Below the pieces are notes generated by a model. That model did not search any database. It was given only the letters and a program-made list of their open reading frames with translations, and had not been told where the DNA came from. Source: Acidimicrobiia bacterium (lineage in GTDB: Bacteria > Actinomycetota > Acidimicrobiia > Spongiisociales > JAENVV01). Taken from it: a stretch of 64,000 nt of DNA. The translations under genes were made by a program, and so were the position numbers. Positions 1-64,000 of the stretch are shown here, in pieces. Numbering within the stretch: position 1 is the stretch's first letter; the number at the start of each line of letters is the position of its first letter. The DNA lies in NCBI GenBank assembly GCA_041586155.1, contig JBFHAT010000010.1, positions 15,283 through 79,282 of the forward strand, given 5' to 3'.

Positions 1-1218
1 GGCGGGCTGGGTGGGCATGAAGTAACTGTTGTACAGGCCGTCCGCAGGAAGCGTGTCACCGAAGATGGGCCGATACAGGACCGACACGACCTGCTCCTTG
101 TCGAGGGCGAAGGCCAGCGCCTCCCGCACCAGGGGATCCGCCAGGTGCGGGTTGAGGAGGTTCACCCCCCAGTGGTCGTAGGTGGCGCCGGGGGTGACCG
201 CCACCGTGAACCGCTCGTTCTGGGAGAGCTCGTCATAGGGAAGCTGAGGTTGCCCGTACAGCACGTGCGCACCGCCATCCCGCATCGCGGCGAGACGGTC
301 GGCGAGTCGCGGCTCGAAGTCGATGCGGACTGATTCGATGCAGGCCGCTCCTCGGTTGGCCGCGTCGGGGCTCACCGATCCGTGGTAGCCGGGATTGCGC
401 TCCAGCTCGAGGTGGTCGCCGGGGTCGTAGGCGCCGAACGCGAGTGGCCCTGATGAAGGAAGCCGCTCACCCGCCGGATCGGTCCACGTCCGCATACCGA
501 CGTCGAGCTCGGCTGCGGCCTGGGGGGGATCGGCCGAAAAGCGATGGGCGGGAAACACGATGTCGAACGCGGAGAGCCAGCCGGGGTGAAACGCGGTCCA
601 CGTGATCTCGAACTCCGTCTCCGAGCGTACATCGAGCTCGGCGATGGATTCGTAGAGTTCGCGATCATCGGTCTGGTAGGGATGGCCCTCATCGGTGACG
701 CCGTCGCCATTCGCATCGATCGGGTTGCCCTGCCGGTCTGTCAAAGGGCCTATCGCCATGATCGCCTCGTAGGTGAATTCGACATCGCGCGCCGTGAGCG
801 GCTGGCCATCGGACCAGACCAACCCCGGACGGAGCTCGAACCGTGCGCGAACGGCTCCATCCTCCTGGTCGATCGATGGCAGCCTGTCGAGTAGCTCGGG
901 TATGTACTCCAACCCGGTCGACACTCCGGTGAGGCCTTCCAACGCGCCCTGGGCAACCCAGCCTGTGACGGGCAGCACCGTTTGCGGATCGTGAGGGTGG
1001 AAGTCGATCGGCTCCTCTCCCGTCACCAGCACCAGCTGGCCTCCCACGCTTCCAGCGCAATACTCGTTGCCCATCGTCAGTGTGGTCGTTGTCGTGACAG
1101 GGGCGGTAGACGGCGCTGCGATGGTTGTGCTCGGAGGCGACGCCGTGCATGCCACGGCCACCACCGTCACCAGCACGACGGCGAAGTGCAGCCAGCTGCG
1201 GCTGGTTTGACGGGGCAC
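1..1218 (-). CDS. ABC transporter substrate-binding protein, family 5 (peptide/nickel type), probable lipoprotein; C-terminal part lies beyond the left edge
   Basis: Hand translation of the minus strand from GTG at 1218 (GGAGGA a few nt upstream) gives VPRQTSRSWLHFAVVLVTVVAVAC.. (signal peptide ending in Cys). A Thr-rich linker follows, then ..LRPGLVWSDGQPLTARDVEFTYEAI.. and ..LELERNPGYHG.., typical of SBP_bac_5. The frame is open to position 1. It is not in the ORF track because no stop lies in the window. Confidence 0.8.
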   Translation of the reverse strand, partial: MPRQTSRSWLHFAVVLVTVVAVACTASPPSTTIAAPSTAPVTTTTTLTMGNEYCAGSVGGQLVLVTGEEPIDFHPHDPQTVLPVTGWVAQGALEGLTGVSTGLEYIPELLDRLPSIDQEDGAVRARFELRPGLVWSDGQPLTARDVEFTYEAIMAIGPLTDRQGNPIDANGDGVTDEGHPYQTDDRELYESIAELDVRSETEFEITWTAFHPGWLSAFDIVFPAHRFSADPPQAAAELDVGMRTWTDPAGERLPSSGPLAFGAYDPGDHLELERNPGYHGSVSPDAANRGAACIESVRIDFEPRLADRLAAMRDGGAHVLYGQPQLPYDELSQNERFTVAVTPGATYDHWGVNLLNPHLADPLVREALAFALDKEQVVSVLYRPIFGDTLPADGLYNSYFMPTQPA

Positions 1219-1323
1219 GAATCCTCCTGCTGGCGACGACGCGGGACCGGCTCGCCGGGCCGAGACCTTAGTCGGCACAGTCTCAGCCGCCAGCGATCTC
1301 CCGCGTGCGGAGCCGGGGTTCGC

Positions 1324-1455
1324 TCATCCGGCCAGACGACCAAGAAGCCAGAGCAGGCCTTGTATGAGGCGCCAGCCGAGATAGATCACGGCGAGCACCA
1401 CGATCAGCCAGAAGCCCCACGGATGTGGCAGCTCTTCCGGTTCGTTTTCGTTCAT
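1324..1455 (-). CDS. hypothetical 43-aa single-TM membrane protein, translationally coupled to der
   Basis: MNENEPEELPHPWGFWLIVVLAVIYLGWRLIQGLLWLLGRLAG. Its ATG overlaps the der stop codon as ATGA (1452-1455). It has one hydrophobic helix. No family recognised. Confidence 0.4.
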   Translation of the reverse strand: MNENEPEELPHPWGFWLIVVLAVIYLGWRLIQGLLWLLGRLAG

Positions 1456-2780
1456 CGTCGATCGCCGGGCTTGCGACGCTGCTTGCGGCGGGCCCGGATG
1501 TGGATCGGCGTGCCTTCGAAGTCGAATGTGTCGCGCAGCCGATTCTCCAGATAGCGGAGGTAGTCGTCCCCGAGCTCGCCGCCGGACACGAAGAGCACGA
1601 TCGTCGGCGGGGCCGACCCGGCCTGGACGGCGTACTGCACCTTCGGGCGCCGCCCTTTGCGCACCGGTGGCGGGTGGGCACCCGTCCAGGCTCTGACGAG
1701 CCGGTTCAGCTCGCCAGTCGAGATCCGGCGATCGCGCGCATCGAGGACTCGCAACAGCGTCTTGGGGAGCCGGTGGAGCCGAGCGCCGGTCTTGGCCGAG
1801 ATGCGGAGAACCGGGGCCCACGAGACGAACGACAGCCGGTCGGCGGCTGAATCCTCGGTCACTGCCCTCGCCTCCGCATCGGCCTCATCCCACTTGTTGA
1901 GCAGGACGATCAATCCGGCGCCCGCTTCGGCGACTTCTTCGGCCAGCCGCTGCTCTTGCTGGGTGACGCCCTCATTGGCGTCGACCATCAACAGCGCAAC
2001 GTCGGCATCGGCGAGGACCTTGCGGGCCCTGATGACGGCGAACGCCTCCGCTCGTTCGGTCACCTTCGGAGCCCGTCGAATTCCGGCGGTGTCGATGATC
2101 ACGTACCGGTGACCGTCCAGCTCGACCTCGACGTCGATCGGGTCTCGCGTCGTCCCCGGGGTGGGCGAGACCAACACCCGCTCCTCGCCGGTGAGCTTGT
2201 TGAGCAGTGTCGATTTGCCGACGTTGGGACGACCGATGATCGCCAGTCGAGTGATCGACTGCTCTCGACCTGGCGCCTCGCCCGTGGGCAGCACATCGAC
2301 AACCAGATCGAGGAGATCGCCCACTCCCCGACCGTGGAGCGCCGAAATCGCATGCGGCTCGCCGAGCCCCAACTTCCACCATTCCGCCAGCGAATCCTGC
2401 TGGCCATCGGAGTCCACCTTGTTGGCGGCGAGCACAACGTGTTCGGCATCCCTGACGATCTTGGCGATTCCCACGTCGTCGTCGGTGGGCGAGGTCGTCG
2501 CATCAACCACGAAGAGCACCACGTCTGCCATCGCCGCTGCCGCCTCCGCCTGTGCACTGATGTCGGCGGTTAGCTGCTCGTCCGGCGTGACCTGCCAACC
2601 TCCCGTGTCGACGAGGAGGAAGTCGCGTCCAGCCCATTCGGCCCGGAACTCGCGGCGATCGCGCGTCACCCCCGGCATCTCCTCGACGACAGCAACCCGG
2701 CGCCCCACCACCCGATTGACGAGCGTCGACTTCCCGATGTTGGGACGCCCGACGACGGCCACGACTGGAACCCGGCTCAT
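1452..2780 (-). CDS. der: ribosome-associated GTPase Der (EngA)
   Basis: 442 aa with two tandem GTPase domains (GRPNIGKST..DTGG..NKVD and GRPNVGKST..DTAG..NKWD) and a C-terminal KH-like domain. Confidence 0.97.
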   Translation of the reverse strand: MSRVPVVAVVGRPNIGKSTLVNRVVGRRVAVVEEMPGVTRDRREFRAEWAGRDFLLVDTGGWQVTPDEQLTADISAQAEAAAAMADVVLFVVDATTSPTDDDVGIAKIVRDAEHVVLAANKVDSDGQQDSLAEWWKLGLGEPHAISALHGRGVGDLLDLVVDVLPTGEAPGREQSITRLAIIGRPNVGKSTLLNKLTGEERVLVSPTPGTTRDPIDVEVELDGHRYVIIDTAGIRRAPKVTERAEAFAVIRARKVLADADVALLMVDANEGVTQQEQRLAEEVAEAGAGLIVLLNKWDEADAEARAVTEDSAADRLSFVSWAPVLRISAKTGARLHRLPKTLLRVLDARDRRISTGELNRLVRAWTGAHPPPVRKGRRPKVQYAVQAGSAPPTIVLFVSGGELGDDYLRYLENRLRDTFDFEGTPIHIRARRKQRRKPGDRR

Positions 2781-2900
2781 AGCTGGTCAAGCGTAGTGCG
2801 GGGGGACGGCCGTCTCGTTCGGTGCCGTGCGGCTCCCTCGACTTCGGCGGGAGGCTTCCTCGACTTCGGACAGTTCTCGACGCGCCCTACCATGTTCGGC

Positions 2901-3944
2901 ATGGCTGAGAAGGTCCTGCTCGCCGAGCCGCGAGGATTCTGCGCCGGCGTCGAGATGGCCATCAAGGCGCTGACATGGATGGTGCGCATCTTCGACGCCC
3001 CGGTGTATTGCTACCACGACATCGTGCACAATCGCTGGGTCGTCGAAGCGTTCGAGCGGTCTGGAGTGGTGTTCGTCGACTCGATCGAAGAGGTGCCAGA
3101 CGGGGCTCCCGTGATGCTGTCGGCACACGGGTCGGCTCCTCGAGTCGTCGCCGACGCCCAGCGTGTCGCCGGCTTGGTCGTCGACGCGGTGTGTCCCCTC
3201 GTCACCAAGGTGCATCACGAGGTCAAGACGATGGCCGACGCCGGCTACGACATCATCTACGTGGGACATGAGGGACACGATGAGGCCGTCGGCACGGTCG
3301 CCGAGGCTCCCAACCACATCACGTTGGTCGAACCGGAGACCGGTCTGTCCGACTTCCATCCGCGCGATCCATCGAAGGTGGCGCTGCTCGCCCAGACGAC
3401 ACTCGGCATGTTCGAATGGCAGCAGGTGCTGGATGAGGCGAGCGAAGCGTTTCCGGCCCTCCGCACCGCCCGGAAGAGCGACCTGTGCTACGCAACGACC
3501 AACCGCCAGGAGGCAGTCGAGCAGCTCGCTTCGATCTGCGACCTGATCCTGGTCGTTGGAAGCGATTCTTCTTCCAACACTCGGGCGCTCGTGCGAGTTG
3601 CCCACGAGTTGGGGACCCTCGCCTACCGGATCGACGGTGCCACCGACATCGAGGACGGCTGGCTTACCGGTTCGACCACGGTCGGCGTAACGGCGGGGGC
3701 TTCGGCCCCCGACCATCTGGTGGCCGAGGTCATCGATCGCATCGACCCTTCTCAGGGTGTCGAACTGTTTCAGGTCACCACCGAAGGCGAGTATTTCCCG
3801 CTGCCCCCTCAGCTCCGTCAGCTTCTGGCCGCCCTGCAGGCAGTCGTCGAAGCCGGCTTCTGCGCGCGTCGACCCGGAGAGCCCGGACCCCTGCAAGAAG
3901 ATCGGAGCTGGACGGCGACCTCCGCCCTCGAGCTGATCAGCTGA
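2901..3944 (+). CDS. ispH: 4-hydroxy-3-methylbut-2-enyl diphosphate reductase
   Basis: MAEKVLLAEPRGFCAGVEMAI.., with the three cluster Cys contexts (GFCAGV, AVCPLVTKVH, DLCYATTNRQ). The track ORF starts at 2796, but that extension is not IspH-like. TACCAT (2888-2893) sits 7 nt before ATG 2901. Confidence 0.93.
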   Translation: MAEKVLLAEPRGFCAGVEMAIKALTWMVRIFDAPVYCYHDIVHNRWVVEAFERSGVVFVDSIEEVPDGAPVMLSAHGSAPRVVADAQRVAGLVVDAVCPLVTKVHHEVKTMADAGYDIIYVGHEGHDEAVGTVAEAPNHITLVEPETGLSDFHPRDPSKVALLAQTTLGMFEWQQVLDEASEAFPALRTARKSDLCYATTNRQEAVEQLASICDLILVVGSDSSSNTRALVRVAHELGTLAYRIDGATDIEDGWLTGSTTVGVTAGASAPDHLVAEVIDRIDPSQGVELFQVTTEGEYFPLPPQLRQLLAALQAVVEAGFCARRPGEPGPLQEDRSWTATSALELIS

Positions 3945-5859
3945 ACCTGGCGGCGACCGCCTGAGCGGTCGCCGTGATGCGATCCACGACTTGTTCGATC
4001 GTGAGGTCGCTCGTGTCGATCTCCCAGGCATCCGATGCCCGCTGGAGCGGCGATGCTGCCCTCTTCGAATCGGCTTGATCTCTCCTGCGCAGCCGGTCTG
4101 CCACGTCATCGATCGACCTGCCGACCTCCTGCGCTCGGCGTGCGGCGCGCACCTGTTCCGACGCGGTGAGGAACACCTTCACTGCCGCTTCCGGAAATAC
4201 CACCGACCCAATGTCCCGACCTTCGACGACTGCGCCGCCTGCTCCGGCGCCGACCCACTCCCGTTGCCGCTCGACCATCAGGGCTCTCACTGCGGGCACC
4301 GCCGACACTGCGGACGCGGCGGCCGTGACCGATGCAGATCGAATGTCGGTCGACACGTTGCGACCGTCGACGTACATGGTTCCGTTGTCGTAACGGAACT
4401 CGACGTCTCGGAGGTGGTCGGCAAGCGCCTGGAGATCGGCGGCGCCAGCGCGTTCCGCCACCAAAGTGGCCGCCCGGTAGAAGGCGCCGGTATCGAGGTG
4501 GCGCAGACCCAGACGCTCAGCCACCCGACGGCTCACCGTCGTCTTGCCTGAGCCCCCCGGCCCGTCGATGGCGACGACGAGGCGACGTTCTTCGACGAGC
4601 CGGGCAAAGTCGTCAAAGAACGTTGGCCACGTCTTGGCCACGCACCCTGCGTCACGGATGGTGACCCCGGGTACGGCCAATCCGATCACGCCGAAGGCCA
4701 TGGCGATCCGATGATCGTCGTAGGTGTCGATGGCGGCGCCATGCACTTGTCCAGGTTCGATCCTGATGGAGTCTTCCCTCACCGACGCCGTCGCCCCCAG
4801 TTTGGCCAGCTCGGCAGCCAAAGCGGCGAGCCGGTCGCTCTCTTTGACTCGCAGGCTGGCCACGTTCTCGATGACGGTCGATCCGTCCGCCAGCGCGGCT
4901 GCTGCGGCCACGGCGAGCACTGCGTCCGGGCTCTCGTTCATGTCGACCCTGACACCGGAGAGCAGCTCGGGCCCGCGCACCGTGATGCCGGACGGTCCGT
5001 CCAGCACGGTGCACCCCATCTGCTCCAGCACTCGTAGCGCACCGATGTCGGCTTGCGTCGAGCTTCGACTGATCCCCTCCACCCGGATCGCCCCGCCGGT
5101 CACGGCCGCCGCCGCCCACGGGTACATCGCCGCTGACGCATCGACTTCGACTGCCAAGCGGCTGGGTCGGTAAGGGCGCCGCTCGACGCGGATGGTGGTG
5201 TCCGATAGCTCGGTGGCGACTCCGAATGCCGCCATCACCTCGGCGGTCGTCGTCAGGTAGGGCCGGGAGATCGCCCGGCCCCCGATGAGCTCGATGGTCA
5301 CGGGCTCGTCGGCGTAGGGCGCAATCAGCATGACCGCCGACACGAACTGACTCGACGCACGTCCGTCTACGGCGATGACGCCTCCCGCGATCGATCCGCT
5401 TCCCGTCACCTGTACCGGCGGTGTCTCATCCGGTGATGCTTGGAGGTCTACCCCCATGCGACCGAGCGCCTCGACCAGATGCCCGATCGGTCGCAGCCGC
5501 ATTCGCGGGCTCCCATCGACGGTGACCGGGCCGTCGACCAGCGCCGCCAGTGCAGTGACGAACCGGGCGGTGGTTCCCGACCCCCGTACGTCGACACCAC
5601 CGTCCGCAGGAGGACTCAGCACGGAACGCCCGCCGTGGATCGTCCAACTGCCCTCGCTCCGCTCGATGCGCACGCCCATGCTGATCAGCGCTTCGGCCAT
5701 TGCGTCGGTGTCGTCGGACCTCAGCGGATCCTGCAACACCGACACTCCTTCGGCCAGCGCCGCCACGAGCAGCGCCCGGTTCGTGATGCTCTTCGAGCCA
5801 GGCGGCCGCATCGATCCGAAGAGTGGCCCTCGCGGCTTCATCCGACGGTCGCTCATCGT
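3937..5859 (-). CDS. aroA/cmk: bifunctional 3-phosphoshikimate 1-carboxyvinyltransferase (EPSP synthase) / cytidylate kinase fusion
   Basis: One uninterrupted ORF. The N-terminal ~430 aa are EPSPS (PPGSKSITNRALLVAALAEG, LRVKESDRL, ..KTWPTFFDDFARLVEE). Cmk follows directly (RRLVVAIDGPGGSGKTTV, LDTGAFYRA, EGRDIGSVVFPEA). Start trimmed to ATG 5859, 1 nt after the rluB stop. Confidence 0.9.
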   Translation of the reverse strand, partial: TMSDRRMKPRGPLFGSMRPPGSKSITNRALLVAALAEGVSVLQDPLRSDDTDAMAEALISMGVRIERSEGSWTIHGGRSVLSPPADGGVDVRGSGTTARFVTALAALVDGPVTVDGSPRMRLRPIGHLVEALGRMGVDLQASPDETPPVQVTGSGSIAGGVIAVDGRASSQFVSAVMLIAPYADEPVTIELIGGRAISRPYLTTTAEVMAAFGVATELSDTTIRVERRPYRPSRLAVEVDASAAMYPWAAAAVTGGAIRVEGISRSSTQADIGALRVLEQMGCTVLDGPSGITVRGPELLSGVRVDMNESPDAVLAVAAAAALADGSTVIENVASLRVKESDRLAALAAELAKLGATASVREDSIRIEPGQVHGAAIDTYDDHRIAMAFGVIGLAVPGVTIRDAGCVAKTWPTFFDDFARLVEERRLVVAIDGPGGSGKTTVSRRVAERLGLRHLDTGAFYRAATLVAERAGAADLQALADHLRDVEFRYDNGTMYVDGRNVSTDIRSASVTAAASAVSAVPAVRALMVERQREWVGAGAGGAVVEGRDIGSVVFPEAAVKVFLTASEQVRAARRAQEVGRSIDDVADRLRRRDQADSKRAASPLQRASDAWEIDTSDLTIEQVVDRITATAQAVAARFS

Positions 5860-6578
5860 GGCGGTTCGGTCGCCGAGTAGAGCGTCCGGACCTCGGCGGG
5901 AGTGAGCGCCCTGTACTCCCCCGCCTCCAAGTCGGGGTCGGTGAGCGGGCCGATCGCATTCCGAAAGAGGTGGGTCACCGGATGTCCGACTGCCTCGCAC
6001 AAGCGCCGCACTTCGCGGTTGCGGCCCTCGGTCATCGTGATCTCCAGCAGCGTCGCGTCCCCCGACCGGTCAACGATACGGGCAGCCGCCGCCCGCGCCG
6101 GGCCATCTTCCAGGTCCACACCAGCCCGGAGTCTCCCGAGGGCGCCTGAAGACACAAGACCCTCTACCAGGACCGAGTAGACCTTCTCCACGCCGTAGCG
6201 GGGGTGAGTGAGGCGCAGGGTCAGATCGCCGTCGTTGGTGAGGATCAGCAACCCGGCTGAGTCCCGGTCGAGGCGCCCCACCGGGTACACCCGGGGTTCG
6301 GCAGGGACCAAGTCGACGACTGAGTGTCTGCCCGCTTCGTCCGCAGCGGTGCTGACGACTCCTTTGGGCTTGTTGAGCAGGTAGTACACGAGACCCGGGC
6401 GGACCGGAAGGGGCACTCCATCGACCGCGACGGACGCGCGGCCGGGATCCACCCTTTCTCCCATGCGGGCCGGGCGCCCGTCGATCGTGACACGGCCTTG
6501 CTCGATGAGGCGTTCTGCCCGGCGCCGGGAGCCCACCCCGTGGTGCGCCAGCAACTTATTGATCCGGACCGGTTCCAT
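5853..6578 (-). CDS. rluB: 23S rRNA pseudouridine synthase, RluB/RsuA family
   Basis: S4 domain (MEPVRINKLLAHHGVGSRRRAERLIEQGRVTIDG) and catalytic motif VGRLDRDSAGLLILTNDG. Start trimmed from 6818 to Met81. Confidence 0.9.
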   Translation of the reverse strand: MEPVRINKLLAHHGVGSRRRAERLIEQGRVTIDGRPARMGERVDPGRASVAVDGVPLPVRPGLVYYLLNKPKGVVSTAADEAGRHSVVDLVPAEPRVYPVGRLDRDSAGLLILTNDGDLTLRLTHPRYGVEKVYSVLVEGLVSSGALGRLRAGVDLEDGPARAAAARIVDRSGDATLLEITMTEGRNREVRRLCEAVGHPVTHLFRNAIGPLTDPDLEAGEYRALTPAEVRTLYSATEPPR

Positions 6579-7140
6579 CGGGGCGGAACGTCTCCTCGAA
6601 CGTCTCGACGACCGTTGCCGGGGGGACATGATCGGCCAGCGGAGGAAGTTCGGAGAGCTGTTGGACGCCGATCTTCTCGAGGAAGAGTTGGGTGGTTCCG
6701 TACACCGCCGGGTTTCCGGGCAAAGGCAGACGTTCCAATTCCCGCACGAGCCCCCGTCGCTCCAGCGTGCGCAAGCTGGAGTCGGAGTCGACGCCCCTGA
6801 TCTCTGAGACCTGCGCACGAGACACCGGCTGCTTGTAAGCCACCACGGCCAGCGTCTCCAACGCCGCGCCGGTCAGCGTGGCCGCCGAGGGCGTGGATGC
6901 GAAACGTTCGAGGTACGGATACGAAGAAGGGTGGGCGTAGAGACGCCATCCACCGGCCACATTCTGGAGCACCACTCCACGCTCCCCTGCCGCCGATTCC
7001 TCGGCGAGCTCCTCGAGCAATGTGGTCACGTCCTTGGTCGGCATCTCCAGCACCTCGGCGAGCTCCTTGGCCGGCACCGGGCGCTCGGCGACGAAGAGGA
7101 TTGCTTCCAGCACGGCTCTTGGTTCCATCATCAACCCCAT
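6556..7140 (-). CDS. scpB: segregation and condensation protein B
   Basis: ..AVLEAILFVAERPVPAKELAEVL..GGWRLY..LETLAVVAYKQPVSRAQVSEIRGV... Start uncertain (7140, 7131 or 7128). Confidence 0.9.
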   Translation of the reverse strand: MGLMMEPRAVLEAILFVAERPVPAKELAEVLEMPTKDVTTLLEELAEESAAGERGVVLQNVAGGWRLYAHPSSYPYLERFASTPSAATLTGAALETLAVVAYKQPVSRAQVSEIRGVDSDSSLRTLERRGLVRELERLPLPGNPAVYGTTQLFLEKIGVQQLSELPPLADHVPPATVVETFEETFRPDGTGPDQ

Positions 7141-7889
7141 TCGCTCCGTAGCGCACCATCGCCGGTCACATGAGCGATCTGAATGGCGGCACCCCAGTCT
7201 TCCTGTGCCACCCGCACCATGCCCCAACGAGCCAGCTCGAGAAGCGCCAAGAAGTAGGCGACCACCTCGACCCTGCGGGTGCAGTGCGCCACGACTTCGT
7301 CAAACGTCGTTTCTGCGAGCGCTTCGACCTTCGTCTGCAGGTCATGGATGGCATCGTCGACTGACGGGAGATCGAGCTCGAGATGATCGAGATCGGGCTC
7401 GGCAGCGGCTCGGGCCAGGACCCGGGCCGCCGTTGCCGCCAGCTCGGGGGAGCCGGCGCCTATGACCACATCAGGTGTTCGGTCATCCAGCATCCCCGGC
7501 TCGAAGCCGACGCTTCGCCCCACGAATCGGGCGTGCTCCTGCAGCCTGTACTTGAGGACGGCCGCGACGTCCTTGAACGTCACACACGCCAGCAGGCGGG
7601 CCAAGAGGCGGTCTCGCTCCTCCATCAGCGCCAGCTCCTCATCGATGTCGACGCCGGCATCGTCCGGGAGCAGGTGACGCGCCTTGAGCTGAATCAGCGT
7701 GGCAGCGATGAGGAGGAACTCGCTGGCGATCTCCAAGTCCATGTCTCGCATCTCGTCGATGAAGGTCAAATACTCCGAGACGACCTCCAGCAGCGACACT
7801 TCGGAAATGTCCACCTGGTGGCGGGTGATGAGTTGCAGAAGGAGGTCGAGCGGGCCCTCGAAGACCGCTGTCTTCACTTCAAACGCCAT
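7131..7889 (-). CDS. scpA: segregation and condensation protein A
   Basis: MAFEVKTAVFEGPLDLLLQLITRHQVDISEVSL..; 252 aa. Confidence 0.93.
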   Translation of the reverse strand: MAFEVKTAVFEGPLDLLLQLITRHQVDISEVSLLEVVSEYLTFIDEMRDMDLEIASEFLLIAATLIQLKARHLLPDDAGVDIDEELALMEERDRLLARLLACVTFKDVAAVLKYRLQEHARFVGRSVGFEPGMLDDRTPDVVIGAGSPELAATAARVLARAAAEPDLDHLELDLPSVDDAIHDLQTKVEALAETTFDEVVAHCTRRVEVVAYFLALLELARWGMVRVAQEDWGAAIQIAHVTGDGALRSEWG

Positions 7890-7915
7890 CGTCGGTCTCC
7901 GGCCGTGCTCAGCGG

Positions 7916-8494
7916 TCAGTATCGATGATCGACGCCGACCAGAACGTCCCAGTCGGCGACCGTAATGTCGGGAGGTCGCCCGCTGTGGTGATGTCTGGTG
8001 AACGACACCACGAGTGGGTGGGCTCCCGCGGCCTCCAACTCATCGGCGCCTCTTGCGCCGTGGGCAGTGTAGGCCTCCATTCTCCGGCCACCGGGGATCC
8101 CAACGGAGTGAGCGACGGTGGCCAGGGTCCGGCCGATGGGACCCAGCGCGGCATGCCGCTTGCCAACGTCGTGGAGGAGTGCGGCCTGGACGACCTCAGG
8201 CGGTCGGCCCAACCCGAACACATGGCGGGCTCCGTCGTATGCGTGCCGTTGGTCTCCGATCGACTGTTCCCAGAACATATCTCGCAGTGCCGGGTTTGCC
8301 AACCAGCGGTCCACGTTGGACCGTTCCCCCTCGGTGAGCTCGGCCGCGCCCGCCACGGCGAAGAACCTTCGGACGAGATGGGCGAGATGCGTTGGCAGCG
8401 CTACGAGGCTTTCATCTTGCAGCTGACGCACCGCAGGGATTGGGGACGGAATTCGAGTCGAGCCGGCTCGATTGTCTGTCCGCATTCGATGCAC
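7916..8494 (-). CDS. HD-domain metal-dependent phosphohydrolase (small actinobacterial type)
   Basis: ..GDQRHAYDGARHV..AALLHDVGK... The start is uncertain. The only ATG/GTG/TTG starts that keep the conserved LVRRFF N-terminus lie at 8485/8494, which overlaps the upstream zinc-finger gene by about 90 nt. Confidence 0.7.
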   Translation of the reverse strand: MHRMRTDNRAGSTRIPSPIPAVRQLQDESLVALPTHLAHLVRRFFAVAGAAELTEGERSNVDRWLANPALRDMFWEQSIGDQRHAYDGARHVFGLGRPPEVVQAALLHDVGKRHAALGPIGRTLATVAHSVGIPGGRRMEAYTAHGARGADELEAAGAHPLVVSFTRHHHSGRPPDITVADWDVLVGVDHRY

Positions 8495-8745
8495 AGCCCG
8501 TACTGGTCGTCGTCGATGCGCTTCAGTGCGGCGCTGACTTCCTCGAGCTGGCTGGCCAATGCCTCTGCGATGCCGAGCAGTTCCGTCCGTTCGGCGGTGG
8601 CGGCACCTGCATCGGCGAAGCTGTCGGCTGAGATCGTGTCCGAGCGCAGCTCGCCGGTTGGGGTGGCTCCCATCTCGTCGAGCTGACGCACGAGCTTGTC
8701 TCGTTCTGCTTCGAGCGCCGCTCGGGCGGCGGCGAGGTCTGCCAT
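8401..8745 (-). CDS. TraR/DksA-family C4 zinc-finger protein
   Basis: Coiled-coil N-terminus, then C-terminal CIECGQTIEPARLEFRPQSLRCVSC (CxxC-x17-CxxC). ATG 8745 lies 1 nt after the xerD stop. Confidence 0.85.
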   Translation of the reverse strand: MADLAAARAALEAERDKLVRQLDEMGATPTGELRSDTISADSFADAGAATAERTELLGIAEALASQLEEVSAALKRIDDDQYGLCIECGQTIEPARLEFRPQSLRCVSCKMKAS

Positions 8746-8746
8746 G

Positions 8747-9652
8747 TCACCCGTCCTTCCTGCGGCGGCTGCGCGGATGCGCTTCGACAAACGCCTCGTA
8801 CAGGTGACGGGGCGAAACTCGCGTGTAGATCTGCGTGGTCGAGATACTAGCGTGGCCGAGGATTTCCTGGACGGTTCTCAGGTCGGCCCCTCCTTCCACC
8901 ATGTGCGTTGCCGCCGAATGCCGGAGCACATGCGGTGAGAGGCGTTCGGGGGGGAGACCGGCTGCGGATCCTGCTGATTTCACCACCGACCAGATCGACT
9001 GCCTGCTGAGCCGGCCGCCACGCCGGTTGACGAAGACGGCATCGGATTTGGCGATATCGGCTCGGTCGACGAACCACACCGCCAGCGCGTCGCACGCCGG
9101 TTCGCCCAAGGGGACGAGTCGCTGACGGTCTCCCTTGCCTGTCAGCAGCGCCGTTCGTTCGGTGAGGTCGACGTCGAGGACATCGAGACCGGCAGCCTCG
9201 GAAACGCGCGCTCCGGATGCATACATGAACTCCAACAAGGCTCGATTTCGGCGACCCAGGGCTGTTTCGGTTGGCACACCCTCGATGAGCGTGATGAGCT
9301 CGTCGACGTCCAATGCCTTGGGCAACGACTGTTCCCGTCCGGGCGGTTCCACGAGGAGCGTCGGATCCGACGCGGCCATCCCTTCGACGACGAGGAACCG
9401 GTGAAACATCCGCAATGCGGCGATGCGACGAGCCCGAGTGGCGGGCGCATACCGTCCCAGGGTGACGAGATAGTCGTCCACCAACTGTGGATTCGGGGCT
9501 CGCTCGTCGAGGAACGTTCGATACCCCACCAGATCGCGCCGGTACGCCGCAAGCGTGTTCGCAGAAAGACCCCGCTCGATGTCGAGATGGCGGAGGAACA
9601 ACCGGATCTGGTCGTCCAGCCCGGATTCGTGCTCAGCCGGTGCCGGCATCAT
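8747..9652 (-). CDS. xerD: site-specific tyrosine recombinase XerD
   Basis: N-terminal SAM-like domain (LFLRHLDIERGLSANTLAAYRRDL) and catalytic region ..HVLRHSAATHMVEGGADLRTVQEILGHASISTTQIYTRV. Confidence 0.93.
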   Translation of the reverse strand: MMPAPAEHESGLDDQIRLFLRHLDIERGLSANTLAAYRRDLVGYRTFLDERAPNPQLVDDYLVTLGRYAPATRARRIAALRMFHRFLVVEGMAASDPTLLVEPPGREQSLPKALDVDELITLIEGVPTETALGRRNRALLEFMYASGARVSEAAGLDVLDVDLTERTALLTGKGDRQRLVPLGEPACDALAVWFVDRADIAKSDAVFVNRRGGRLSRQSIWSVVKSAGSAAGLPPERLSPHVLRHSAATHMVEGGADLRTVQEILGHASISTTQIYTRVSPRHLYEAFVEAHPRSRRRKDG

Positions 9653-10175
9653 TGCGCCTGGCGGCCGTCAGGAGCAGGACCCTCGTCTTGGAATCGGAGA
9701 TCTCGCCAACGTCGACCGCATGCAATGCTTCGGCCAGCGACATCGTCACGATTTCGGCGTGATGCTCCTCCGGACCGTCGGGGTCGATGTCGGTTGGGAT
9801 GGCATCGAACGCCAGGAACAGATGGATGATCTCGTCTGTGAACCCCGGGCTGGATTCCATGGGGCCGATGTCGATGAGCTCGCCGGGCTCGAGTCCGACC
9901 TCTTCGATGCATTCCCGGCGAGCTGCGACTTCGGGATCCTCACCGGGATTCATCTTCCCGGCCGGCGTCTCCAGGAGCCAGCGATCGAGTGGTGCACGAT
10001 ATTGGCGGATCAGCGTCACTTGGTCCCCGTGGATCGGAAGCACGGACACGCCTCCGGGATGGCGAATGATGTCGCGGATGACTTCTTTGCCGTCGCCGTC
10101 AGCGAACACGAGCCGTTCGAAGAGGAAGAAAAGCCCGCGGGCGATTCGCTCGCGCCGCTCGGGGACCCATTTCAT
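9633..10175 (-). CDS. NUDIX hydrolase (ADP-ribose pyrophosphatase-like)
   Basis: Nudix box GKMNPGEDPEVAARRECIEEVGL. It occupies the Rv1700-like position between pyrG and xerD. Confidence 0.88.
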   Translation of the reverse strand: MKWVPERRERIARGLFFLFERLVFADGDGKEVIRDIIRHPGGVSVLPIHGDQVTLIRQYRAPLDRWLLETPAGKMNPGEDPEVAARRECIEEVGLEPGELIDIGPMESSPGFTDEIIHLFLAFDAIPTDIDPDGPEEHHAEIVTMSLAEALHAVDVGEISDSKTRVLLLTAARRNDAGTG

Positions 10176-10177
10176 CG

Positions 10178-11848
10178 TCAGCTCGACACGGGCTCAGACG
10201 CCTCCGCGGAGACCGTCGTGGCGGCATCGCCCGGGCGGCCAGCCGGTGCACGTGCCAGCGCCGCAGCCGCGGCGAGGAACCCGTCGAACAACGGATGGGC
10301 CTTGTCGGGCCGCGACTTGAGTTCGGGGTGAGCCTGCGTGGCAACGAAGAACGGATGCGAGGGCATCTCGATGAACTCGACGAGCTGATCATCGGGCGAC
10401 AAGCCGCTCAGCATCATGCCTTGCTGCTCGAGATCTCGGCGATACCGGTTGTTGACCTCGTATCGGTGGCGGTGTCGCTCGTAGATGACTGGCTCGCCGT
10501 AGAGGCGCCGCACCGTGGAACCTTCCGCGAGCTTGGCGGCGTACAGGCCCAGTCGCATCGTGCCGCCCTTCTCGTCGACCTCCTGCTGGGATTCCATCAG
10601 GTCGATGACGGGATGGGGAGTGACCGGATCGAACTCTGAGCTGTCGGCGTTGGCCAACCCGACCACGTTGCGGGCGAATTCGATCACCGCACACTGCAGT
10701 CCGAGGCAGAGGCCCAGGAAGGGGATGCTGCGCTCACGGGCGTGGCGGATCGCTTCGATCTTGCCTTCGACGCCGCGATGACCGAACCCGCCGGGGACGA
10801 GGATCCCGTGTAACCCTTCCATGTGTGCAGATGCGTACAGGCCGGTCATCTCTTCGGCCGGTACCCAACGAAGGTCCAGCTTGAGGTCGTTCACCGCTGC
10901 CCCGTGCCGCAACGCCTCCACCACCGACAGGTACGCGTCGGGTAGGTCTACGTACTTGCCGACGACGCCGATCGTGACGACGTCGGTCGCACCGGCGGCG
11001 CGTTCGACCATGGCCCGCCAGGCGCCCAGGTCGGGTTCCGGCGCATCGAGGTGAAGCCGCTTGATGATGACATCGTCGAGCCCGCGCTCGTGGAGGAGAA
11101 GGGGAACCTCATAGATGTCCTGGGCATCGACCGCGTTGATGACCGCCTCGGCATCGACGTCACAGAAGAGCGAGATCTTGCGGCGGACCGATTCGTCGAT
11201 CTCTCGATCTGAACGAACGACGATGACGTCTGGATGGATACCGCGACTGCGAAGCTCGGCGACAGAGTGCTGCGTGGGCTTCGACTTGAGCTCTTCCGAC
11301 GAGGAGATGTAGGGGACGAGCGTCACATGGATGTACGCAACGTTCTCGCGACCGACGTCCTTCCCGAACTGGCGGATCGCCTCCAGGAATGGAAGCCCTT
11401 CGATGTCGCCGACGGTCCCGCCCACTTCGGAGATGACGACATCCACTTCGTCGCGGTCGCCCATCCTCTTGATGCGGGCCTTGATCTCGTTGGTGATGTG
11501 CGGGATCACCTGCACGGTGCCGCCGAGATAGTCGCCGCGCCTCTCCTTCTGGATCACGGAAAGGTAGATGGCGCCAGCCGAGACGGAAGCATCACGTCGC
11601 AGATTGACCCCGGTGAAGCGCTCATAATGCCCGAGATCCAGGTCGGTCTCTCCCCCGTCGTCGGTGACGAAGACCTCACCGTGCTGAAACGGGTTCATCG
11701 TGCCGGGGTCGACGTTGATGTACGGGTCGAGCTTCTGGAGCACGACGTTGAGGCCCCGTGCCTTGAGGAGGCGGCCCAACGACGCGGCGGTGATGCCTTT
11801 GCCGAGTGAAGAGACGACGCCGCCCGTTACGAAGATGTATTTCGTCAC
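10178..11848 (-). CDS. pyrG: CTP synthase
   Basis: [19 protein letters not shown].., glutaminase domain with LGLCLGLQ; 556 aa. Confidence 0.97.
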
Positions 11849-11889
11849 GGGATGTCAGCGTAGCACCTGGCAGCCGACCGACCCGGATC

Positions 11890-13485
11890 TCAGTTGATGC
11901 GCTTGCCGTGACCCGTCCAAGCGCGTTCACGCAACACGTATTTCTGGATCTTGCCGGTCGACGTTTTGGGCAGCGCATCGACGAACTCGACATGGTCGGG
12001 CGCCTTGTAGTGGGCAAGGCGGGCTCGAACGTGCTCGATGATGTCGTACTCCGTGGCGGCGGCGTCACTCTTCAAGACGACATATGCCTTGGGTCGCTCA
12101 CCCCAATGGTCGTGGGGGATCGCCACCACTGCCGCTTCGAGCACCGCGGGATGCTCCATGATGGCCTGCTCTACTTCGATCGTCGAGATGTTCTCGCCGC
12201 CAGAGACAATCACGTCTTTCGACCTGTCCCGTAGCTCGATGTAGCCGTCCTCATGCCAGACGGCGACGTCACCGCTGTGGAACCATCCTCCCCGAAATGC
12301 GGTCGCAGTCGCCTCGGGGTCGTCGAAGTAGCCCGCCATGACGTTGTTTCCCCGCATGACGACTTCGCCCATCGTCGCACCGTCTCGGGGAACGTCGTTC
12401 ATCTCCCCATCGACCACGCGAATCGGGTCGACGCCGATGAACGCCAGCCCTTGGCGGGCGAGACGGACGGCTCGCTCGTCGGGGCCGAGTTCCTGCCAGC
12501 CGTCTTGCCATTCGCAGACCGTGTGGGGCCCGTAGGTCTCGGTGAGGCCGTAGACGTGGATGATGGAAGCCCCGAGTCGCTCCATCTCGCCGATGATGGT
12601 GGGGCTGGGCGGAGCCCCGGCCGTCGTGACGGTGAGGCCGTGAGGGATCGGTGCGGCGTCGGGATGGTTGGCCAGTGAGATCAGCACGGTTGGCGCCGCA
12701 TTGAGGTGGGTGACACCCAGCGTCCGGATCAGCTTCCATACCTCAGCGGGTTCCACGGCGCGCAGACCGACATGCGTGCCGCCGATTCCGGTCACCGCCC
12801 ACGTGGTACACCATCCATTGCAGTGGAACATGGGCAATGTCCACAAGTACACCGAGGACGGACTGTGGCGCGAATGAATGATCTCCGTCAACGAGTTGAG
12901 ATAGGCGCCCCGGTGGGTGTACACGACTCCTTTGGGTCTTCCGGTCGTCCCCGAGGTGTAGTTGATCGAGATCGCCTGGTATTCGTCGGCGACCCTCCAC
13001 GGCAATGGGTCACCGGATGCTCGTGCGAGGAAATCTGGGTATCTGGTGCCGGGAAGGTCCGGTGCCGGACCTTCCTCCTCGATCAGCACGACCTCTTCCA
13101 CGGTTTCGAGCTCGTCGAGAATCGGCGAGACCCGATCGGCCAAAGCCGTGTCGACGAAGAGCATTCGTGCTCCGGAGTGCGAGAGGATGTATGCGACCTC
13201 GGCGGGAGCGAGACGGGTGTTGATGGCGACCAGCACCGCCCCGATCAGCGGCACCCCGAAGTGAGCCGCCAGCATGTCGAACGTGTTCGGGGAGAGATAG
13301 GCGATGCGATCGCCCGATTCGATGCCGCTGGCGCGGAGCGCCTGCCCGATCCGCTGGGCGCGTTCGCCCAGTGCCCGGTAGTCGTGAGCGGTGCCCTTCG
13401 TGAGGAAGGCCGCTTTGGTGGGGAATGCCTCCACCGACCGCTCCAAGAACAGCAACGGCGTGAGTTGGGTGGACGACACTTCCAT
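11890..13485 (-). CDS. AMP-dependent acyl-CoA synthetase/ligase
   Basis: AMP-binding motif YTSGTTGRPKGVVYTHRG, ..GEMxxRG.., C-terminal ..LPKTSTGKIQK; 531 aa. Confidence 0.92.
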   Translation of the reverse strand: MEVSSTQLTPLLFLERSVEAFPTKAAFLTKGTAHDYRALGERAQRIGQALRASGIESGDRIAYLSPNTFDMLAAHFGVPLIGAVLVAINTRLAPAEVAYILSHSGARMLFVDTALADRVSPILDELETVEEVVLIEEEGPAPDLPGTRYPDFLARASGDPLPWRVADEYQAISINYTSGTTGRPKGVVYTHRGAYLNSLTEIIHSRHSPSSVYLWTLPMFHCNGWCTTWAVTGIGGTHVGLRAVEPAEVWKLIRTLGVTHLNAAPTVLISLANHPDAAPIPHGLTVTTAGAPPSPTIIGEMERLGASIIHVYGLTETYGPHTVCEWQDGWQELGPDERAVRLARQGLAFIGVDPIRVVDGEMNDVPRDGATMGEVVMRGNNVMAGYFDDPEATATAFRGGWFHSGDVAVWHEDGYIELRDRSKDVIVSGGENISTIEVEQAIMEHPAVLEAAVVAIPHDHWGERPKAYVVLKSDAAATEYDIIEHVRARLAHYKAPDHVEFVDALPKTSTGKIQKYVLRERAWTGHGKRIN

Positions 13486-13530
13486 GAAGACCCTCCCGGC
13501 GTTGGCTGCGCGAGCATACCTCCCGAATCT

Positions 13531-15138
13531 TCACCGTTCGGCTCGGCTGACTGCGGCCAGCTGACGCAGCTCGGTTGCATGCCGGAGGCTCTGCTCGGAC
13601 CTTTCCAATCCCGACAGCATGCGAGCCAGCTCCTCGATTCGTCCTGCTTCGTCGACCGTGCGGACGACCGCCTCGGCGCCTGCCCGCTCGACCACGATGT
13701 GTGTGTCGGCGAACGCGGCGATCTGCGGAAGGTGCGTGACGGCCAGCACCTGACGGTCGCATGCCAGCCGGGCCAGCTTCTGGCCCAGTGCCATCCCCGT
13801 TCGGCCGCCCACGCCCGCATCGATCTCGTCGAAGGCGATCACAGGAGCGCGCGCCGCTCCGGCGGCCAGCCGCACCGACAGCACGAGCCGGCTCAGCTCG
13901 CCTCCGCTCGCAACCCGCCCCACCGGGCCGGGCGTCAGGCGGGCATCCGAGGCGAACCTCAGCTCGACGTGATCGGCTCCGGCAGCGTGGGGCTCCCGCG
14001 ACGACACGTCGAACTCCAGATGCGGATCGGAGAGTCCCAGCTCGGCGAGATGCCCGATGGCAGCCTGGGCAAGACGCTCGCCGGCCGCCTGGCGCGCGCC
14101 GCGCAACCTCGCTCCGACGGCGACCAGTGCATCGACAGAGGCTGCCAGGTCGGCGTCGACAGTGGCGGCTCGGTCGGCGAGGGCGGCCAGCTCGGAAGCT
14201 CGTTTGGCTGCCTGCACCCCGAACTCGAGCACCTCATCGAGGGTGGCGCCGTACTTGCGACGCAGGCTGTTGAGCTGCGCCAGGCGCTCCTCGGCCCGTT
14301 CCGATTCGGACGGGTCAACCGGAAGGGCATCGGCGCTCCCACGCACCTCTCCGCTGAGGTCGTCGAGGACCGCGGCGAGTTCGTCCAGCCCAGAGAGCGT
14401 GTCGACCAGCTCGACATCCAGTTGGGCGGCCCGCCGGAGCGCGCTCCTGGCCGCCCCGAGCGCATCCCTCGATACGTCCATGTCGCGGTGGGCGGAACCG
14501 AGGAGCTCGCGTAGCTCTGCGGCGCTACGCAGGTATCGCAGCTTCGCCTCCAGCTCGGCGTCGTCGCCCAGGGCAAACCCGGCTGCGGCGATCTCCTCCG
14601 CTTGCCATTCCGCCAGCGAGCGTTCTCTTTCGAGCCCTCGCAGGTCGCCGCCGATCTCAGCCTGGAGAGCTCGAAGGTCTCGAGACTGTGCCCATCCCTC
14701 TTCGTACTCGGTGCGGGCAGCGAGCCCTTCGTCATCGAGCGCCGTGTCAACGAGGCGACGGACCTCGTGAGCGGTTCCGAGCAACAGCTGGTCATGCTGG
14801 GCCACCACTTCGACGAGCCCGGCGACCCGCTCGCCGATCGCGCTGAGCGGTGCCATGTCGCCGTTCAAATAGGAGCGGGAGCGGCCCTCGCGTACGACAC
14901 GCCGGGTGACCACCACGTCCTCGCCATCGACCAGGAACCGCCCCTCGACGCGAGCCTCGTCTCCAGCGGGTCCGACCAGATCGGAGCGGGCCGGCATGCC
15001 GAGCATCAGCTGCAGCGCTCCCAGAAGGAGGGTCTTTCCCGCTCCCGTTTCGCCGGTGACGACGATCAATCCGGGGCCGGGCTCGACCGCGCCTCGCGAG
15101 ATGATCCCCAGGTTGCTGACAACCAGTTCGTCCAGCAT
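13531..15138 (-). CDS. recN: DNA repair protein RecN
   Basis: MLDELVVSNLGII..VVTGETGAGKTLLLGAL.., long coiled coil, ..AFDEIDAGVGG... Start trimmed from 15336. ATG 15138 overlaps the nadK stop (TGATG). Confidence 0.95.
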   Translation of the reverse strand: MLDELVVSNLGIISRGAVEPGPGLIVVTGETGAGKTLLLGALQLMLGMPARSDLVGPAGDEARVEGRFLVDGEDVVVTRRVVREGRSRSYLNGDMAPLSAIGERVAGLVEVVAQHDQLLLGTAHEVRRLVDTALDDEGLAARTEYEEGWAQSRDLRALQAEIGGDLRGLERERSLAEWQAEEIAAAGFALGDDAELEAKLRYLRSAAELRELLGSAHRDMDVSRDALGAARSALRRAAQLDVELVDTLSGLDELAAVLDDLSGEVRGSADALPVDPSESERAEERLAQLNSLRRKYGATLDEVLEFGVQAAKRASELAALADRAATVDADLAASVDALVAVGARLRGARQAAGERLAQAAIGHLAELGLSDPHLEFDVSSREPHAAGADHVELRFASDARLTPGPVGRVASGGELSRLVLSVRLAAGAARAPVIAFDEIDAGVGGRTGMALGQKLARLACDRQVLAVTHLPQIAAFADTHIVVERAGAEAVVRTVDEAGRIEELARMLSGLERSEQSLRHATELRQLAAVSRAER

Positions 15139-15959
15139 CAGAGGCTCGCTCCGTCCAATCCCTCGTACAGGCGCAGCTTCTCTTTGACGGTCTGGGTATG
15201 CGATCGGGTACCGAAGCGAATGAACCGAACGCGTCGACTCCCCGCCGAGATGAGGACGGATCCGCCGGGCTCGACCACTCCGAGATCCCGGCCGTCGATG
15301 TTGACTCCTGCCGGTCGGTCGTGCGTCACCCGGCACTCGATGCGCACCGACGGCGGCAGCACCAGAGCCCTTCGGAATTGCGAATAGGGAGCGACGGGCG
15401 TGACCATGAGGGCGTCGACCCGTGGATCCACGATGGGCCCGCCCGCCGAGAGGTTGTAGGCCGTGGAGCCGGTGGGCCCGGCGAAGACCAATCCGTCGGC
15501 CCGATACGTGAGAAACCGTTCGTCGTCGATGAACACCTCCAACGAAACGAGGCGCTGCGACGTCACTTTTTCCACGACCACATCGTTCAGCCCCAAATGC
15601 TCGGGTCCGTCACCCACAGCAGCCGCCACGGTCATCCGCGAGGTCTCCTCCCACTGTCCCGAGGCCACCATCGCCACGACGTCGTCGATGTCGCCCGGCT
15701 CGGCCTCTGCCAGGAACCCGACCCGACCGGTGTTGATACCGATCACGGGCGCATCGCCCGCCAGGGCGTGTCGGGCGGCCTCGAGCACCGTGCCGTCTCC
15801 ACCGACGGCGGCGATCACGTCGCAGCCTTCCAATGGCTCTTCCGATTGCTCGCCGACCGTTGCGACCTCCAGGCCGGATTCCTCAGCCCGTGAGATCAGC
15901 CGTTCGGCGACAGGGCCGGCCGGTTCGCTTCCGCGTCGTACCACCAAACCGAGCCTCAT
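15138..15959 (-). CDS. nadK: NAD kinase
   Basis: ..CDVIAAVGGDGTVLEAAR.., ..GINTGRVGFL... ATG 15959 directly abuts the tlyA stop. Confidence 0.93.
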   Translation of the reverse strand: MRLGLVVRRGSEPAGPVAERLISRAEESGLEVATVGEQSEEPLEGCDVIAAVGGDGTVLEAARHALAGDAPVIGINTGRVGFLAEAEPGDIDDVVAMVASGQWEETSRMTVAAAVGDGPEHLGLNDVVVEKVTSQRLVSLEVFIDDERFLTYRADGLVFAGPTGSTAYNLSAGGPIVDPRVDALMVTPVAPYSQFRRALVLPPSVRIECRVTHDRPAGVNIDGRDLGVVEPGGSVLISAGSRRVRFIRFGTRSHTQTVKEKLRLYEGLDGASL

Positions 15960-16738
15960 CGCGCCCCCTCTGCGCCGCACAGGTCATCGAGCAGCCGATC
16001 GACGTCGGCGCCCTGTTCTGCGCGGAGGTGGACCAGAAATTCCGTGTTGCCGTCGCCGCCGAGGATGGGCGACACCATCCCCGCTCGAGCGTGCCACCCT
16101 GCCTCCATCCACGACGCCAGCACTCCAGCGATCGCCCGGCGGTGCGCGGACCCCGACCGGACGAGCCCGCCTCGGCCGACGTGGGCAGGTCCGACCTCGT
16201 ATTGGGGTTTGACGAGCAGGACCACGTCCGCCGACGGAGCCAGGTGGGGCGCAAGGCCGTCGACCACCTTCGTGAGGGAGATGAACGACAGGTCGGCCAC
16301 CAGGACCTCGATGGGGCCGCCGACCTCGGCTGCTGTCAAATGGCGGACGTTCGTTCCCTCGAGCAGAGTGACCCGTGGATCTACTCGAAGCCGGGTCGTC
16401 ATCTGATCGTGGCCGACATCGACAGCCACGACAGCCGATGCTCCTCGCTCGAGGAGCACCTCGGTGAACCCGCCGGTGGATGCGCCCGCATCGAGCGCAC
16501 GGCACCCGGCGACGTCCACCTCGAAGAAGTCGAGTGCGGCGAGCAGCTTTCGGGCCGCCCGGCTCACGTGCTGACGGGCGGTCAGCTCGATTCGAGCCTG
16601 CGTGGTGGTCTTCAGTGCGGGTTTGGTGGCGGGCTTGCCGTCGACGAGCACGGTGCCATCGTCGATGGCTCTGCGGGCGGCGCTCCTGGTGGGCACCAGC
16701 CCTCGCTCGACCAACGCCTCATCGAGCCGCAGCGTCAT
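15956..16738 (-). CDS. tlyA: TlyA-family rRNA (cytidine-2'-O)-methyltransferase
   Basis: S4 domain (MTLRLDEALVERGLVPTRSAARRAIDDGTVLVDG) plus FtsJ-type SAM motif LDAGASTGGFTEVLL. Confidence 0.92.
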   Translation of the reverse strand: MTLRLDEALVERGLVPTRSAARRAIDDGTVLVDGKPATKPALKTTTQARIELTARQHVSRAARKLLAALDFFEVDVAGCRALDAGASTGGFTEVLLERGASAVVAVDVGHDQMTTRLRVDPRVTLLEGTNVRHLTAAEVGGPIEVLVADLSFISLTKVVDGLAPHLAPSADVVLLVKPQYEVGPAHVGRGGLVRSGSAHRRAIAGVLASWMEAGWHARAGMVSPILGGDGNTEFLVHLRAEQGADVDRLLDDLCGAEGAR

Positions 16739-16886
16739 CGTCCGGGGGCCGCTCGAGGCGGGCCCCGAGCCAGGAGGCAAGCGTCTCGGCAGCCGGGGCG
16801 GCATCCGCCGGGTCGAGGTCGACAAGGCGCTCCAACTCGGTTTCGAAGTCGAGGTTCTCTTCGGTCATCCGATGTTCGGGTTCCAT
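16719..16886 (-). CDS. small acidic conserved hypothetical protein (Rv1693-position ORF)
   Basis: MEPEHRMTEENLDFETELERLVDLDPADAAPAAETLASWLGARLERPP... It sits between the HAD gene and tlyA, as in mycobacteria (from memory). Start ambiguous (16907, 16886 or 16868). CATAAT lies 7 nt before ATG 16886. Confidence 0.5.
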   Translation of the reverse strand: MEPEHRMTEENLDFETELERLVDLDPADAAPAAETLASWLGARLERPPDDDAAAR

Positions 16887-16947
16887 CACGACCATTATGA
16901 CGGCCACACCCGACGAAACACGTCTTTGGAAGGGCCCGTTGCCCTCG

Positions 16948-17718
16948 TCACAGCAAGCCGGCGCCGGCTGCCCACCCGAGGAGGTCGGCGGCGGTGTCGA
17001 GGCACGCGTCCGGTGGGTCGGCAGTGGGGACGTTGAATGGCACCCCGGTCTTGACGGCCACCGTGATCCAGCCGGCCCTCTTGCCCATGGCGACGTCGGT
17101 GTCGAGCCGGTCCCCGATCATGATGATGGTGTCGTGTTTCGCCGTTTCGGCGAGCAGCTCGATCATCGGCCGCTCCGGCTTGCCGGCGGGGACGGGCCGG
17201 ACGCCACTGGCGGTGGCGATCGCGCTCACGATGGAGCCTGCGCCTGGGCGCAGACCCTCTTCAGCGGGATAGGAGGCATCGAGGTTGGCGGCCAGAAACG
17301 GCACTCCCCGCAAGGCAACTCCCATCGCCGCCTCCAAGGTGGCATAGGTGAACGCCTGATCGATTCCGACGATCAAGCCATCGGCCTTCTCCGGGTCGTG
17401 GCTGGGACGGCCGTGGGTGTCCAGGACGGCGGCGTGGATGCCCTCCCCGCCAACGATGAACGGATGTTTCACGGCCCGCTCGCGGGCGAGTCGGCCCACG
17501 GCCATCGCCGAGCTCACCATTTGGCTCGGCTGAGCCGGATAACCGGTCACTCGAGCCACCTTGTCGGCCAGGCCTCGGGCGGTTCGAGCCGAGTTGTTGG
17601 TTGCGAACAGCACGTCGACACCTCGCTCGGAGAGTTTCTGAAGGGTGTCGGCAACGCCGGGGACGGCTCGGTCGCCGCGATAGACGACACCGTCGAGATC
17701 GAAGATGCAGGTGATCAT
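16948..17718 (-). CDS. HAD-IIA family hydrolase (sugar phosphatase-like)
   Basis: MITCIFDLDGVVYRG.. (DxDGV motif), ..LFATNNS.., ..IMIGDRLDTDV... ATG 17718 overlaps the upstream stop as ATGA. Confidence 0.9.
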   Translation of the reverse strand: MITCIFDLDGVVYRGDRAVPGVADTLQKLSERGVDVLFATNNSARTARGLADKVARVTGYPAQPSQMVSSAMAVGRLARERAVKHPFIVGGEGIHAAVLDTHGRPSHDPEKADGLIVGIDQAFTYATLEAAMGVALRGVPFLAANLDASYPAEEGLRPGAGSIVSAIATASGVRPVPAGKPERPMIELLAETAKHDTIIMIGDRLDTDVAMGKRAGWITVAVKTGVPFNVPTADPPDACLDTAADLLGWAAGAGLL

Positions 17719-19037
17719 CCCGCCCGAGCTCCGAAGGCTTGAACGGTCGCGGACAGCAGTCGTTCTGTCCGGTTGATCGATTCGATGGACACCCGTTCGT
17801 CGTGTCCGTGGAACATGGAGAGGAACTCCCCGAATCCCACTGCCCCATCGAACCTGCCGGCACCGTACGCGACCGTGCCTCGGGTGCGCCAGAATCGGGC
17901 GTCGGTGGACGCCGGTGTGAGCACCGGCACCATGGCCCGGCTGTCGTCGAGCGATTCGTAGGCGTCGCCCAGCGCCTCCCACAGCAACCCTGCCGCCGGC
18001 GAGCTCGTTGCAGGATGGTTGCGGAACGGCTCGAAAGTCAGGCGGTCGGCGGCCGAGCCCAGCGTCTTGCGGACATGCTCAGCCAACGTCGACTCGTCCT
18101 GTCCAGGCAGCACGCGGACGTCAAACGCTCCGTGTGCGTCGCCCGGTATGACGTTCACCTTCACACCGGCGTCGAGCATGGTGGGACTGATGGTCAGGTG
18201 CGTACAAGCGTGGACGTAACGTGCGAGGAGCGGATCAGAGGCGGACAGCTCCTCGAGGGCGCTGTCGAGCGCATCCGGATCGGTGAGCCGGTCCCGAAGC
18301 GCCGGCTCGACGGGAAGATGGCCCACGAACGTCTGCCAGTCGGGCGAGATCGCTATGGGGGTGGCGGCATCCGCAAGTGAGGCGATCGCCCTGGCCATGA
18401 CCGTCAGGGCGTTGGCCGTGCCGAACGGCTGGCTGGCATGGCCGGGCACCCCCGCCGTCGTCACCGCCTGGAAAAGGGGCCCCTTCTCTGCCACCTGGAC
18501 CAACGGAAGGCCTCCTGGCGCGAGTGCGGGATACGCGATCTCGGTGAGCATGTAGTCGACCGCGACTTCATTCCAGTGCTGGGCGGTGATGCTGTCAGCC
18601 CCGAACTCACCGCCGGCTTCCTCGTCTGCAAGCGCGAGAAACACTAGGTCACCGGGGAGGGGCTCTCGCTCCCCGGCGAGATAGGACCGGAACACGGCGG
18701 CCATGGCCCCGGTGAGGTTGAGCATGTCGACGGCTCCCCGACCCCAGACGAATTCGTCCACCACCTCCGCCCCGAATGGGTCGCGTTTCCAACCGTCTGG
18801 ATCTGCTGGCACCACGTCCAGGTGACCCATCAGCGCAAGCGAGGGACCGCCCGCGGTCCCGGGGATGCGGTAGAGCAGGCTTTGCCGGCCCGGAGCCGGT
18901 TCGAAGACCCGGCCGCCCACGCCGAAGAAGTCCTGCAGCGTGTCCACCGACCGGTATTCGTGGCCCGACTCCGCAGTGCCGTCGTTGACGCACCTGTTGC
19001 GGATCAGCTGGCGAACGAGATCGGTCGTGTCCGTCAC
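17715..19037 (-). CDS. M20/M25/M40 family metallopeptidase
   Basis: ..LALMGHLDVVPADPDGWKRDPF..GRGAVDMLN..; 440 aa. Confidence 0.88.
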   Translation of the reverse strand: MTDTTDLVRQLIRNRCVNDGTAESGHEYRSVDTLQDFFGVGGRVFEPAPGRQSLLYRIPGTAGGPSLALMGHLDVVPADPDGWKRDPFGAEVVDEFVWGRGAVDMLNLTGAMAAVFRSYLAGEREPLPGDLVFLALADEEAGGEFGADSITAQHWNEVAVDYMLTEIAYPALAPGGLPLVQVAEKGPLFQAVTTAGVPGHASQPFGTANALTVMARAIASLADAATPIAISPDWQTFVGHLPVEPALRDRLTDPDALDSALEELSASDPLLARYVHACTHLTISPTMLDAGVKVNVIPGDAHGAFDVRVLPGQDESTLAEHVRKTLGSAADRLTFEPFRNHPATSSPAAGLLWEALGDAYESLDDSRAMVPVLTPASTDARFWRTRGTVAYGAGRFDGAVGFGEFLSMFHGHDERVSIESINRTERLLSATVQAFGARAG

Positions 19038-19456
19038 ATCGTCCCACCGGGATCAGCCGCGGTGATCGCGTCCAGCAGTTCGTGCATCGTCGGTGGCATG
19101 GGAAGCGCACGTGCCGCCTCCAGTGCGAACCATCCGGCATCGACGGCGTCGTCTCCGGCTCGCAGCTCGCCGCCTCGGACCGTTCCGTAGAAGTCGATGA
19201 TGACGAACCGCCGATCGGATTCGCCGGCCGTTGCGCCCACCCAAGCGACGTCACCCACCTCGACATCCAAGCCGGTTTCTTCTCGCACCTCCCGCGCGGC
19301 GGCGGCACGGAGTGGCTCGTCTCCGGTGACCTTGCCGCCGGGGACTGCCCACTGCCCTCGGGCGGGCTCCCGGCCACGTCGGATCAGGAGAATCCGGCCA
19401 CGGTCGATGATCACCACGCCGACCGCCGGGATCGGATGGTCACCGCTCGTCGTCAT
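19034..19456 (-). CDS. NUDIX hydrolase (MutT-like)
   Basis: Nudix box GGKVTGDEPLRAAAAREVREETGL; 140 aa. Confidence 0.88.
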   Translation of the reverse strand: MTTSGDHPIPAVGVVIIDRGRILLIRRGREPARGQWAVPGGKVTGDEPLRAAAAREVREETGLDVEVGDVAWVGATAGESDRRFVIIDFYGTVRGGELRAGDDAVDAGWFALEAARALPMPPTMHELLDAITAADPGGTM

Positions 19457-19919
19457 GGTGCATGACGATCGAGCGTGCAGAGAATCCTCCGGCTTCGAAG
19501 AAGTTCTTCGCCAACCGGTGGCCGGGCAGCACGTGGGCGTCGAACCGGACGATGCCTTGGCGACGGAACGTCTCCAGCGCCAGGTCCCGCATCGCCTCTC
19601 CCACGCCGACGCCTCTGGCTTCGAGCTGAGTGAACACGTAACGGATCGAGCCGATGATCTCGCCCGTGAGGATCGTCTCTCGTCGTGCGAGGAGGAACCC
19701 GAGCGGCACCTCGGAGAGGGTCCCGAGAATGACGATGGTCGACGGGTCGCCGATGGCAGAAGCCAGCGAAACGTCGATCGGCTGGGGCAGACCGTCGGCT
19801 TTGGGCCACATCGGGTGGAGCTCCACCATCTCGGCCTCCAAGAGCCCGTACAGGCGCGTCAACTCATCGATGTCGCCGGCCGACGCGAACCGAGCGCCGA
19901 CGACCAATGCGTCGTTCAC
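19440..19919 (-). CDS. GNAT family N-acetyltransferase
   Basis: Acetyl-CoA motif ..QLEARGVGVGEAMRDLAL..; 159 aa. Confidence 0.8.
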   Translation of the reverse strand: MNDALVVGARFASAGDIDELTRLYGLLEAEMVELHPMWPKADGLPQPIDVSLASAIGDPSTIVILGTLSEVPLGFLLARRETILTGEIIGSIRYVFTQLEARGVGVGEAMRDLALETFRRQGIVRFDAHVLPGHRLAKNFFEAGGFSARSIVMHHDDER

Positions 19920-19935
19920 CTGGCGTGACGCCGCG

Positions 19936-20337
19936 TCATGAGGCGCAATCGAAACAGATGCGTTTCCGCTTGTTGGCCAGCTGCGACATCCGTTTGACCA
20001 GGAAACAGCTGTTGCAGACGAACTCGTCGGACCGCTGCTCCTCCGGCCCCTTGTTGAGCGACAGCTCCTCCCTGCGAATGGCCCGCAGCTCGGCGGCCTC
20101 GTCGACCATCAACTCGGTCTCTGCCTCTTCTTCGAGAAGCTCGAGCTCCTCCGCTTCGAGTTCTTCGAGCGCCTCGGCGTCGTCGGCCCCGGTTTCGTCG
20201 TCCTCGGCGTCGTCTTCCTCATCGTCGAGATCCTCTTCCTCGAGATCATCCTCTTCGAGGTCCTCGTCGTCGATTTCGACATCTTCGAGCTCGTCGTCGT
20301 CCAGGTCGTTCAGATCGACGTCGTCGTCCAGATCCAA
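19936..20337 (-). CDS. DUF4193-family protein with a hyper-acidic N-terminus
   Basis: C-terminal DEFVCNSCFLVKRMSQLANKRKRICFDC matches the DUF4193 signature as I remember it. The first ~75 residues are almost only D/E/L. The longest ORF starts with TTG at 20337. Confidence 0.75.
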   Translation of the reverse strand: MDLDDDVDLNDLDDDELEDVEIDDEDLEEDDLEEEDLDDEEDDAEDDETGADDAEALEELEAEELELLEEEAETELMVDEAAELRAIRREELSLNKGPEEQRSDEFVCNSCFLVKRMSQLANKRKRICFDCAS

Positions 20338-20463
20338 GTCTTCGTCGAGTTCGACGTCATCCAGATCTTCTTCGAGCGTTTCGTCAGCCGTAACCGAACC
20401 TCCATCGCGGGGCCGGGAGTATAGACACAGCGAGCGATAACGGGCAGGGAGGCCGAACGACGG

Positions 20464-21348
20464 CTACAAGCGGACCGCCAGTCGACCTTGTGCCAGTCGT
20501 GCATCCACCGGAGCCTCGCCGATCAGCTCACCGTCCGCCTCGATCGGCCACGGTCGATCGGCCTCCAGCCGGACCGTGGGAGTCGAGAGCCTCCGCACGG
20601 CTCGATGGCCCAGATGAAGACCCCGCTTGAGCTTCGGAAACAGCGCCGGCGCATCCCTCACTCGTGCGTCGATGAGTTGCACATCGAGCAAGCCATCCAT
20701 CGTGGCGGCACGAGGCGCGACGTTGAGCCCTCCCCCGAAGAACTGTCCGTTGGCCAGCACCACCGCGATGGCACGCGATTCGACAGTTCGCCGCGGGGTG
20801 ACGAGCCTCACCTGCGCAGCACGAAACAACGGCAACGTCGCCCAAAAGGCGATCTGGTATTTGGCAGCACCGAGCCCTCGTGGCAGCCGGTCCGCGGTGC
20901 GGACACACGCCGCAGCCAAACCGGCATCTGCGATGTTGAGAAACGCACGGGTTCCCCACGATCCCTCGAGCACGCCCAGGTCGATCGGATAGTCAGTGGA
21001 GTGGTTGAGGCGCTCGACGGAGGATTCGAGATCCTGAGGCAGCCCAAACGTTCTCGCAAAGTCGGAGCCTGTGCCGGCAGGGACGATCGAAATTGTCACG
21101 GGCTCGGTCGTGGAGGCGTGGATCGCGTCTGCCACCACGTTCAACGTCCCATCGCCCCCGACGGCGGCAATGTGGCGGACACCTTCGCTGAGCAACCCCT
21201 CTACCGCCCCGCGCATCTGCCCTTCCCCCACTGGCGCAGCCACCGATGCGCTCACCTTGTGATGGGCGAGGGCATCGATCACCCTCTGCTCGAGGTCGCT
21301 ACGGCCGCCCGCCGCCGGATTGACGAGCACTCCCCAATGCTCGGTCAT
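20464..21348 (-). CDS. diacylglycerol/lipid kinase family protein (YegS-like)
   Basis: ..HIAAVGGDGTLNVVADAI..; 294 aa; 4-nt overlap with helY. Confidence 0.88.
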   Translation of the reverse strand: MTEHWGVLVNPAAGGRSDLEQRVIDALAHHKVSASVAAPVGEGQMRGAVEGLLSEGVRHIAAVGGDGTLNVVADAIHASTTEPVTISIVPAGTGSDFARTFGLPQDLESSVERLNHSTDYPIDLGVLEGSWGTRAFLNIADAGLAAACVRTADRLPRGLGAAKYQIAFWATLPLFRAAQVRLVTPRRTVESRAIAVVLANGQFFGGGLNVAPRAATMDGLLDVQLIDARVRDAPALFPKLKRGLHLGHRAVRRLSTPTVRLEADRPWPIEADGELIGEAPVDARLAQGRLAVRL

Positions 21349-23825
21349 CCGATGCCGCCGGCCGCCACTACGCCCCGATCGACCCTGCGCATCGCCTCGT
21401 CGGCAGTGTCGGCCAGTTGCGGCGCGGCGTCCCGAATCTGTCGGAGCACGTCGAGGAGCTGGCGGCTCACCCGGACGAAGTCGCCCGGCGCCATCATGGT
21501 CTCCTCGAGGATCTCTTCGAGGTTGAAACCCTGCGCCCAGTGATAGGCGAGCTCGGCGAATCCGAAGTCAGGACGTCGAGTGGGGCTCAACCCGCGCTGC
21601 GTTTCGTCGGAGACGAGCTCTTCCCACATCGCCGTGATCGAGGCGGCGGTGGGCGCCAGCCCCATAGGGGGAGGCGTTTCGTCGGATTCCAGACGAGACT
21701 CGTACACGAACCCCGACACGGCGGCAGCGAGGTCGGGCGCCGCCAGTGCATCGAGATGTCCTGCCAGCATCGTTTCGGCGATGAGCAGATCCTGTTCGGA
21801 ATAGAGGTAGCGCAGGCGCTCGCCGGGCGGCCTCAGCCTCCAGCCCTCGGTGTAGCCCCGCTCCTCCAACACGGCCAGGACGGCTCGGAACTCGTCGACC
21901 AGACCGACGCCAGAGTCTGCCACTCTCACCGACCGTTCGAGCCGGCGTGCCTTGCGGACCATCCGCATATGGTCGTAGACGTCGGGGCACCCGGCGACTG
22001 GATGGTCGACGCCACCGGCATCGGGCTGGCCGTGGAACGTTCGGAGTCTCTGTACGAGCCGCTGTTGTCCCCGTCTGTCCCGAGGGTTGAGGTTCTTGGG
22101 CATGGCGATCCGGCCCAGATGCTGGGCGGCGGCCATCTCATCGATGGTGAAACGCCGAACCTTCCCGGCGGTGGAGAGCATCGCAACCGGCGACGGCGCG
22201 CTGGGGTGGACCTGGATGACGAGATACCTGGCGGGGGCTCGGCCTCCGCTCAACTCCATCACGTCGCCCGGAGCCACGTCTTCGACCAGCTCACGTCCGA
22301 CTCGGTCGACGATCTCTGCATACGCCCATATGTCTCCCCGCTCGCATTCGGCTTGAGCCTTGACCGCTGCCAGCTCGCTGAGACGGTCGTTTCGCCGTCG
22401 CACAGCACGATTCACCTCAGCGTCCCTCTGGAATTCGGCGAACGAGGCCCGCAAGAGATCCTCAGCCAGTTCGCGCTCGTAGTTGGCGATGAGGTTGACC
22501 GCCATGTTGTAGGTCGGCTTGAAACTCGATTCCAGTCGGGAAGATCCGGCAGCGGCGACGGCAGCAAGCCGCTCGAATTTGGTCCATTTGGAATGCAGCG
22601 ATACCCCGTAGCCGACCACGTCGATCCCCCTACGGCCGGCTCGCCCCGTGAGCTGGGTGTAGTCGGATGGACCGAGCAGCACATGGGACTCGCCGTCGAA
22701 TTTGCTCATCGAATCGAGGACCACCGATCGGGCCGGCATGTTGATGCCGAGCGCCAGCGTTTCCGTCGCGAACACCACTTTGAGCAGGCCTCGTTCGAAC
22801 AGCTCCTCCACGGTTTCCTTGAACGCCGGCACCATCCCGGCGTGGTGAGGCGCTACGCCTGCTTCCAGGTCGGACAGCCATTCACCGAATTGCAGGATCG
22901 ACAAGTCGTCAGCTGGAAGATGATCGGTCCGCTCGAGCGCGATCCTCCTGATCTCGGATCGTTCCTCGCGAGACGTCAGCCGCAGCCCGGGTGTAGCCGC
23001 CACCCGCCGGGTGGCGGCTTCGCATCCCGCTCGCGAGAAGATGAAGTAGATCGCAGGCAGCATGCCCTCACTCGCCAGCGTCTCCACCACCTCGGGTCGG
23101 CGAGGCGTGGCGAAGCGTTTACGCCGGCCGGTCTTTGAGGCGAGCAGCCGCAGGACTCTGCGATTGGGTCGAGTCTGAGTGCCGTGCTGCTCGAACATGT
23201 CGAACATCAGGGTCTCCCCCTGCCACAGGTCGGTCACCATGAACTTCGGCTGAAGCGGCACAGGCCGGTGTGACTCGAGCACGAGTGACGTCGGACCCCG
23301 CCGCATCTGCACCCAGTGGGTGAATTCTTCAGGGTTGGCGATCGTGGCCGACAGACACACGAGCTGCACTTTCTCGGGAGCGTGGATGATGACTTCCTCC
23401 CACACCGATCCTCGGATGCGGTCGGCGAGATAATGCACCTCGTCGAGAACGGCGATTCGGAGGTTGTTCAGCGCCGACGACTGCGCGTAGATCATGTTCC
23501 GCAAGACCTCGGTGGTCATGACAACGATCGGAGCGTCCCCGTTGATCGAGTTGTCGCCGGTGAGCAAGCCAACATCGTGTTCGCCGTAGATGTCTACGAA
23601 GTCCTGGTACTTCTGGTTGGAGAGCGCCTTGATCGGTGTGGTGTAGAACGCCCGCTCGCCGGCGGCATGGGCGAGCGCGACCGCAAACTCTGCAATCAGG
23701 GTCTTGCCTGCCCCCGTGGGCGCCGTGACGACGACCGTCTCGCCCCGGGCGATCAGCTCGGCGGCTTCGCGCTGAAACGCATCGGCCTCGTACGGGAGCG
23801 CCGCGAAGTATTCGTCGACGGTCAC
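21345..23825 (-). CDS. helY: Ski2-like DEAD/DEAH-box RNA helicase HelY
   Basis: VVVTAPTGAGKTLIAE, DEVHYL, LSATI, ..TETLALGINMPAR..; 826 aa; conserved position next to tatC. Confidence 0.93.
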   Translation of the reverse strand: MTVDEYFAALPYEADAFQREAAELIARGETVVVTAPTGAGKTLIAEFAVALAHAAGERAFYTTPIKALSNQKYQDFVDIYGEHDVGLLTGDNSINGDAPIVVMTTEVLRNMIYAQSSALNNLRIAVLDEVHYLADRIRGSVWEEVIIHAPEKVQLVCLSATIANPEEFTHWVQMRRGPTSLVLESHRPVPLQPKFMVTDLWQGETLMFDMFEQHGTQTRPNRRVLRLLASKTGRRKRFATPRRPEVVETLASEGMLPAIYFIFSRAGCEAATRRVAATPGLRLTSREERSEIRRIALERTDHLPADDLSILQFGEWLSDLEAGVAPHHAGMVPAFKETVEELFERGLLKVVFATETLALGINMPARSVVLDSMSKFDGESHVLLGPSDYTQLTGRAGRRGIDVVGYGVSLHSKWTKFERLAAVAAAGSSRLESSFKPTYNMAVNLIANYERELAEDLLRASFAEFQRDAEVNRAVRRRNDRLSELAAVKAQAECERGDIWAYAEIVDRVGRELVEDVAPGDVMELSGGRAPARYLVIQVHPSAPSPVAMLSTAGKVRRFTIDEMAAAQHLGRIAMPKNLNPRDRRGQQRLVQRLRTFHGQPDAGGVDHPVAGCPDVYDHMRMVRKARRLERSVRVADSGVGLVDEFRAVLAVLEERGYTEGWRLRPPGERLRYLYSEQDLLIAETMLAGHLDALAAPDLAAAVSGFVYESRLESDETPPPMGLAPTAASITAMWEELVSDETQRGLSPTRRPDFGFAELAYHWAQGFNLEEILEETMMAPGDFVRVSRQLLDVLRQIRDAAPQLADTADEAMRRVDRGVVAAGGIG

Positions 23826-24538
23826 TTGCGCAAGAGATACCGTATGAGGAGGAGGGTCACCTCGTACAGGAGGTACAGCGGGACCGACAGGAACAGCATG
23901 GTGAAGGGGTCACCCGTGGGGGTGGCCATCGCGGCGATGATTGCGATGACGAGCACTGCCCAACGGCGGCCTCGAGCGAGTTGCTCGGATTTGACCAGAC
24001 CGAGCGCCCCCGCCGTGAACAGTACGACCGGGAACTCGAAGCTCAGCCCGAATACGAGCAGGAATCGGATGGCGAAGTTCAGGTACTCGGACACGGTGGT
24101 CCCTTGACCGACGTCGAGCGTGTCCTGCAGGAAGAGCAGACCCCGGGGGAGAATGTAGTAGGCGAACCCCACACCCACGAGGAACAGGCTCACGGTGGCC
24201 GCCACGATGGGCACCACCCATCGGCGCTCTTTCTTCGTCAGCGCCGGCGACACGAAGGCCCACGCCTGCCATGTGATGGGCACCGATGCGAACACGAAGC
24301 CGCCGAACAGAGCAAGGCGCATCGCGGATGAGAAGGCTTCGGCCGGCCTGATGGTCACCAACTCGGCGTCGGGGAAGGCCACTTCGAATGGACGGGTGAT
24401 CCAAGCGAAGATTGGATCACGCAGCAGATAGGCCAGGATGGCGCCACCCACCAGGGCTGCCGACCCCTTCACGAGGCGCCAGCGAAGCTCTTCGAGATGC
24501 TCGAGCAGCGGCGCTCGGCCATCCTGTTTGATCATCAC
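23822..24538 (-). CDS. tatC: twin-arginine translocase subunit TatC
   Basis: ..LEHLEELRWRLVK.. and six predicted TM helices; 238 aa. Confidence 0.94.
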   Translation of the reverse strand: MMIKQDGRAPLLEHLEELRWRLVKGSAALVGGAILAYLLRDPIFAWITRPFEVAFPDAELVTIRPAEAFSSAMRLALFGGFVFASVPITWQAWAFVSPALTKKERRWVVPIVAATVSLFLVGVGFAYYILPRGLLFLQDTLDVGQGTTVSEYLNFAIRFLLVFGLSFEFPVVLFTAGALGLVKSEQLARGRRWAVLVIAIIAAMATPTGDPFTMLFLSVPLYLLYEVTLLLIRYLLRK

Positions 24539-24975
24539 CCGTCGCTCTCGTCGAGGAGATCCTCCCCGGCTTCGATGCGGTGGAGGTCATCGGCGGCGTC
24601 ACTCGGTTTGGGGCCCCGTTCGGTGACCGGCCCGGACCAGGTCAGCCCGCTCCGCAGGTCCTGGCCGGTGGACTTGAGGTCGTCGCCGATTCCGCTCAGT
24701 GGCTTGGAGATGTCGTCTTGTGCCGACTTGAGGTCGTCGCGGATCTCTCCCAACGGTCCGGCAATGTCGTCCTTGAGCTCCTTGAGGGGCTCTTCGATCG
24801 CCGCGACCTCTCGTTCGATACCCTGCCGAAAATCGAGGGCGACTGCTCTGATCTCACGCGAGATCTCGCCGATTCGGCGAGCCAGCTTGGGCAGGCGTTG
24901 AGGCCCGACAACGACCAGTGCGATGATGAACAGCATGACCATCTCGCCGCCGTTGATCCCGAAAAAGCCATCCAT
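24535..24975 (-). CDS. tatB: Sec-independent translocase, TatA/B family (TatB-like)
   Basis: N-terminus MDGFFGINGGEMVMLFIIALVVVGPQRLPKLARRIG carries the GPQRLP hinge typical of TatB. The long acidic tail has three PL-x3-x-DD(I/L) repeats. Confidence 0.85.
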   Translation of the reverse strand: MDGFFGINGGEMVMLFIIALVVVGPQRLPKLARRIGEISREIRAVALDFRQGIEREVAAIEEPLKELKDDIAGPLGEIRDDLKSAQDDISKPLSGIGDDLKSTGQDLRSGLTWSGPVTERGPKPSDAADDLHRIEAGEDLLDESDG

Positions 24976-25029
24976 CCCCGTCCATGGTAGATGGAGCGGG
25001 GATGGATGAGGAGGTCGTGGGAATCTTGG

Positions 25030-25356
25030 TCAGGAGGCGAGCAAACGGACCGGATCCATCTCTCGCTCGAGCGCGATCGCGAACTCTTCGATCTCTTGCT
25101 CGGTGATCGGTGAGTTGTTCACGATCTGGTAGCGCACTCCCGTCGCCAGCAGCACGTTCACCACTCTGCTGTTTGCCGGTCGACGCTGCATGGTGAAGCA
25201 GCTCGGGCAAATGAAGCGGTAGGTGCCGCTGTCTCCGCTGATGTCGAGCTCTAGGTCCAAGTCGTTGGGTCCTAGCTCGACATCTCCGCACGCAGCGCAC
25301 GTGGTCTTGATGGTGGTCATCGTGGGTATCTCCGCAAACCGTTCTTCTTGGATCAT
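25030..25356 (-). CDS. hypothetical zinc-ribbon protein (CxxC...CxxC)
   Basis: ..TTCAACGDVELGPNDLDLELDISGDSGTYRFICPSCFTMQRR.. followed by an acidic helical tail. A GGAG lies about 10 nt before the internal Met13 ATG at 25320, so the start may be 25320. No family recognised. Confidence 0.55.
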   Translation of the reverse strand: MIQEERFAEIPTMTTIKTTCAACGDVELGPNDLDLELDISGDSGTYRFICPSCFTMQRRPANSRVVNVLLATGVRYQIVNNSPITEQEIEEFAIALEREMDPVRLLAS

Positions 25357-25398
25357 GTATCGGTCGGAGGACCAGAAAGCTGTAGAAGTTCTGCGTGC

Positions 25399-26310
25399 TC
25401 ACTCGTAGCGCTGCAGAATCGCCTTTCTCAGGCGCGCCACGGCGGCGGCGACTTCCTCACCCTGCTGCAGCTGGGCATCGGCGCCCAGCCTGAGGAGAAG
25501 CCGGGCGATGACCATCTCGTCGGGGGCTGAGAACCGAATGGTGCCATCGTTGTCGATCTCCTCGACCGGGTAGTAGTCAGACACCCATCGGGCCTTTTCG
25601 CCTAGCCGTATGACGGCTTGAACGTCGTCTGGCGAGGGTGTATAGCGAACGTGTGGCTGGACCGCCTCAGGCGGGTCGAACGTCTCTTCGCGCATCGTGG
25701 CCTGCCTGATCCGGTCTACTCGGAACACACGCTCGTCACCGGCCCTGCGGCAGTGCGCGGTGAGATACCAGTTACCCATCGAGGAGAACACTGCGGCAGG
25801 TTCGACGGCCCGTTCGGTCGTCTCGTCGGTGGACAGGGCGGTGTAGACGAGATCCACGACATTGCCGTCCCTCGCCGCCCGCCGGAGGAGGTCGACGATC
25901 TGGGGGGCGGCGCCCAGCTCCACGGAGAGAGCGTCGTCCACGTCGGGCAGCAAAGCCCGGCTGAGCTTCTCCACGGCACGTTCGAGCGCCGGCGGGGCCT
26001 GGCCGACGCTGGTCAGCGCCATTCCCGCCGCAAGCAGCCCGAGCGCTTCCGCGGGGTTCAGCCGCAGCGGCCGGCTGAAGTACTCGGCCATGTCGACCAC
26101 CACCTCGTCGTCTTCGACGTAGGCGACCATGAGCTCTCCGGGGCCGTAGCCGGGCAGACCGCACACGAACACCAGATCCAGGTCGGCGATCAGCTGCGCT
26201 CTGCTGTACCCGAACCGCTCGCAGACCTCGTCGACCGTCGCACCCGGATTGGCGATGACATACGGAATCATCGACAGGATGCGCGTGAGACGCTCGGCGG
26301 TGCGGCTCAC
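25399..26310 (-). CDS. pafC: WYL-domain transcriptional regulator PafC
   Basis: GTG 26310 overlaps the pafB stop as GTGA. VSRTAERLTRILSMIPYVIANPG.. (HTH), ..GNWYLTAHCRRAGDERVFRVDRI.. (WYL). The track ORF is over-extended to 26502. Confidence 0.9.
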   Translation of the reverse strand: MSRTAERLTRILSMIPYVIANPGATVDEVCERFGYSRAQLIADLDLVFVCGLPGYGPGELMVAYVEDDEVVVDMAEYFSRPLRLNPAEALGLLAAGMALTSVGQAPPALERAVEKLSRALLPDVDDALSVELGAAPQIVDLLRRAARDGNVVDLVYTALSTDETTERAVEPAAVFSSMGNWYLTAHCRRAGDERVFRVDRIRQATMREETFDPPEAVQPHVRYTPSPDDVQAVIRLGEKARWVSDYYPVEEIDNDGTIRFSAPDEMVIARLLLRLGADAQLQQGEEVAAAVARLRKAILQRYE

Positions 26311-27236
26311 GTTGCGCCCGCCTTCACCCGCTCGACGAGTGCAGCTCGCAGTGACGGCGGCGCCACGATTTCTGCCTTCTCGCCGAAGGTGAGGACCCAC
26401 CCGATGAGGGCGTCCGGGTTGGCCACGTCGAGGGTGGCGACCAGGGACCCGTCGTCTTGCTCCTGCACGTGAGCCGAGGCGGGGAGCTGGCGCCGTGCCC
26501 ACCAGGAGACGTCGGCGTCGAATGCGACCACTCCTTCGAGCGCTTCGCTGCCGCTCTCCCAGGGGGCGCTGGGAATGGCTTCGCGGACGGAGAACCCCGC
26601 AGGGCGCTCGAACGCGTCGGCTTCGCCTTCCGCTTCGAAACGGACGCCCCTGTCGACCCGGTACGCACGCATCTCTCGTTCGGGTAGCTGCTCCCCCACC
26701 ACGTACCAGTGGCCCCGTTGATGACGCAAGCCCAGCGGGTTGACCCGACGCTTCCTCTCTCGATAGTCGAACGTGAGACGTCGCCGCTCCGAGATGGCGC
26801 TGAAGATGGTCGCCAGGTCATCGGCGGCCAGCCCGAGGTCGGCGGCCAGCGGTTCGCCCGCTCCGGCCAGGGGCCCACCGCCGAGCTTGAACAGAGCACT
26901 GTGCCCGGTACCTTCGCCCCCCACCCGTACCACCTGGCTCGCCAGCCACAGCGCGGCTCGTTCTTCGTCGGTCAGACCCAGGTCGGGCAGCTCGTACCGG
27001 TCGGGATCGACCACGTAACCCTGTTCCACTTCCCAGGCGTCGGTGAAGGTGAGCTCGAGGGGGATGCCCATCGACCGGAGGAGGTCCTTGTCGCGCTCGA
27101 ACATGCGGTGAAACGCCTCGTCGTTGTCGGGGTCATATCCGGCCACGGTGATCCTGATCTCGTCGGCGGTGACAGGTCGACCCGCGGTCAGCAGAAACGC
27201 GAGCAGGTTCATGATCCGCTCGATGACGTTCTTCAT
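26307..27236 (-). CDS. pafB: WYL-domain transcriptional regulator PafB
   Basis: MKNVIERIMNLLAFLLTAGRPVTADEI.. (HTH), ..GHWYVVGEQLPEREMRAYRVDR.. (WYL). The track ORF extends to 27371 through the repeat region, which is not PafB-like. Confidence 0.9.
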   Translation of the reverse strand: MKNVIERIMNLLAFLLTAGRPVTADEIRITVAGYDPDNDEAFHRMFERDKDLLRSMGIPLELTFTDAWEVEQGYVVDPDRYELPDLGLTDEERAALWLASQVVRVGGEGTGHSALFKLGGGPLAGAGEPLAADLGLAADDLATIFSAISERRRLTFDYRERKRRVNPLGLRHQRGHWYVVGEQLPEREMRAYRVDRGVRFEAEGEADAFERPAGFSVREAIPSAPWESGSEALEGVVAFDADVSWWARRQLPASAHVQEQDDGSLVATLDVANPDALIGWVLTFGEKAEIVAPPSLRAALVERVKAGAT

Positions 27237-27243
27237 GAATCCC

Positions 27244-27269
27244 AATGTAAAAGCCCCAAGCCCCGACAG
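27244..27269 (-). promoter_or_regulatory. candidate leaderless pafBC promoter: TACATT -10 element 7 nt before the ATG, with an upstream CTGTCGGGG box at non-canonical 11-nt spacing
   Basis: Minus strand reads CTGTCGGGG-cttggggcttt-TACATT-gggattc-ATG. The TGTCGGGG 8-mer is identical to the one in the uvrB promoter. Confidence 0.35.
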
Positions 27270-27342
27270 GAAGCACCGAAGGGGAGCTGTACCCGCCACG
27301 GCGCCGACGCTCCAACCGAACACCCACGAGAGTCGACAGCCG

Positions 27343-27462
27343 TGGGGGTGCTCGAGGGGGCGGCAACCCACCTAGTGGCGGCCAGCCCGGTTGGGGGTGC
27401 CCGAGAAGGCGGCAACCCCCCTAACGGCGGCCAGCGCGGTTGGGGGTGCTCGAGGGGGCGGA
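27343..27462. repeat. 49-bp tandem repeat, about 2.4 copies (units start at 27343, 27392, 27441)
   Basis: Unit A is tgggggtgctcgagggggcggcaacccacctagtggcggccagcccggt. Unit B is tgggggtgcccgagaaggcggcaacccccctaacggcggccagcgcggt (7 mismatches in 49). Unit C matches the first ~21 nt. Confidence 0.85.
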
Positions 27463-27512
27463 TCCGCCGGCCCCCTCGACCGTGACGGCGGCGACCTGCG
27501 CGTCGCCGTCAC
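27450..27512. other. two strong hairpins
   Basis: First: TCGAGGGGGC-ggatccgccg-GCCCCCTCGA at 27450-27479 (10-bp stem). Second: GTGACGGCG..CGCCGTCAC at 27482-27512 (9-bp stem). Both read directly from the sequence. Confidence 0.7.
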
Positions 27513-27520
27513 AAGACGAG

Positions 27521-27598
27521 CGCGGCCGAGAGGCCGCACCACCAGAACTCGACCCGAGCCTGCGAGGGTCGGAGACCGCCGCGGCCGAGAGGCCGCAC
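27521..27598. repeat. 19-bp direct repeat cgcggccgagaggccgcac (27521-27539 and 27580-27598); each copy forms a GCGGCC-gaga-GGCCGC hairpin
   Basis: Exact 19-nt match 59 nt apart; 6-bp GC stem with a GAGA tetraloop. Confidence 0.8.
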
Positions 27599-27605
27599 TA
27601 TCAAC

Positions 27606-27629
27606 TCGGGCGAATCCCGATTCGCCCGA
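27606..27629 (-). terminator. candidate intrinsic terminator of pafA
   Basis: Perfect inverted repeat TCGGGCGAATC-cc-GATTCGCCCGA begins 1 nt after the pafA TAG stop. It is followed on the minus strand by GTTGATAGTG, only a weak U tract. Confidence 0.55.
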
Positions 27630-27630
27630 C

Positions 27631-28986
27631 CTACAACCCGGCGATGAGCTTCTCGACGCGCTCGTCGACGGCTTTGAAGGGATCCTTGCAGAGGACGGTG
27701 CGCTGCGCCTGGTCGTTGAGTTTGAGGTGCACCCAATCGACGGTGAAATCCCGTTTTCGTGCCTTGGCGGCCTTGATGAACTCGCCGCGGAGTCGGGCTC
27801 TGGTGGTCTGGGGAGGGACGATCATGGCGTTGGCGATGGCTCCATCGGTGACGACCCGATCGACGTATCCACGCCTGGCGAGGATGTAGTAGAGGCCTCG
27901 CTTCTGATTGACGTCGTGGTAGCTGAGGTCGAGCATCGCCAGACGGGGGTGCGAGAGGGGGAGGTCCCACTTTTCTCGGTAGCGGTGCAGTAGGTGGAAC
28001 TTGGTGACCCAGTCGACCTCTCGCTCGAGGGACAGCGGGTCCTTTTCGAGGCCGGTCAGGAGGTTCTCCCACATTTCGATCGCACGTTGCACTTCGTGTG
28101 GGAATCCGGGCGATCGGGCATATCGCATCGCCCGGTCCAGGTATTCCCATTGGATGTCGAGTGCGGACAGCTCCCGCCCGTTGGCGAGTCGAACCTTCCG
28201 CCGGCATGTCACGTCGTGGGCGATCTCGCGGATGGCGCGGATGGGGTTCTCGAGCGTGACGTCGCGGAAGACGACGTCGTCTTCGAGCATCTGGAGTAGC
28301 CCGGCGGTGGCGCCGACTTTCACGTAGTTGATGTATTCGGACATGTTGGAGTCGCCGGCGATCACGTGCAGCCGGCGGAACCGCTCCGCGTCGGCGTGCG
28401 GCTCGTCGCGAGTGTTGATGATGGGACGGCTGCGGGTGGTGGCAGATGACACGCCTTCCCAGATGTGCTCGGCTCGCTGCGCCATCGAGAACACCGTCCC
28501 TCGTGCGGTTTGCAGCAGCTTGCCCGCGCCCGACCAGATCTGGCGCGTGACGAGGAACGGGATGAGGGTGTCGACGACCCGTTGGAAGTCGCCGTGCCGG
28601 GCCACCAGGTAGTTCTCGTGACACCCGTACGAGTTGCCTGCCGAGTCGGTGTTGTTCTTGAAGAGATAGATCTCTCCGCGAATGCCCTCCTCGGCGAGCC
28701 GCTCCTCGGCCGATCCGACGAGGCTCTCGAGGACGCGTTCGCCGGCCTTGTCGTGGGCGACCAGCTCGTAGAGGGAATCGCATTCCGGAGTCGCGTACTC
28801 GGGGTGTGACCCGACGTCTAGGTATAGGCGTGCACCGTTCTCCAGGAACACGTTGGACGATCGGCCCCAGCTCACGACCCGCCGGAACAGGTAGCGGGCG
28901 ACTTCGTCGGGACTAAGGCGGCGCTGACCCCTCAACGTGCAGGTGACGCCGTACTCGTTTTCGATGCCGAAGATCCGTCGGTCCAC
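27631..28986 (-). CDS. pafA: Pup--protein ligase PafA
   Basis: (GTG)[37 protein letters not shown]..; 451 aa. TAGGCT lies 6 nt before the GTG start, which looks leaderless. Confidence 0.96.
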
Positions 28987-29027
28987 GACGGCAGCCTACC
29001 GCCCGGCTCCCGTTGCGGGACAGATCA

Positions 29028-29705
29028 TCATTGCTCGCCGAGCGCGGCGGCGATCTCCTCGTCGGTCAGCCGGCGGAAGCTGCGGCGTTTACCGTTCCTC
29101 TCGAGCACGGCAGCTTCCCAGCCGGAGGCTTCAGGGCGATCGTCTGCGAAGGCGGATGCTCCTGCCCGGAGGGCGGCGTCGAGGCCGAGTCCGTCGTCCC
29201 ACGCTCCTTCGAGTCGTTCATTCATGTCATCGGCGTGGCCACCAATGGAGGTGAAGCGACGCTCGTCGTTGAGGGTGCCGTCGTAGAGGATCCGATAGAA
29301 GCGGTTGTCCTCCGGCTGCACGCCGAGTTCTGCCACCAGCAGCTCGACTTCGTACGGCTTGATTTCGTGGGTGAAGATGTTGCCGAGGGTCTGAGCAAAG
29401 GCGTTGGCGAGGGATTTGGCGAGCACGTCTCCCCGACCGTAGAGGTAGCCCTTCATGTCGGCATGCCGGATTCCCGCAACGCGGAGCAGCTCGAACTCGT
29501 TGAACCGTCCCACTCCGCAGAATGCGATCCGGTCGTACACCTCGGAGATCTTGTGGAGCGTGCGACTGGGATTCTCCGCCAGCATCAGCAGACCATCGGC
29601 GTATTCCATGGCCACGATCGACCGTCCGCGGGCGATGCCCTTGCGGGCGAATTCAGCTCGGTCCTTGACGAGCTGTTCGGGCGGCACATAGAACGGCATC
29701 GTCAT
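29028..29705 (-). CDS. prcA: proteasome subunit alpha
   Basis: MTMPFYVPPEQLVKDRAEFARKGIARGRS..; 225 aa; ATGA overlap with prcB. Confidence 0.95.
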   Translation of the reverse strand: MTMPFYVPPEQLVKDRAEFARKGIARGRSIVAMEYADGLLMLAENPSRTLHKISEVYDRIAFCGVGRFNEFELLRVAGIRHADMKGYLYGRGDVLAKSLANAFAQTLGNIFTHEIKPYEVELLVAELGVQPEDNRFYRILYDGTLNDERRFTSIGGHADDMNERLEGAWDDGLGLDAALRAGASAFADDRPEASGWEAAVLERNGKRRSFRRLTDEEIAAALGEQ

Positions 29706-30511
29706 CGGATGCGCTCCAGTGCCCGCTCGGCTGCGGCGCGAACTTCGACTTCACCCAACTCGACGAAACCTTCGCCGGTGACCGCGACCACGTTGGGGAG
29801 GATGCCCCGCCTCAGATCGGGCCCGCCGGTCGCAACGTCTTCCTCAGCCGCGGCGACGAGTGCGCCAAGGGTCAGGTCGAGGGCGGCCGCCCGGTCGAGG
29901 CCGGTTTCGTATCGGTTGCGGAGAAAGGCGAGCGCCTCGCCTGCGCCGGATCCGGTGGCGGCGAATTCCTGCTCTTCGTAGGTGCCCCCGACGACATCGA
30001 ACGTGAACAGGCGACCGGTGCTCGCCACTCGGTCGTATCCGGCGAACAGCGGTATCACCACTAGTCCTTGAAACGCCATAGGCAGCTGCTGGCGGACCAT
30101 GCGGGCGAGGAAGTTGGCTTTGCCGTCGAGGCTCAGTCGGGTGCCTTCCAGTTTCTCATAGTGCTCGAGCTCGGTCTGGAAGAGTCGCACCATCTCGAGG
30201 GCGAGCCCGGCGGTACCCGAAATCGCCACTGCCGAGTAGTCATCGGCCGCAAACACTTTCTGGACGCGCCGATGGGCTATGGAGTAGCCGCTGGTGGCCT
30301 GGCGGTCGCCGACCATGATGACGCCTTCGGCGAACTGTGCGGCCAGCACCGTGGTGGCTTCCGGCACCGAGACGAGTCGGCCGTCGACGTCGATCGGGGC
30401 CGGTTCGAAGCCGGCGGAGCGCAATAGCGAGGAAAAACCCTCGGGACGGCCTCCGATGCCGGAGGGAAGGAGGTGCGAGATCGTGGGAGGTGAAGGCCTC
30501 TCTGCCGTCAC
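29702..30511 (-). CDS. prcB: proteasome subunit beta (with propeptide)
   Basis: GTG 30511 overlaps the pup stop (GTGA). The propeptide ends ..VSVPEA, followed by the catalytic TTVLAAQF... The track ORF is over-extended to 30886. Confidence 0.93.
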   Translation of the reverse strand: MTAERPSPPTISHLLPSGIGGRPEGFSSLLRSAGFEPAPIDVDGRLVSVPEATTVLAAQFAEGVIMVGDRQATSGYSIAHRRVQKVFAADDYSAVAISGTAGLALEMVRLFQTELEHYEKLEGTRLSLDGKANFLARMVRQQLPMAFQGLVVIPLFAGYDRVASTGRLFTFDVVGGTYEEQEFAATGSGAGEALAFLRNRYETGLDRAAALDLTLGALVAAAEEDVATGGPDLRRGILPNVVAVTGEGFVELGEVEVRAAAERALERIR

Positions 30512-30693
30512 TCTCCACCTTTTTGCACGTAGTTCTTGACGAATTCCTCGGCGTTTTCTTCGAGCACCGAGTCGATCTCGTCGAGCAGCTCGTCGATGGC
30601 CTCGGTGGTTTGGGACGCGGTGACCTCCACCTCGTCCTGGTCGTACGGCTCGTTCTCGTGCCGCCGGGACCGACGCTGTTCTTGTTCTGCCAT
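30508..30693 (-). CDS. pup: prokaryotic ubiquitin-like protein Pup (C-terminal GGE)
   Basis: MAEQEQRRSRRHENEPYDQDEVEV..EEFVKNYVQKGGE; 61 aa, between dop and prcB. Confidence 0.95.
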   Translation of the reverse strand: MAEQEQRRSRRHENEPYDQDEVEVTASQTTEAIDELLDEIDSVLEENAEEFVKNYVQKGGE

Positions 30694-30696
30694 GTC

Positions 30697-32172
30697 TCAG
30701 CCACCTCCAAGCGCGGCGAGCAACTCTGCGGCATCGGCCGCTTCGTCGAGCAGCTTCTCGGTCAGTTCCCGAGTGCCGCGCCTCGGTTCCATCATAGGCA
30801 CCCGTTTCAACAACTCGTGTCCGGTGTCGAACACGAGCGAGTCCCAGTTGGCCGCCACCAGGCTCTCCGGATACTGCTGGACGCACCTACCCCGGAAGTA
30901 GGCCCGGGTGTCTGTGGGCGGCTGGAGCATGGCGTCGGCGACCTGGGAGTCGTCGAACAGCCGGCGGATCCTGCCAGCGCCGAGCAGCTTGTGGTACAGC
31001 GATCTCGCAGGGTCGACGTCGTGGTACTGCAGGTCGACTGCGGCGAGTTTGGCGTCCTCCCAGGCGGAACCGCGATCGACGAAGCCCCGCAGGAGCTGGT
31101 ATTTGGCGACCCAGTCCAGGCGGTCGGCGGCCAGCATCGGGTCGCGTTGAAGGTCGGTGAGGAGGTCGGACCATTCGGCCAAAACCTGATCGGTCACCGC
31201 GTCATCACGCGACTTCTCGGCGTACTTGGTCAACCACTCCAGATATTGGAATTGAAGTTCGAGGGCGGTGGCTGTGCCGCCGTCGGCGAGCGGCAGCGGC
31301 ATGCGGAGATCCACGTCGTGACTCACTTGCCAGCACGCAGCGACCGGATCGGCGAGGCGAAGCGGATCGGGTAGCGCCCCGTCTTCGAGGGCCGACAGAA
31401 AGAGCTCACCGATGCCCAGCTTGAGGAACGTCTGCACTTCCGACAGGTTGGCGTCGGCGATGATCACATGCAGCCGGCGGTACTGCTCGGGGTCTGCGTG
31501 GGGCTCGTCCCGGGTGTTGATGATGGGCCGCTTCAGCGTGGTTTCGAGTCCAACCTCTTCTTCGAAGAAGTCGGCGCGTTGGGTGATCTGGTAAGGCACG
31601 GCCGGCCGATCGTTCTCGCTTCCAACCTTGCCGGACCCGGTGATGATCTGGCGGGTGACGAGCATTGTGGTCATGAAGTGGATGATGTCGCCGAACGGGA
31701 TCGCCCGCGAGATGAGGTAATTCTCGTGCGCACCGTACGAGTTGCCTTTGCCGTCCGAGTTGTTCTTGTAGATCCCGACCACTTCGCCGGCCGCGACCAT
31801 CTGTTGGGCGGAGGCGGCGGCGGCCGCCATCACGGCTTCGCCGACCTTGTCGTAGAGGGCAGCCGTACGCGGATCGGCCGCCTCCGGAGCCGAGTACTCC
31901 GGGTGGGCATGGTCGACGTACAGTCGCGCCCCATTGGACAACACCATGTTGACCACACCCGATTCGTAGTCTCCGGCGGCGCCGGACTCGAATCCGAAGC
32001 CTCTGGCGTCGCGCCCTGGCGATTCCTCCTCGAACGACCACTGCACCCTGGCTCTTGCACCTTCGTAGGCGTTGATGACGAAACCGGAAGCCAGCGACGG
32101 GTTGAAGTCGGCTCGGTTGCGGATCGAGATCCCAAACTCGGTTTCGGTCCCGATGACCTTCGGGAGCGCCAT
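30697..32172 (-). CDS. dop: depupylase/deamidase Dop
   Basis: MALPKVIGTETEFGIS..; PafA paralogue, 491 aa, immediately upstream of pup. Confidence 0.95.
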   Translation of the reverse strand: MALPKVIGTETEFGISIRNRADFNPSLASGFVINAYEGARARVQWSFEEESPGRDARGFGFESGAAGDYESGVVNMVLSNGARLYVDHAHPEYSAPEAADPRTAALYDKVGEAVMAAAAASAQQMVAAGEVVGIYKNNSDGKGNSYGAHENYLISRAIPFGDIIHFMTTMLVTRQIITGSGKVGSENDRPAVPYQITQRADFFEEEVGLETTLKRPIINTRDEPHADPEQYRRLHVIIADANLSEVQTFLKLGIGELFLSALEDGALPDPLRLADPVAACWQVSHDVDLRMPLPLADGGTATALELQFQYLEWLTKYAEKSRDDAVTDQVLAEWSDLLTDLQRDPMLAADRLDWVAKYQLLRGFVDRGSAWEDAKLAAVDLQYHDVDPARSLYHKLLGAGRIRRLFDDSQVADAMLQPPTDTRAYFRGRCVQQYPESLVAANWDSLVFDTGHELLKRVPMMEPRRGTRELTEKLLDEAADAAELLAALGGG

Positions 32173-32175
32173 CGG

Positions 32176-33879
32176 CTAGAGGTACTGGCCGGTGGTCATG
32201 GCTTCGATGGCGCGACTTTCGGTGTCACCGTCGATCAGCGTACGCACGTACACGATCCGCTCCCCCTTCTTGCCCGAGATCTTTGCCCAGTCATCTGGGT
32301 TGGTGGTGTTGGGCAGATCCTCGTGCTCTTTGAATTCTTGTGTGATGGCGTTTATGAGGTCGGACTTGCGGATCCCACCTTCGCCGCTGGTGATCTGGCG
32401 CTTGATGGCGTCCTTCTTGGCGCGCCGCACGACGTTCTCGATCATCGCGCCGCTGGAGAAGTCCTTGAAGTACAGGACCTCGCGATCCCCGTTGGCGTAT
32501 GTCACTTCGAGGAATCGGTTCGTATCGTCGGTTGAGTACATGCGTGCCACGGTCTCGTCGATGAGGCGACCAATGTGGGCGGATGGATCGTCGCCGAACT
32601 CGGCGTAGGGCAGCTCCTCGGTGAGGTAGATGCCGAATATGTCACGGGCGGCTTCTTCATCGGGCCGGCTGATCTTGATCTTGACGTCGAGGCGGCCGGG
32701 CCGGAGGATCGCCGGGTCGATCAGGTCCTCGCGGTTGGACGCACCGATCACGATCACGTTCTTCAGCCCCTCGACGCCGTCGAGCTCGGACAGGAGCTGG
32801 GGGACGATCGTGGACTCGACATCGGACGAGACACCTGTGCCCCGGGTCCGGAACAGTGAGTCCATCTCGTCGAAGAACACGATGACGGGCACACCTTCCT
32901 CGGCCTTGTCCTTGGCTCGTTGGAAGATGAGCCGGATCTGGCGCTCGGTTTCGCCGACGTACTTGTTGAGCAGCTCTGGCCCTTTGATGTTCAGGAAGTA
33001 CGAGCGGGCGTCGCTCCTTCCGGAGCGTTCGGCGACTGCCGTCGCCAGGCTGTTGGCCACGGCCTTGGCGATGAGCGTCTTGCCGCAGCCGGGTGGGCCG
33101 TACAACAAGATCCCCTTCGGGGCCTCGAGCCGGTACTCGTCGAAGAGCTGTTTGTGCACGTACGGCAGTTCGACTGCGTCCCGGATGGATTCGATCTGGG
33201 CGGCCAGACCGCCCACCTTCGTGTAGTCGACGTCTGGAACTTCCTCCAACACGAGATCCTCGACTTCGGGACGTGCCAGCTTTTCGAAGATCAACCCGGT
33301 CCGGGAGTCCAGTCGTACGTGATCGCCCGGTCGGAGTACCACATCGACCATTGGCTCCGCACGGTCAACGACCCGCTCATCGTCGGCGTGGACCATCACC
33401 AACAGCCGCCCGTCGGCCAGGGCCTCCTTGACGGCAACCACGTCCCCGATGTGATCGAACGTGCGGATGTCGACGATGTTGTACGCCTCGTTGAGCAGGA
33501 CCTCCTGTCCGATCTGTAGCTGCTTCACCTCGATGGACGGCTGGGCCATCACTCGCAGTTTGCGTCCGGCGGTGCTGATGTCGACCGACCCATCTTCGTT
33601 CACGTCGAGGACAACACCGAACGAGTTGGGTGGGGCCGACAGCTTCTCGACCTCCTGGCGGAGCACGGCGAGCTGTTCACGCGCCTCCTCGAGCACGGTG
33701 GCGAGCTTCTCGTTCTGTTGCGACGCCTGCAACAGCTTGCCCTTCGTTTCCACGAGCTGCTCTTCGAGGATACGGATGCGACGGGGCCCGTCCTGCAGAC
33801 GAGAACGCAATGTCGTGAGCTCGCCCTGGAGCTGACGGACTGTCTCCTGCAGCGCCTCGATGTTGGGTTGCTGGCTCAT
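32176..33879 (-). CDS. arc: proteasome-associated AAA ATPase ARC/Mpa
   Basis: N-terminal coiled coil, Walker [10 protein letters not shown]-terminal ..TTGQYL docking motif. Start trimmed to ATG 33879 (GAGGAG upstream). Confidence 0.96.
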
Positions 33880-33978
33880 CTTCCCTACTCCTCGTGGAGA
33901 GGCCGAGTATACGGAAGCGGCGAAGTTGCGCCCATCCTTTCCTCGCGCCCTCCCGTGGCCGCCGTACACTACGACGTC

Positions 33979-34068
33979 ATGCGGAATCGGAGGACCTTAC
34001 AGATCATCATCTGGGTGCTGGTCATCGCCATGGTCCTGACGCTGATGGCAGCGCTCCTGGCCAATTGA
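33979..34068 (+). CDS. candidate 29-aa membrane micro-protein, first cistron upstream of trmI
   Basis: [35 protein letters not shown] (33965-33970) lies 8 nt before the ATG, which looks leaderless. The TGA stop overlaps the candidate TTG start (34065) and ends 2 nt before the candidate GTG start (34071) of trmI. Too short for the ORF track. Confidence 0.35.
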
Positions 34069-34070
34069 GC

Positions 34071-34895
34071 GTGACGAGGGACCTGGCCGCCGGCGACCTT
34101 TGTCTCGTCATCGACTCGAAGGGCCGCCGGTATCTGCTCACCCTGGCCGAGGACGGCGACTTTTCGACCCATCACGGGGTGATTCCCCACACCGAAATGA
34201 TCGGATGCCCCGAAGGCACCCGATTGGAGACGCCGTCCGGGGGGAAGTTCACGATCCTCCGGCCTCGGCTCACCGACTACATCTTGAAGATGAAACGGGG
34301 GGCGCAGGTGGTGTATCCGAAGGACCTGGGCCCGATCCTGGTCTACGGGGACATCGCTCCGGGTGACACCGTCGTCGAAGCGGGCACGGGAAGCGGCGCA
34401 CTGACCATGGCCGTGACCCGCCTGGTGGGACCCACCGGCCGCGTGGTTTCGGTCGAGCGTCGACCCGACCACGCTGCGCACGCTCGAAAGACGCTGCGCA
34501 AGTGGTTTGGCGAGCTGCCCGGCTGGCTCGAGTTGCGAGACGGGTCGGTCGAAGACGTCATCGCCGAAGTCCGGCCAGACCGAATCGTGCTCGACCTGCC
34601 CGAGCCGTGGCACGCGGCGGCGATCGCAGCCGAGCACCTCCAACCCGGCGGGGTCTTCGTCGCCTATGTGCCGACGGTTCCGCAGATGCAGCAGACCGTG
34701 GAGGCCATGCGCGCCTCTCGATCGTTCATCGATCTGAGCGGATTCGAGGTGCTGTTGCGCACATGGAACGTCGAGGGCCGCTCGATCCGTCCGGACCATC
34801 AGATGGTGGGCCACACCGGCTTCGTCGTGGTGGGCCGCAGGGCCATGCCGGTGGGGAGACACCCCCCAACACCAGGTATGATGGCGCCCGAGTAG
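34071..34895 (+). CDS. trmI: tRNA (adenine58-N1)-methyltransferase TrmI
   Basis: ..LCLVIDSKGRRYLLTL..FSTHHGVI..RGAQVVYPKD..VVEAGTGSGALTMAV.. aligns with my memory of Rv2118c. Start is GTG 34071 or TTG 34065. The track ORF is over-extended to 33894. Confidence 0.9.
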   Translation: MTRDLAAGDLCLVIDSKGRRYLLTLAEDGDFSTHHGVIPHTEMIGCPEGTRLETPSGGKFTILRPRLTDYILKMKRGAQVVYPKDLGPILVYGDIAPGDTVVEAGTGSGALTMAVTRLVGPTGRVVSVERRPDHAAHARKTLRKWFGELPGWLELRDGSVEDVIAEVRPDRIVLDLPEPWHAAAIAAEHLQPGGVFVAYVPTVPQMQQTVEAMRASRSFIDLSGFEVLLRTWNVEGRSIRPDHQMVGHTGFVVVGRRAMPVGRHPPTPGMMAPE

Positions 34896-34914
34896 GCAAC
34901 AGGAGAACCCCGAC

Positions 34915-35160
34915 ATGAAGGTGTGGATCGATCAGGATCTCTGCACGGGCGACGGCTTGTGCGAAGAGATCGCTCCCGACGTGTTCGTCCTGCTCGACGA
35001 TGGTCTCGCCTATGTGCGCGAGGGCGCGACCATCTACGCCGAAGCCGAGGGACACCCCCAGGGCTCGCAGGGCATCGCCGCCGTCCCGGCCGGCCAGGAG
35101 GACATCACGATCGAATCGGCCGAGGAGTGCCCCGGAGAGTGCATCTTCATCGAGCCGTGA
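34915..35160 (+). CDS. single-cluster ferredoxin
   Basis: MKVWIDQDLCTGDGLCEEIAPDVF.....CPGECIFIEP (CxxxGxC...CP pattern); 81 aa. Confidence 0.85.
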   Translation: MKVWIDQDLCTGDGLCEEIAPDVFVLLDDGLAYVREGATIYAEAEGHPQGSQGIAAVPAGQEDITIESAEECPGECIFIEP

Positions 35161-35173
35161 GGGGCAGGTCGCC

Positions 35174-35359
35174 ATGATGAGCTTCGGTTTTGCCCGGCTG
35201 ATGAAGGGCTTCCGCACCAGCGACCCCGCGCTCATCGCCCTCGGCGGCTTGGTCGTACTGATCGCCTGGCTCCGCCGCCCGCCATCGCGCACGTTGCTCT
35301 ACTCCGAGCGCATGGACATCGACGAGAAGGTCGTGGTGGAGATGAAACGCCGTTCCTGA
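35174..35359 (+). CDS. hypothetical small membrane protein
   Basis: MMSFGFARLMKGFRTSDPALIALGGLVVLIAWLRRP..; 61 aa, one TM helix, starts 13 nt after the ferredoxin stop. Confidence 0.35.
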   Translation: MMSFGFARLMKGFRTSDPALIALGGLVVLIAWLRRPPSRTLLYSERMDIDEKVVVEMKRRS

Positions 35360-35383
35360 TCCGCTGCCCGACAGGCGGCGGCG

Positions 35384-35578
35384 CTATTTGACCCGGTAGA
35401 CCTCGACCAGCGCTCCCCCGGCCTTGCCTTTGCGACGGCCCAACAGAAACGCCACCAGCGCAAGCAACACGACCCCGACCGCGATCCATGTCATCGAGGT
35501 TTTGGCGGTCTCCTGCGTGGCTTTGACCGCATCTTCGATCTGGCGTGCTTTCTCTTCTACGTCGGCTCGTTTGACCAT
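35384..35578 (-). CDS. hypothetical tail-anchored membrane protein
   Basis: MVKRADVEEKARQIEDAVKATQETAKTSMTWIAVGVVLLALVAFLLGRRKGK... The ATG overlaps the upstream stop (TGATG). Confidence 0.55.
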   Translation of the reverse strand: MVKRADVEEKARQIEDAVKATQETAKTSMTWIAVGVVLLALVAFLLGRRKGKAGGALVEVYRVK

Positions 35579-35871
35579 CAGCGTTTGATCCCTCGCGCGA
35601 GCAGCCCGGCGATCAAGGCCAGCAGCAGGAACGAGACCGCATAGCCCAGCGCGCTCCAAAGGCTGGTATCGGGGAACAGGTCGACCAGCACCCGCATGCC
35701 GGCGACGCTCAGTAGCACCGCCCCGATGGCAAAGAGCACCGCAGCCAGGGCTCCGAACGCCAATGTCCTGCCCACTCTCTTCGCCGGCTGCACCGCCTCT
35801 TCCTGCAGGTAGGCCTTGGAGATGTCGACCAGCTCGGACACCATCTGAGGCAGTTCTTGGACGTTGCTCAT
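35578..35871 (-). CDS. Holin-X-like (Phage_holin_3_6-type) two-TM membrane protein
   Basis: MSNVQELPQMVSELVDISKAYLQEEAVQPAKRVGRTLAFGALAAVLFAIGAVLL..LWSALGYAVSFLLLALIAGLLA... TAGCCT lies 7 nt before the ATG. Family assignment is from memory of the typical layout. Confidence 0.6.
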   Translation of the reverse strand: MSNVQELPQMVSELVDISKAYLQEEAVQPAKRVGRTLAFGALAAVLFAIGAVLLSVAGMRVLVDLFPDTSLWSALGYAVSFLLLALIAGLLARGIKR

Positions 35872-35942
35872 GGGCGGGAGGCTACCACTGCGCGTCCGGG
35901 GCGACGCCGGGGGATCGACCGGCTTGGGTAGTCTGCAGGCCA

Positions 35943-37220
35943 ATGCTCGGAGATCCAGGCCGGGGCACGCAGGGGATCGAGCCGCGCTCTCCCGTGGGAT
36001 GGCGGTTCAATCTCTTTTGGTCGGGACAGGCTGTCTCCCAGATCGGTGATTACCTCGCCCTATTCGCCATCCCTGCCTTTGTGGCGACGGAAATCACCAC
36101 CGACGACCGGTTCTTGGGGTGGGTGTTCGCAGCAGAGAGTGCTCCCGCACTGCTGGTCGGTTTGGTCGGCGGCGTCATGCTCGATCGTCTGCGCTTGCGC
36201 TGGATCATCGTGGCGACCGATCTGGCGCGGGCTGCGACATTCGTGGTGTTGGGATTGATCGCCGGAGGCACGATCACGGCCGGCCCATGGCTGATCGTCG
36301 TGCTGTCCCTGCTACTGGGGACCATGGCGTCGACGTTCGCCAGCGCCCTCATCGCCATCGTGCCCGGCCTCGTGTCCGGGCGGAACCTGACGGCGGCCAA
36401 CGCCCGGCTGAGCATGAGCCAGCAGTTCGCTTGGGTGCTCGGCGTATCCATCGCCGGCATCGTCATCGCCACGTCGGGGTTCCGCACCGCGTTCTTCGTC
36501 AACGCGCTGACGTTCGCCGCTTCTGCCGCTGTCACGGTGCTGATCGGACCTCATGAGCGAACACGGTTGAGCAGCAGCGAGTCGGTCGTCCAGCAGGCGA
36601 TCGACGGTGTTCGGTTCGTCTTGTCGGATTCGCGCCTTCGCTGGGCGGCGACGGCCGCCGCCGCGTCCAATTTCGTGATTGCGTTCATGGAGTCGGTGAT
36701 GATCCTCATCGGCCTCGAGGTGTTCGGTTTCGAAGGCGCCCAACAGCTGTCGACTCTCTACATCGCAATGGGAGTCGGAGGGCTGATCGGTGCCTCGATG
36801 TCGACCCGGCTCATCGGCGATTGGGGCCTCGGCAAGGCGATGGCCTTCGGATTGTGCATCTACGGATTCGGTTTCGCGGTGTTGACCTACCTCTCGGCCC
36901 CGATCCTCGTCTACCTGGTGCTGGTGGCGGGGTTTGCCGGGGTACCGATCGCCAATGTCGCCAGCTACTCGCTCCGTCAGCTGGCGAGCCCGCCCGAAAT
37001 GCTTGGTCGGGCAACGGCCGCAATGCAAGCGATGGCATGGAGTGCGTATCCGATCGGCGCGGTGGTGTGGACCTGGGTGTCGTCTCGCGTGGGGATCGAA
37101 CCGGTTGCCCGGCTCGCTCCGATTCTGATCATCGGCATCGGCGCGGCCCTCCCATTCACGGCGGTGTGGTCGACGATGACCGACTCGACGACCCAGCCGG
37201 CCTCGGCGCTCCGCTCGTAG
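35943..37220 (+). CDS. MFS transporter (EntS/MFS_3-like)
   Basis: About 12 TM helices; ..FNLFWSGQAVSQIGDYLALFAIP... TAGTCT lies 8 nt before ATG 35943. The track ORF is over-extended to 35763. Confidence 0.85.
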   Translation: MLGDPGRGTQGIEPRSPVGWRFNLFWSGQAVSQIGDYLALFAIPAFVATEITTDDRFLGWVFAAESAPALLVGLVGGVMLDRLRLRWIIVATDLARAATFVVLGLIAGGTITAGPWLIVVLSLLLGTMASTFASALIAIVPGLVSGRNLTAANARLSMSQQFAWVLGVSIAGIVIATSGFRTAFFVNALTFAASAAVTVLIGPHERTRLSSSESVVQQAIDGVRFVLSDSRLRWAATAAAASNFVIAFMESVMILIGLEVFGFEGAQQLSTLYIAMGVGGLIGASMSTRLIGDWGLGKAMAFGLCIYGFGFAVLTYLSAPILVYLVLVAGFAGVPIANVASYSLRQLASPPEMLGRATAAMQAMAWSAYPIGAVVWTWVSSRVGIEPVARLAPILIIGIGAALPFTAVWSTMTDSTTQPASALRS

Positions 37221-37229
37221 ACTCGGCAC

Positions 37230-38828
37230 ATGGCCAACCAAGCGCCGCCGCTCGTCGATTTCAACGCCGGCGAAGATCAAGTCCTGACGACCGCCCTCGA
37301 GCAGGAACGGGCGTCATGGGCGATCGGGGAGGTGACCGCCTTCGGGAAGTCGATGGGAAGCGAAGAGGCGCTGCACTCGGCGCGAGAAGCCAACCGCCAT
37401 ACCCCTGAGCTCCAAACCCATGACGCCGCTGGAGAGCGCCTCGACTTCGTCGAGTTTCACCCGGCTTGGCATTGGTTGATGGCATCCTCCATCGGCGCCG
37501 GGCTCCATGCGCTCCCATGGCGAACCGATCGGCCGGGAGCACACCCGGCGCGAGCGGCCAAGTTCTTCATTGCATCACAGACGGAGGCCGGGCACGGCTG
37601 TCCGGTGTCGATGACCCATGCCGCCGTCCCGGCGTTGCGCCACCACCCCGACATTGCCGAAGTATGGGTGCCGGCGGCCACCTCTGTGCGATATGACCCG
37701 ACGTTCGCTCCGGTCGAACACAAGATGGGTGCGTTGATCGGCATGGGTATGACGGAACGGCAGGGTGGCTCGGATGTGCGCTCGAACACGACAAGGGCAC
37801 GGCCGCTGGAGCGTGGTGGCGGACCGGGCGCGACCTACAAAGTCGACGGACACAAGTGGTTTTGTAGCGCCCCGATGAGCGACGCCTTCTTGGTGCTCGC
37901 ACAGGCAGAAGGAGGGCTGTCGTGCGTGTTGCTGCCCCGTTTCCGCGCCGACGGCAGCGCCAACGGATTGCACATCGACCGCCTGAAGGACAAGTTGGGC
38001 AACCGGTCGAACGCATCGGCTGAGGTTCGGTTCGAGGCAGCCGAAGCCCGTCTCGTCGGCGAGGAAGGCGCCGGCCTCGACGTGATCCTCGAAATGGTCA
38101 ATCACACTCGGCTCGACTGCGTGATCGGTTCGGCGGCGCTGATGCGCCAGTCGGTGATCCAAGCCCATCACCATGCCAGGCATCGCAAGGCCTTCGGCAA
38201 GCTGCTGATCGAACAGCCGTTGATGCGATCCGTGCTCGCTGACCTGGCACTCGAATCGGAGGGAGCGATGGTCACGATGATGCGTTTGGCGTCCCTGTTC
38301 GAGCCGGACGCCGACCCGGCGCTGCGGCGGGTGGCCACCCCCATCGCCAAATATTGGGTCTGCAAGCGGACGCCTTCGGTCGTGGCCGAGGCACTCGAAT
38401 GCCTGGGCGGCAACGGGTACGTGGAGACGTCGCCGCTTCCCCGGTTGTTTCGCGAGAGCCCGTTGAACTCGATATGGGAGGGTTCCGGCAACGTGATCTG
38501 CCTCGACGTCATGAGGGCGCTACGCAGATCTCCTGGCGCTGCGGACGCCATGACCGGTGAGCTCGAGGCGGGACGAGGCTTCTCCGCCGAGATCGACCGA
38601 TGGATCGACGATGCCGTGCGCCTGATCGACGAGCCCCCGGATGAGGCTTCTGCCCGATGGTTCGTCGGGCAGGTCGCGTTGGCGTGGCAGGCCGGACTTC
38701 TCGCCCGTATCGTCGACCCAGCCAGCGGCGCGGATCTGGTCGCCGCCCGGGCCGAGCGAAATGCGGGAGTGTTCGGCGGTCACCCCGGTCGAGAGGCTGC
38801 GGCGCTGGGACGGGTGCCGACCCTGTGA
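37230..38828 (+). CDS. acyl-CoA dehydrogenase family protein (AidB-like)
   Basis: 532 aa; ..FIASQTEAGHGCPVSMT..GMGMTERQGGSDV..WFCSAPMSD.. resembles AidB-type ACADs. Confidence 0.85.
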   Translation: MANQAPPLVDFNAGEDQVLTTALEQERASWAIGEVTAFGKSMGSEEALHSAREANRHTPELQTHDAAGERLDFVEFHPAWHWLMASSIGAGLHALPWRTDRPGAHPARAAKFFIASQTEAGHGCPVSMTHAAVPALRHHPDIAEVWVPAATSVRYDPTFAPVEHKMGALIGMGMTERQGGSDVRSNTTRARPLERGGGPGATYKVDGHKWFCSAPMSDAFLVLAQAEGGLSCVLLPRFRADGSANGLHIDRLKDKLGNRSNASAEVRFEAAEARLVGEEGAGLDVILEMVNHTRLDCVIGSAALMRQSVIQAHHHARHRKAFGKLLIEQPLMRSVLADLALESEGAMVTMMRLASLFEPDADPALRRVATPIAKYWVCKRTPSVVAEALECLGGNGYVETSPLPRLFRESPLNSIWEGSGNVICLDVMRALRRSPGAADAMTGELEAGRGFSAEIDRWIDDAVRLIDEPPDEASARWFVGQVALAWQAGLLARIVDPASGADLVAARAERNAGVFGGHPGREAAALGRVPTL

Positions 38829-38829
38829 C

Positions 38830-40605
38830 TCAGAATCCGTCTGCGGGGATCCGCATGAGCTGCTCGCCGTCAGCGATGACCGGTCCCAGGAGACCGTGCA
38901 CTCTGGGCAGCAGCTGCGTGAGGTAGAACTCGGCGGTTGCCATCTTGCGGTCGTGGAACCCGCCGTCACCGGTGTGGGGATGGGCGGCGATCGCCGAGCG
39001 AAGCATCATCCAGCCGCCACTCACGTAGCCCATCATCATCAGGTAGGGGCTGGCGGCAGCCAGTCTGTCCACTGGTTCTGCCCCCAACAGATGTTCGGTC
39101 GCCCTGCTGGCCTCATCCACCCCGCTCTGCAACTGCTGGCCGAGGGTTTTGAGGGCAGGGTCGCCCGCTCCGACGGCCTCGGTGGCGGTGTCGGCCATCG
39201 CCGCCAGGAATGACCGCATCGCTTCGCCGCCGCGCAGATCGAGTTTGCGGCCTACGAGGTCGATGGCCTGGATGCCGTTGGTTCCTTCGTAGATGGGGGC
39301 GATCCTGAGGTCACGGTAGTGCTGGGCGACTCCGGTCTCCTCGATGTAGCCCATGCCGCCGTGGACCTGTACGGCCAGCGACACGAGCTCCATGCCGAAG
39401 TCGGTTCCCCATCCCTTGGAGATGGGGATGAGGATCTGGGCCAACTCGTCTGAGGCCTCCCGCCCAACTGTTTCGGCCGCCGATGCCAGGTCGATCGCCT
39501 GGGCGTTCAGGTACATCACGGCCCGCATTGCCTCGATCCCCGACCTCATCGTCATCAACATCCTGCGCACGTCGGGGTGATCGACGATTGGTGACTGGGT
39601 TCCGGGCGGCGTGCCGAGGGCCCGACCTTGCAGGCGCTCACGGGCGAAGGCGGCTGCCCGCTGGTAGGCCCGTTCCGCAACGGCCAAACCTTCGAGGCCG
39701 ACGGCCAGCCGCGCCGTGTTCATCATCGTGAACATGTAGTGCATGCCCTGGTGCTCCTCGCCCACCAGGTATCCGATCGCTCCCTCGTTCTCCCCATAGC
39801 TGAGCACGGCGGTTGGGCTGGCGTGGATGCCCATCTTGTGTTCGATGGATACGCATCGCACGTCGTTGCGGGCGCCCAACGATCCGTCCGGTTCCACCAG
39901 GTACTTGGGAACGAGGAAGAGGCTGATCCCCTTGGTTCCGGGGGGTGCGCCGGGGGCTCGGGCCAGCACGAGGTGCACGATGTTCTCTGCCATGTCGTGC
40001 TCGCCCCAGGTGATGAAGATCTTGGTTCCGGTGATTCGATAGCTCCCGTCGCCGACCGGCTCGGCCTTAGTGGTCAGCGCTCCGACGTCAGATCCGGCGT
40101 GCGGTTCGGTCAGGTTCATCGTGCCGCTCCACCGGCCGGTGATCATGTGTTCGAGATACGTCGCCTTCTGCTCGGGCGAGCCATGAAGACTCACGGCTTC
40201 GATGGCGCCTTGGGTCAGCAACGGGCACAGCGAAAAGGACAGGCAAGCCGAGGTGGTGATCTCCTGACCGGCGAGCCCGATCAGACGGGGCAGGCCTCCT
40301 CCGCCGTACTCGGGGTCGAACTGGATGCCGCCCCAACCGGCAGCGACGTATTGGGCATACGCATTGGCGAACCCTTTGGGCGTGGTGACGCTGCCGTCGT
40401 CGTTTCGGACACTTCCTTCGAGATCACCGAGGCGGTCGAGCGGAGCGACGACCTCGGTGTGGAACCGGGCGGATTCCTCGAGCAGCGCCATCATCGTTTC
40501 GGCGTCGGCTTCGGCGAACGCCGGGATCTGCGCCGCCATGGCGTCGAGACCGAGAACCTCCTCCAACAAGAATCGGATGTCGGCCAGCGGCGGGTGGTAC
40601 TCCAT
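38830..40605 (-). CDS. long acyl-CoA dehydrogenase (FadE5-like, with C-terminal extension)
   Basis: MEYHPPLADIRFLLEEVLG.., ..GTMNLTEPHAGSDVG..ITGTKIFITWGEHD..IYEGTNGIQ... Start trimmed from 40776. Confidence 0.9.
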   Translation of the reverse strand: MEYHPPLADIRFLLEEVLGLDAMAAQIPAFAEADAETMMALLEESARFHTEVVAPLDRLGDLEGSVRNDDGSVTTPKGFANAYAQYVAAGWGGIQFDPEYGGGGLPRLIGLAGQEITTSACLSFSLCPLLTQGAIEAVSLHGSPEQKATYLEHMITGRWSGTMNLTEPHAGSDVGALTTKAEPVGDGSYRITGTKIFITWGEHDMAENIVHLVLARAPGAPPGTKGISLFLVPKYLVEPDGSLGARNDVRCVSIEHKMGIHASPTAVLSYGENEGAIGYLVGEEHQGMHYMFTMMNTARLAVGLEGLAVAERAYQRAAAFARERLQGRALGTPPGTQSPIVDHPDVRRMLMTMRSGIEAMRAVMYLNAQAIDLASAAETVGREASDELAQILIPISKGWGTDFGMELVSLAVQVHGGMGYIEETGVAQHYRDLRIAPIYEGTNGIQAIDLVGRKLDLRGGEAMRSFLAAMADTATEAVGAGDPALKTLGQQLQSGVDEASRATEHLLGAEPVDRLAAASPYLMMMGYVSGGWMMLRSAIAAHPHTGDGGFHDRKMATAEFYLTQLLPRVHGLLGPVIADGEQLMRIPADGF

Positions 40606-40651
40606 CGCGCCATTGTAGGTTGGCCGGAGGAGGCGCCTGAAGGCGGAGTGG

Positions 40652-41050
40652 TCAGTGAGGGCGCGACGTTCGATGGACCGTGCCGGTGAAGAGGCCGACG
40701 GGTTCCCCGGTAGATGTGACCTCGACCCGGTAGGTGGCGATGCGGTTGCCGAGGTACACCTGGCGGGCCGTTGCACGGAGCACCGCCCCGGCAGTCGATC
40801 CGGCGGGGAGCACCAAATGGGTGTCGATCGCGACCGCCAAGCGGCCGGGTCCGTTGGAGACGAGCGAGAAGGCGCAGTCGGCCAGGCTGAACACCACTCC
40901 CCCGTGGGTGACCCCGGCGAAGTTGAGGTGGTTGTCCTCGATGGTCATCTCGACCTGACAGGACCCATCGTCTCCGTCGACCCATCGAATCCCCAACGAC
41001 TGGGCGTACGGGTCGTCGGCCAGCAGGCGTTGTTGAAGCGCAGCGCTCAT
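40652..41050 (-). CDS. PaaI-family hotdog-fold thioesterase
   Basis: MSAALQQRLLADDPYAQSLGIRWV..NFAGVTHGGVVFSLADCAF..; GGAGG before ATG 41050. The track ORF runs on through the tandem repeat to 41227. Confidence 0.88.
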   Translation of the reverse strand: MSAALQQRLLADDPYAQSLGIRWVDGDDGSCQVEMTIEDNHLNFAGVTHGGVVFSLADCAFSLVSNGPGRLAVAIDTHLVLPAGSTAGAVLRATARQVYLGNRIATYRVEVTSTGEPVGLFTGTVHRTSRPH

Positions 41051-41069
41051 CTGAACCTCCGGCCAGACC

Positions 41070-41203
41070 AAAACGGCACGAGTTTGACCTTGCCAAGCTC
41101 GAACGCCTCGGGGGGCCTCCACCCGAGGCGCAGTGTAAAACGGCACGAGTTTGGCCTTGCCAAACTCGAACGCCTCGGGGGGCCTCCACCCGAGGCGCGG
41201 TGT
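41070..41203. repeat. 67-bp tandem duplication, 2.0 copies (41070-41136, 41137-41203), 3 mismatches
   Basis: The unit is aaaacggcacgagtttgRccttgccaaRctcgaacgcctcggggggcctccacccgaggcgcRgtgt. Each unit holds two hairpins. The last 3 nt overlap the tRNA-Leu 3' end. Confidence 0.9.
41172..41196 (-). terminator. candidate tRNA-Leu terminator hairpin, duplicated at 41105-41129
   Basis: GCCTCGGG-9 nt-CCCGAGGC (8-bp stem). On the minus strand a second stem CGAGTTTG..CAAACTCG and TGCCGTTTT follow. Confidence 0.4.
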
Positions 41204-41284
41204 CGGAGGGGGGACTTGAACCCCCACGCCCTTGCGGGCACTAGCCCCTCAAGCTAGCGCGTCTGCCAATTCCGCCACTCCGAC
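41201..41284 (-). tRNA. tRNA-Leu (anticodon GAG)
   Basis: Hand-folded. Acceptor GTCGGAG/CTCCGAC, 3-bp D stem, anticodon arm CTAGC-TTGAGGG-GCTAG, long variable arm TGCCCGCAAGGGCGT, T arm GGGGG-TTCAAGT-CCCCC, discriminator A. CCA is not encoded. TATACT lies 14 nt upstream. Confidence 0.92.
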
Positions 41285-41330
41285 GAGTGCGGGCGGGCAG
41301 TATACCCCACGCCCTTCGCGGCCCGGCTGG

Positions 41331-43112
41331 TCAAGATTGCGGAGGGACGAGCCACGTGGCGGCATCCTCGGCCACCGGTAAGCCACCCAGGGGCATGTCG
41401 ACGCCGTTGACCGCCTCTTCGTCGTAGACGGCCCCGGTCTGCACCTGGAAGAGCGGGATGACGACCATGTCCTCGGCCAGCAGCTCGTCGATCGTCAGCA
41501 ACATGTCGGACAGCTCGCCGAGATCCATGGTCGTGTCGAGCTCGCCGAGCAGCGCTTCCACCTCCCCGGCGATCGGCGATGCTCCTTCGTCCCATCGGTA
41601 GAAGTTCAGCTCGCCGATCCCGTCGGGGTCGCCGAAGCGAGAGCGGAGGTCGGCGACCGCGCCGATCGGACCCGGAGTCGACTCCCACGCCCATTGCGCA
41701 AGGTCGTATTCGCCGGGGATCACGAGGTCGAGGAAGAAGAGGCCAGGATCCACGAGGCTCACGTCCACCAGGACTCCGTTGGCCGCCAGCTCCTGGGTGA
41801 TCACCCCGGCTACGAGCGTGCGCAGCAGCGAGTTGGTGGTGGTCAATCGAACCTCCGGAGGCCGCTCCCCGAAGTCGTAGCCCAAATCGTCGGCGATGGT
41901 CGCGAAGGGGCTGGCCGGGGTCTCGACGTCGGCCCAGGCGTCCGAGCCGGCAGACGGCCAGGACGACCCTGTGATCGAGTAGAGCCCGTCGACGCCGTCC
42001 ACCAGTTCGATGATGGCGTCTCGGTCGATGAGCGACGCAACGAATGTGCGGTACGTCGGTGAAGCGTTCATGGAACGAGGGTTGCGGTCGAAGCGCCCGT
42101 CGCCCCGTTGGAAAGCGAGATGCTCGTATTCGTTGCCAGCGGCAAGCGCGGCCACCAGGGGACCGGACTCCTCGTCGACGACCAAGCCGTAATCAATGCC
42201 CAGCTCGGCCACGTCCACGTCGCCCTCGACGACAGCTTCGGCAAGAGAAGTGGTGTCGGGATAGGCGAGCACCCTGACCGAGTCGAGGAGTGGCATCGTC
42301 AGACCCGTTTCCGGATCCAGCCTCCAGTAGCGGTCGTTGGCGGTGAGCGTCACCTCGCCGGCGGCGGTCTCGGCGACGACGAACGGACCGGCCCCAGGCC
42401 AACGGTCCGAGATCCAATCCGATCCCACGTCGGTACCGGCGACCACGTGGGCCGGCACCACAAGAGCGAACAGGTCCAGATAGTCGATGGTCGGTGCGGT
42501 GAGGGTGAACTCGACCGCGCGATGACCGACGATCCACGATTCGCTCAGGATCAGCGCGTAGGCACCATCCTCGGCGAATTGGCGAGCCGTTTCACGCAAG
42601 TCCGCCCCGGTGATCGGGGTACCGTCGCTCCATGTCGCCTCCGGGTCGATCCGGTAGCGCACCGTCACCGTGCCGTCTTCATTGGGTCGGATCCCGCCGT
42701 TGTCGAGGCTCGGCATCGCGGCCAGGACCTCCGGAGTCGGGTCGAGGGTGACCGGGTGGAGAAACCAGCCCCGGGCTTCGGTCATCGTCGCCACCGCCTT
42801 TGCGACGGCACCTTCGGCGGTCACAGGATTGAAGGTGGACGGGATGTCTCCCACCACCCCCAACCGAACCTCGCCTCCTCGCGCAATGGCCGGCTCGGTG
42901 GTCGTCGGCGCGGCTGTCGTGGTGGTGACCGTGGTGCTGGTCGTCGTGGAGGTGGTCGTGGCGGTGGTGCTCGTCGTGGGCGGCAGCGTGCTCGAAGTGG
43001 TCGTCGTGGGTGACGCCGACACGTTCGTCTCACCCGTTGCGAAGCCGATGCCGAGACCAAGCGCCACGATGCCGGCCAACCCCAATGGCAGCCAGCGTCG
43101 AAGCCGCTGCAT
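41331..43112 (-). CDS. ABC transporter substrate-binding protein, family 5, with a Thr-rich linker
   Basis: Signal anchor MQRLRRWLPLGLAGIVALGL.., about 40 aa of T/S/P, then an SBP_bac_5-like body; 593 aa. No permease or ATPase gene is adjacent. Confidence 0.88.
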   Translation of the reverse strand: MQRLRRWLPLGLAGIVALGLGIGFATGETNVSASPTTTTSSTLPPTTSTTATTTSTTTSTTVTTTTAAPTTTEPAIARGGEVRLGVVGDIPSTFNPVTAEGAVAKAVATMTEARGWFLHPVTLDPTPEVLAAMPSLDNGGIRPNEDGTVTVRYRIDPEATWSDGTPITGADLRETARQFAEDGAYALILSESWIVGHRAVEFTLTAPTIDYLDLFALVVPAHVVAGTDVGSDWISDRWPGAGPFVVAETAAGEVTLTANDRYWRLDPETGLTMPLLDSVRVLAYPDTTSLAEAVVEGDVDVAELGIDYGLVVDEESGPLVAALAAGNEYEHLAFQRGDGRFDRNPRSMNASPTYRTFVASLIDRDAIIELVDGVDGLYSITGSSWPSAGSDAWADVETPASPFATIADDLGYDFGERPPEVRLTTTNSLLRTLVAGVITQELAANGVLVDVSLVDPGLFFLDLVIPGEYDLAQWAWESTPGPIGAVADLRSRFGDPDGIGELNFYRWDEGASPIAGEVEALLGELDTTMDLGELSDMLLTIDELLAEDMVVIPLFQVQTGAVYDEEAVNGVDMPLGGLPVAEDAATWLVPPQS

Positions 43113-43135
43113 GGGCGTCTTGTCGATCGGTGTGC

Positions 43136-43357
43136 TCAGCCGAGGATCCAGACGAGCACAAGGGTGGTGATCGTGAAGATGATGGAGGTGATCACCGTGT
43201 AGCGGTCGAGGTTGCGCTCCATGATCGTGGATCCGGCGCCGCCTCCACCGCCCCCGCCGAACAGGTCACTCATGCCGCCCCGGCCGGCATTGAGCAGGAT
43301 GAGACCGACCAGCACGAAGCTGACGATGGTGTGAATGACGATGAGGGTTACTTCCAC
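43136..43357 (-). CDS. secG: preprotein translocase subunit SecG
   Basis: MEVTLIVIHTIVSFVLVGLILLNAGRGGMSDLFGGGGG..; 73 aa, two TM helices. Confidence 0.93.
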   Translation of the reverse strand: MEVTLIVIHTIVSFVLVGLILLNAGRGGMSDLFGGGGGGGAGSTIMERNLDRYTVITSIIFTITTLVLVWILG

Positions 43358-43438
43358 CGGGGATCCTCGAGTGTTGCCGCCGGAAAGTATGCCACCGGCG
43401 GGCCGCCGGTCAAGTCGAGACCAGCCTGCGGCCCTGGC

Positions 43439-44179
43439 TCAGCCCGCCTGCTTGGCCACCGCCTCTGCAGCTGCCGCGGCCTCTTCCACGTCTCCGAGGT
43501 ACCCGCGACTGATCACCTGGAGGTCTCCGTCCAGCTCATACTGCAGCGGAATACCGGTGGGGATGTTGAGCTGCGGAATCTCTTCGTCCGATATCCCGTC
43601 GAGATGTTTGACGAGCGCACGCAGGCTGTTGCCATGTGCCCCGATCAGCACGGTGGCGCCGCGACGGAGGTCAGGAACGATGTGGTCGTGCCAATAGGGC
43701 AGCATCCGATCGACCACGTCTTTCAGGCATTCGGTGGATGGCACCACGTCGGGGGCGAGGTCGGCGTAGCGGGGGTCGAACCGGGGGTGGCGCCCGTCAT
43801 CGAGTTCCAGCGGCGGCGGTGGGGTGTTGTACGACCGGCGCCATTCGAACACCTGCTCCGATCCGTGCCGTTCCGCCGTCTCTTTCTTGTTCAGGCCCTG
43901 GAGAGCGCCGTAGTGCCGCTCGTTGAGCCGCCAGTGGCGCTTCACGGGTATCCACGACTGCTCCATCACCTGCAGCGTCATGTTGACCGTGGCGATGGCC
44001 CGCTCGAGAACCGAGGTGTGAACAATGTCGAACCGAAGCGATTCCATCGCCATCAGGCGACCCGCTTCGGAGGCCTCGGCCCTGCCCTGATCGGTCAGAC
44101 CGACATCGGTCCAGCCGGTGAATCGGTTTTCGAGGTTCCAAGTGCTCTGACCGTGTCTCAGGAGTACGAGTGTGTACAT
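43439..44179 (-). CDS. gpmA: 2,3-bisphosphoglycerate-dependent phosphoglycerate mutase
   Basis: [41 protein letters not shown]..; 246 aa. Confidence 0.95.
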
Positions 44180-44185
44180 CGCCGA

Positions 44186-44962
44186 TCAGATCCAATAACG
44201 AACGATCGAGGCGAATTGATCGGGATCGAGGCTGGCTCCGCCGACGAGCGCTCCGTCGACCCCGGCTTTCGCCATGATGGCGGCGATGTTGCCGGAGTTG
44301 ACACTGCCGCCGTACAGCACTCGCGTTCGTTGAGCGGCGTCGTCGGTCCAAGCCGATCCGAGCACCTTTCTGATTCGATCCGCCATGTTCCCTGCATCGT
44401 CCGGCGAGGCGGTGTGGCCGGTTCCGATCGCCCATACCGGTTCATACGCCACCACGAGGGCTCCGACCTGGTCGGCCGCCAGCCCGGCCAGTGACCCTCG
44501 CAGCTGGGTTTCCACGACGGATTCGGCCTCACCACTTTCTCGTTGTTCGAGGTGCTCACCGACACAGACGACGGGGGTCATGCCCGCCGCCAACACTGCT
44601 TTGGCTTTCCGGTTGACGGTCTGGTCGGTCTCTCCGAACAAGGAGCGCCGCTCCGAATGGCCGACGATGACATAGGTGACGCTCAGTTTGGCCAGCATGG
44701 CGGCACTGACCTCTCCGGTGAAGGCGCCCGACTCTTCCCAGTGCACGTTCTGGGCCGCCAGGCGCACCAGCATGTGGTCGGCTTCGATGACAGTCTGCGC
44801 CGATCGCAGTGCGGTGAAGGGTGGCGCCACGGCAACGTCGACCCGGTCGAAGTCGCGAGGGTCGAGGCGGTACGAGAGTTTCTGGATCATCTGGATCGCC
44901 TCGAGGTGGGTGGCGTTCATTTTCCAGTTGCCGATCATCAAGTTCTTGCGTTCGGTCGTCAT
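44186..44962 (-). CDS. tpiA: triose-phosphate isomerase
   Basis: [16 protein letters not shown].., ..[12 protein letters not shown]... ATG 44962 overlaps the pgk stop as ATGA (the track start 44971 is also possible). Confidence 0.95.
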
Positions 44963-46152
44963 TGCGCCCATTTCTCCAGTGCCGCCAATCCCGGCAGCGT
45001 CTTCCCTTCGATGAACTCGAGGCCCGCCCCGCCTCCCGTCGAGACGTGGCTGATGGCGGACTCGAGCCCGAGTTGTCGCACCGCAGCGACCGAGTCACCG
45101 CCCCCGACCACTGTCAGTGCGTCGGCCGATGCGACGGCGCGAGCCACTACCGCCGTACCTTCCCGGAATGCTTTCCATTCAAACACGCCCATCGGTCCGT
45201 TCCAGAAGACCGACCGGGCTCGGCCGATTTCCTCGGCGAACCTCTCCCGACTGCGCGGTCCGATGTCCAGACCCATCTGCCCGTCAGCGATCGCGTCTGC
45301 ATCCACGGTCGTGACGGGGGCGTCTTCGGCGAACTCCGGCGCCGTCACGATATCGACCGGCAGGAGGATCTTCTCGGCGTCCTTCGATGCCAGCACCTCC
45401 CGGAGCTCGTCGAGGTGCTCGAGTTCCACCATCGAGTCTCCCACCGCCATACCCCTCGCCGCCATAAGGCTGAAGCACATGCCGCCTCCGATGAGCATGC
45501 GGTCGACCCTCGGCAGCAGCGAATGGATCACTCCGAGTTTGTCGGACACCTTGGCGCCGCCCAGCACCACGACGAAGGGACGAGGCGGATCGTCCAACAG
45601 CTGGGAGAGGGCTTGGACTTCTGCGACGAGCAACGGACCTGCCACCGACGGGAGATGGTCCGTCACGCCGACCGTCGAGGCGTGAGCCCGGTGGGCGCTG
45701 CCGAAGGCGTCGAGGACGAAGAGATCGGCCAGCTCGGCGATCCGGGCCGCCAGTTGGGGATCGTTGCTGGTCTCTCCGGCTTCGAAACGCGTGTTCTCGA
45801 GCAACAGGACATCGCCCGGTTCGGCGTCTCGCAATGCGCCGAGCACCTGCCGACCACCGGTTTCCTGGAGCGCAGTGACGGCGAACCCACCCAGCTCGGC
45901 GAGCCGATCGGCCACCGGCGCCATACGGAGGGCGTCGTCATGGCCTTTGGGTCTCCCCAAGTGAGAGGCGAGCACCACCACCGCGTCGCGCTCGCGGAGC
46001 AGCTGGATCGTCGGGAGCGCGGCCCGCAGGCGGAAGTCGTCCGTGACGGTGACCTTCTCTCCGTCGGTGTCCAGCGGCACGTTGAGATCGGCGCGGACGA
46101 GGACGCGGCGCCCTGCCACATCAACGTCGTCGATGGTGCGGTAGCGGCTCAT
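44959..46152 (-). CDS. pgk: phosphoglycerate kinase
   Basis: ..VLVRADLNVPLD.., ..SHLGRPKG.., ..STGGGAGLEFIEG..; 397 aa. Confidence 0.96.
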   Translation of the reverse strand: MSRYRTIDDVDVAGRRVLVRADLNVPLDTDGEKVTVTDDFRLRAALPTIQLLRERDAVVVLASHLGRPKGHDDALRMAPVADRLAELGGFAVTALQETGGRQVLGALRDAEPGDVLLLENTRFEAGETSNDPQLAARIAELADLFVLDAFGSAHRAHASTVGVTDHLPSVAGPLLVAEVQALSQLLDDPPRPFVVVLGGAKVSDKLGVIHSLLPRVDRMLIGGGMCFSLMAARGMAVGDSMVELEHLDELREVLASKDAEKILLPVDIVTAPEFAEDAPVTTVDADAIADGQMGLDIGPRSRERFAEEIGRARSVFWNGPMGVFEWKAFREGTAVVARAVASADALTVVGGGDSVAAVRQLGLESAISHVSTGGGAGLEFIEGKTLPGLAALEKWAQ

Positions 46153-47114
46153 GATTTCGCCAATCCGGCCAGTGTTCGACCGAGTGCCAGCGGATCGTGC
46201 TGTGGCCAGACGGCGCCGTGGTCGGCGACGTCGGCCATGACCACCGTCCAGGCAGAAGTGTCGGGGTCGGGAGGACCGAGTCGTCGCAACCCTGACGGCA
46301 CCTCCAGCGGACCTTCGTGGACGATGATGGTGCCCGCCCGCAACACCCCGCCGAATTCCTGCAGCGCCGCCACGTGGTCGGTCGCGCTGAGTTCTATGGT
46401 TTCGGCGTTCTGAGTCACGAGATTCATCACGTAGATCAAATCCGCCGACGACTCATTGATGGCATGGGCGATGCCGGGGACGATCAACGCCGCGATGAGC
46501 GATGTGAACAGGCTGCCCGCCGACAGCACGATCTGATCGGCTTCGTACAAGGCGTGTACTGCCGCAGGATTCGCAGTGAGGTTGCCGGGCTGGAGGCGTA
46601 CCTCGCCGATCGCTCCGGGTGTCGTGGCGATCGCCACTTGGCCGGCCACGGCCCGTCCGGCGATCGTCGCGGTCATCCGCGCCGGCTCCAGTGCCGCCGG
46701 GTAGACGTGTCCACAGCAGTGCAAGAGCTCCTCGGCGAGGCGCAGCGCCGCCGACACGTCCCCGGTGATTTCCATCAACGCCGCCATCATCAGATTGCCG
46801 AGCGAATGGCCTCGCACGTCGCCCTTGGCGAATCGGTGGGCGAACAGCTCCGACCAGATCGTGGGCTCGGGCGCGAGGGCGAGGAGGCATTTGCGCAGGT
46901 CGCCGGGCGGCGGGATGTCCAGAGCCGGGGCGAGCCTCCCCGAAGAGCCGCCATCGTCTGCAACCGACACCACGGCCGAGACGGCGCCGGCATAGGCCTG
47001 CACCGCCTCGAGGGTTCGAGAAAGCCCAAGGCCGCCACCGACCGCGACCACGGCCGGGCCCTGAGGAGACACTCCGAGGAGTTCGAGCTCGGTCTGTGGG
47101 AGGGGTGTCGTCAT
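46149..47114 (-). CDS. yvcK: YvcK/CofD-family gluconeogenesis factor (UPF0052)
   Basis: MTTPLPQTELELLGVSPQGPAVVAVGGGLGLSRTL..VADDGGSSGRL..HSLGNL... ATG 47114 overlaps the rapZ stop as ATGA. The track ORF is over-extended to 47387. Confidence 0.9.
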   Translation of the reverse strand: MTTPLPQTELELLGVSPQGPAVVAVGGGLGLSRTLEAVQAYAGAVSAVVSVADDGGSSGRLAPALDIPPPGDLRKCLLALAPEPTIWSELFAHRFAKGDVRGHSLGNLMMAALMEITGDVSAALRLAEELLHCCGHVYPAALEPARMTATIAGRAVAGQVAIATTPGAIGEVRLQPGNLTANPAAVHALYEADQIVLSAGSLFTSLIAALIVPGIAHAINESSADLIYVMNLVTQNAETIELSATDHVAALQEFGGVLRAGTIIVHEGPLEVPSGLRRLGPPDPDTSAWTVVMADVADHGAVWPQHDPLALGRTLAGLAKS

Positions 47115-47998
47115 TTGAGTCGATCCCGGTGGCGTATCGAGGCCTCGACGTTGTGCTGATCGGCCCACTCGGCGAGGGCCCTGGCGAACGCAACCGACCG
47201 GTGGTGGCCTCCTGTGCAGCCGATGGCCACCGTCAAGTACGACTTGCCTTCTTTCTCCATTCGCGGCATCAGGAACTCGAGGAGGCCCGTCAGGCGATCG
47301 AGGAACGCCTTGGCGTCGGGCTGGGCGAACACGTAGTCGAAGACTGCTTGATCTTCTCCGGTGAGGGGTCGCAGCTCTGGTACCCAATGCGGGTTGGGGA
47401 GGAACCGCACGTCGAAGACGAGATCAGCGTCGCGAGGAGCACCGTGCTTGAACCCGAACGACAGGAACGAGACCCGCATCCGCCGGTCGAGGTCCTCGCT
47501 CTCGAACTCCTTCATCACCCGGCCGCGCAGGTCGTGCACGTTGTAGTCGGTGGTGTCGATCACGATGTCGGCCATTGCCCGTATATCGGTGAGTGTTTCA
47601 CGCTCTTGGGCGATGGATGTCTCCAGATCGCCCCCGGGCACGGGATGGGGTCGGCGGACTTCGCCGAACCGGCGGACCAGTGCCTCGTCGGTGGCGTCGA
47701 GGAAGAGAACGGCGGTGTCGAGGCCGACCCGCTCGAGCCGTCCAACCTGGTCGCGAAGGTCAAGCTCCCTGATGCCCCCGCGCACATCGACCACCACGGC
47801 CAGGCGCTCGTTTCCGTCGGAGAAATCACGGTATTTGGCGACTTCGCTGATCAGCCCGAGGGGGAGGTTGTCGATGACCGAATAGCCGAGATCTTCGAGG
47901 ACGCGGGCGACCGTCGACTTACCGGCGCCGGACATCCCGGTGACGACGACGACATTCGGTTGACGCACATCGACCTTCCGCCTCGACCTGGCCGCCAT
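47111..47998 (-). CDS. rapZ: RNase adapter protein RapZ
   Basis: ..VVVVTGMSGAGKSTVARVLEDLGYSVIDNLP.., ..IGCTGGHHRSV..; 295 aa. Confidence 0.94.
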   Translation of the reverse strand: MAARSRRKVDVRQPNVVVVTGMSGAGKSTVARVLEDLGYSVIDNLPLGLISEVAKYRDFSDGNERLAVVVDVRGGIRELDLRDQVGRLERVGLDTAVLFLDATDEALVRRFGEVRRPHPVPGGDLETSIAQERETLTDIRAMADIVIDTTDYNVHDLRGRVMKEFESEDLDRRMRVSFLSFGFKHGAPRDADLVFDVRFLPNPHWVPELRPLTGEDQAVFDYVFAQPDAKAFLDRLTGLLEFLMPRMEKEGKSYLTVAIGCTGGHHRSVAFARALAEWADQHNVEASIRHRDRLK

Positions 47999-48010
47999 GC
48001 TAGGCGGGTG

Positions 48011-49834
48011 TCACCTCCGCAAGGCCTCGTACACCTCCTCGGCAACCCCGGCGGGCACCACATCGGACAGGTCGTCGACACTGGCCGCTCGCAGCCGTTT
48101 GAGACTCCCGAAACGCCTCATCAGCAGCCGCTTCCGGGTCGGCCCAACCCCAGGAACGTCATCGAGGATGGAATCGATCATCCGCTTCCCGCGTAGCTGA
48201 CGGTGGTAAGTGACGGCGAACCGGTGCGCCTCGTCTCTGACTCTCTGCAGTAAGTAGAGCGCCGGCTCGTCGCGGGGAATGCGCACCGTGTCGGCCCGGC
48301 CGGGCAGGTACACCTCTTCCATCCTCTTGGCGAGGCCGGCGACGGGGATGTCCAAGCCCAGTTCGTCGAGCACACGGACGGCCCGCCCCACTTGTCCGGC
48401 GCCCCCGTCGATCAGTAGGAGTGACGGCGGGTAGCTGAACCGGCCACGCTCGTCTGGCGGCAGCTCACGCTCGCGTAGGTAGGCCCCGAAACGGCGCCGC
48501 AGCACTTCTTCCATCGATGCGAAATCGTCCTGGCCTCGCACCCACTTCACCTTGAAGCGGCGGTAGTCGGAGCGGCGTGGCAGCCCGTCTTCCAGCACCA
48601 CCATGGAGCCGACGGTGTGGCTTCCCTGCATCGTGGAGATGTCGAAGCATTCGATGCGGAGGGGTGGCGCTGGCAAATCCAGCGCCTGCTGCAACGACCG
48701 CAGGGCTCGTGCCCGGGCGTTGGGGTCCGATTGACGGCGTAGCCGGTGACGTCCCAGCGTCTCCTTGGCGTTGACGTGCGCCGTCTCCAGCAGCCTCCGC
48801 TTGGCTCCTCGCTGCGGAACCCGAATCTCGACCTGCCCGCCCCGCCGCTCGGTCAGCCAGCGCCGCCAGATGTCGGTGTCGTCGGGCTCTTCGTCCACCA
48901 CCACCAAAGGCGGCGGAGTCTCACGCCCATACCGCTCGCGGAGCATCTGACCGATGAGCTCGGCGGTGGTGACCTCTTCTACTTTGTCGACGATGGTCGT
49001 GTACTGCCCGGTCAGCCTGCCCCGCCGGACGAGGAGCACCGCCAGCGCCGCTTCCAGCTCCCCATCTTCGACTGCAATCACATCGAAGTGCTCGGGACGG
49101 TCGGTGACCACTTCTTGGCGGGCGATGGCTTTCTCGAGGTCGCGCAGCTGGTCGCGTAGCCGGGCGGCCCGCTCGTACTCCTGTCGGTCCGACGCGGCCT
49201 GCATCTCGGCTCTCAGCTCGTTGCGGATCTCGACGTTGTCGCCGTCCAAGAATCGGGCCAGCCCGTCGACGTGCTGTCGGTATTGCTCTGCGGTCACGGC
49301 GCCGATACACGGCGCGGAGCACTTTTCGATGTCGTACAACAGACATGGGCGGCCACGAGAGGCATGGTCACGGAACTTGCCGTCGCTGCAGGTGCGAATC
49401 GGAAACGTCTTCAACAGGAGGTCGAGCGTGTTGCGTATGGCATATGCATGGGCGAACGGCCCGAAGTACTGATCTCCTTTGCGCCTCCGACCGCGGCGCA
49501 CTCGGGCGGCCGGCCAGTCGTCGCGCCGGGTGATCGTGAGGAACGGATACGACTTGTCGTCACGGAGCCGGATGTTGAACCGGGGCTTGTGCTTTTGGAT
49601 GAGGGAGTATTCGAGCATGAGCGCCTCGACCTCGTTGTCGGTGACGATCACGTCCACGGTGTCGGCGGCGCCCACCATGGTCCGGGTCCGGGTGGCCAGA
49701 TCCTTGTTGAAGTAGCTGATCACCCGTTTGCGCAACGATTTGGCCTTGCCGACATAGAGCACCTGGCCGTGCCGATCTCGGAAGAGATACGCCCCGGGCG
49801 CATCGGGAAGCTCGGCGGTCTTTGGTCGCTTCAT
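48011..49834 (-). CDS. uvrC: excinuclease ABC subunit C
   Basis: GIY-YIG N-terminus (PGAYLFRDRHGQVLYVGKAKSLRKR), UVR domain, C-terminal (HhH)2; 607 aa; GGAGG before the ATG. Confidence 0.96.
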   Translation of the reverse strand: MKRPKTAELPDAPGAYLFRDRHGQVLYVGKAKSLRKRVISYFNKDLATRTRTMVGAADTVDVIVTDNEVEALMLEYSLIQKHKPRFNIRLRDDKSYPFLTITRRDDWPAARVRRGRRRKGDQYFGPFAHAYAIRNTLDLLLKTFPIRTCSDGKFRDHASRGRPCLLYDIEKCSAPCIGAVTAEQYRQHVDGLARFLDGDNVEIRNELRAEMQAASDRQEYERAARLRDQLRDLEKAIARQEVVTDRPEHFDVIAVEDGELEAALAVLLVRRGRLTGQYTTIVDKVEEVTTAELIGQMLRERYGRETPPPLVVVDEEPDDTDIWRRWLTERRGGQVEIRVPQRGAKRRLLETAHVNAKETLGRHRLRRQSDPNARARALRSLQQALDLPAPPLRIECFDISTMQGSHTVGSMVVLEDGLPRRSDYRRFKVKWVRGQDDFASMEEVLRRRFGAYLRERELPPDERGRFSYPPSLLLIDGGAGQVGRAVRVLDELGLDIPVAGLAKRMEEVYLPGRADTVRIPRDEPALYLLQRVRDEAHRFAVTYHRQLRGKRMIDSILDDVPGVGPTRKRLLMRRFGSLKRLRAASVDDLSDVVPAGVAEEVYEALRR

Positions 49835-49864
49835 CCTCCGGGCGAGTGTACCGAGCGGCCTGTT

Positions 49865-50535
49865 CTAGCCCTGGGCCCTCCATCGCAAGCCCAGCAACCG
49901 GGGCGGGCCGGCCCCGCCATCGGAGGCCCACTCCACTTCCTCGGCCTTCTCCAGATCCCACCCGGCATGCGCAGCGGCCGTAAGCAACGCGCCGAGCGGG
50001 CGGTGATAGAAGCGGATGGTGCCGGCCCCGGCCCTCTCCTCGGTGGCTCCTTCCTGCAGATAGGTTCCCCAGCGCCAGAACACCTCTCCATCGGCCGGGT
50101 CGACGACCGCCGCCGCACCAGGAGGGGTGAGCACCGGGTGATTCAACACTGCGACGAGCGAGCCGTTCTCCTTCACGACTCTCCGCAGCGCCGCCAATGT
50201 GCCGTACACCTCCGCGAGGTGCTCCAGCACGAGGACCACCACCGCCGTGTCGAACGCGTGCGAGCGAAGGCAGTCGATGTCGGGTAGGCGGGCGAGGACC
50301 ACGGGAGCCGTTTTTGCCGCGGCGGAAGCCAGCACCGGATTCACGTCGAGGCCGACGAGAGTTCGGCCTTGGCGGCGCAAGCGGCGCAGCACTTGGCCCT
50401 GACCGCAGCCGACTTCGAGGATCCGTCCTTCATCGTGAACGAGCCGATCGACCAGGGGCAACACGTAGTCTTCGTAGGAAGGGTCCTCGATGACTTCACC
50501 CAGCCACCATTCGGCGAGGTCGGCCCAGTCGGGTG

Positions 50536-50539
<4 letters not shown>
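49865..50539 (-). CDS. class I SAM-dependent methyltransferase
   Basis: Motif [13 protein letters not shown]; 224 aa; 4-nt overlap with uvrA. Confidence 0.85.
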
Positions 50540-53352
<2,813 letters not shown>

Positions 53353-53362
53353 GGACCGGACG

Positions 53363-53385
53363 ATTGTACCGGGACGCCGCGACAT
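53363..53385 (-). promoter_or_regulatory. RecA-NDp-like (PafBC-type) promoter of uvrA
   Basis: Minus strand reads ATGTCGCGG-cgtcccgg(8 nt)-TACAAT-10 nt-ATG. The published consensus, as I remember it, is tTGTCRgtg-N8-TAnnnT. The upstream box matches 6/9, including the TGTCG core, with exact spacing. Confidence 0.5.
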
Positions 53386-53403
53386 CGATTCGACCGCGGA
53401 TGT

Positions 53404-55416
53404 TCATCGCTTGGCAGCCCTCTCCTGGCGGAGGTCGCGGCGCAACTCCTGAACCTCGTCGCGCAGGCGGGCGGCATACTCGAAACGCAGGTCGGCTGCC
53501 GCTTCGTGCATCTCCTCCTCGAGGCTCTTGATGAGCCGCTCCAAGTCGTCTCCTTCGAGGTCGAGCGTGATCTTGCGCTCCACCGACCTACGTCGCCGGT
53601 CCACCGACGGGGCGTCCGTCGACTGCAGCAGCTCGAGAATATCGGACACCTTCTTTCGAATGGTCTGTGGGTCGATTCCGTTGGCTTCGTTGTATTGGAT
53701 CTGGCGGAGGCGCCGACGCTGCGTCTCGCCCAAGGCCTGCTGCATGCTGTCGGTGACCTCGTCGGCGTACATCACGACCTGCCCGTCCACGTTGCGGGCG
53801 GCCCGCCCGATGGTCTGGATCAACGACGTCTTCGAACGGAGGAACCCTTCCTTGTCGGCGTCGAGGATCGCCACCAACGACACCTCGGGAAGGTCGAGGC
53901 CCTCTCGCAGCAGGTTGATGCCGACCAGTACGTCGAAATCTCCCATGCGCAGCTCCCTGAGGATCTGAACGCGCTCCAGCGTGTCGATCTCCGAGTGGAG
54001 GTAGCGGGCGCGGACGCCCATCTCGAGAAGGTACTCGGTCAGGTCCTCGGCCATCTTCTTGGTGAGTGTCGTGACGAGCACTCGTTGGTCGGCGTCGGCT
54101 CGATCGCGAATCTCATTGAGAAGGTCGTCGATCTGGCCTTTGGTGGGACGGACGATCACCTCGGGATCGACCAAGCCGGTGGGACGAATGATCTGCTCGA
54201 CGACCTGAGAAGATCGCTCCACCTCGAACGGCCCGGGCGTTGCCGACAAGAACACCACCTGGTTGGCCTTTTCCAGCCACTCGTCGAAGCGGAGCGGTCG
54301 GTTGTCCATCGCACTCGGCAAGCGGAAGCCGTGCTCCACCAGCACCAGCTTCCGGCTGCGATCGCCCTCGTGCTGGCCGCCGATCTGGGGCACGGTCACA
54401 TGGCTCTCGTCGATGATCGTCAAGTAGTCGTCGGGGAAGTAGTCGAGCAGCGTATAGGGGGCCTCACCCGCTTCCCGGCCATCCAGAAAACGCGAATAGT
54501 TCTCGATCCCGCTGCAGAACCCGATCTCCCGCATCATCTCGAGGTCGTACGAGGTCCGCATCCGGAGCCGCTGCGCCTCCAGCAGCTTGTTTGAACCTTC
54601 GAGCTCCCCCAGCCGGCGTTGCAGCTCTTCCTCGATCCCGGCGATGGCCCGCTCCATCCGCTGGCGGCTGGTGACGTAGTGGGTGGCCGGAAACACCCAC
54701 AGCTCGTCGAGCTCGTCGATGACCTCTCCGGTGACCGGGTTCATGCGCAGGATCCGTTCGACTTCGTCACCCCAGAACTCGACCCGCGCCACCGTCTCTT
54801 CGTACGACGGGAACACCTCGAGGGTGTCGCCGCGAACGCGGAATCGGCCACGAACCAGATTCACCTCGTTGCGCTCGTACTGAATGTCGACGAGACGGCG
54901 CATCGCCGCTTCGAGCGGGTACTCGACTCCCTTGTGGAGACGAAGCACCTGACCGAGATACATCTCCGGCGTGCCGAGCCCATAGATACACGACACCGAC
55001 GCAACGATGATGACATCCTCGCGAGTGAGCAGTGCGCTGGTCGCGGCATGGCGTAGCCGGTCGATCTCGTCGTTGATCGTGGCATCCTTCTCGATGAACG
55101 TGTCCGTCTGCGGCATGTACGCCTCGGGCTGGTAATAGTCGTAGTAGCTGACGAAATACTCGACCCGGTTCTTTGGGAAGAACTGACGAAACTCGTTGGC
55201 GAGCTGGGCGGCCAGCGCCTTGTTGGGCGCGATCACCAGCGTCGGGCGTTGCACCCGCTCGATCGTCCACGCCATGGTCGCCGACTTCCCCGAGCCAGTG
55301 ATGCCAAGCAGAGTCTGGAATCGATCACCCTGCTGGATGCCGGCGGCCAACGCTTGGATCGCCTGCGGCTGGTCACCTTCCGGTTCGAAGTCGGCGTGCA
55401 CCTCGAATTTCGCCAC
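53404..55416 (-). CDS. uvrB: excinuclease ABC subunit B
   Basis: (GTG)[27 protein letters not shown]..; helicase motifs; C-terminal UVR domain; 670 aa. Confidence 0.97.
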
Positions 55417-55422
55417 CAGGGC

Positions 55423-55445
55423 AGCTTATCGGCTGCCCCCGACAA
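55423..55445 (-). promoter_or_regulatory. RecA-NDp (PafBC-type) promoter driving a leaderless uvrB
   Basis: Minus strand reads TTGTCGGGG-gcagccga(8 nt)-TAAGCT-gccctg-GTG(uvrB start). This is 8/9 to tTGTCRgtg, with exact N8 spacing and a TAnnnT -10. The 6 nt to the start codon imply a leaderless mRNA. The motif overlaps the last codons and TAA stop of coaE. Confidence 0.65.
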
Positions 55446-56019
55446 AAAAATCGTCGAGGAAACGGTCCAGTTCGTCGAGCTGCGGGTCGAGGTCGGCGGC
55501 TGTGCCGTCGTTGTGGATGACGAAATCCGCGGCCGCCCGCCAGGTGTCTTCGTCGGGTTGGGCGGCCAGTCTGCGACCGATGTCCAGTGGCGTCATACCC
55601 CGCCCGAGCAGCCTGGCCCGCCGCGTCGTGAGAGACGCCACCACCACGACGACCGGCCAATGGGGAAACCAGTCGCGCAGGAGGGGCACCTCGACGGCCA
55701 CGTCATTGGCGATCTCCTCGACGATTCCCTCGATCTCGGCGCGGATTCGGGGATGGGTGATGGACTCCAACCGCTCCAGCTCCTCCGGGTTGGTGAACAC
55801 CACCGACGCGAGGGCCGACCGGTCGATCCGGCTGTCGACAAGGGTCTCCGGCCAGCGGGCCACAACGTCCTCGTATGCGGCACCGTCTGGCTCGAGCACA
55901 CGGTGGCCCACCCGATCGGCGTCGATCACCACCCAGTTTCGTTGCTCGAGCGCCGATCCAACGAACGACTTGCCTGCGCCAATACCTCCCGTCAGGACGA
56001 TCCTTCGGTTACCTTTCAC
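55426..56019 (-). CDS. coaE: dephospho-CoA kinase
   Basis: (GTG)KGNRRIVLTGGIGAGKSFV..ITHPRI..; 197 aa. Confidence 0.92.
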   Translation of the reverse strand: MKGNRRIVLTGGIGAGKSFVGSALEQRNWVVIDADRVGHRVLEPDGAAYEDVVARWPETLVDSRIDRSALASVVFTNPEELERLESITHPRIRAEIEGIVEEIANDVAVEVPLLRDWFPHWPVVVVVASLTTRRARLLGRGMTPLDIGRRLAAQPDEDTWRAAADFVIHNDGTAADLDPQLDELDRFLDDFFVGGSR

Positions 56020-56039
56020 GCCGATGGAGCGTACAGCCG

Positions 56040-57530
56040 ATGGGTGAGTTCTCCGAGCGCTGGCTCAGCCGACTGCGCCGGGCGGTGTCCGGGCTCAACT
56101 GGCTCTTCGTCATCCTCGGAGTCGTCAGCACCGTCGCTTCGCCGCCCGTCACCTTCGCCGACGCCACCGCCGCCGTCCTGGCACTCACATACGTCGTCCT
56201 GATCCAGGTCGTCCCGCTGGAATGGCTGCGGCGCCCAGCAGCGAGAGAGTTCGTCGTCCTGGCGAGCACCGCGACCAGCGCAGCGGCTGCAGCGTTGAGC
56301 GGTGGGTTCGCCAGTCCTTTCGTCCTCCTCGCCATGACCCCAATCGTGATCGCGGCGGTCGTCGGTGGGTACCGACTCGGCGTGGCAACCGGTCTGCTGT
56401 CCGTTGCGATGACCGCCACTGCAGAAATGCTCAGTGCCAACCCGGATTGGATCCGTGCCTCGATCTGGATCGGGTTGGCGCTCATCATCGCCATCACATT
56501 CGGCCTGGCGAGAAAGCTCATTCTCGAAGCCGTGCAACAGGCCGACGTGATCGCAGCGCTGTCGGCGGAAACGGGGGCTCAGCTCGAACGGTTACAGAGC
56601 GCCAACAGTTTGATCTCACGTTTCGAGGACCTGACGGAGTCGGCCGAGTTGGACCCGGAGACCATCGGAACGGCACTCCTCGAATCAGTCCGCACCGCAG
56701 TCCCGTTCATCCACGGTCGTGTGCGGACGGCCGACGGCCTGGCCGTCGCCGAGCTGGGCGAGCCCTCTCCCAACGGGGAGAGCTGGTCACGGCCCATCGT
56801 GCACCGTGGCACGACGTTCGGTCGCATCGAGCTGGCGGTCGAGCGGCCCGTGACCACTCGCCAGCGCGACATCGTCGAGGACGTCCTTGCACCGGTCGGG
56901 GTCGCGTTCGCCAACATCCATTCGGTGCAGCGGATCGCCCGGGCGGCCATCGAGAACGAGCGGGCTCGGGTGGCTCGGGAGCTTCACGACGGCATCGGTC
57001 CGGCACTGGCGAGTCTCGGCCTGGCGCTCGACGTGGCACGGATGCAGTCCGGCGATCTCCCTGGTTTGGCCGGCGAGCTGGCGGACATGCGCACGACCGT
57101 TACGACGTTGGTGGAGGATGTCCGATCGAGCGTCGAGGACCTTCGCACCCCTGAGCCGGAGCCGCTGTCGGTTGCCCTCGTCGGCGTGGATACGGGAAGC
57201 ATCGGTTTGTCGGTCGACCTCGACACGAAAGCCGTACCCCGCGCCCGCCTGGCGGGTGACGTGAACGCCATCGTCGTCGAGGCCGTACGAAATGCGGTGC
57301 GCCATTCGAATGCCACGACGATCGGCGTGTTCGGCGTGCTCGATTATGACTCGGGAACGGTCACCATCGCCGACGACGGACGGGGATTCGACCCTGGCTC
57401 GGTGCCACCCGGGCACTTCGGATTGATCGGAATGCGCGAACGCGCCGAACGGATTGGAGCCGAGATTCGTTTAGAGTCTTCGCCGGATGGCACTCAGATC
57501 ACTCTCACCTGGCCGATGAGCACCACATGA
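56040..57530 (+). CDS. sensor histidine kinase, NarL-partner type (HisKA_3), polytopic N-terminus
   Basis: About 5-6 TM helices, a GAF-like middle region, H-box RARVARELHDGIGPAL, and an HATPase domain (..VEAVRNAVRHSNA..DDGRGF..GHFGLIGMRERA..). Start trimmed from 55875 to ATG 56040. Confidence 0.9.
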   Translation: MGEFSERWLSRLRRAVSGLNWLFVILGVVSTVASPPVTFADATAAVLALTYVVLIQVVPLEWLRRPAAREFVVLASTATSAAAAALSGGFASPFVLLAMTPIVIAAVVGGYRLGVATGLLSVAMTATAEMLSANPDWIRASIWIGLALIIAITFGLARKLILEAVQQADVIAALSAETGAQLERLQSANSLISRFEDLTESAELDPETIGTALLESVRTAVPFIHGRVRTADGLAVAELGEPSPNGESWSRPIVHRGTTFGRIELAVERPVTTRQRDIVEDVLAPVGVAFANIHSVQRIARAAIENERARVARELHDGIGPALASLGLALDVARMQSGDLPGLAGELADMRTTVTTLVEDVRSSVEDLRTPEPEPLSVALVGVDTGSIGLSVDLDTKAVPRARLAGDVNAIVVEAVRNAVRHSNATTIGVFGVLDYDSGTVTIADDGRGFDPGSVPPGHFGLIGMRERAERIGAEIRLESSPDGTQITLTWPMSTT

Positions 57531-58159
57531 TCTCTGTCGCCATCGCCGACGATCATCAGTTGTTTGCAGACAGTCTCTCGATGGGACTCAACTCGGTTCC
57601 TGACATTCGTGTCGCTGCCACGTTCAAGGACGGCGCCGAGCTGCTCGGCGGTCTGGACGACTTGGAGATCGACGTGCTCGTCATCGACTTGGAGATGCCA
57701 AACATCTCCGGTTTCGAGGTGCTCAATGCAGGAAGGCCGCTGCCACCCACCCTGGTCGTCACGATGCACAGCACCGAAATGCAACGTCGGCGTGCGCTCG
57801 AGTCTGGCGCTGCCGGGTTCTTGCCCAAGTCTGCGCCGCTCAACGACCTCGCTGCCGCGATCCGGGCACTCAACGCCGGCGAAGACCTGACCGAGTCAAC
57901 CACTCTCCGTGATGTTTTGCGCCAGCATCAGGAACCGGTCTACGACTCGCGTGTGCAAGCCCTGACCGCCCGAGAACGCGAATTGTTGCAGCTCCTGGCC
58001 GAGGGAGTGACGTCGACTCCCGACCTCGCCGACCAGCTCTTCATCTCGGAGAAGACCGTCAAGAACCATCTGGCGTCCATCTTCGAGAAACTCGAGGTGG
58101 CCGATCGGGCTCAAGCCGCCATCGAAGCGATCCGACTCGGGGTGGCGTCCCGGCGCTGA
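57527..58159 (+). CDS. response regulator, NarL/LuxR family
   Basis: Receiver domain (IADDH.., VLVIDLEMP) plus LuxR HTH (LTARERELLQLLAEGVTSTPDLADQLFISEKTVKNHL). It overlaps the kinase stop by 4 nt. Confidence 0.93.
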   Translation: MISVAIADDHQLFADSLSMGLNSVPDIRVAATFKDGAELLGGLDDLEIDVLVIDLEMPNISGFEVLNAGRPLPPTLVVTMHSTEMQRRRALESGAAGFLPKSAPLNDLAAAIRALNAGEDLTESTTLRDVLRQHQEPVYDSRVQALTARERELLQLLAEGVTSTPDLADQLFISEKTVKNHLASIFEKLEVADRAQAAIEAIRLGVASRR

Positions 58160-58258
58160 ACCGGCCAAGGAGCAAATAGGCCTCCCGACCTATGGTCTTT
58201 TCCACTCTAAGTGGTACCTTGTTGATCGTTATCCGTATCCCATGGGAGGGGTAGTTCG

Positions 58259-58441
58259 ATGAAATCAGCGTACAGCTGGCTCACGGTCAAGTGGGCTGAG
58301 ATGGACGATGAGGCTGGCGCGAGCATGGTGGAGTACGCCCTGCTCGTCGTTCTCATCGCCATCGTGGCAATCGCGGCGGTCGTGATCGCAGGTAAAGAGG
58401 TCTCGTCCACGTTCAGCGACATCGCCACCGGCCTGCAGTAA
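58259..58441 (+). CDS. flp: Flp-family type IVb pilin (copy 1)
   Basis: MKSAYSWLTVKWAEMDDEAG|ASMVEYALLVVLIAIVAIAAVVIAG... Flp motif G/xxxxEY followed by a hydrophobic helix. GGGAGGGG lies 8 nt before the ATG. Confidence 0.88.
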   Translation: MKSAYSWLTVKWAEMDDEAGASMVEYALLVVLIAIVAIAAVVIAGKEVSSTFSDIATGLQ

Positions 58442-58462
58442 TCCAGGGAGATCGGGGGGAGC

Positions 58463-58621
58463 ATGATCGGTCGTGTCATCCACGACGAGACCGGCGCCAA
58501 TCTGGCCGAGTACGGCTTGTTGGCAGTCCTGATCGCCATCGTCGCCATCCTGGCAGTGATCGCAACAGGCAAGGAAACGTCGAGTATGTATAGCGAGATC
58601 GCAACGAATCTCGCCGGCTGA
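58463..58621 (+). CDS. flp: Flp-family type IVb pilin (copy 2), 52 aa, not in the ORF track
   Basis: Hand translation: MIGRVIHDETG|ANLAEYGLLAVLIAIVAILAVIATGKETSSMYSEIATNLAG*. GGGGGGAG precedes the ATG. The mature part is roughly 65% identical to copy 1. Confidence 0.85.
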   Translation: MIGRVIHDETGANLAEYGLLAVLIAIVAILAVIATGKETSSMYSEIATNLAG

Positions 58622-58639
58622 TCGTGCGAAACGGTCGAA

Positions 58640-58671
58640 GGAACGGGCGGTGCACACGCACCGCCCGTTCC
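58640..58671 (+). terminator. intrinsic-terminator-like hairpin after the flp genes
   Basis: Perfect 14-bp stem GGAACGGGCGGTGC-acac-GCACCGCCCGTTCC, 18 nt after the flp2 stop. There is no clear U tract, which is common in GC-rich actinobacteria. Confidence 0.6.
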
Positions 58672-59004
58672 TCGCGTCAGGGTTCGCCCCAGAACCGCCA
58701 CCACCCCACTTCACGTTCTGCGGGGAAGGCGGGCGGTCATTTCGTGGTCGATGGTTGGCGCAGCAGGCCCACGACCGCCGGCTCTAGTTCTACGGCGCCG
58801 AACCCCTCACTACGCCACTTCTGAGCCGAGCACACATCGTTGCGGTCAGAATCCCCTTTCGCCTTCCCGGCGGCCAGCCGAAGGTGGGAGCGGCCGCCCC
58901 AACGCCTTCTGCACCATTCGGGTTCTGTGGTGACTCGTCGCCGACGGACGGCGCAGCGGAGGACGAGGGCGACAGCCCGTTGGAGCGCAATCCTCCGGAA
59001 AGGG

Positions 59005-59928
59005 CTACCGGTTGATGAAGTTCTCCCAGATGCTCAGGGCAGCCGGACCCAAGAGCACCACGAACAGCGTTGGGAAGATGCAGCACACCAGCGGGAACAC
59101 CATCTTGACGGGCGCAGCAAACGCCCTCTCCTGTGCCGCTTGGCGGCGCTTGATCCGCATCTCATCGGCCTGGACGCGCAGGACCCGAGCGATGGCGACA
59201 CCGAAGGCTTCGGCCTGCATCATCGCCAGGAGGAACGACCGCAACTCGTCGAGGTCGGTTCGATCCATCAGATGCCGCATGGCATCGCGCCGGCTGACGC
59301 CGACTCTGGTTTCCTGCAGCATCCGGAAGAACTCCTCGGCGAGCGGTCCTGGAACCGTCTCGACGACCCTCGCGAGGGCCGAGTCGAAGCCTAGGCCCGC
59401 CTCGACCGAGATCACGAGGAGATCGAGCATGTCGGGCAGGTCCCGCTGCATCTGTTTGCGCCGATCGTCGATCTTGCGATTGAGCCACGCGTCGGGACCG
59501 AGCAGCCCTACTGCGAGCGTCAGGCCACCAAGCAGCAAGAGCCGCCCGACATCCGCAGTGGCCAGCCGCGTGAAGAACAGGATCACCGCCAATGACCCAC
59601 CGATCGCCAGCAGCTTGATCACCGCCCATGCGTTGGCATCGAGCTTGTTCTGCAGGCCGGCGTACACGATCCGCTGATTCGTCCGCCGCGACCAGCCCGA
59701 CCCCGGCAGGAACCGCGAAATCATCCTGCCCATCCACATCAGCACGGGCGCCACCGCCCGCTGCGACAGCGGCTGCTTCAGCGTGTCATCACGCAGCTCC
59801 TGCGAGCCGTACACCGCCAGTCGCGAGGTGGCGCTGCTCTTGGCTCGGATGAGGCCGCCACCCACCCATACGACGAAGGCGGCGATGGCAACGAAAACGG
59901 CGCCGGCGGCGAATGCAATGTCGGTCAT
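59005..59928 (-). CDS. tadC: Tad pilus platform protein TadC (T2SSF family)
   Basis: MTDIAFAAGAVFVAIAAFVVW.., ..QRDLPDMLDLLVISVEAGLGFDSAL.., ..FPLVCCIFPTLFVVLLGPA... ATG 59928 overlaps the tadB stop as ATGA. Confidence 0.88.
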   Translation of the reverse strand: MTDIAFAAGAVFVAIAAFVVWVGGGLIRAKSSATSRLAVYGSQELRDDTLKQPLSQRAVAPVLMWMGRMISRFLPGSGWSRRTNQRIVYAGLQNKLDANAWAVIKLLAIGGSLAVILFFTRLATADVGRLLLLGGLTLAVGLLGPDAWLNRKIDDRRKQMQRDLPDMLDLLVISVEAGLGFDSALARVVETVPGPLAEEFFRMLQETRVGVSRRDAMRHLMDRTDLDELRSFLLAMMQAEAFGVAIARVLRVQADEMRIKRRQAAQERAFAAPVKMVFPLVCCIFPTLFVVLLGPAALSIWENFINR

Positions 59929-61886
59929 ATCTCGATATCCACGATCTGGGCCATCCAATAGATTCCGATGGCCATCAACACCAAGCCGCCGGCCAGCGCA
60001 CCGATCCCGACGGTGTTGCTCAGGAGCGGTTCCAGGTACTCGCGATTGGTGATGAACAGCCAGGCGAACAGGGCGAACGGCATCGACGCCAGCACGTAGG
60101 CAGAGATGCGGCCCTCAGCGGTCAGCGCTTTCACTTCACGGCGCAACCGGTTGCGCTGGAGCATCGTGTCGGCGACCGTGTTGAGGACCTCGGATAGGTT
60201 GCCTCCGACCTCGCGTTGAATCTCCACCGCCATCACCGCCCACGCGAAGTCGTCCGACTTGGTGCGCTCGGCGATCCCCTGCAACGCCGCAGTGACCGGT
60301 TGGCCCAGGCGGATCTCGGTGATACTGCGGCCGAACTCCCGCGCAGTCGGCATGGGCGCCTCCGACGCCACGGCCTCGATCGCTTGCAGCAGCGAGTAGC
60401 CGGCTCGCAGTGAGGTGGCCAACAGCGTGAGGGTGTCCGGGAGCTGATTTTCGAACTTACGCTTCTCGCTTCGACCCAAGATTGTCAGCACGACGAACAC
60501 CAGCGCCAGCGAGATCGCTGCGACGAGCACACCGATGTAGACATTGGCGCTCAATGCGCCCACGAGACCGCCGAGAAGGACCGACAGCACCAAAGACAGG
60601 GCAATGGCTTCACCGGGCCGGAGTGCGATGTTGGCCTGCTCCAGCGCGGCATTGACCGTATACAGCAACCCCCGGCGTTGAACGAGAGACTCCGCCCTGT
60701 CCGATAGCGAGCGCAGGAAGCCCGTCTGGAAGATCCCGGCTCGTTCCTGTGCGTCTGGCGCGCGCTCGAAGCTGGCCATCCTCCTGCGCAGCTTCTCCTG
60801 TGTGTCCTCCTCCTTCGGGCAGAACAAGATCCATACGACCCCGAGCGTGGCAATGGCGGTTCCGATGATGCCCATCCAACGCAATACGCCCGCAGGTGCC
60901 GGGAGATCACCCGTGACGACGTATGGCTGTGGCGGCGTCAGCACGAACTCACCGGCGCTGTTGGTGGTCCCACCGGCGACCGGATCGCCGTTGGTGACGA
61001 AGCCGGGAACCTCCACGATCTCGGACGACCGAAGATTCTCGTATTGCACCGCAAACGAAACATCGGTTGGCGCACTCTGCGTTGCGTTGAAGCGGAGAAC
61101 GACCTTGTTATTCAACTCGCGCCGAATGTCGGCATACAGGCTGTCGAGCTGTTCGGGATCAGCGGTCGCGAGATACAGACCACGAGAGGCTTCGGTGATC
61201 TGGCGAATCGTGTCTCCCTGAAAGTCCTCCGATTCGAGGGCGATCCCGAACACTCGGACCTCGTTGTCGGTGACGGCGGCGATGGCCTCGTCGACGCTCG
61301 ATCTGCTGCCGTCGTCGGCTCCGTCGGTGAGGGCGATGATGTGCGGCTGCAGGTCGGGATCGGCGTCGTAGAGCTCGGCGCTGCGCACGATGGCGTCGAA
61401 GAAGTTGGTGCCACCCTCAGCGGTCAGATCGGCGATCCGGGCGGTGACCGCTCGGGCGTTGTCGGTGAAAGGCACCAGCAGCTCCACCTCCGATGCGAAG
61501 GTGACGAGGGCGATCGAGTCCTGCTCGCGTTTCTGGTTGACGAACTGGATGGCGGCCGCCTTGGCTGCCTCGAGCGGGGCACCGTCCATCGAGCCGCTCA
61601 CATCGATCACCAGGACGACGCCCACACGAACCGAAGACTCCTCCACGGAAAGCACCTCGACGTCGTCGAGAACGACTCCATCTTGAGACACCACGACTTG
61701 GTCGAGATCGAGCTCACCGATGTTGCGGAACTCAGTCGTGATCGTGACCTGCCCATCCTCGTCGTAGCGAGCCAGGTTGACGTCCACGAGGACCACCTCC
61801 GGCGCGTCGGCCTGCTGCGCTCCCACCGGGAGAGCGAGCAGTGCAACGATCGCGAAGATCGCCGCCGAGATCCAGCGCGCCCTCAT
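59925..61886 (-). CDS. tadB: fusion protein: secreted VWA domain + TM helix + TadB platform domain (T2SSF family)
   Basis: 653 aa. Signal peptide MRARWISAAIFAIVALLALPVGAQQ. VWA domain with MIDAS residues (VIDVSGSMDG, EGGTNF, ALTDGADDG) at about aa 88-262. TM helix WMGIIGTAIATLGVVWILF. Then ..FENQLPDTLTLLATSLRAGYSLLQAI.., typical of TadB. Confidence 0.85.
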   Translation of the reverse strand: MRARWISAAIFAIVALLALPVGAQQADAPEVVLVDVNLARYDEDGQVTITTEFRNIGELDLDQVVVSQDGVVLDDVEVLSVEESSVRVGVVLVIDVSGSMDGAPLEAAKAAAIQFVNQKREQDSIALVTFASEVELLVPFTDNARAVTARIADLTAEGGTNFFDAIVRSAELYDADPDLQPHIIALTDGADDGSRSSVDEAIAAVTDNEVRVFGIALESEDFQGDTIRQITEASRGLYLATADPEQLDSLYADIRRELNNKVVLRFNATQSAPTDVSFAVQYENLRSSEIVEVPGFVTNGDPVAGGTTNSAGEFVLTPPQPYVVTGDLPAPAGVLRWMGIIGTAIATLGVVWILFCPKEEDTQEKLRRRMASFERAPDAQERAGIFQTGFLRSLSDRAESLVQRRGLLYTVNAALEQANIALRPGEAIALSLVLSVLLGGLVGALSANVYIGVLVAAISLALVFVVLTILGRSEKRKFENQLPDTLTLLATSLRAGYSLLQAIEAVASEAPMPTAREFGRSITEIRLGQPVTAALQGIAERTKSDDFAWAVMAVEIQREVGGNLSEVLNTVADTMLQRNRLRREVKALTAEGRISAYVLASMPFALFAWLFITNREYLEPLLSNTVGIGALAGGLVLMAIGIYWMAQIVDIEI

Positions 61887-61888
61887 CG

Positions 61889-63259
61889 CTACCTGAGGCC
61901 GAATGAACCGCGCCGAGCCGGCGGCTCGGGGGCGAACAGGTCGGGCGGCAGTTCGACGCCCAGATCCTGCAACTGCTGCGAGAACGAAGGACGGATGCCG
62001 GTCGCCTTGAGATGGCCGAGGTAGCGGCCTTCCTCGTCGACGCCCATACCGAAGTCGAACAAGAACAGGTCCTGGAGGGTGATCACGTCGCCTTCCATCC
62101 CCTCCACCTCGGTGATGTGCGTGATCCGCCTCGTACCGTCCCGGAGGCGGGCCACATGCACGATGAGATCGACAGCCGAAGACACCTGCTCTCGGATGGC
62201 GCGAACGGGCAGGTCGAATCCTGCCATGAGCACCATCGTCTCGATCCTGGACAGCGTGTCTCGAGGCGAGTTGGAGTGCACCGTCGTGAGCGAGCCGTCG
62301 TGACCCGTGTTCATGGCCTGGAGCATGTCGAGTGCCTCGCCGCCACGCACCTCACCGACGACGATCCGGTCGGGTCGCATCCGCAGCGTGTTCCGCACGA
62401 GGTCACGGATTGCGATTTGGCCCTTGCCTTCCAGGTTGGGCGGCCGAGACTCGAGTGACAGCACATGTCGCTGCCGGAGTTGGAGCTCGGCGGCGTCCTC
62501 GACGGTGATGATTCGCTCGTTGTCGGGGAGGTATCCCGAAACGACGTTCAACATCGTGGTCTTGCCGGAGCCCGTTCCGCCGGAGATGATGACATTCAAT
62601 CGGCCCACCACGCAACCGGCCAGGAAGTCTGCCACCCGCTTGTCGAAGGTGCCGTTGGCGATGAGGTCGCCCTCCATCAGTGGGTCGACCGCGAACTTCC
62701 GGATGGTCAGGAAGGGACCACCGATCGCTAGCGGATGTATGATTGCGTTCACACGGGAGCCATCGGGCAGGCGGGCATCGACCATCGGCGTGGCTTCGTC
62801 GACCCGCCGGCCTACCTGGCCAACGATCTTGTCGATGATGCGCCGCAGGTGCGTGTCATCGACGAACCGAACGGAGGTGCGCTCGATCTTGCCCGACCGC
62901 TCGACGTACACACTGTGAGGCCCGTTGACCATGACCTCGGTGATCTCTGGGTCGGTGAGTAGAGGATCGATCGGGCCATAGCCGAGCACATCGTTGGCGA
63001 TCTCGTTGATGAGATTCGTGCGGTCGGCCGCCGACAGAGGAAGTCCCTGCTCCTGGTCGACCGCCCACTCGAGCATCTCGATGACCCGCAGCCGCAGCTC
63101 TGCGTCGGACATCTGCCGGTCGTACAGCGTCGGGCCCAGCTCCTCCACGATGCGGAAGTGAAACTTGCCGCGCAGTTCCCTGAAGACTTCGTCCTGACGT
63201 GAGTCGGCCTTCGACGTTGCCGTCTTGGCTGCTGCAACCCTCTCTGATAACGATGCCAT
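61889..63259 (-). CDS. cpaF: CpaF/TadA family pilus assembly ATPase
   Basis: ..VIISGGTGSGKTTMLNVV.., ..RIITVEDAAEL.., ..RPDRIVVGEVRGGEALDMLQAMNTGHDGSLTTVH..; 456 aa. Confidence 0.94.
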   Translation of the reverse strand: MASLSERVAAAKTATSKADSRQDEVFRELRGKFHFRIVEELGPTLYDRQMSDAELRLRVIEMLEWAVDQEQGLPLSAADRTNLINEIANDVLGYGPIDPLLTDPEITEVMVNGPHSVYVERSGKIERTSVRFVDDTHLRRIIDKIVGQVGRRVDEATPMVDARLPDGSRVNAIIHPLAIGGPFLTIRKFAVDPLMEGDLIANGTFDKRVADFLAGCVVGRLNVIISGGTGSGKTTMLNVVSGYLPDNERIITVEDAAELQLRQRHVLSLESRPPNLEGKGQIAIRDLVRNTLRMRPDRIVVGEVRGGEALDMLQAMNTGHDGSLTTVHSNSPRDTLSRIETMVLMAGFDLPVRAIREQVSSAVDLIVHVARLRDGTRRITHITEVEGMEGDVITLQDLFLFDFGMGVDEEGRYLGHLKATGIRPSFSQQLQDLGVELPPDLFAPEPPARRGSFGLR

Positions 63260-63285
63260 GGTTCAGTCCCTCGTCAGGCGGGCGC

Positions 63286-64000
63286 TCACTTGCGCCGCTT
63301 GCCCTTCTTGTTGTCCGCTTCGAATGCGGTCGGCGCCACGAGCCGAGCCACCGACTCGAAACCCTTGGCCACCTTGGATCGGGGAGCCGACTCCACGACC
63401 GGTCGACCTTCGTTGACCGACGCGGGGACGAGCCCATCCGATGGTACCGCGGCAGCGATCTCTATCTTCAGTGATCGCTCGATCTCGTGCTCATCGAGCC
63501 GCGCCCGAGCATTGGACCGGTTGAGCACGAGGGAAATCTTCGAGGAGGGGAACTGGAGTAGGCGCAGCGTCTCGAACGCCAGTTTGGCGTTCTTGACACT
63601 GGGAAGGTCCATGTCGACGACATAGAGCACCTGATCGGCACGCTCGAACAGCGACAACAATGTCTCGTCGAGCAACGAAGCGGTATCGACGATGACATAG
63701 TCGAACATGGTGCGCAGCCGAGCGATGATGTCGGTGATCATCCGCGAGCTGATGTCGTCGGCAAACGCAGGCTCGAGCGGCGCCGCCAGCACCGACAAGC
63801 CGCTGCTGTGCTTGGTGATGAACGAACGCAACAGGCTCTCATCCAGCCGACCCAACTCTTGGGTGGCATTGACCACCGTGTATTTGGGCTCGAGCTGCAG
63901 CACCAGACAGACGTCGCCGAACTGCAGATCGGCGTCGACGATGATCACCCGGTCGGGACCGAGCGCCCGAGCCAAGAGGATGCCCAGGTTGGTGGCGGTG
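63286..64000 (-). CDS. TadZ/CpaE-like ParA/MinD-family ATPase; N-terminal part lies beyond the right edge
   Basis: ..RVIIVDADLQFGDV..YVIVDTASLLDE..LYVVDMDLPSVKNAK... The frame is still open at 64000 (..TATNLGILLARALG..), so the gene is truncated by the window. Confidence 0.85.
   Translation of the reverse strand, partial: TATNLGILLARALGPDRVIIVDADLQFGDVCLVLQLEPKYTVVNATQELGRLDESLLRSFITKHSSGLSVLAAPLEPAFADDISSRMITDIIARLRTMFDYVIVDTASLLDETLLSLFERADQVLYVVDMDLPSVKNAKLAFETLRLLQFPSSKISLVLNRSNARARLDEHEIERSLKIEIAAAVPSDGLVPASVNEGRPVVESAPRSKVAKGFESVARLVAPTAFEADNKKGKRRK

Follow-up and report, generated by a model that had tools for sequence, protein, structure and literature searches.

Characterised TadB proteins are about 300 residues long and have almost nothing outside the membrane. 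The locus described here, within a 64,000-nt stretch of DNA from an Acidimicrobiia bacterium (the window), holds a gene for a 653-aa product in the position expected of tadB, and it raises the question of whether this product is a TadB and what its additional N-terminal segment would do outside the membrane. An earlier note on this DNA had proposed a TadB platform protein fused to a secreted von Willebrand A (VWA) domain. Our explanation is that the product is a TadB whose added ectodomain docks onto a component of the pilus machine itself, an account to which, taken as a whole, we assign a probability of roughly 0.55.

The VWA::tadB gene and its TadB body

The gene, which we call VWA::tadB (59925..61886, minus strand), is a single continuous 653-aa open reading frame with an ATG start and no internal stop codons. 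Read directly from the sequence, the TAG stop codon of cpaF (61889-61891) is followed by 2 nt and then by the ATG of VWA::tadB (61886-61884), while the TGA of VWA::tadB (59927-59925) forms an ATGA overlap with the start codon of tadC (59928-59926). Both junctions on which the earlier note had based its placement of the gene in the tadB slot are thus present. Also on the minus strand lie the tadA/cpaF ATPase gene (61889..63259; Pfam T2SSE 6.8e-64, NCBIfam TadA-family ATPase 5.5e-101) and a tadZ/cpaE gene of the ParA/MinD type (63286..64000), which is cut by the window end with its frame open to the edge; the fragment aligns at 84% identity with residues 152-377 of TadZ (388 aa) in the relative locus L001. 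On the other side, tadC (59005..59928, minus strand, 307 aa) encodes an N-terminal transmembrane (TM) helix and a T2SSF domain (Pfam, 1.1e-19).

The TadB body with its stop codon occupies 59925..60890 (minus strand). It comprises TM1 (aa 333-357) followed by cytoplasmic helices, a TM2-TM3 hairpin (aa 427-473) and TM4-TM5 (aa 594-648). One copy of T2SSF (PF00482) is found at aa 486-610 (nt 60057-60431; E 5.9e-22, 78.4 bits against a cut-off of 25.2), and identity in this region reaches 79% across homologues. The TM layout of aa 333-653, taken from hydropathy and AlphaFold2 helices, matches that of the TadC encoded in the window. The VWA::tadB product is almost certainly a TadB (CpaG-type) platform subunit of a Tad/Flp system, with an added ectodomain, in a monoderm actinobacterium. 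The stand-alone form of about 300 aa lacking an extracytoplasmic domain is not what we found, as aa 1-332 are made up of signal peptide, VWA ectodomain and tether; the extra size is a variant feature and does not exclude homology to TadB.

Comparison with known platforms places the difference ahead of TM1. TadB/CpaG of Aggregatibacter, Caulobacter, Pseudomonas and Bifidobacterium likewise have a single T2SSF domain, are encoded after tadA/cpaF and before the paralogous tadC, and are polytopic proteins with an N-terminal TM helix that presumably form a heteromer with TadC under the ATPase (PMC11300603, PMC13170226). Unlike them, VWA::TadB is about twice the size, its first membrane helix being preceded by a signal peptide, then a VWA/beta ectodomain and then a tether. 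The T2SSF cytoplasmic domain of GspF/PilC/PulF is homologous, and these proteins play the same part beneath the ATPase, but they have two T2SSF repeats per chain and no ectodomain, whereas VWA::TadB has one repeat and pairs with TadC. PulF is reported to be a trimer (PMC10790770).

A frameshift, mis-assembly or read-through could have joined a separate VWA gene to tadB, and split or partial entries do occur among metagenome-assembled genomes (MAGs), although they are few (for example, adjoining 475-aa and 138-aa fragments in one cluster). Against such an origin, the same single frame of 620-670 aa recurs in hundreds of independent assemblies at identities down to 29-37%, the ectodomain and core matches are contiguous in 80/80 GTDB loci, and codon usage is uniform along the gene (GC3 0.81). 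Judged on these sequences, an artefact appears effectively refuted.

The ectodomain and its tether

A predicted Sec-type signal peptide (aa 1-23; 61818..61886, minus strand) begins the protein; its basic start (MRARW) leads into a hydrophobic core of 14 residues and then a V-G-A|Q site, where cleavage is predicted (VGA|QQ). Hydropathy peaks at aa 3-26, and A23 is invariant across VWA::TadB homologues, where the family consensus is PAxAQ; on this basis, we infer that the signal peptide is probably cleaved. The mature N-terminus would lead into a beta-strand segment (aa 26-85; 61632..61811, minus strand; mean identity 40% among homologues), in which AlphaFold2 places strands at aa 30-37, 46-54, 64-68 and 77-80 (pLDDT ~86).

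The VWA domain follows at aa 86-258 (61113..61631, minus strand; pLDDT 91-97). Pfam matches on aa 90-251 are to VWA_2 (1.1e-18, 68.2 bits), VWA (2.9e-16, 60.6 bits) and VWA_3 (3.6e-10, 40.5 bits), against gathering cut-offs of 24-27 bits, so that both domains named in the earlier note, VWA and T2SSF, are recovered far above threshold. Its claim of a complete MIDAS (metal-ion-dependent adhesion site) is likewise borne out: D95-x-S97-x-S99, T160 and D188 are all present and all five are invariant in 32/32 homologues, and the site is largely retained in 12 distant ones. Foldseek finds the alpha/beta Rossmann-like VWA fold, with matches of the ectodomain to ITIH1, ArnB, BatB, vWF-A3, integrin I domains and 4fx5 (for vWF-A3 and integrin I domains, the TM-scores normalised to target length are 0.75-0.79). 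A PDB profile search also confirms the fold and matches ArnB (8s05) at E 7e-18. The Catenulispora VWA structure 4fx5 was considered as a solved ectodomain of this family and rejected, since its match is generic (E 1.9e-10) and covers the VWA region only. The membrane-anchored VWA proteins BatA/BatB and ArnB, together with ITIH1, give the best sequence and fold matches, but none of them is fused to T2SSF, and the NCBIfam scores are far under the family cut-offs (BatA 36.6 against 380 bits, BatB 16.3 against 350 bits). From its sequence, the domain is predicted to be a metal-binding domain on the outer face of the membrane.

Three further strands (aa 261-267, 274-282 and 285-293; pLDDT ~90) form the C-terminal part of the ectodomain in the AlphaFold2 model (aa 259-295; 61002..61112, minus strand), and they may pack with the N-terminal strands as one beta domain. 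In the model as a whole, the ectodomain (aa 30-295) is predicted with confidence, and a linker of some 35 disordered residues connects it to a TadB body of five helices. The linker (aa 296-332; 60891..61001, minus strand; pLDDT 37-47) is the least conserved region, at 21% identity, and in homologues it is Thr/Pro-rich and variable in length and sequence. The five-part anatomy given in the earlier note therefore stands overall; its spacer of ~70 aa does not, because aa 261-293 are confident beta strands and only about aa 296-332 form a linker. The signal peptide, the K/R-rich stretches after TM1 and TM3 and the TadC-like layout agree with the outward-facing ectodomain described there, a topology based on hydropathy and charge.

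One reading of this anatomy is an envelope anchor or stator. The ectodomain would attach to something in the wall (a surface layer, for instance, or polymers linked to peptidoglycan), hold the platform in place there and assume the alignment and load-bearing role of the diderm secretin and its partners. The long flexible tether that carries the ectodomain, a moderate conservation rate like that of a structural part, the Actinomycetota hosts and the lack of any secretin gene in the loci examined all fit such an anchor. It is nevertheless unlikely, as the usual targets of MIDAS-type VWA domains are acidic residues on proteins rather than glycans and CpaB/RcpC is already there as a candidate alignment component.

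Distribution and gene neighbourhood of the fusion

Full-length fusions are encoded in 80/80 of the best GTDB species hits, in Acidimicrobiia and in MAGs of other Actinomycetota. The operon order cpaB-tadZ-tadA-VWA::tadB-tadC is kept in all 80 loci; tadA and tadC were each detected in 79/80, and cpaB and tadZ in the 63/63 with enough upstream sequence. The VWA and T2SSF architecture recurs in no fewer than 140 clusters (50% identity), with numerous full-length homologues, and its holders include Egibacteraceae, Coriobacteriia, Ca. Hakubella, Humimicrobiaceae and Nocardioides. The survey of relatives found the fused form to be common, with either one or two VWA copies, alongside variants that have lost the ectodomain (P0161, P0174). 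Since these natural relatives exist, the ectodomain is dispensable for platform function as such. On the evidence of these sequences, Acidimicrobiia have the fusion as their standard tadB, and it is common among uncultured Actinomycetota; the rarity implied by the earlier note does not hold. Low-GC-looking members (P0160, P0264, P0167) were considered as candidates from outside this phylum and rejected, as all their named relatives are Actinomycetota (Ca. Hakubella, Humimicrobiaceae, unclassified Actinomycetota/Actinobacteria MAGs and one Nocardioides sp.).

Thousands of fusion sequences are already deposited, and databases list them under no more specific name than "TadB", "T2SS F family" or "VWA domain protein". 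In full-text literature searches, no functional description of a VWA::TadB fusion was found, in agreement with the earlier note, and none of the papers covered combines T2SSF with VWA; the VWA modules these searches returned were only on TadG/CpaL, PilY1 or pilins. The finding is one of domain architecture, in sequences already public under generic names.

Two flp pilin genes lie on the plus strand beyond tadC. The first (58259..58441, 60 aa) matches Pfam Flp_Fap at 7.2e-9 and has the processing motif G/ASMVEY; the second (58463..58621, 52 aa), with the motif G/ANLAEY, matches at 7.6e-7, under the gathering score, and holds a conserved position in relatives. Upstream of both, Pfam identifies genes for a HisKA_3 sensor kinase and a LuxR-type response regulator (together 55875..58159, plus strand; regulator at 57527..58159). 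The kinase has a polytopic N-terminus and its true start is probably downstream of 55875. This kinase/regulator/flp module adjoins the tad operon in 38/38 related loci with enough flank, and likewise in one Nocardioides MAG. Three relative loci (L003, L004 and L012) have a further gene behind tadC, which was assessed as a possible pilus component and rejected: it encodes a polytopic membrane protein with no pilin features, and the 674-aa call in L004 runs antisense across flp genes.

The constant presence of this module favours a second reading, in which the ectodomain binds an external substrate or another cell, acts as an adhesin or gates pilus assembly and retraction, and might also feed the neighbouring two-component system. 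VWA modules of PilY1, CpaL, PilB and PilC1 have been linked to adhesion and mechanosensing, and the variation between one and two VWA copies points the same way. However, the domain is anchored in the membrane beneath the wall rather than displayed at a pilus tip, the kinase has no demonstrated link to TadB, and conservation is above that expected of an adhesin diversifying with its ligands. Mean identity is 45% for the ectodomain against 43% for CpaB, the other extracytoplasmic part; the ectodomain thus seems to change at about the pace of CpaB and more slowly than a diversifying adhesin would, which is a weak argument. We regard an external sensor or adhesin as quite improbable.

No TadE/F/G-like genes were found within 10 kb on either side in Acidimicrobiia loci, and tblastn with the TadE and TadG of Ca. 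Hakubella gave no matches in any of the 80 Acidimicrobiia loci. A pattern search for pseudopilins and TadG (G-x4-E[FYLMW] plus a hydrophobic stretch) in 88 loci returned 130 short Flp genes and only six long matches, the few inspected being unrelated proteins such as a Tat-component-like ORF adjoining TatC. Within the window we found no pseudopilin gene and no prepilin-peptidase gene, the polytopic ORFs scanned for the latter being TatC, an MFS transporter and the sensor kinase; such genes may reside elsewhere in the genome. One small SecG-like ORF in the window lay outside that scan.

In Ca. Hakubella, the fused gene adjoins both a TadE-like and a TadG-like gene, although the TadG-like protein has no VWA domain. 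Replacement of a separate TadG-type protein by the fused VWA is thus not general. For the loci where such genes were not seen nearby, a replacement is no more than a possibility, as the genes could be encoded in another part of the genome. VWA::TadB itself has no Pfam match to PF13400 or PF07811, its N-terminus being a Sec-type signal with an AxA-like site, and hhalign against the TadG-like neighbour gives a probability of 0.2%, that is, no homology shown.

A proposed docking role at the base of the machine

The closest functional parallels are VWA modules of other type IV filament components. CpaL of Caulobacter and TadG also present a MIDAS VWA of a Tad machine outside the cytoplasmic membrane, and a VWA of this type has been modelled atop the CpaG/CpaH platform before assembly. 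[quoted passage not shown] PilY1 of type IVa pili and PilB of Streptococcus sanguinis, a monoderm, carry VWA modules too, PilB (7b7p) being a Foldseek match of the ectodomain at E 8.6e-9, but they are tip-located adhesins or priming factors outside the membrane motor platform. The VWA modules on CpaL, TadG, PilY1 and S. sanguinis PilB act with a priming complex seated on the platform (PMC13170226, PMC12607857). The best reading from this comparison is that the ectodomain resembles these modules but would stay at the base. A coupling of pilus assembly to a ligand, the wall or a pseudopilin, which the earlier note suggested, is plausible.

We propose docking within the machine as its mechanism, tentatively and at somewhat less than even odds. 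The N-terminus of TadB TM1, which naturally faces outward, has gained a Sec signal peptide and about 270 aa of folded ectodomain. The membrane and cytoplasmic part would remain an ordinary platform that, with TadC, couples the TadA/CpaF ATPase to insertion and extraction of Flp pilins, while the ectodomain would serve as a protein-docking module held permanently at the machine base, on the outer face of the membrane. If TadB and TadC assemble 3:3, as modelled for CpaG/CpaH, there would probably be three ectodomains round the pilus exit, one per TadB. An acidic residue on a partner at the base would engage the metal site, the partner most likely being part of the machine itself (the nascent pilus or its initiation complex, or the CpaB/RcpC ring), and such docking would give order or stability to assembly where the envelope lacks a secretin. 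Counted for this mechanism, besides the precedents above, were the CpaB-like rate of change of the ectodomain, the lack of TadE/F/G nearby in Acidimicrobiia and the VWA-less TadG-like protein of Ca. Hakubella; counted against it were the tether, whose ~35 residues also permit reach away from the machine to the wall or external ligands, and the relatives that lack an ectodomain.

A more specific arrangement, which we consider decidedly unlikely, is that the ectodomains form a crown round the pilus exit that holds the platform to the CpaB ring or the wall or, alternatively, grips the pilus base and signals load. A crown fixed to a static partner would make a freely rotating platform impossible in these machines, in which case the fusion would count as natural support for a model of type IV filament assembly without rotation (the 'gyratory' model). 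The load-signalling variant, if true, would place a mechanosensor at the pilus base rather than the tip, reporting to the kinase/regulator/flp module.

Among the core parts of type IV filament machines, platform proteins are the least understood, with questions over whether they rotate or only flex, in how many copies they occur and what they contact on the outer side of the membrane (PMC11300603, PMC13170226). Lineages ranging across a phylum carry, on the outer end of TadB, some 30 kDa of folded domain that has a predicted ligand-binding site. The fused ectodomain would be a natural marker for placing and counting TadB by cryo-ET or labelling, and a constraint on the freedom of the platform to turn. 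It is also a clue that a VWA module, which other systems place on TadG/CpaL, PilY1 or pilins, has its site of action near the platform, and it indicates a possible layout of a secretin-less Tad machine in the abundant uncultured Acidimicrobiia of soil and water.

The fused gene and its surroundings

The tadB slot of the Tad/Flp pilus operon holds a single 653-codon ORF (59925..61886, minus strand), here VWA::tadB, which reads from an ATG start without interruption in the window sequence. Its GC3 is 0.81 and its codon usage matches that of the neighbouring genes. Upstream, the ATPase gene ends in a TAG (61889-61891), followed by two bases and then the ATG of VWA::tadB (61886-61884), whose TGA (59927-59925) overlaps the ATG (59928-59926) of a 307-aa TadC. 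Directly upstream, the ATPase is identified as TadA/CpaF (Pfam T2SSE, 6.8e-64; NCBIfam TadA-family model, 5.5e-101), and TadC matches Pfam T2SSF (1.1e-19). The ParA/MinD-type tadZ gene (63286-64000, minus strand) is cut at the window end, leaving the C-terminal ParA/MinD part only (residues 152-377 of a 388-aa relative), and cpaB/rcpC, the first gene of the operon in relatives, falls outside. Two Flp pilin genes, recognized by Pfam, lie on the strand opposite to the tad genes, and 384 non-coding bases alone fill the tadC-flp interval. All elements listed for the fused ORF in an earlier note are present, from the reading frame and its junctions to the Pfam domains and neighbours.

A GC-rich inverted repeat read by eye (gaaggaacgggcggtg...caccgcccgttcctc; 58638-58675, plus strand) directly follows the second flp gene, in the gap where flp and tadC converge, and is probably a terminator. 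Around the tad locus, 21345-32172 and 48011-56019 (minus strand) carry core actinobacterial chromosome: Pup (61 aa, with E as its last residue), a Pup ligase/deamidase homologue, a DEAD/DSHCT helicase, uvrC, uvrA, uvrB, coaE, and TatC next to a Tat-component-like ORF, several of these names resting on inspection or on the annotation of relatives. In relatives, too, the tad operon is flanked by this polA-rpsA ... coaE-uvrB-uvrA neighbourhood.

Domain architecture and family identity

Both domains expected in the 653-aa product were found by Pfam: VWA at aa 90-251 (VWA_2, 1.1e-18; VWA, 2.9e-16; VWA_3, 3.6e-10) and one T2SSF domain at aa 486-610 (5.9e-22). Hydropathy places a signal-like segment at aa 3-26, preceded by MRARW, and predicts membrane helices at about aa 335-357, 427-447, 453-473, 594-613 and 625-648, with K/R-rich stretches after TM1 and after TM3. 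By the same measure TadC repeats the helix pattern of the TadB body. Because TadC shares this pattern and has a TM helix right at its N-terminus, the N-terminus of TadB/TadC-class proteins faces outward, and a signal peptide plus ectodomain at this end is a topologically simple addition.

An AlphaFold2 model (32-sequence alignment, mean pLDDT 75.5) shows confident strands at aa 30-80 and, at aa 88-259, a VWA domain of classical alpha/beta type (pLDDT 91-97). Three further strands (aa 261-293) precede a disordered segment (aa 300-328, pLDDT <50), and a helical membrane and cytoplasmic body follows. The "70-aa spacer" described earlier is therefore half true tether and half folded beta structure. 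This tether between ectodomain and membrane part is the least conserved region of the protein (21% identity). Foldseek against the PDB returned VWA proteins exclusively. The longest alignments were to VWA proteins with attached beta domains, namely ITIH1 (6fpy, 3.4e-13), 4fx5 and ArnB (8s05), followed by BatB, vWF-A3 and integrin I domains; the pilus-associated VWA proteins Mfa5 and S. sanguinis PilB were also among the matches. A profile search of PDB sequences agrees with these matches and found no close solved relative.

The identity of VWA::TadB as a TadB platform subunit is secure, with profile, operon slot and topology all those of TadB; profile, motif and fold likewise identify a VWA domain with an adhesion site that depends on a metal ion (MIDAS; D95, S97, S99, T160, D188). 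Unlike TadG/CpaL, the protein has no pilin-like N-terminus, it carries one T2SSF repeat whereas GspF/PilC carry two, and it scores far under the cut-offs for BatA/BatB.

Distribution and operon context of the fusion

A word-indexed search returned 618 relatives. Each of the best 120 is 604-673 aa long and has VWA and T2SSF; most come from Acidimicrobiia MAGs, and their only names are "tight adherence protein B", "type II secretion system F family protein" or "VWA domain-containing protein". Searching 50%-identity representatives exhaustively yielded 2265 matches below 1e-30; 145 of the best 150 are at least 600 aa, nearly all of these aligning end-to-end at 29-55% identity. Scanning one genome per GTDB species recovered at least 510 relatives, and the full fusion is present in all of the best 80. 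These are MAGs of Acidimicrobiia or ones that otherwise look like Actinomycetota, including a few with just "bacterium" or Acidobacteriota as their label. Further relatives, more distant, carry names from Egibacteraceae, Coriobacteriia, "Actinobacteria HGW-6", Ca. Hakubella thermalkaliphila, Ca. Humimicrobiaceae and a Nocardioides sp. assembly. The fusion could have been an assembly artefact, but the recurrence of the full-length architecture in hundreds of independent assemblies excludes this for practical purposes. Far from being rare, the architecture occurs widely, and its sequences already stand in databases under generic names.

Variation occurs in both directions. Five TadB variants reach about 890-900 aa, one of them named from Egibacteraceae: P0124, P0126 and P0290 were scanned and have two VWA domains in tandem ahead of the T2SSF body, and P0128 and P0133 are placed with them by length alone. 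Two close relatives lack the ectodomain, and both of their genes lie directly after tadA. P0161 (locus L086, 445-1464) is a plain 339-aa TadB; P0174 (locus L087, 183-1244) has no VWA and keeps a signal peptide and short Ser-rich linker right before TM1, and looks like a natural deletion. Both fall within the fused radiation when TadB cores are placed in a neighbour-joining tree (built without support values), which suggests that they lost the ectodomain secondarily.

The whole operon in relatives, truncated in the window, is cpaB/rcpC-tadZ-tadA-VWA::tadB-tadC. Both cpaB and tadZ occur in 63 of the 63 GTDB loci (among the best 80) with enough upstream sequence, and a HisKA_3 kinase with a LuxR-type regulator in all 38 with enough downstream sequence; in related loci the kinase and regulator have one to four flp genes next to them. 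This kinase-regulator-flp module adjoins the tad operon in the window (55875-58621, plus strand) and in L001, L003, L004 and L088, and also follows the tad operon, complete, in the Nocardioides MAG. The sensor kinase has a polytopic N-terminus without a large outer domain, and by analogy the module recalls PilS/PilR control of pilin supply. Between tadC and flp, some loci hold an extra polytopic membrane protein without a Pfam match (L003 13034-14212; L004 12868-14892; L012 ~13074); the 674-aa call in L004 appears antisense over the flp genes.

No secretin, TadE/F/G-like gene or prepilin peptidase was found within 10 kb in Acidimicrobiia loci or among the scanned window ORFs. In Ca. Hakubella thermalkaliphila (L090 4467-12965) the fused tadB clusters with flp, a TadE-like and a TadG-like gene. 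The TadG-like protein has the PF13400 N-terminal domain only; it lacks a VWA and shows no similarity to the ectodomain by profile, a single case that fits a VWA module sitting on either TadB or TadG.

Possible roles of the ectodomain

Conservation peaks in the T2SSF region (79% identity), so the ordinary platform job is most likely kept: the TadB part would partner TadC and link the ATPase to the insertion and extraction of pilins. The MIDAS is invariant among aligned homologues, so metal-dependent ligand binding by the ectodomain is, judging from the alignment, under selection. In the same genomes, mean ectodomain identity is 45%, versus 43% for CpaB, the other extracytoplasmic component, a similarity in rate that weakly favours a conserved partner over a diversifying adhesin. 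On the favoured reading, the ectodomain would be a docking module fixed at the machine base that binds a machine component; candidate partners are the nascent pilus, the complex that initiates it and the CpaB ring. Less likely rivals are that the ectodomain anchors the platform to the wall, or that it senses or binds an external ligand. The interpretation in the earlier note is supported in part, and its suggestion that an outer metal-dependent domain in the platform couples pilus assembly to a ligand, the wall or a pseudopilin is plausible.

VWA modules of PilY1, PilB and PilC1 take part in priming, in adhesion and in the sensing of force (PMC12607857). VWA::TadB joins a TadB-like protein to a part resembling the VWA modules of such tip or priming proteins, but one unable to leave the platform. 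Full-text searches of open-access papers and bioRxiv returned no paper with both "T2SSF" and "VWA" and no description of a VWA on a platform protein, in keeping with the earlier note, which knew of no functional description; as far as we found, the architecture is undescribed and unstudied. VWA::TadB gives a natural means to address the stoichiometry, movement and outer-face contacts of the platform, and the construction of Tad machines that lack a secretin.
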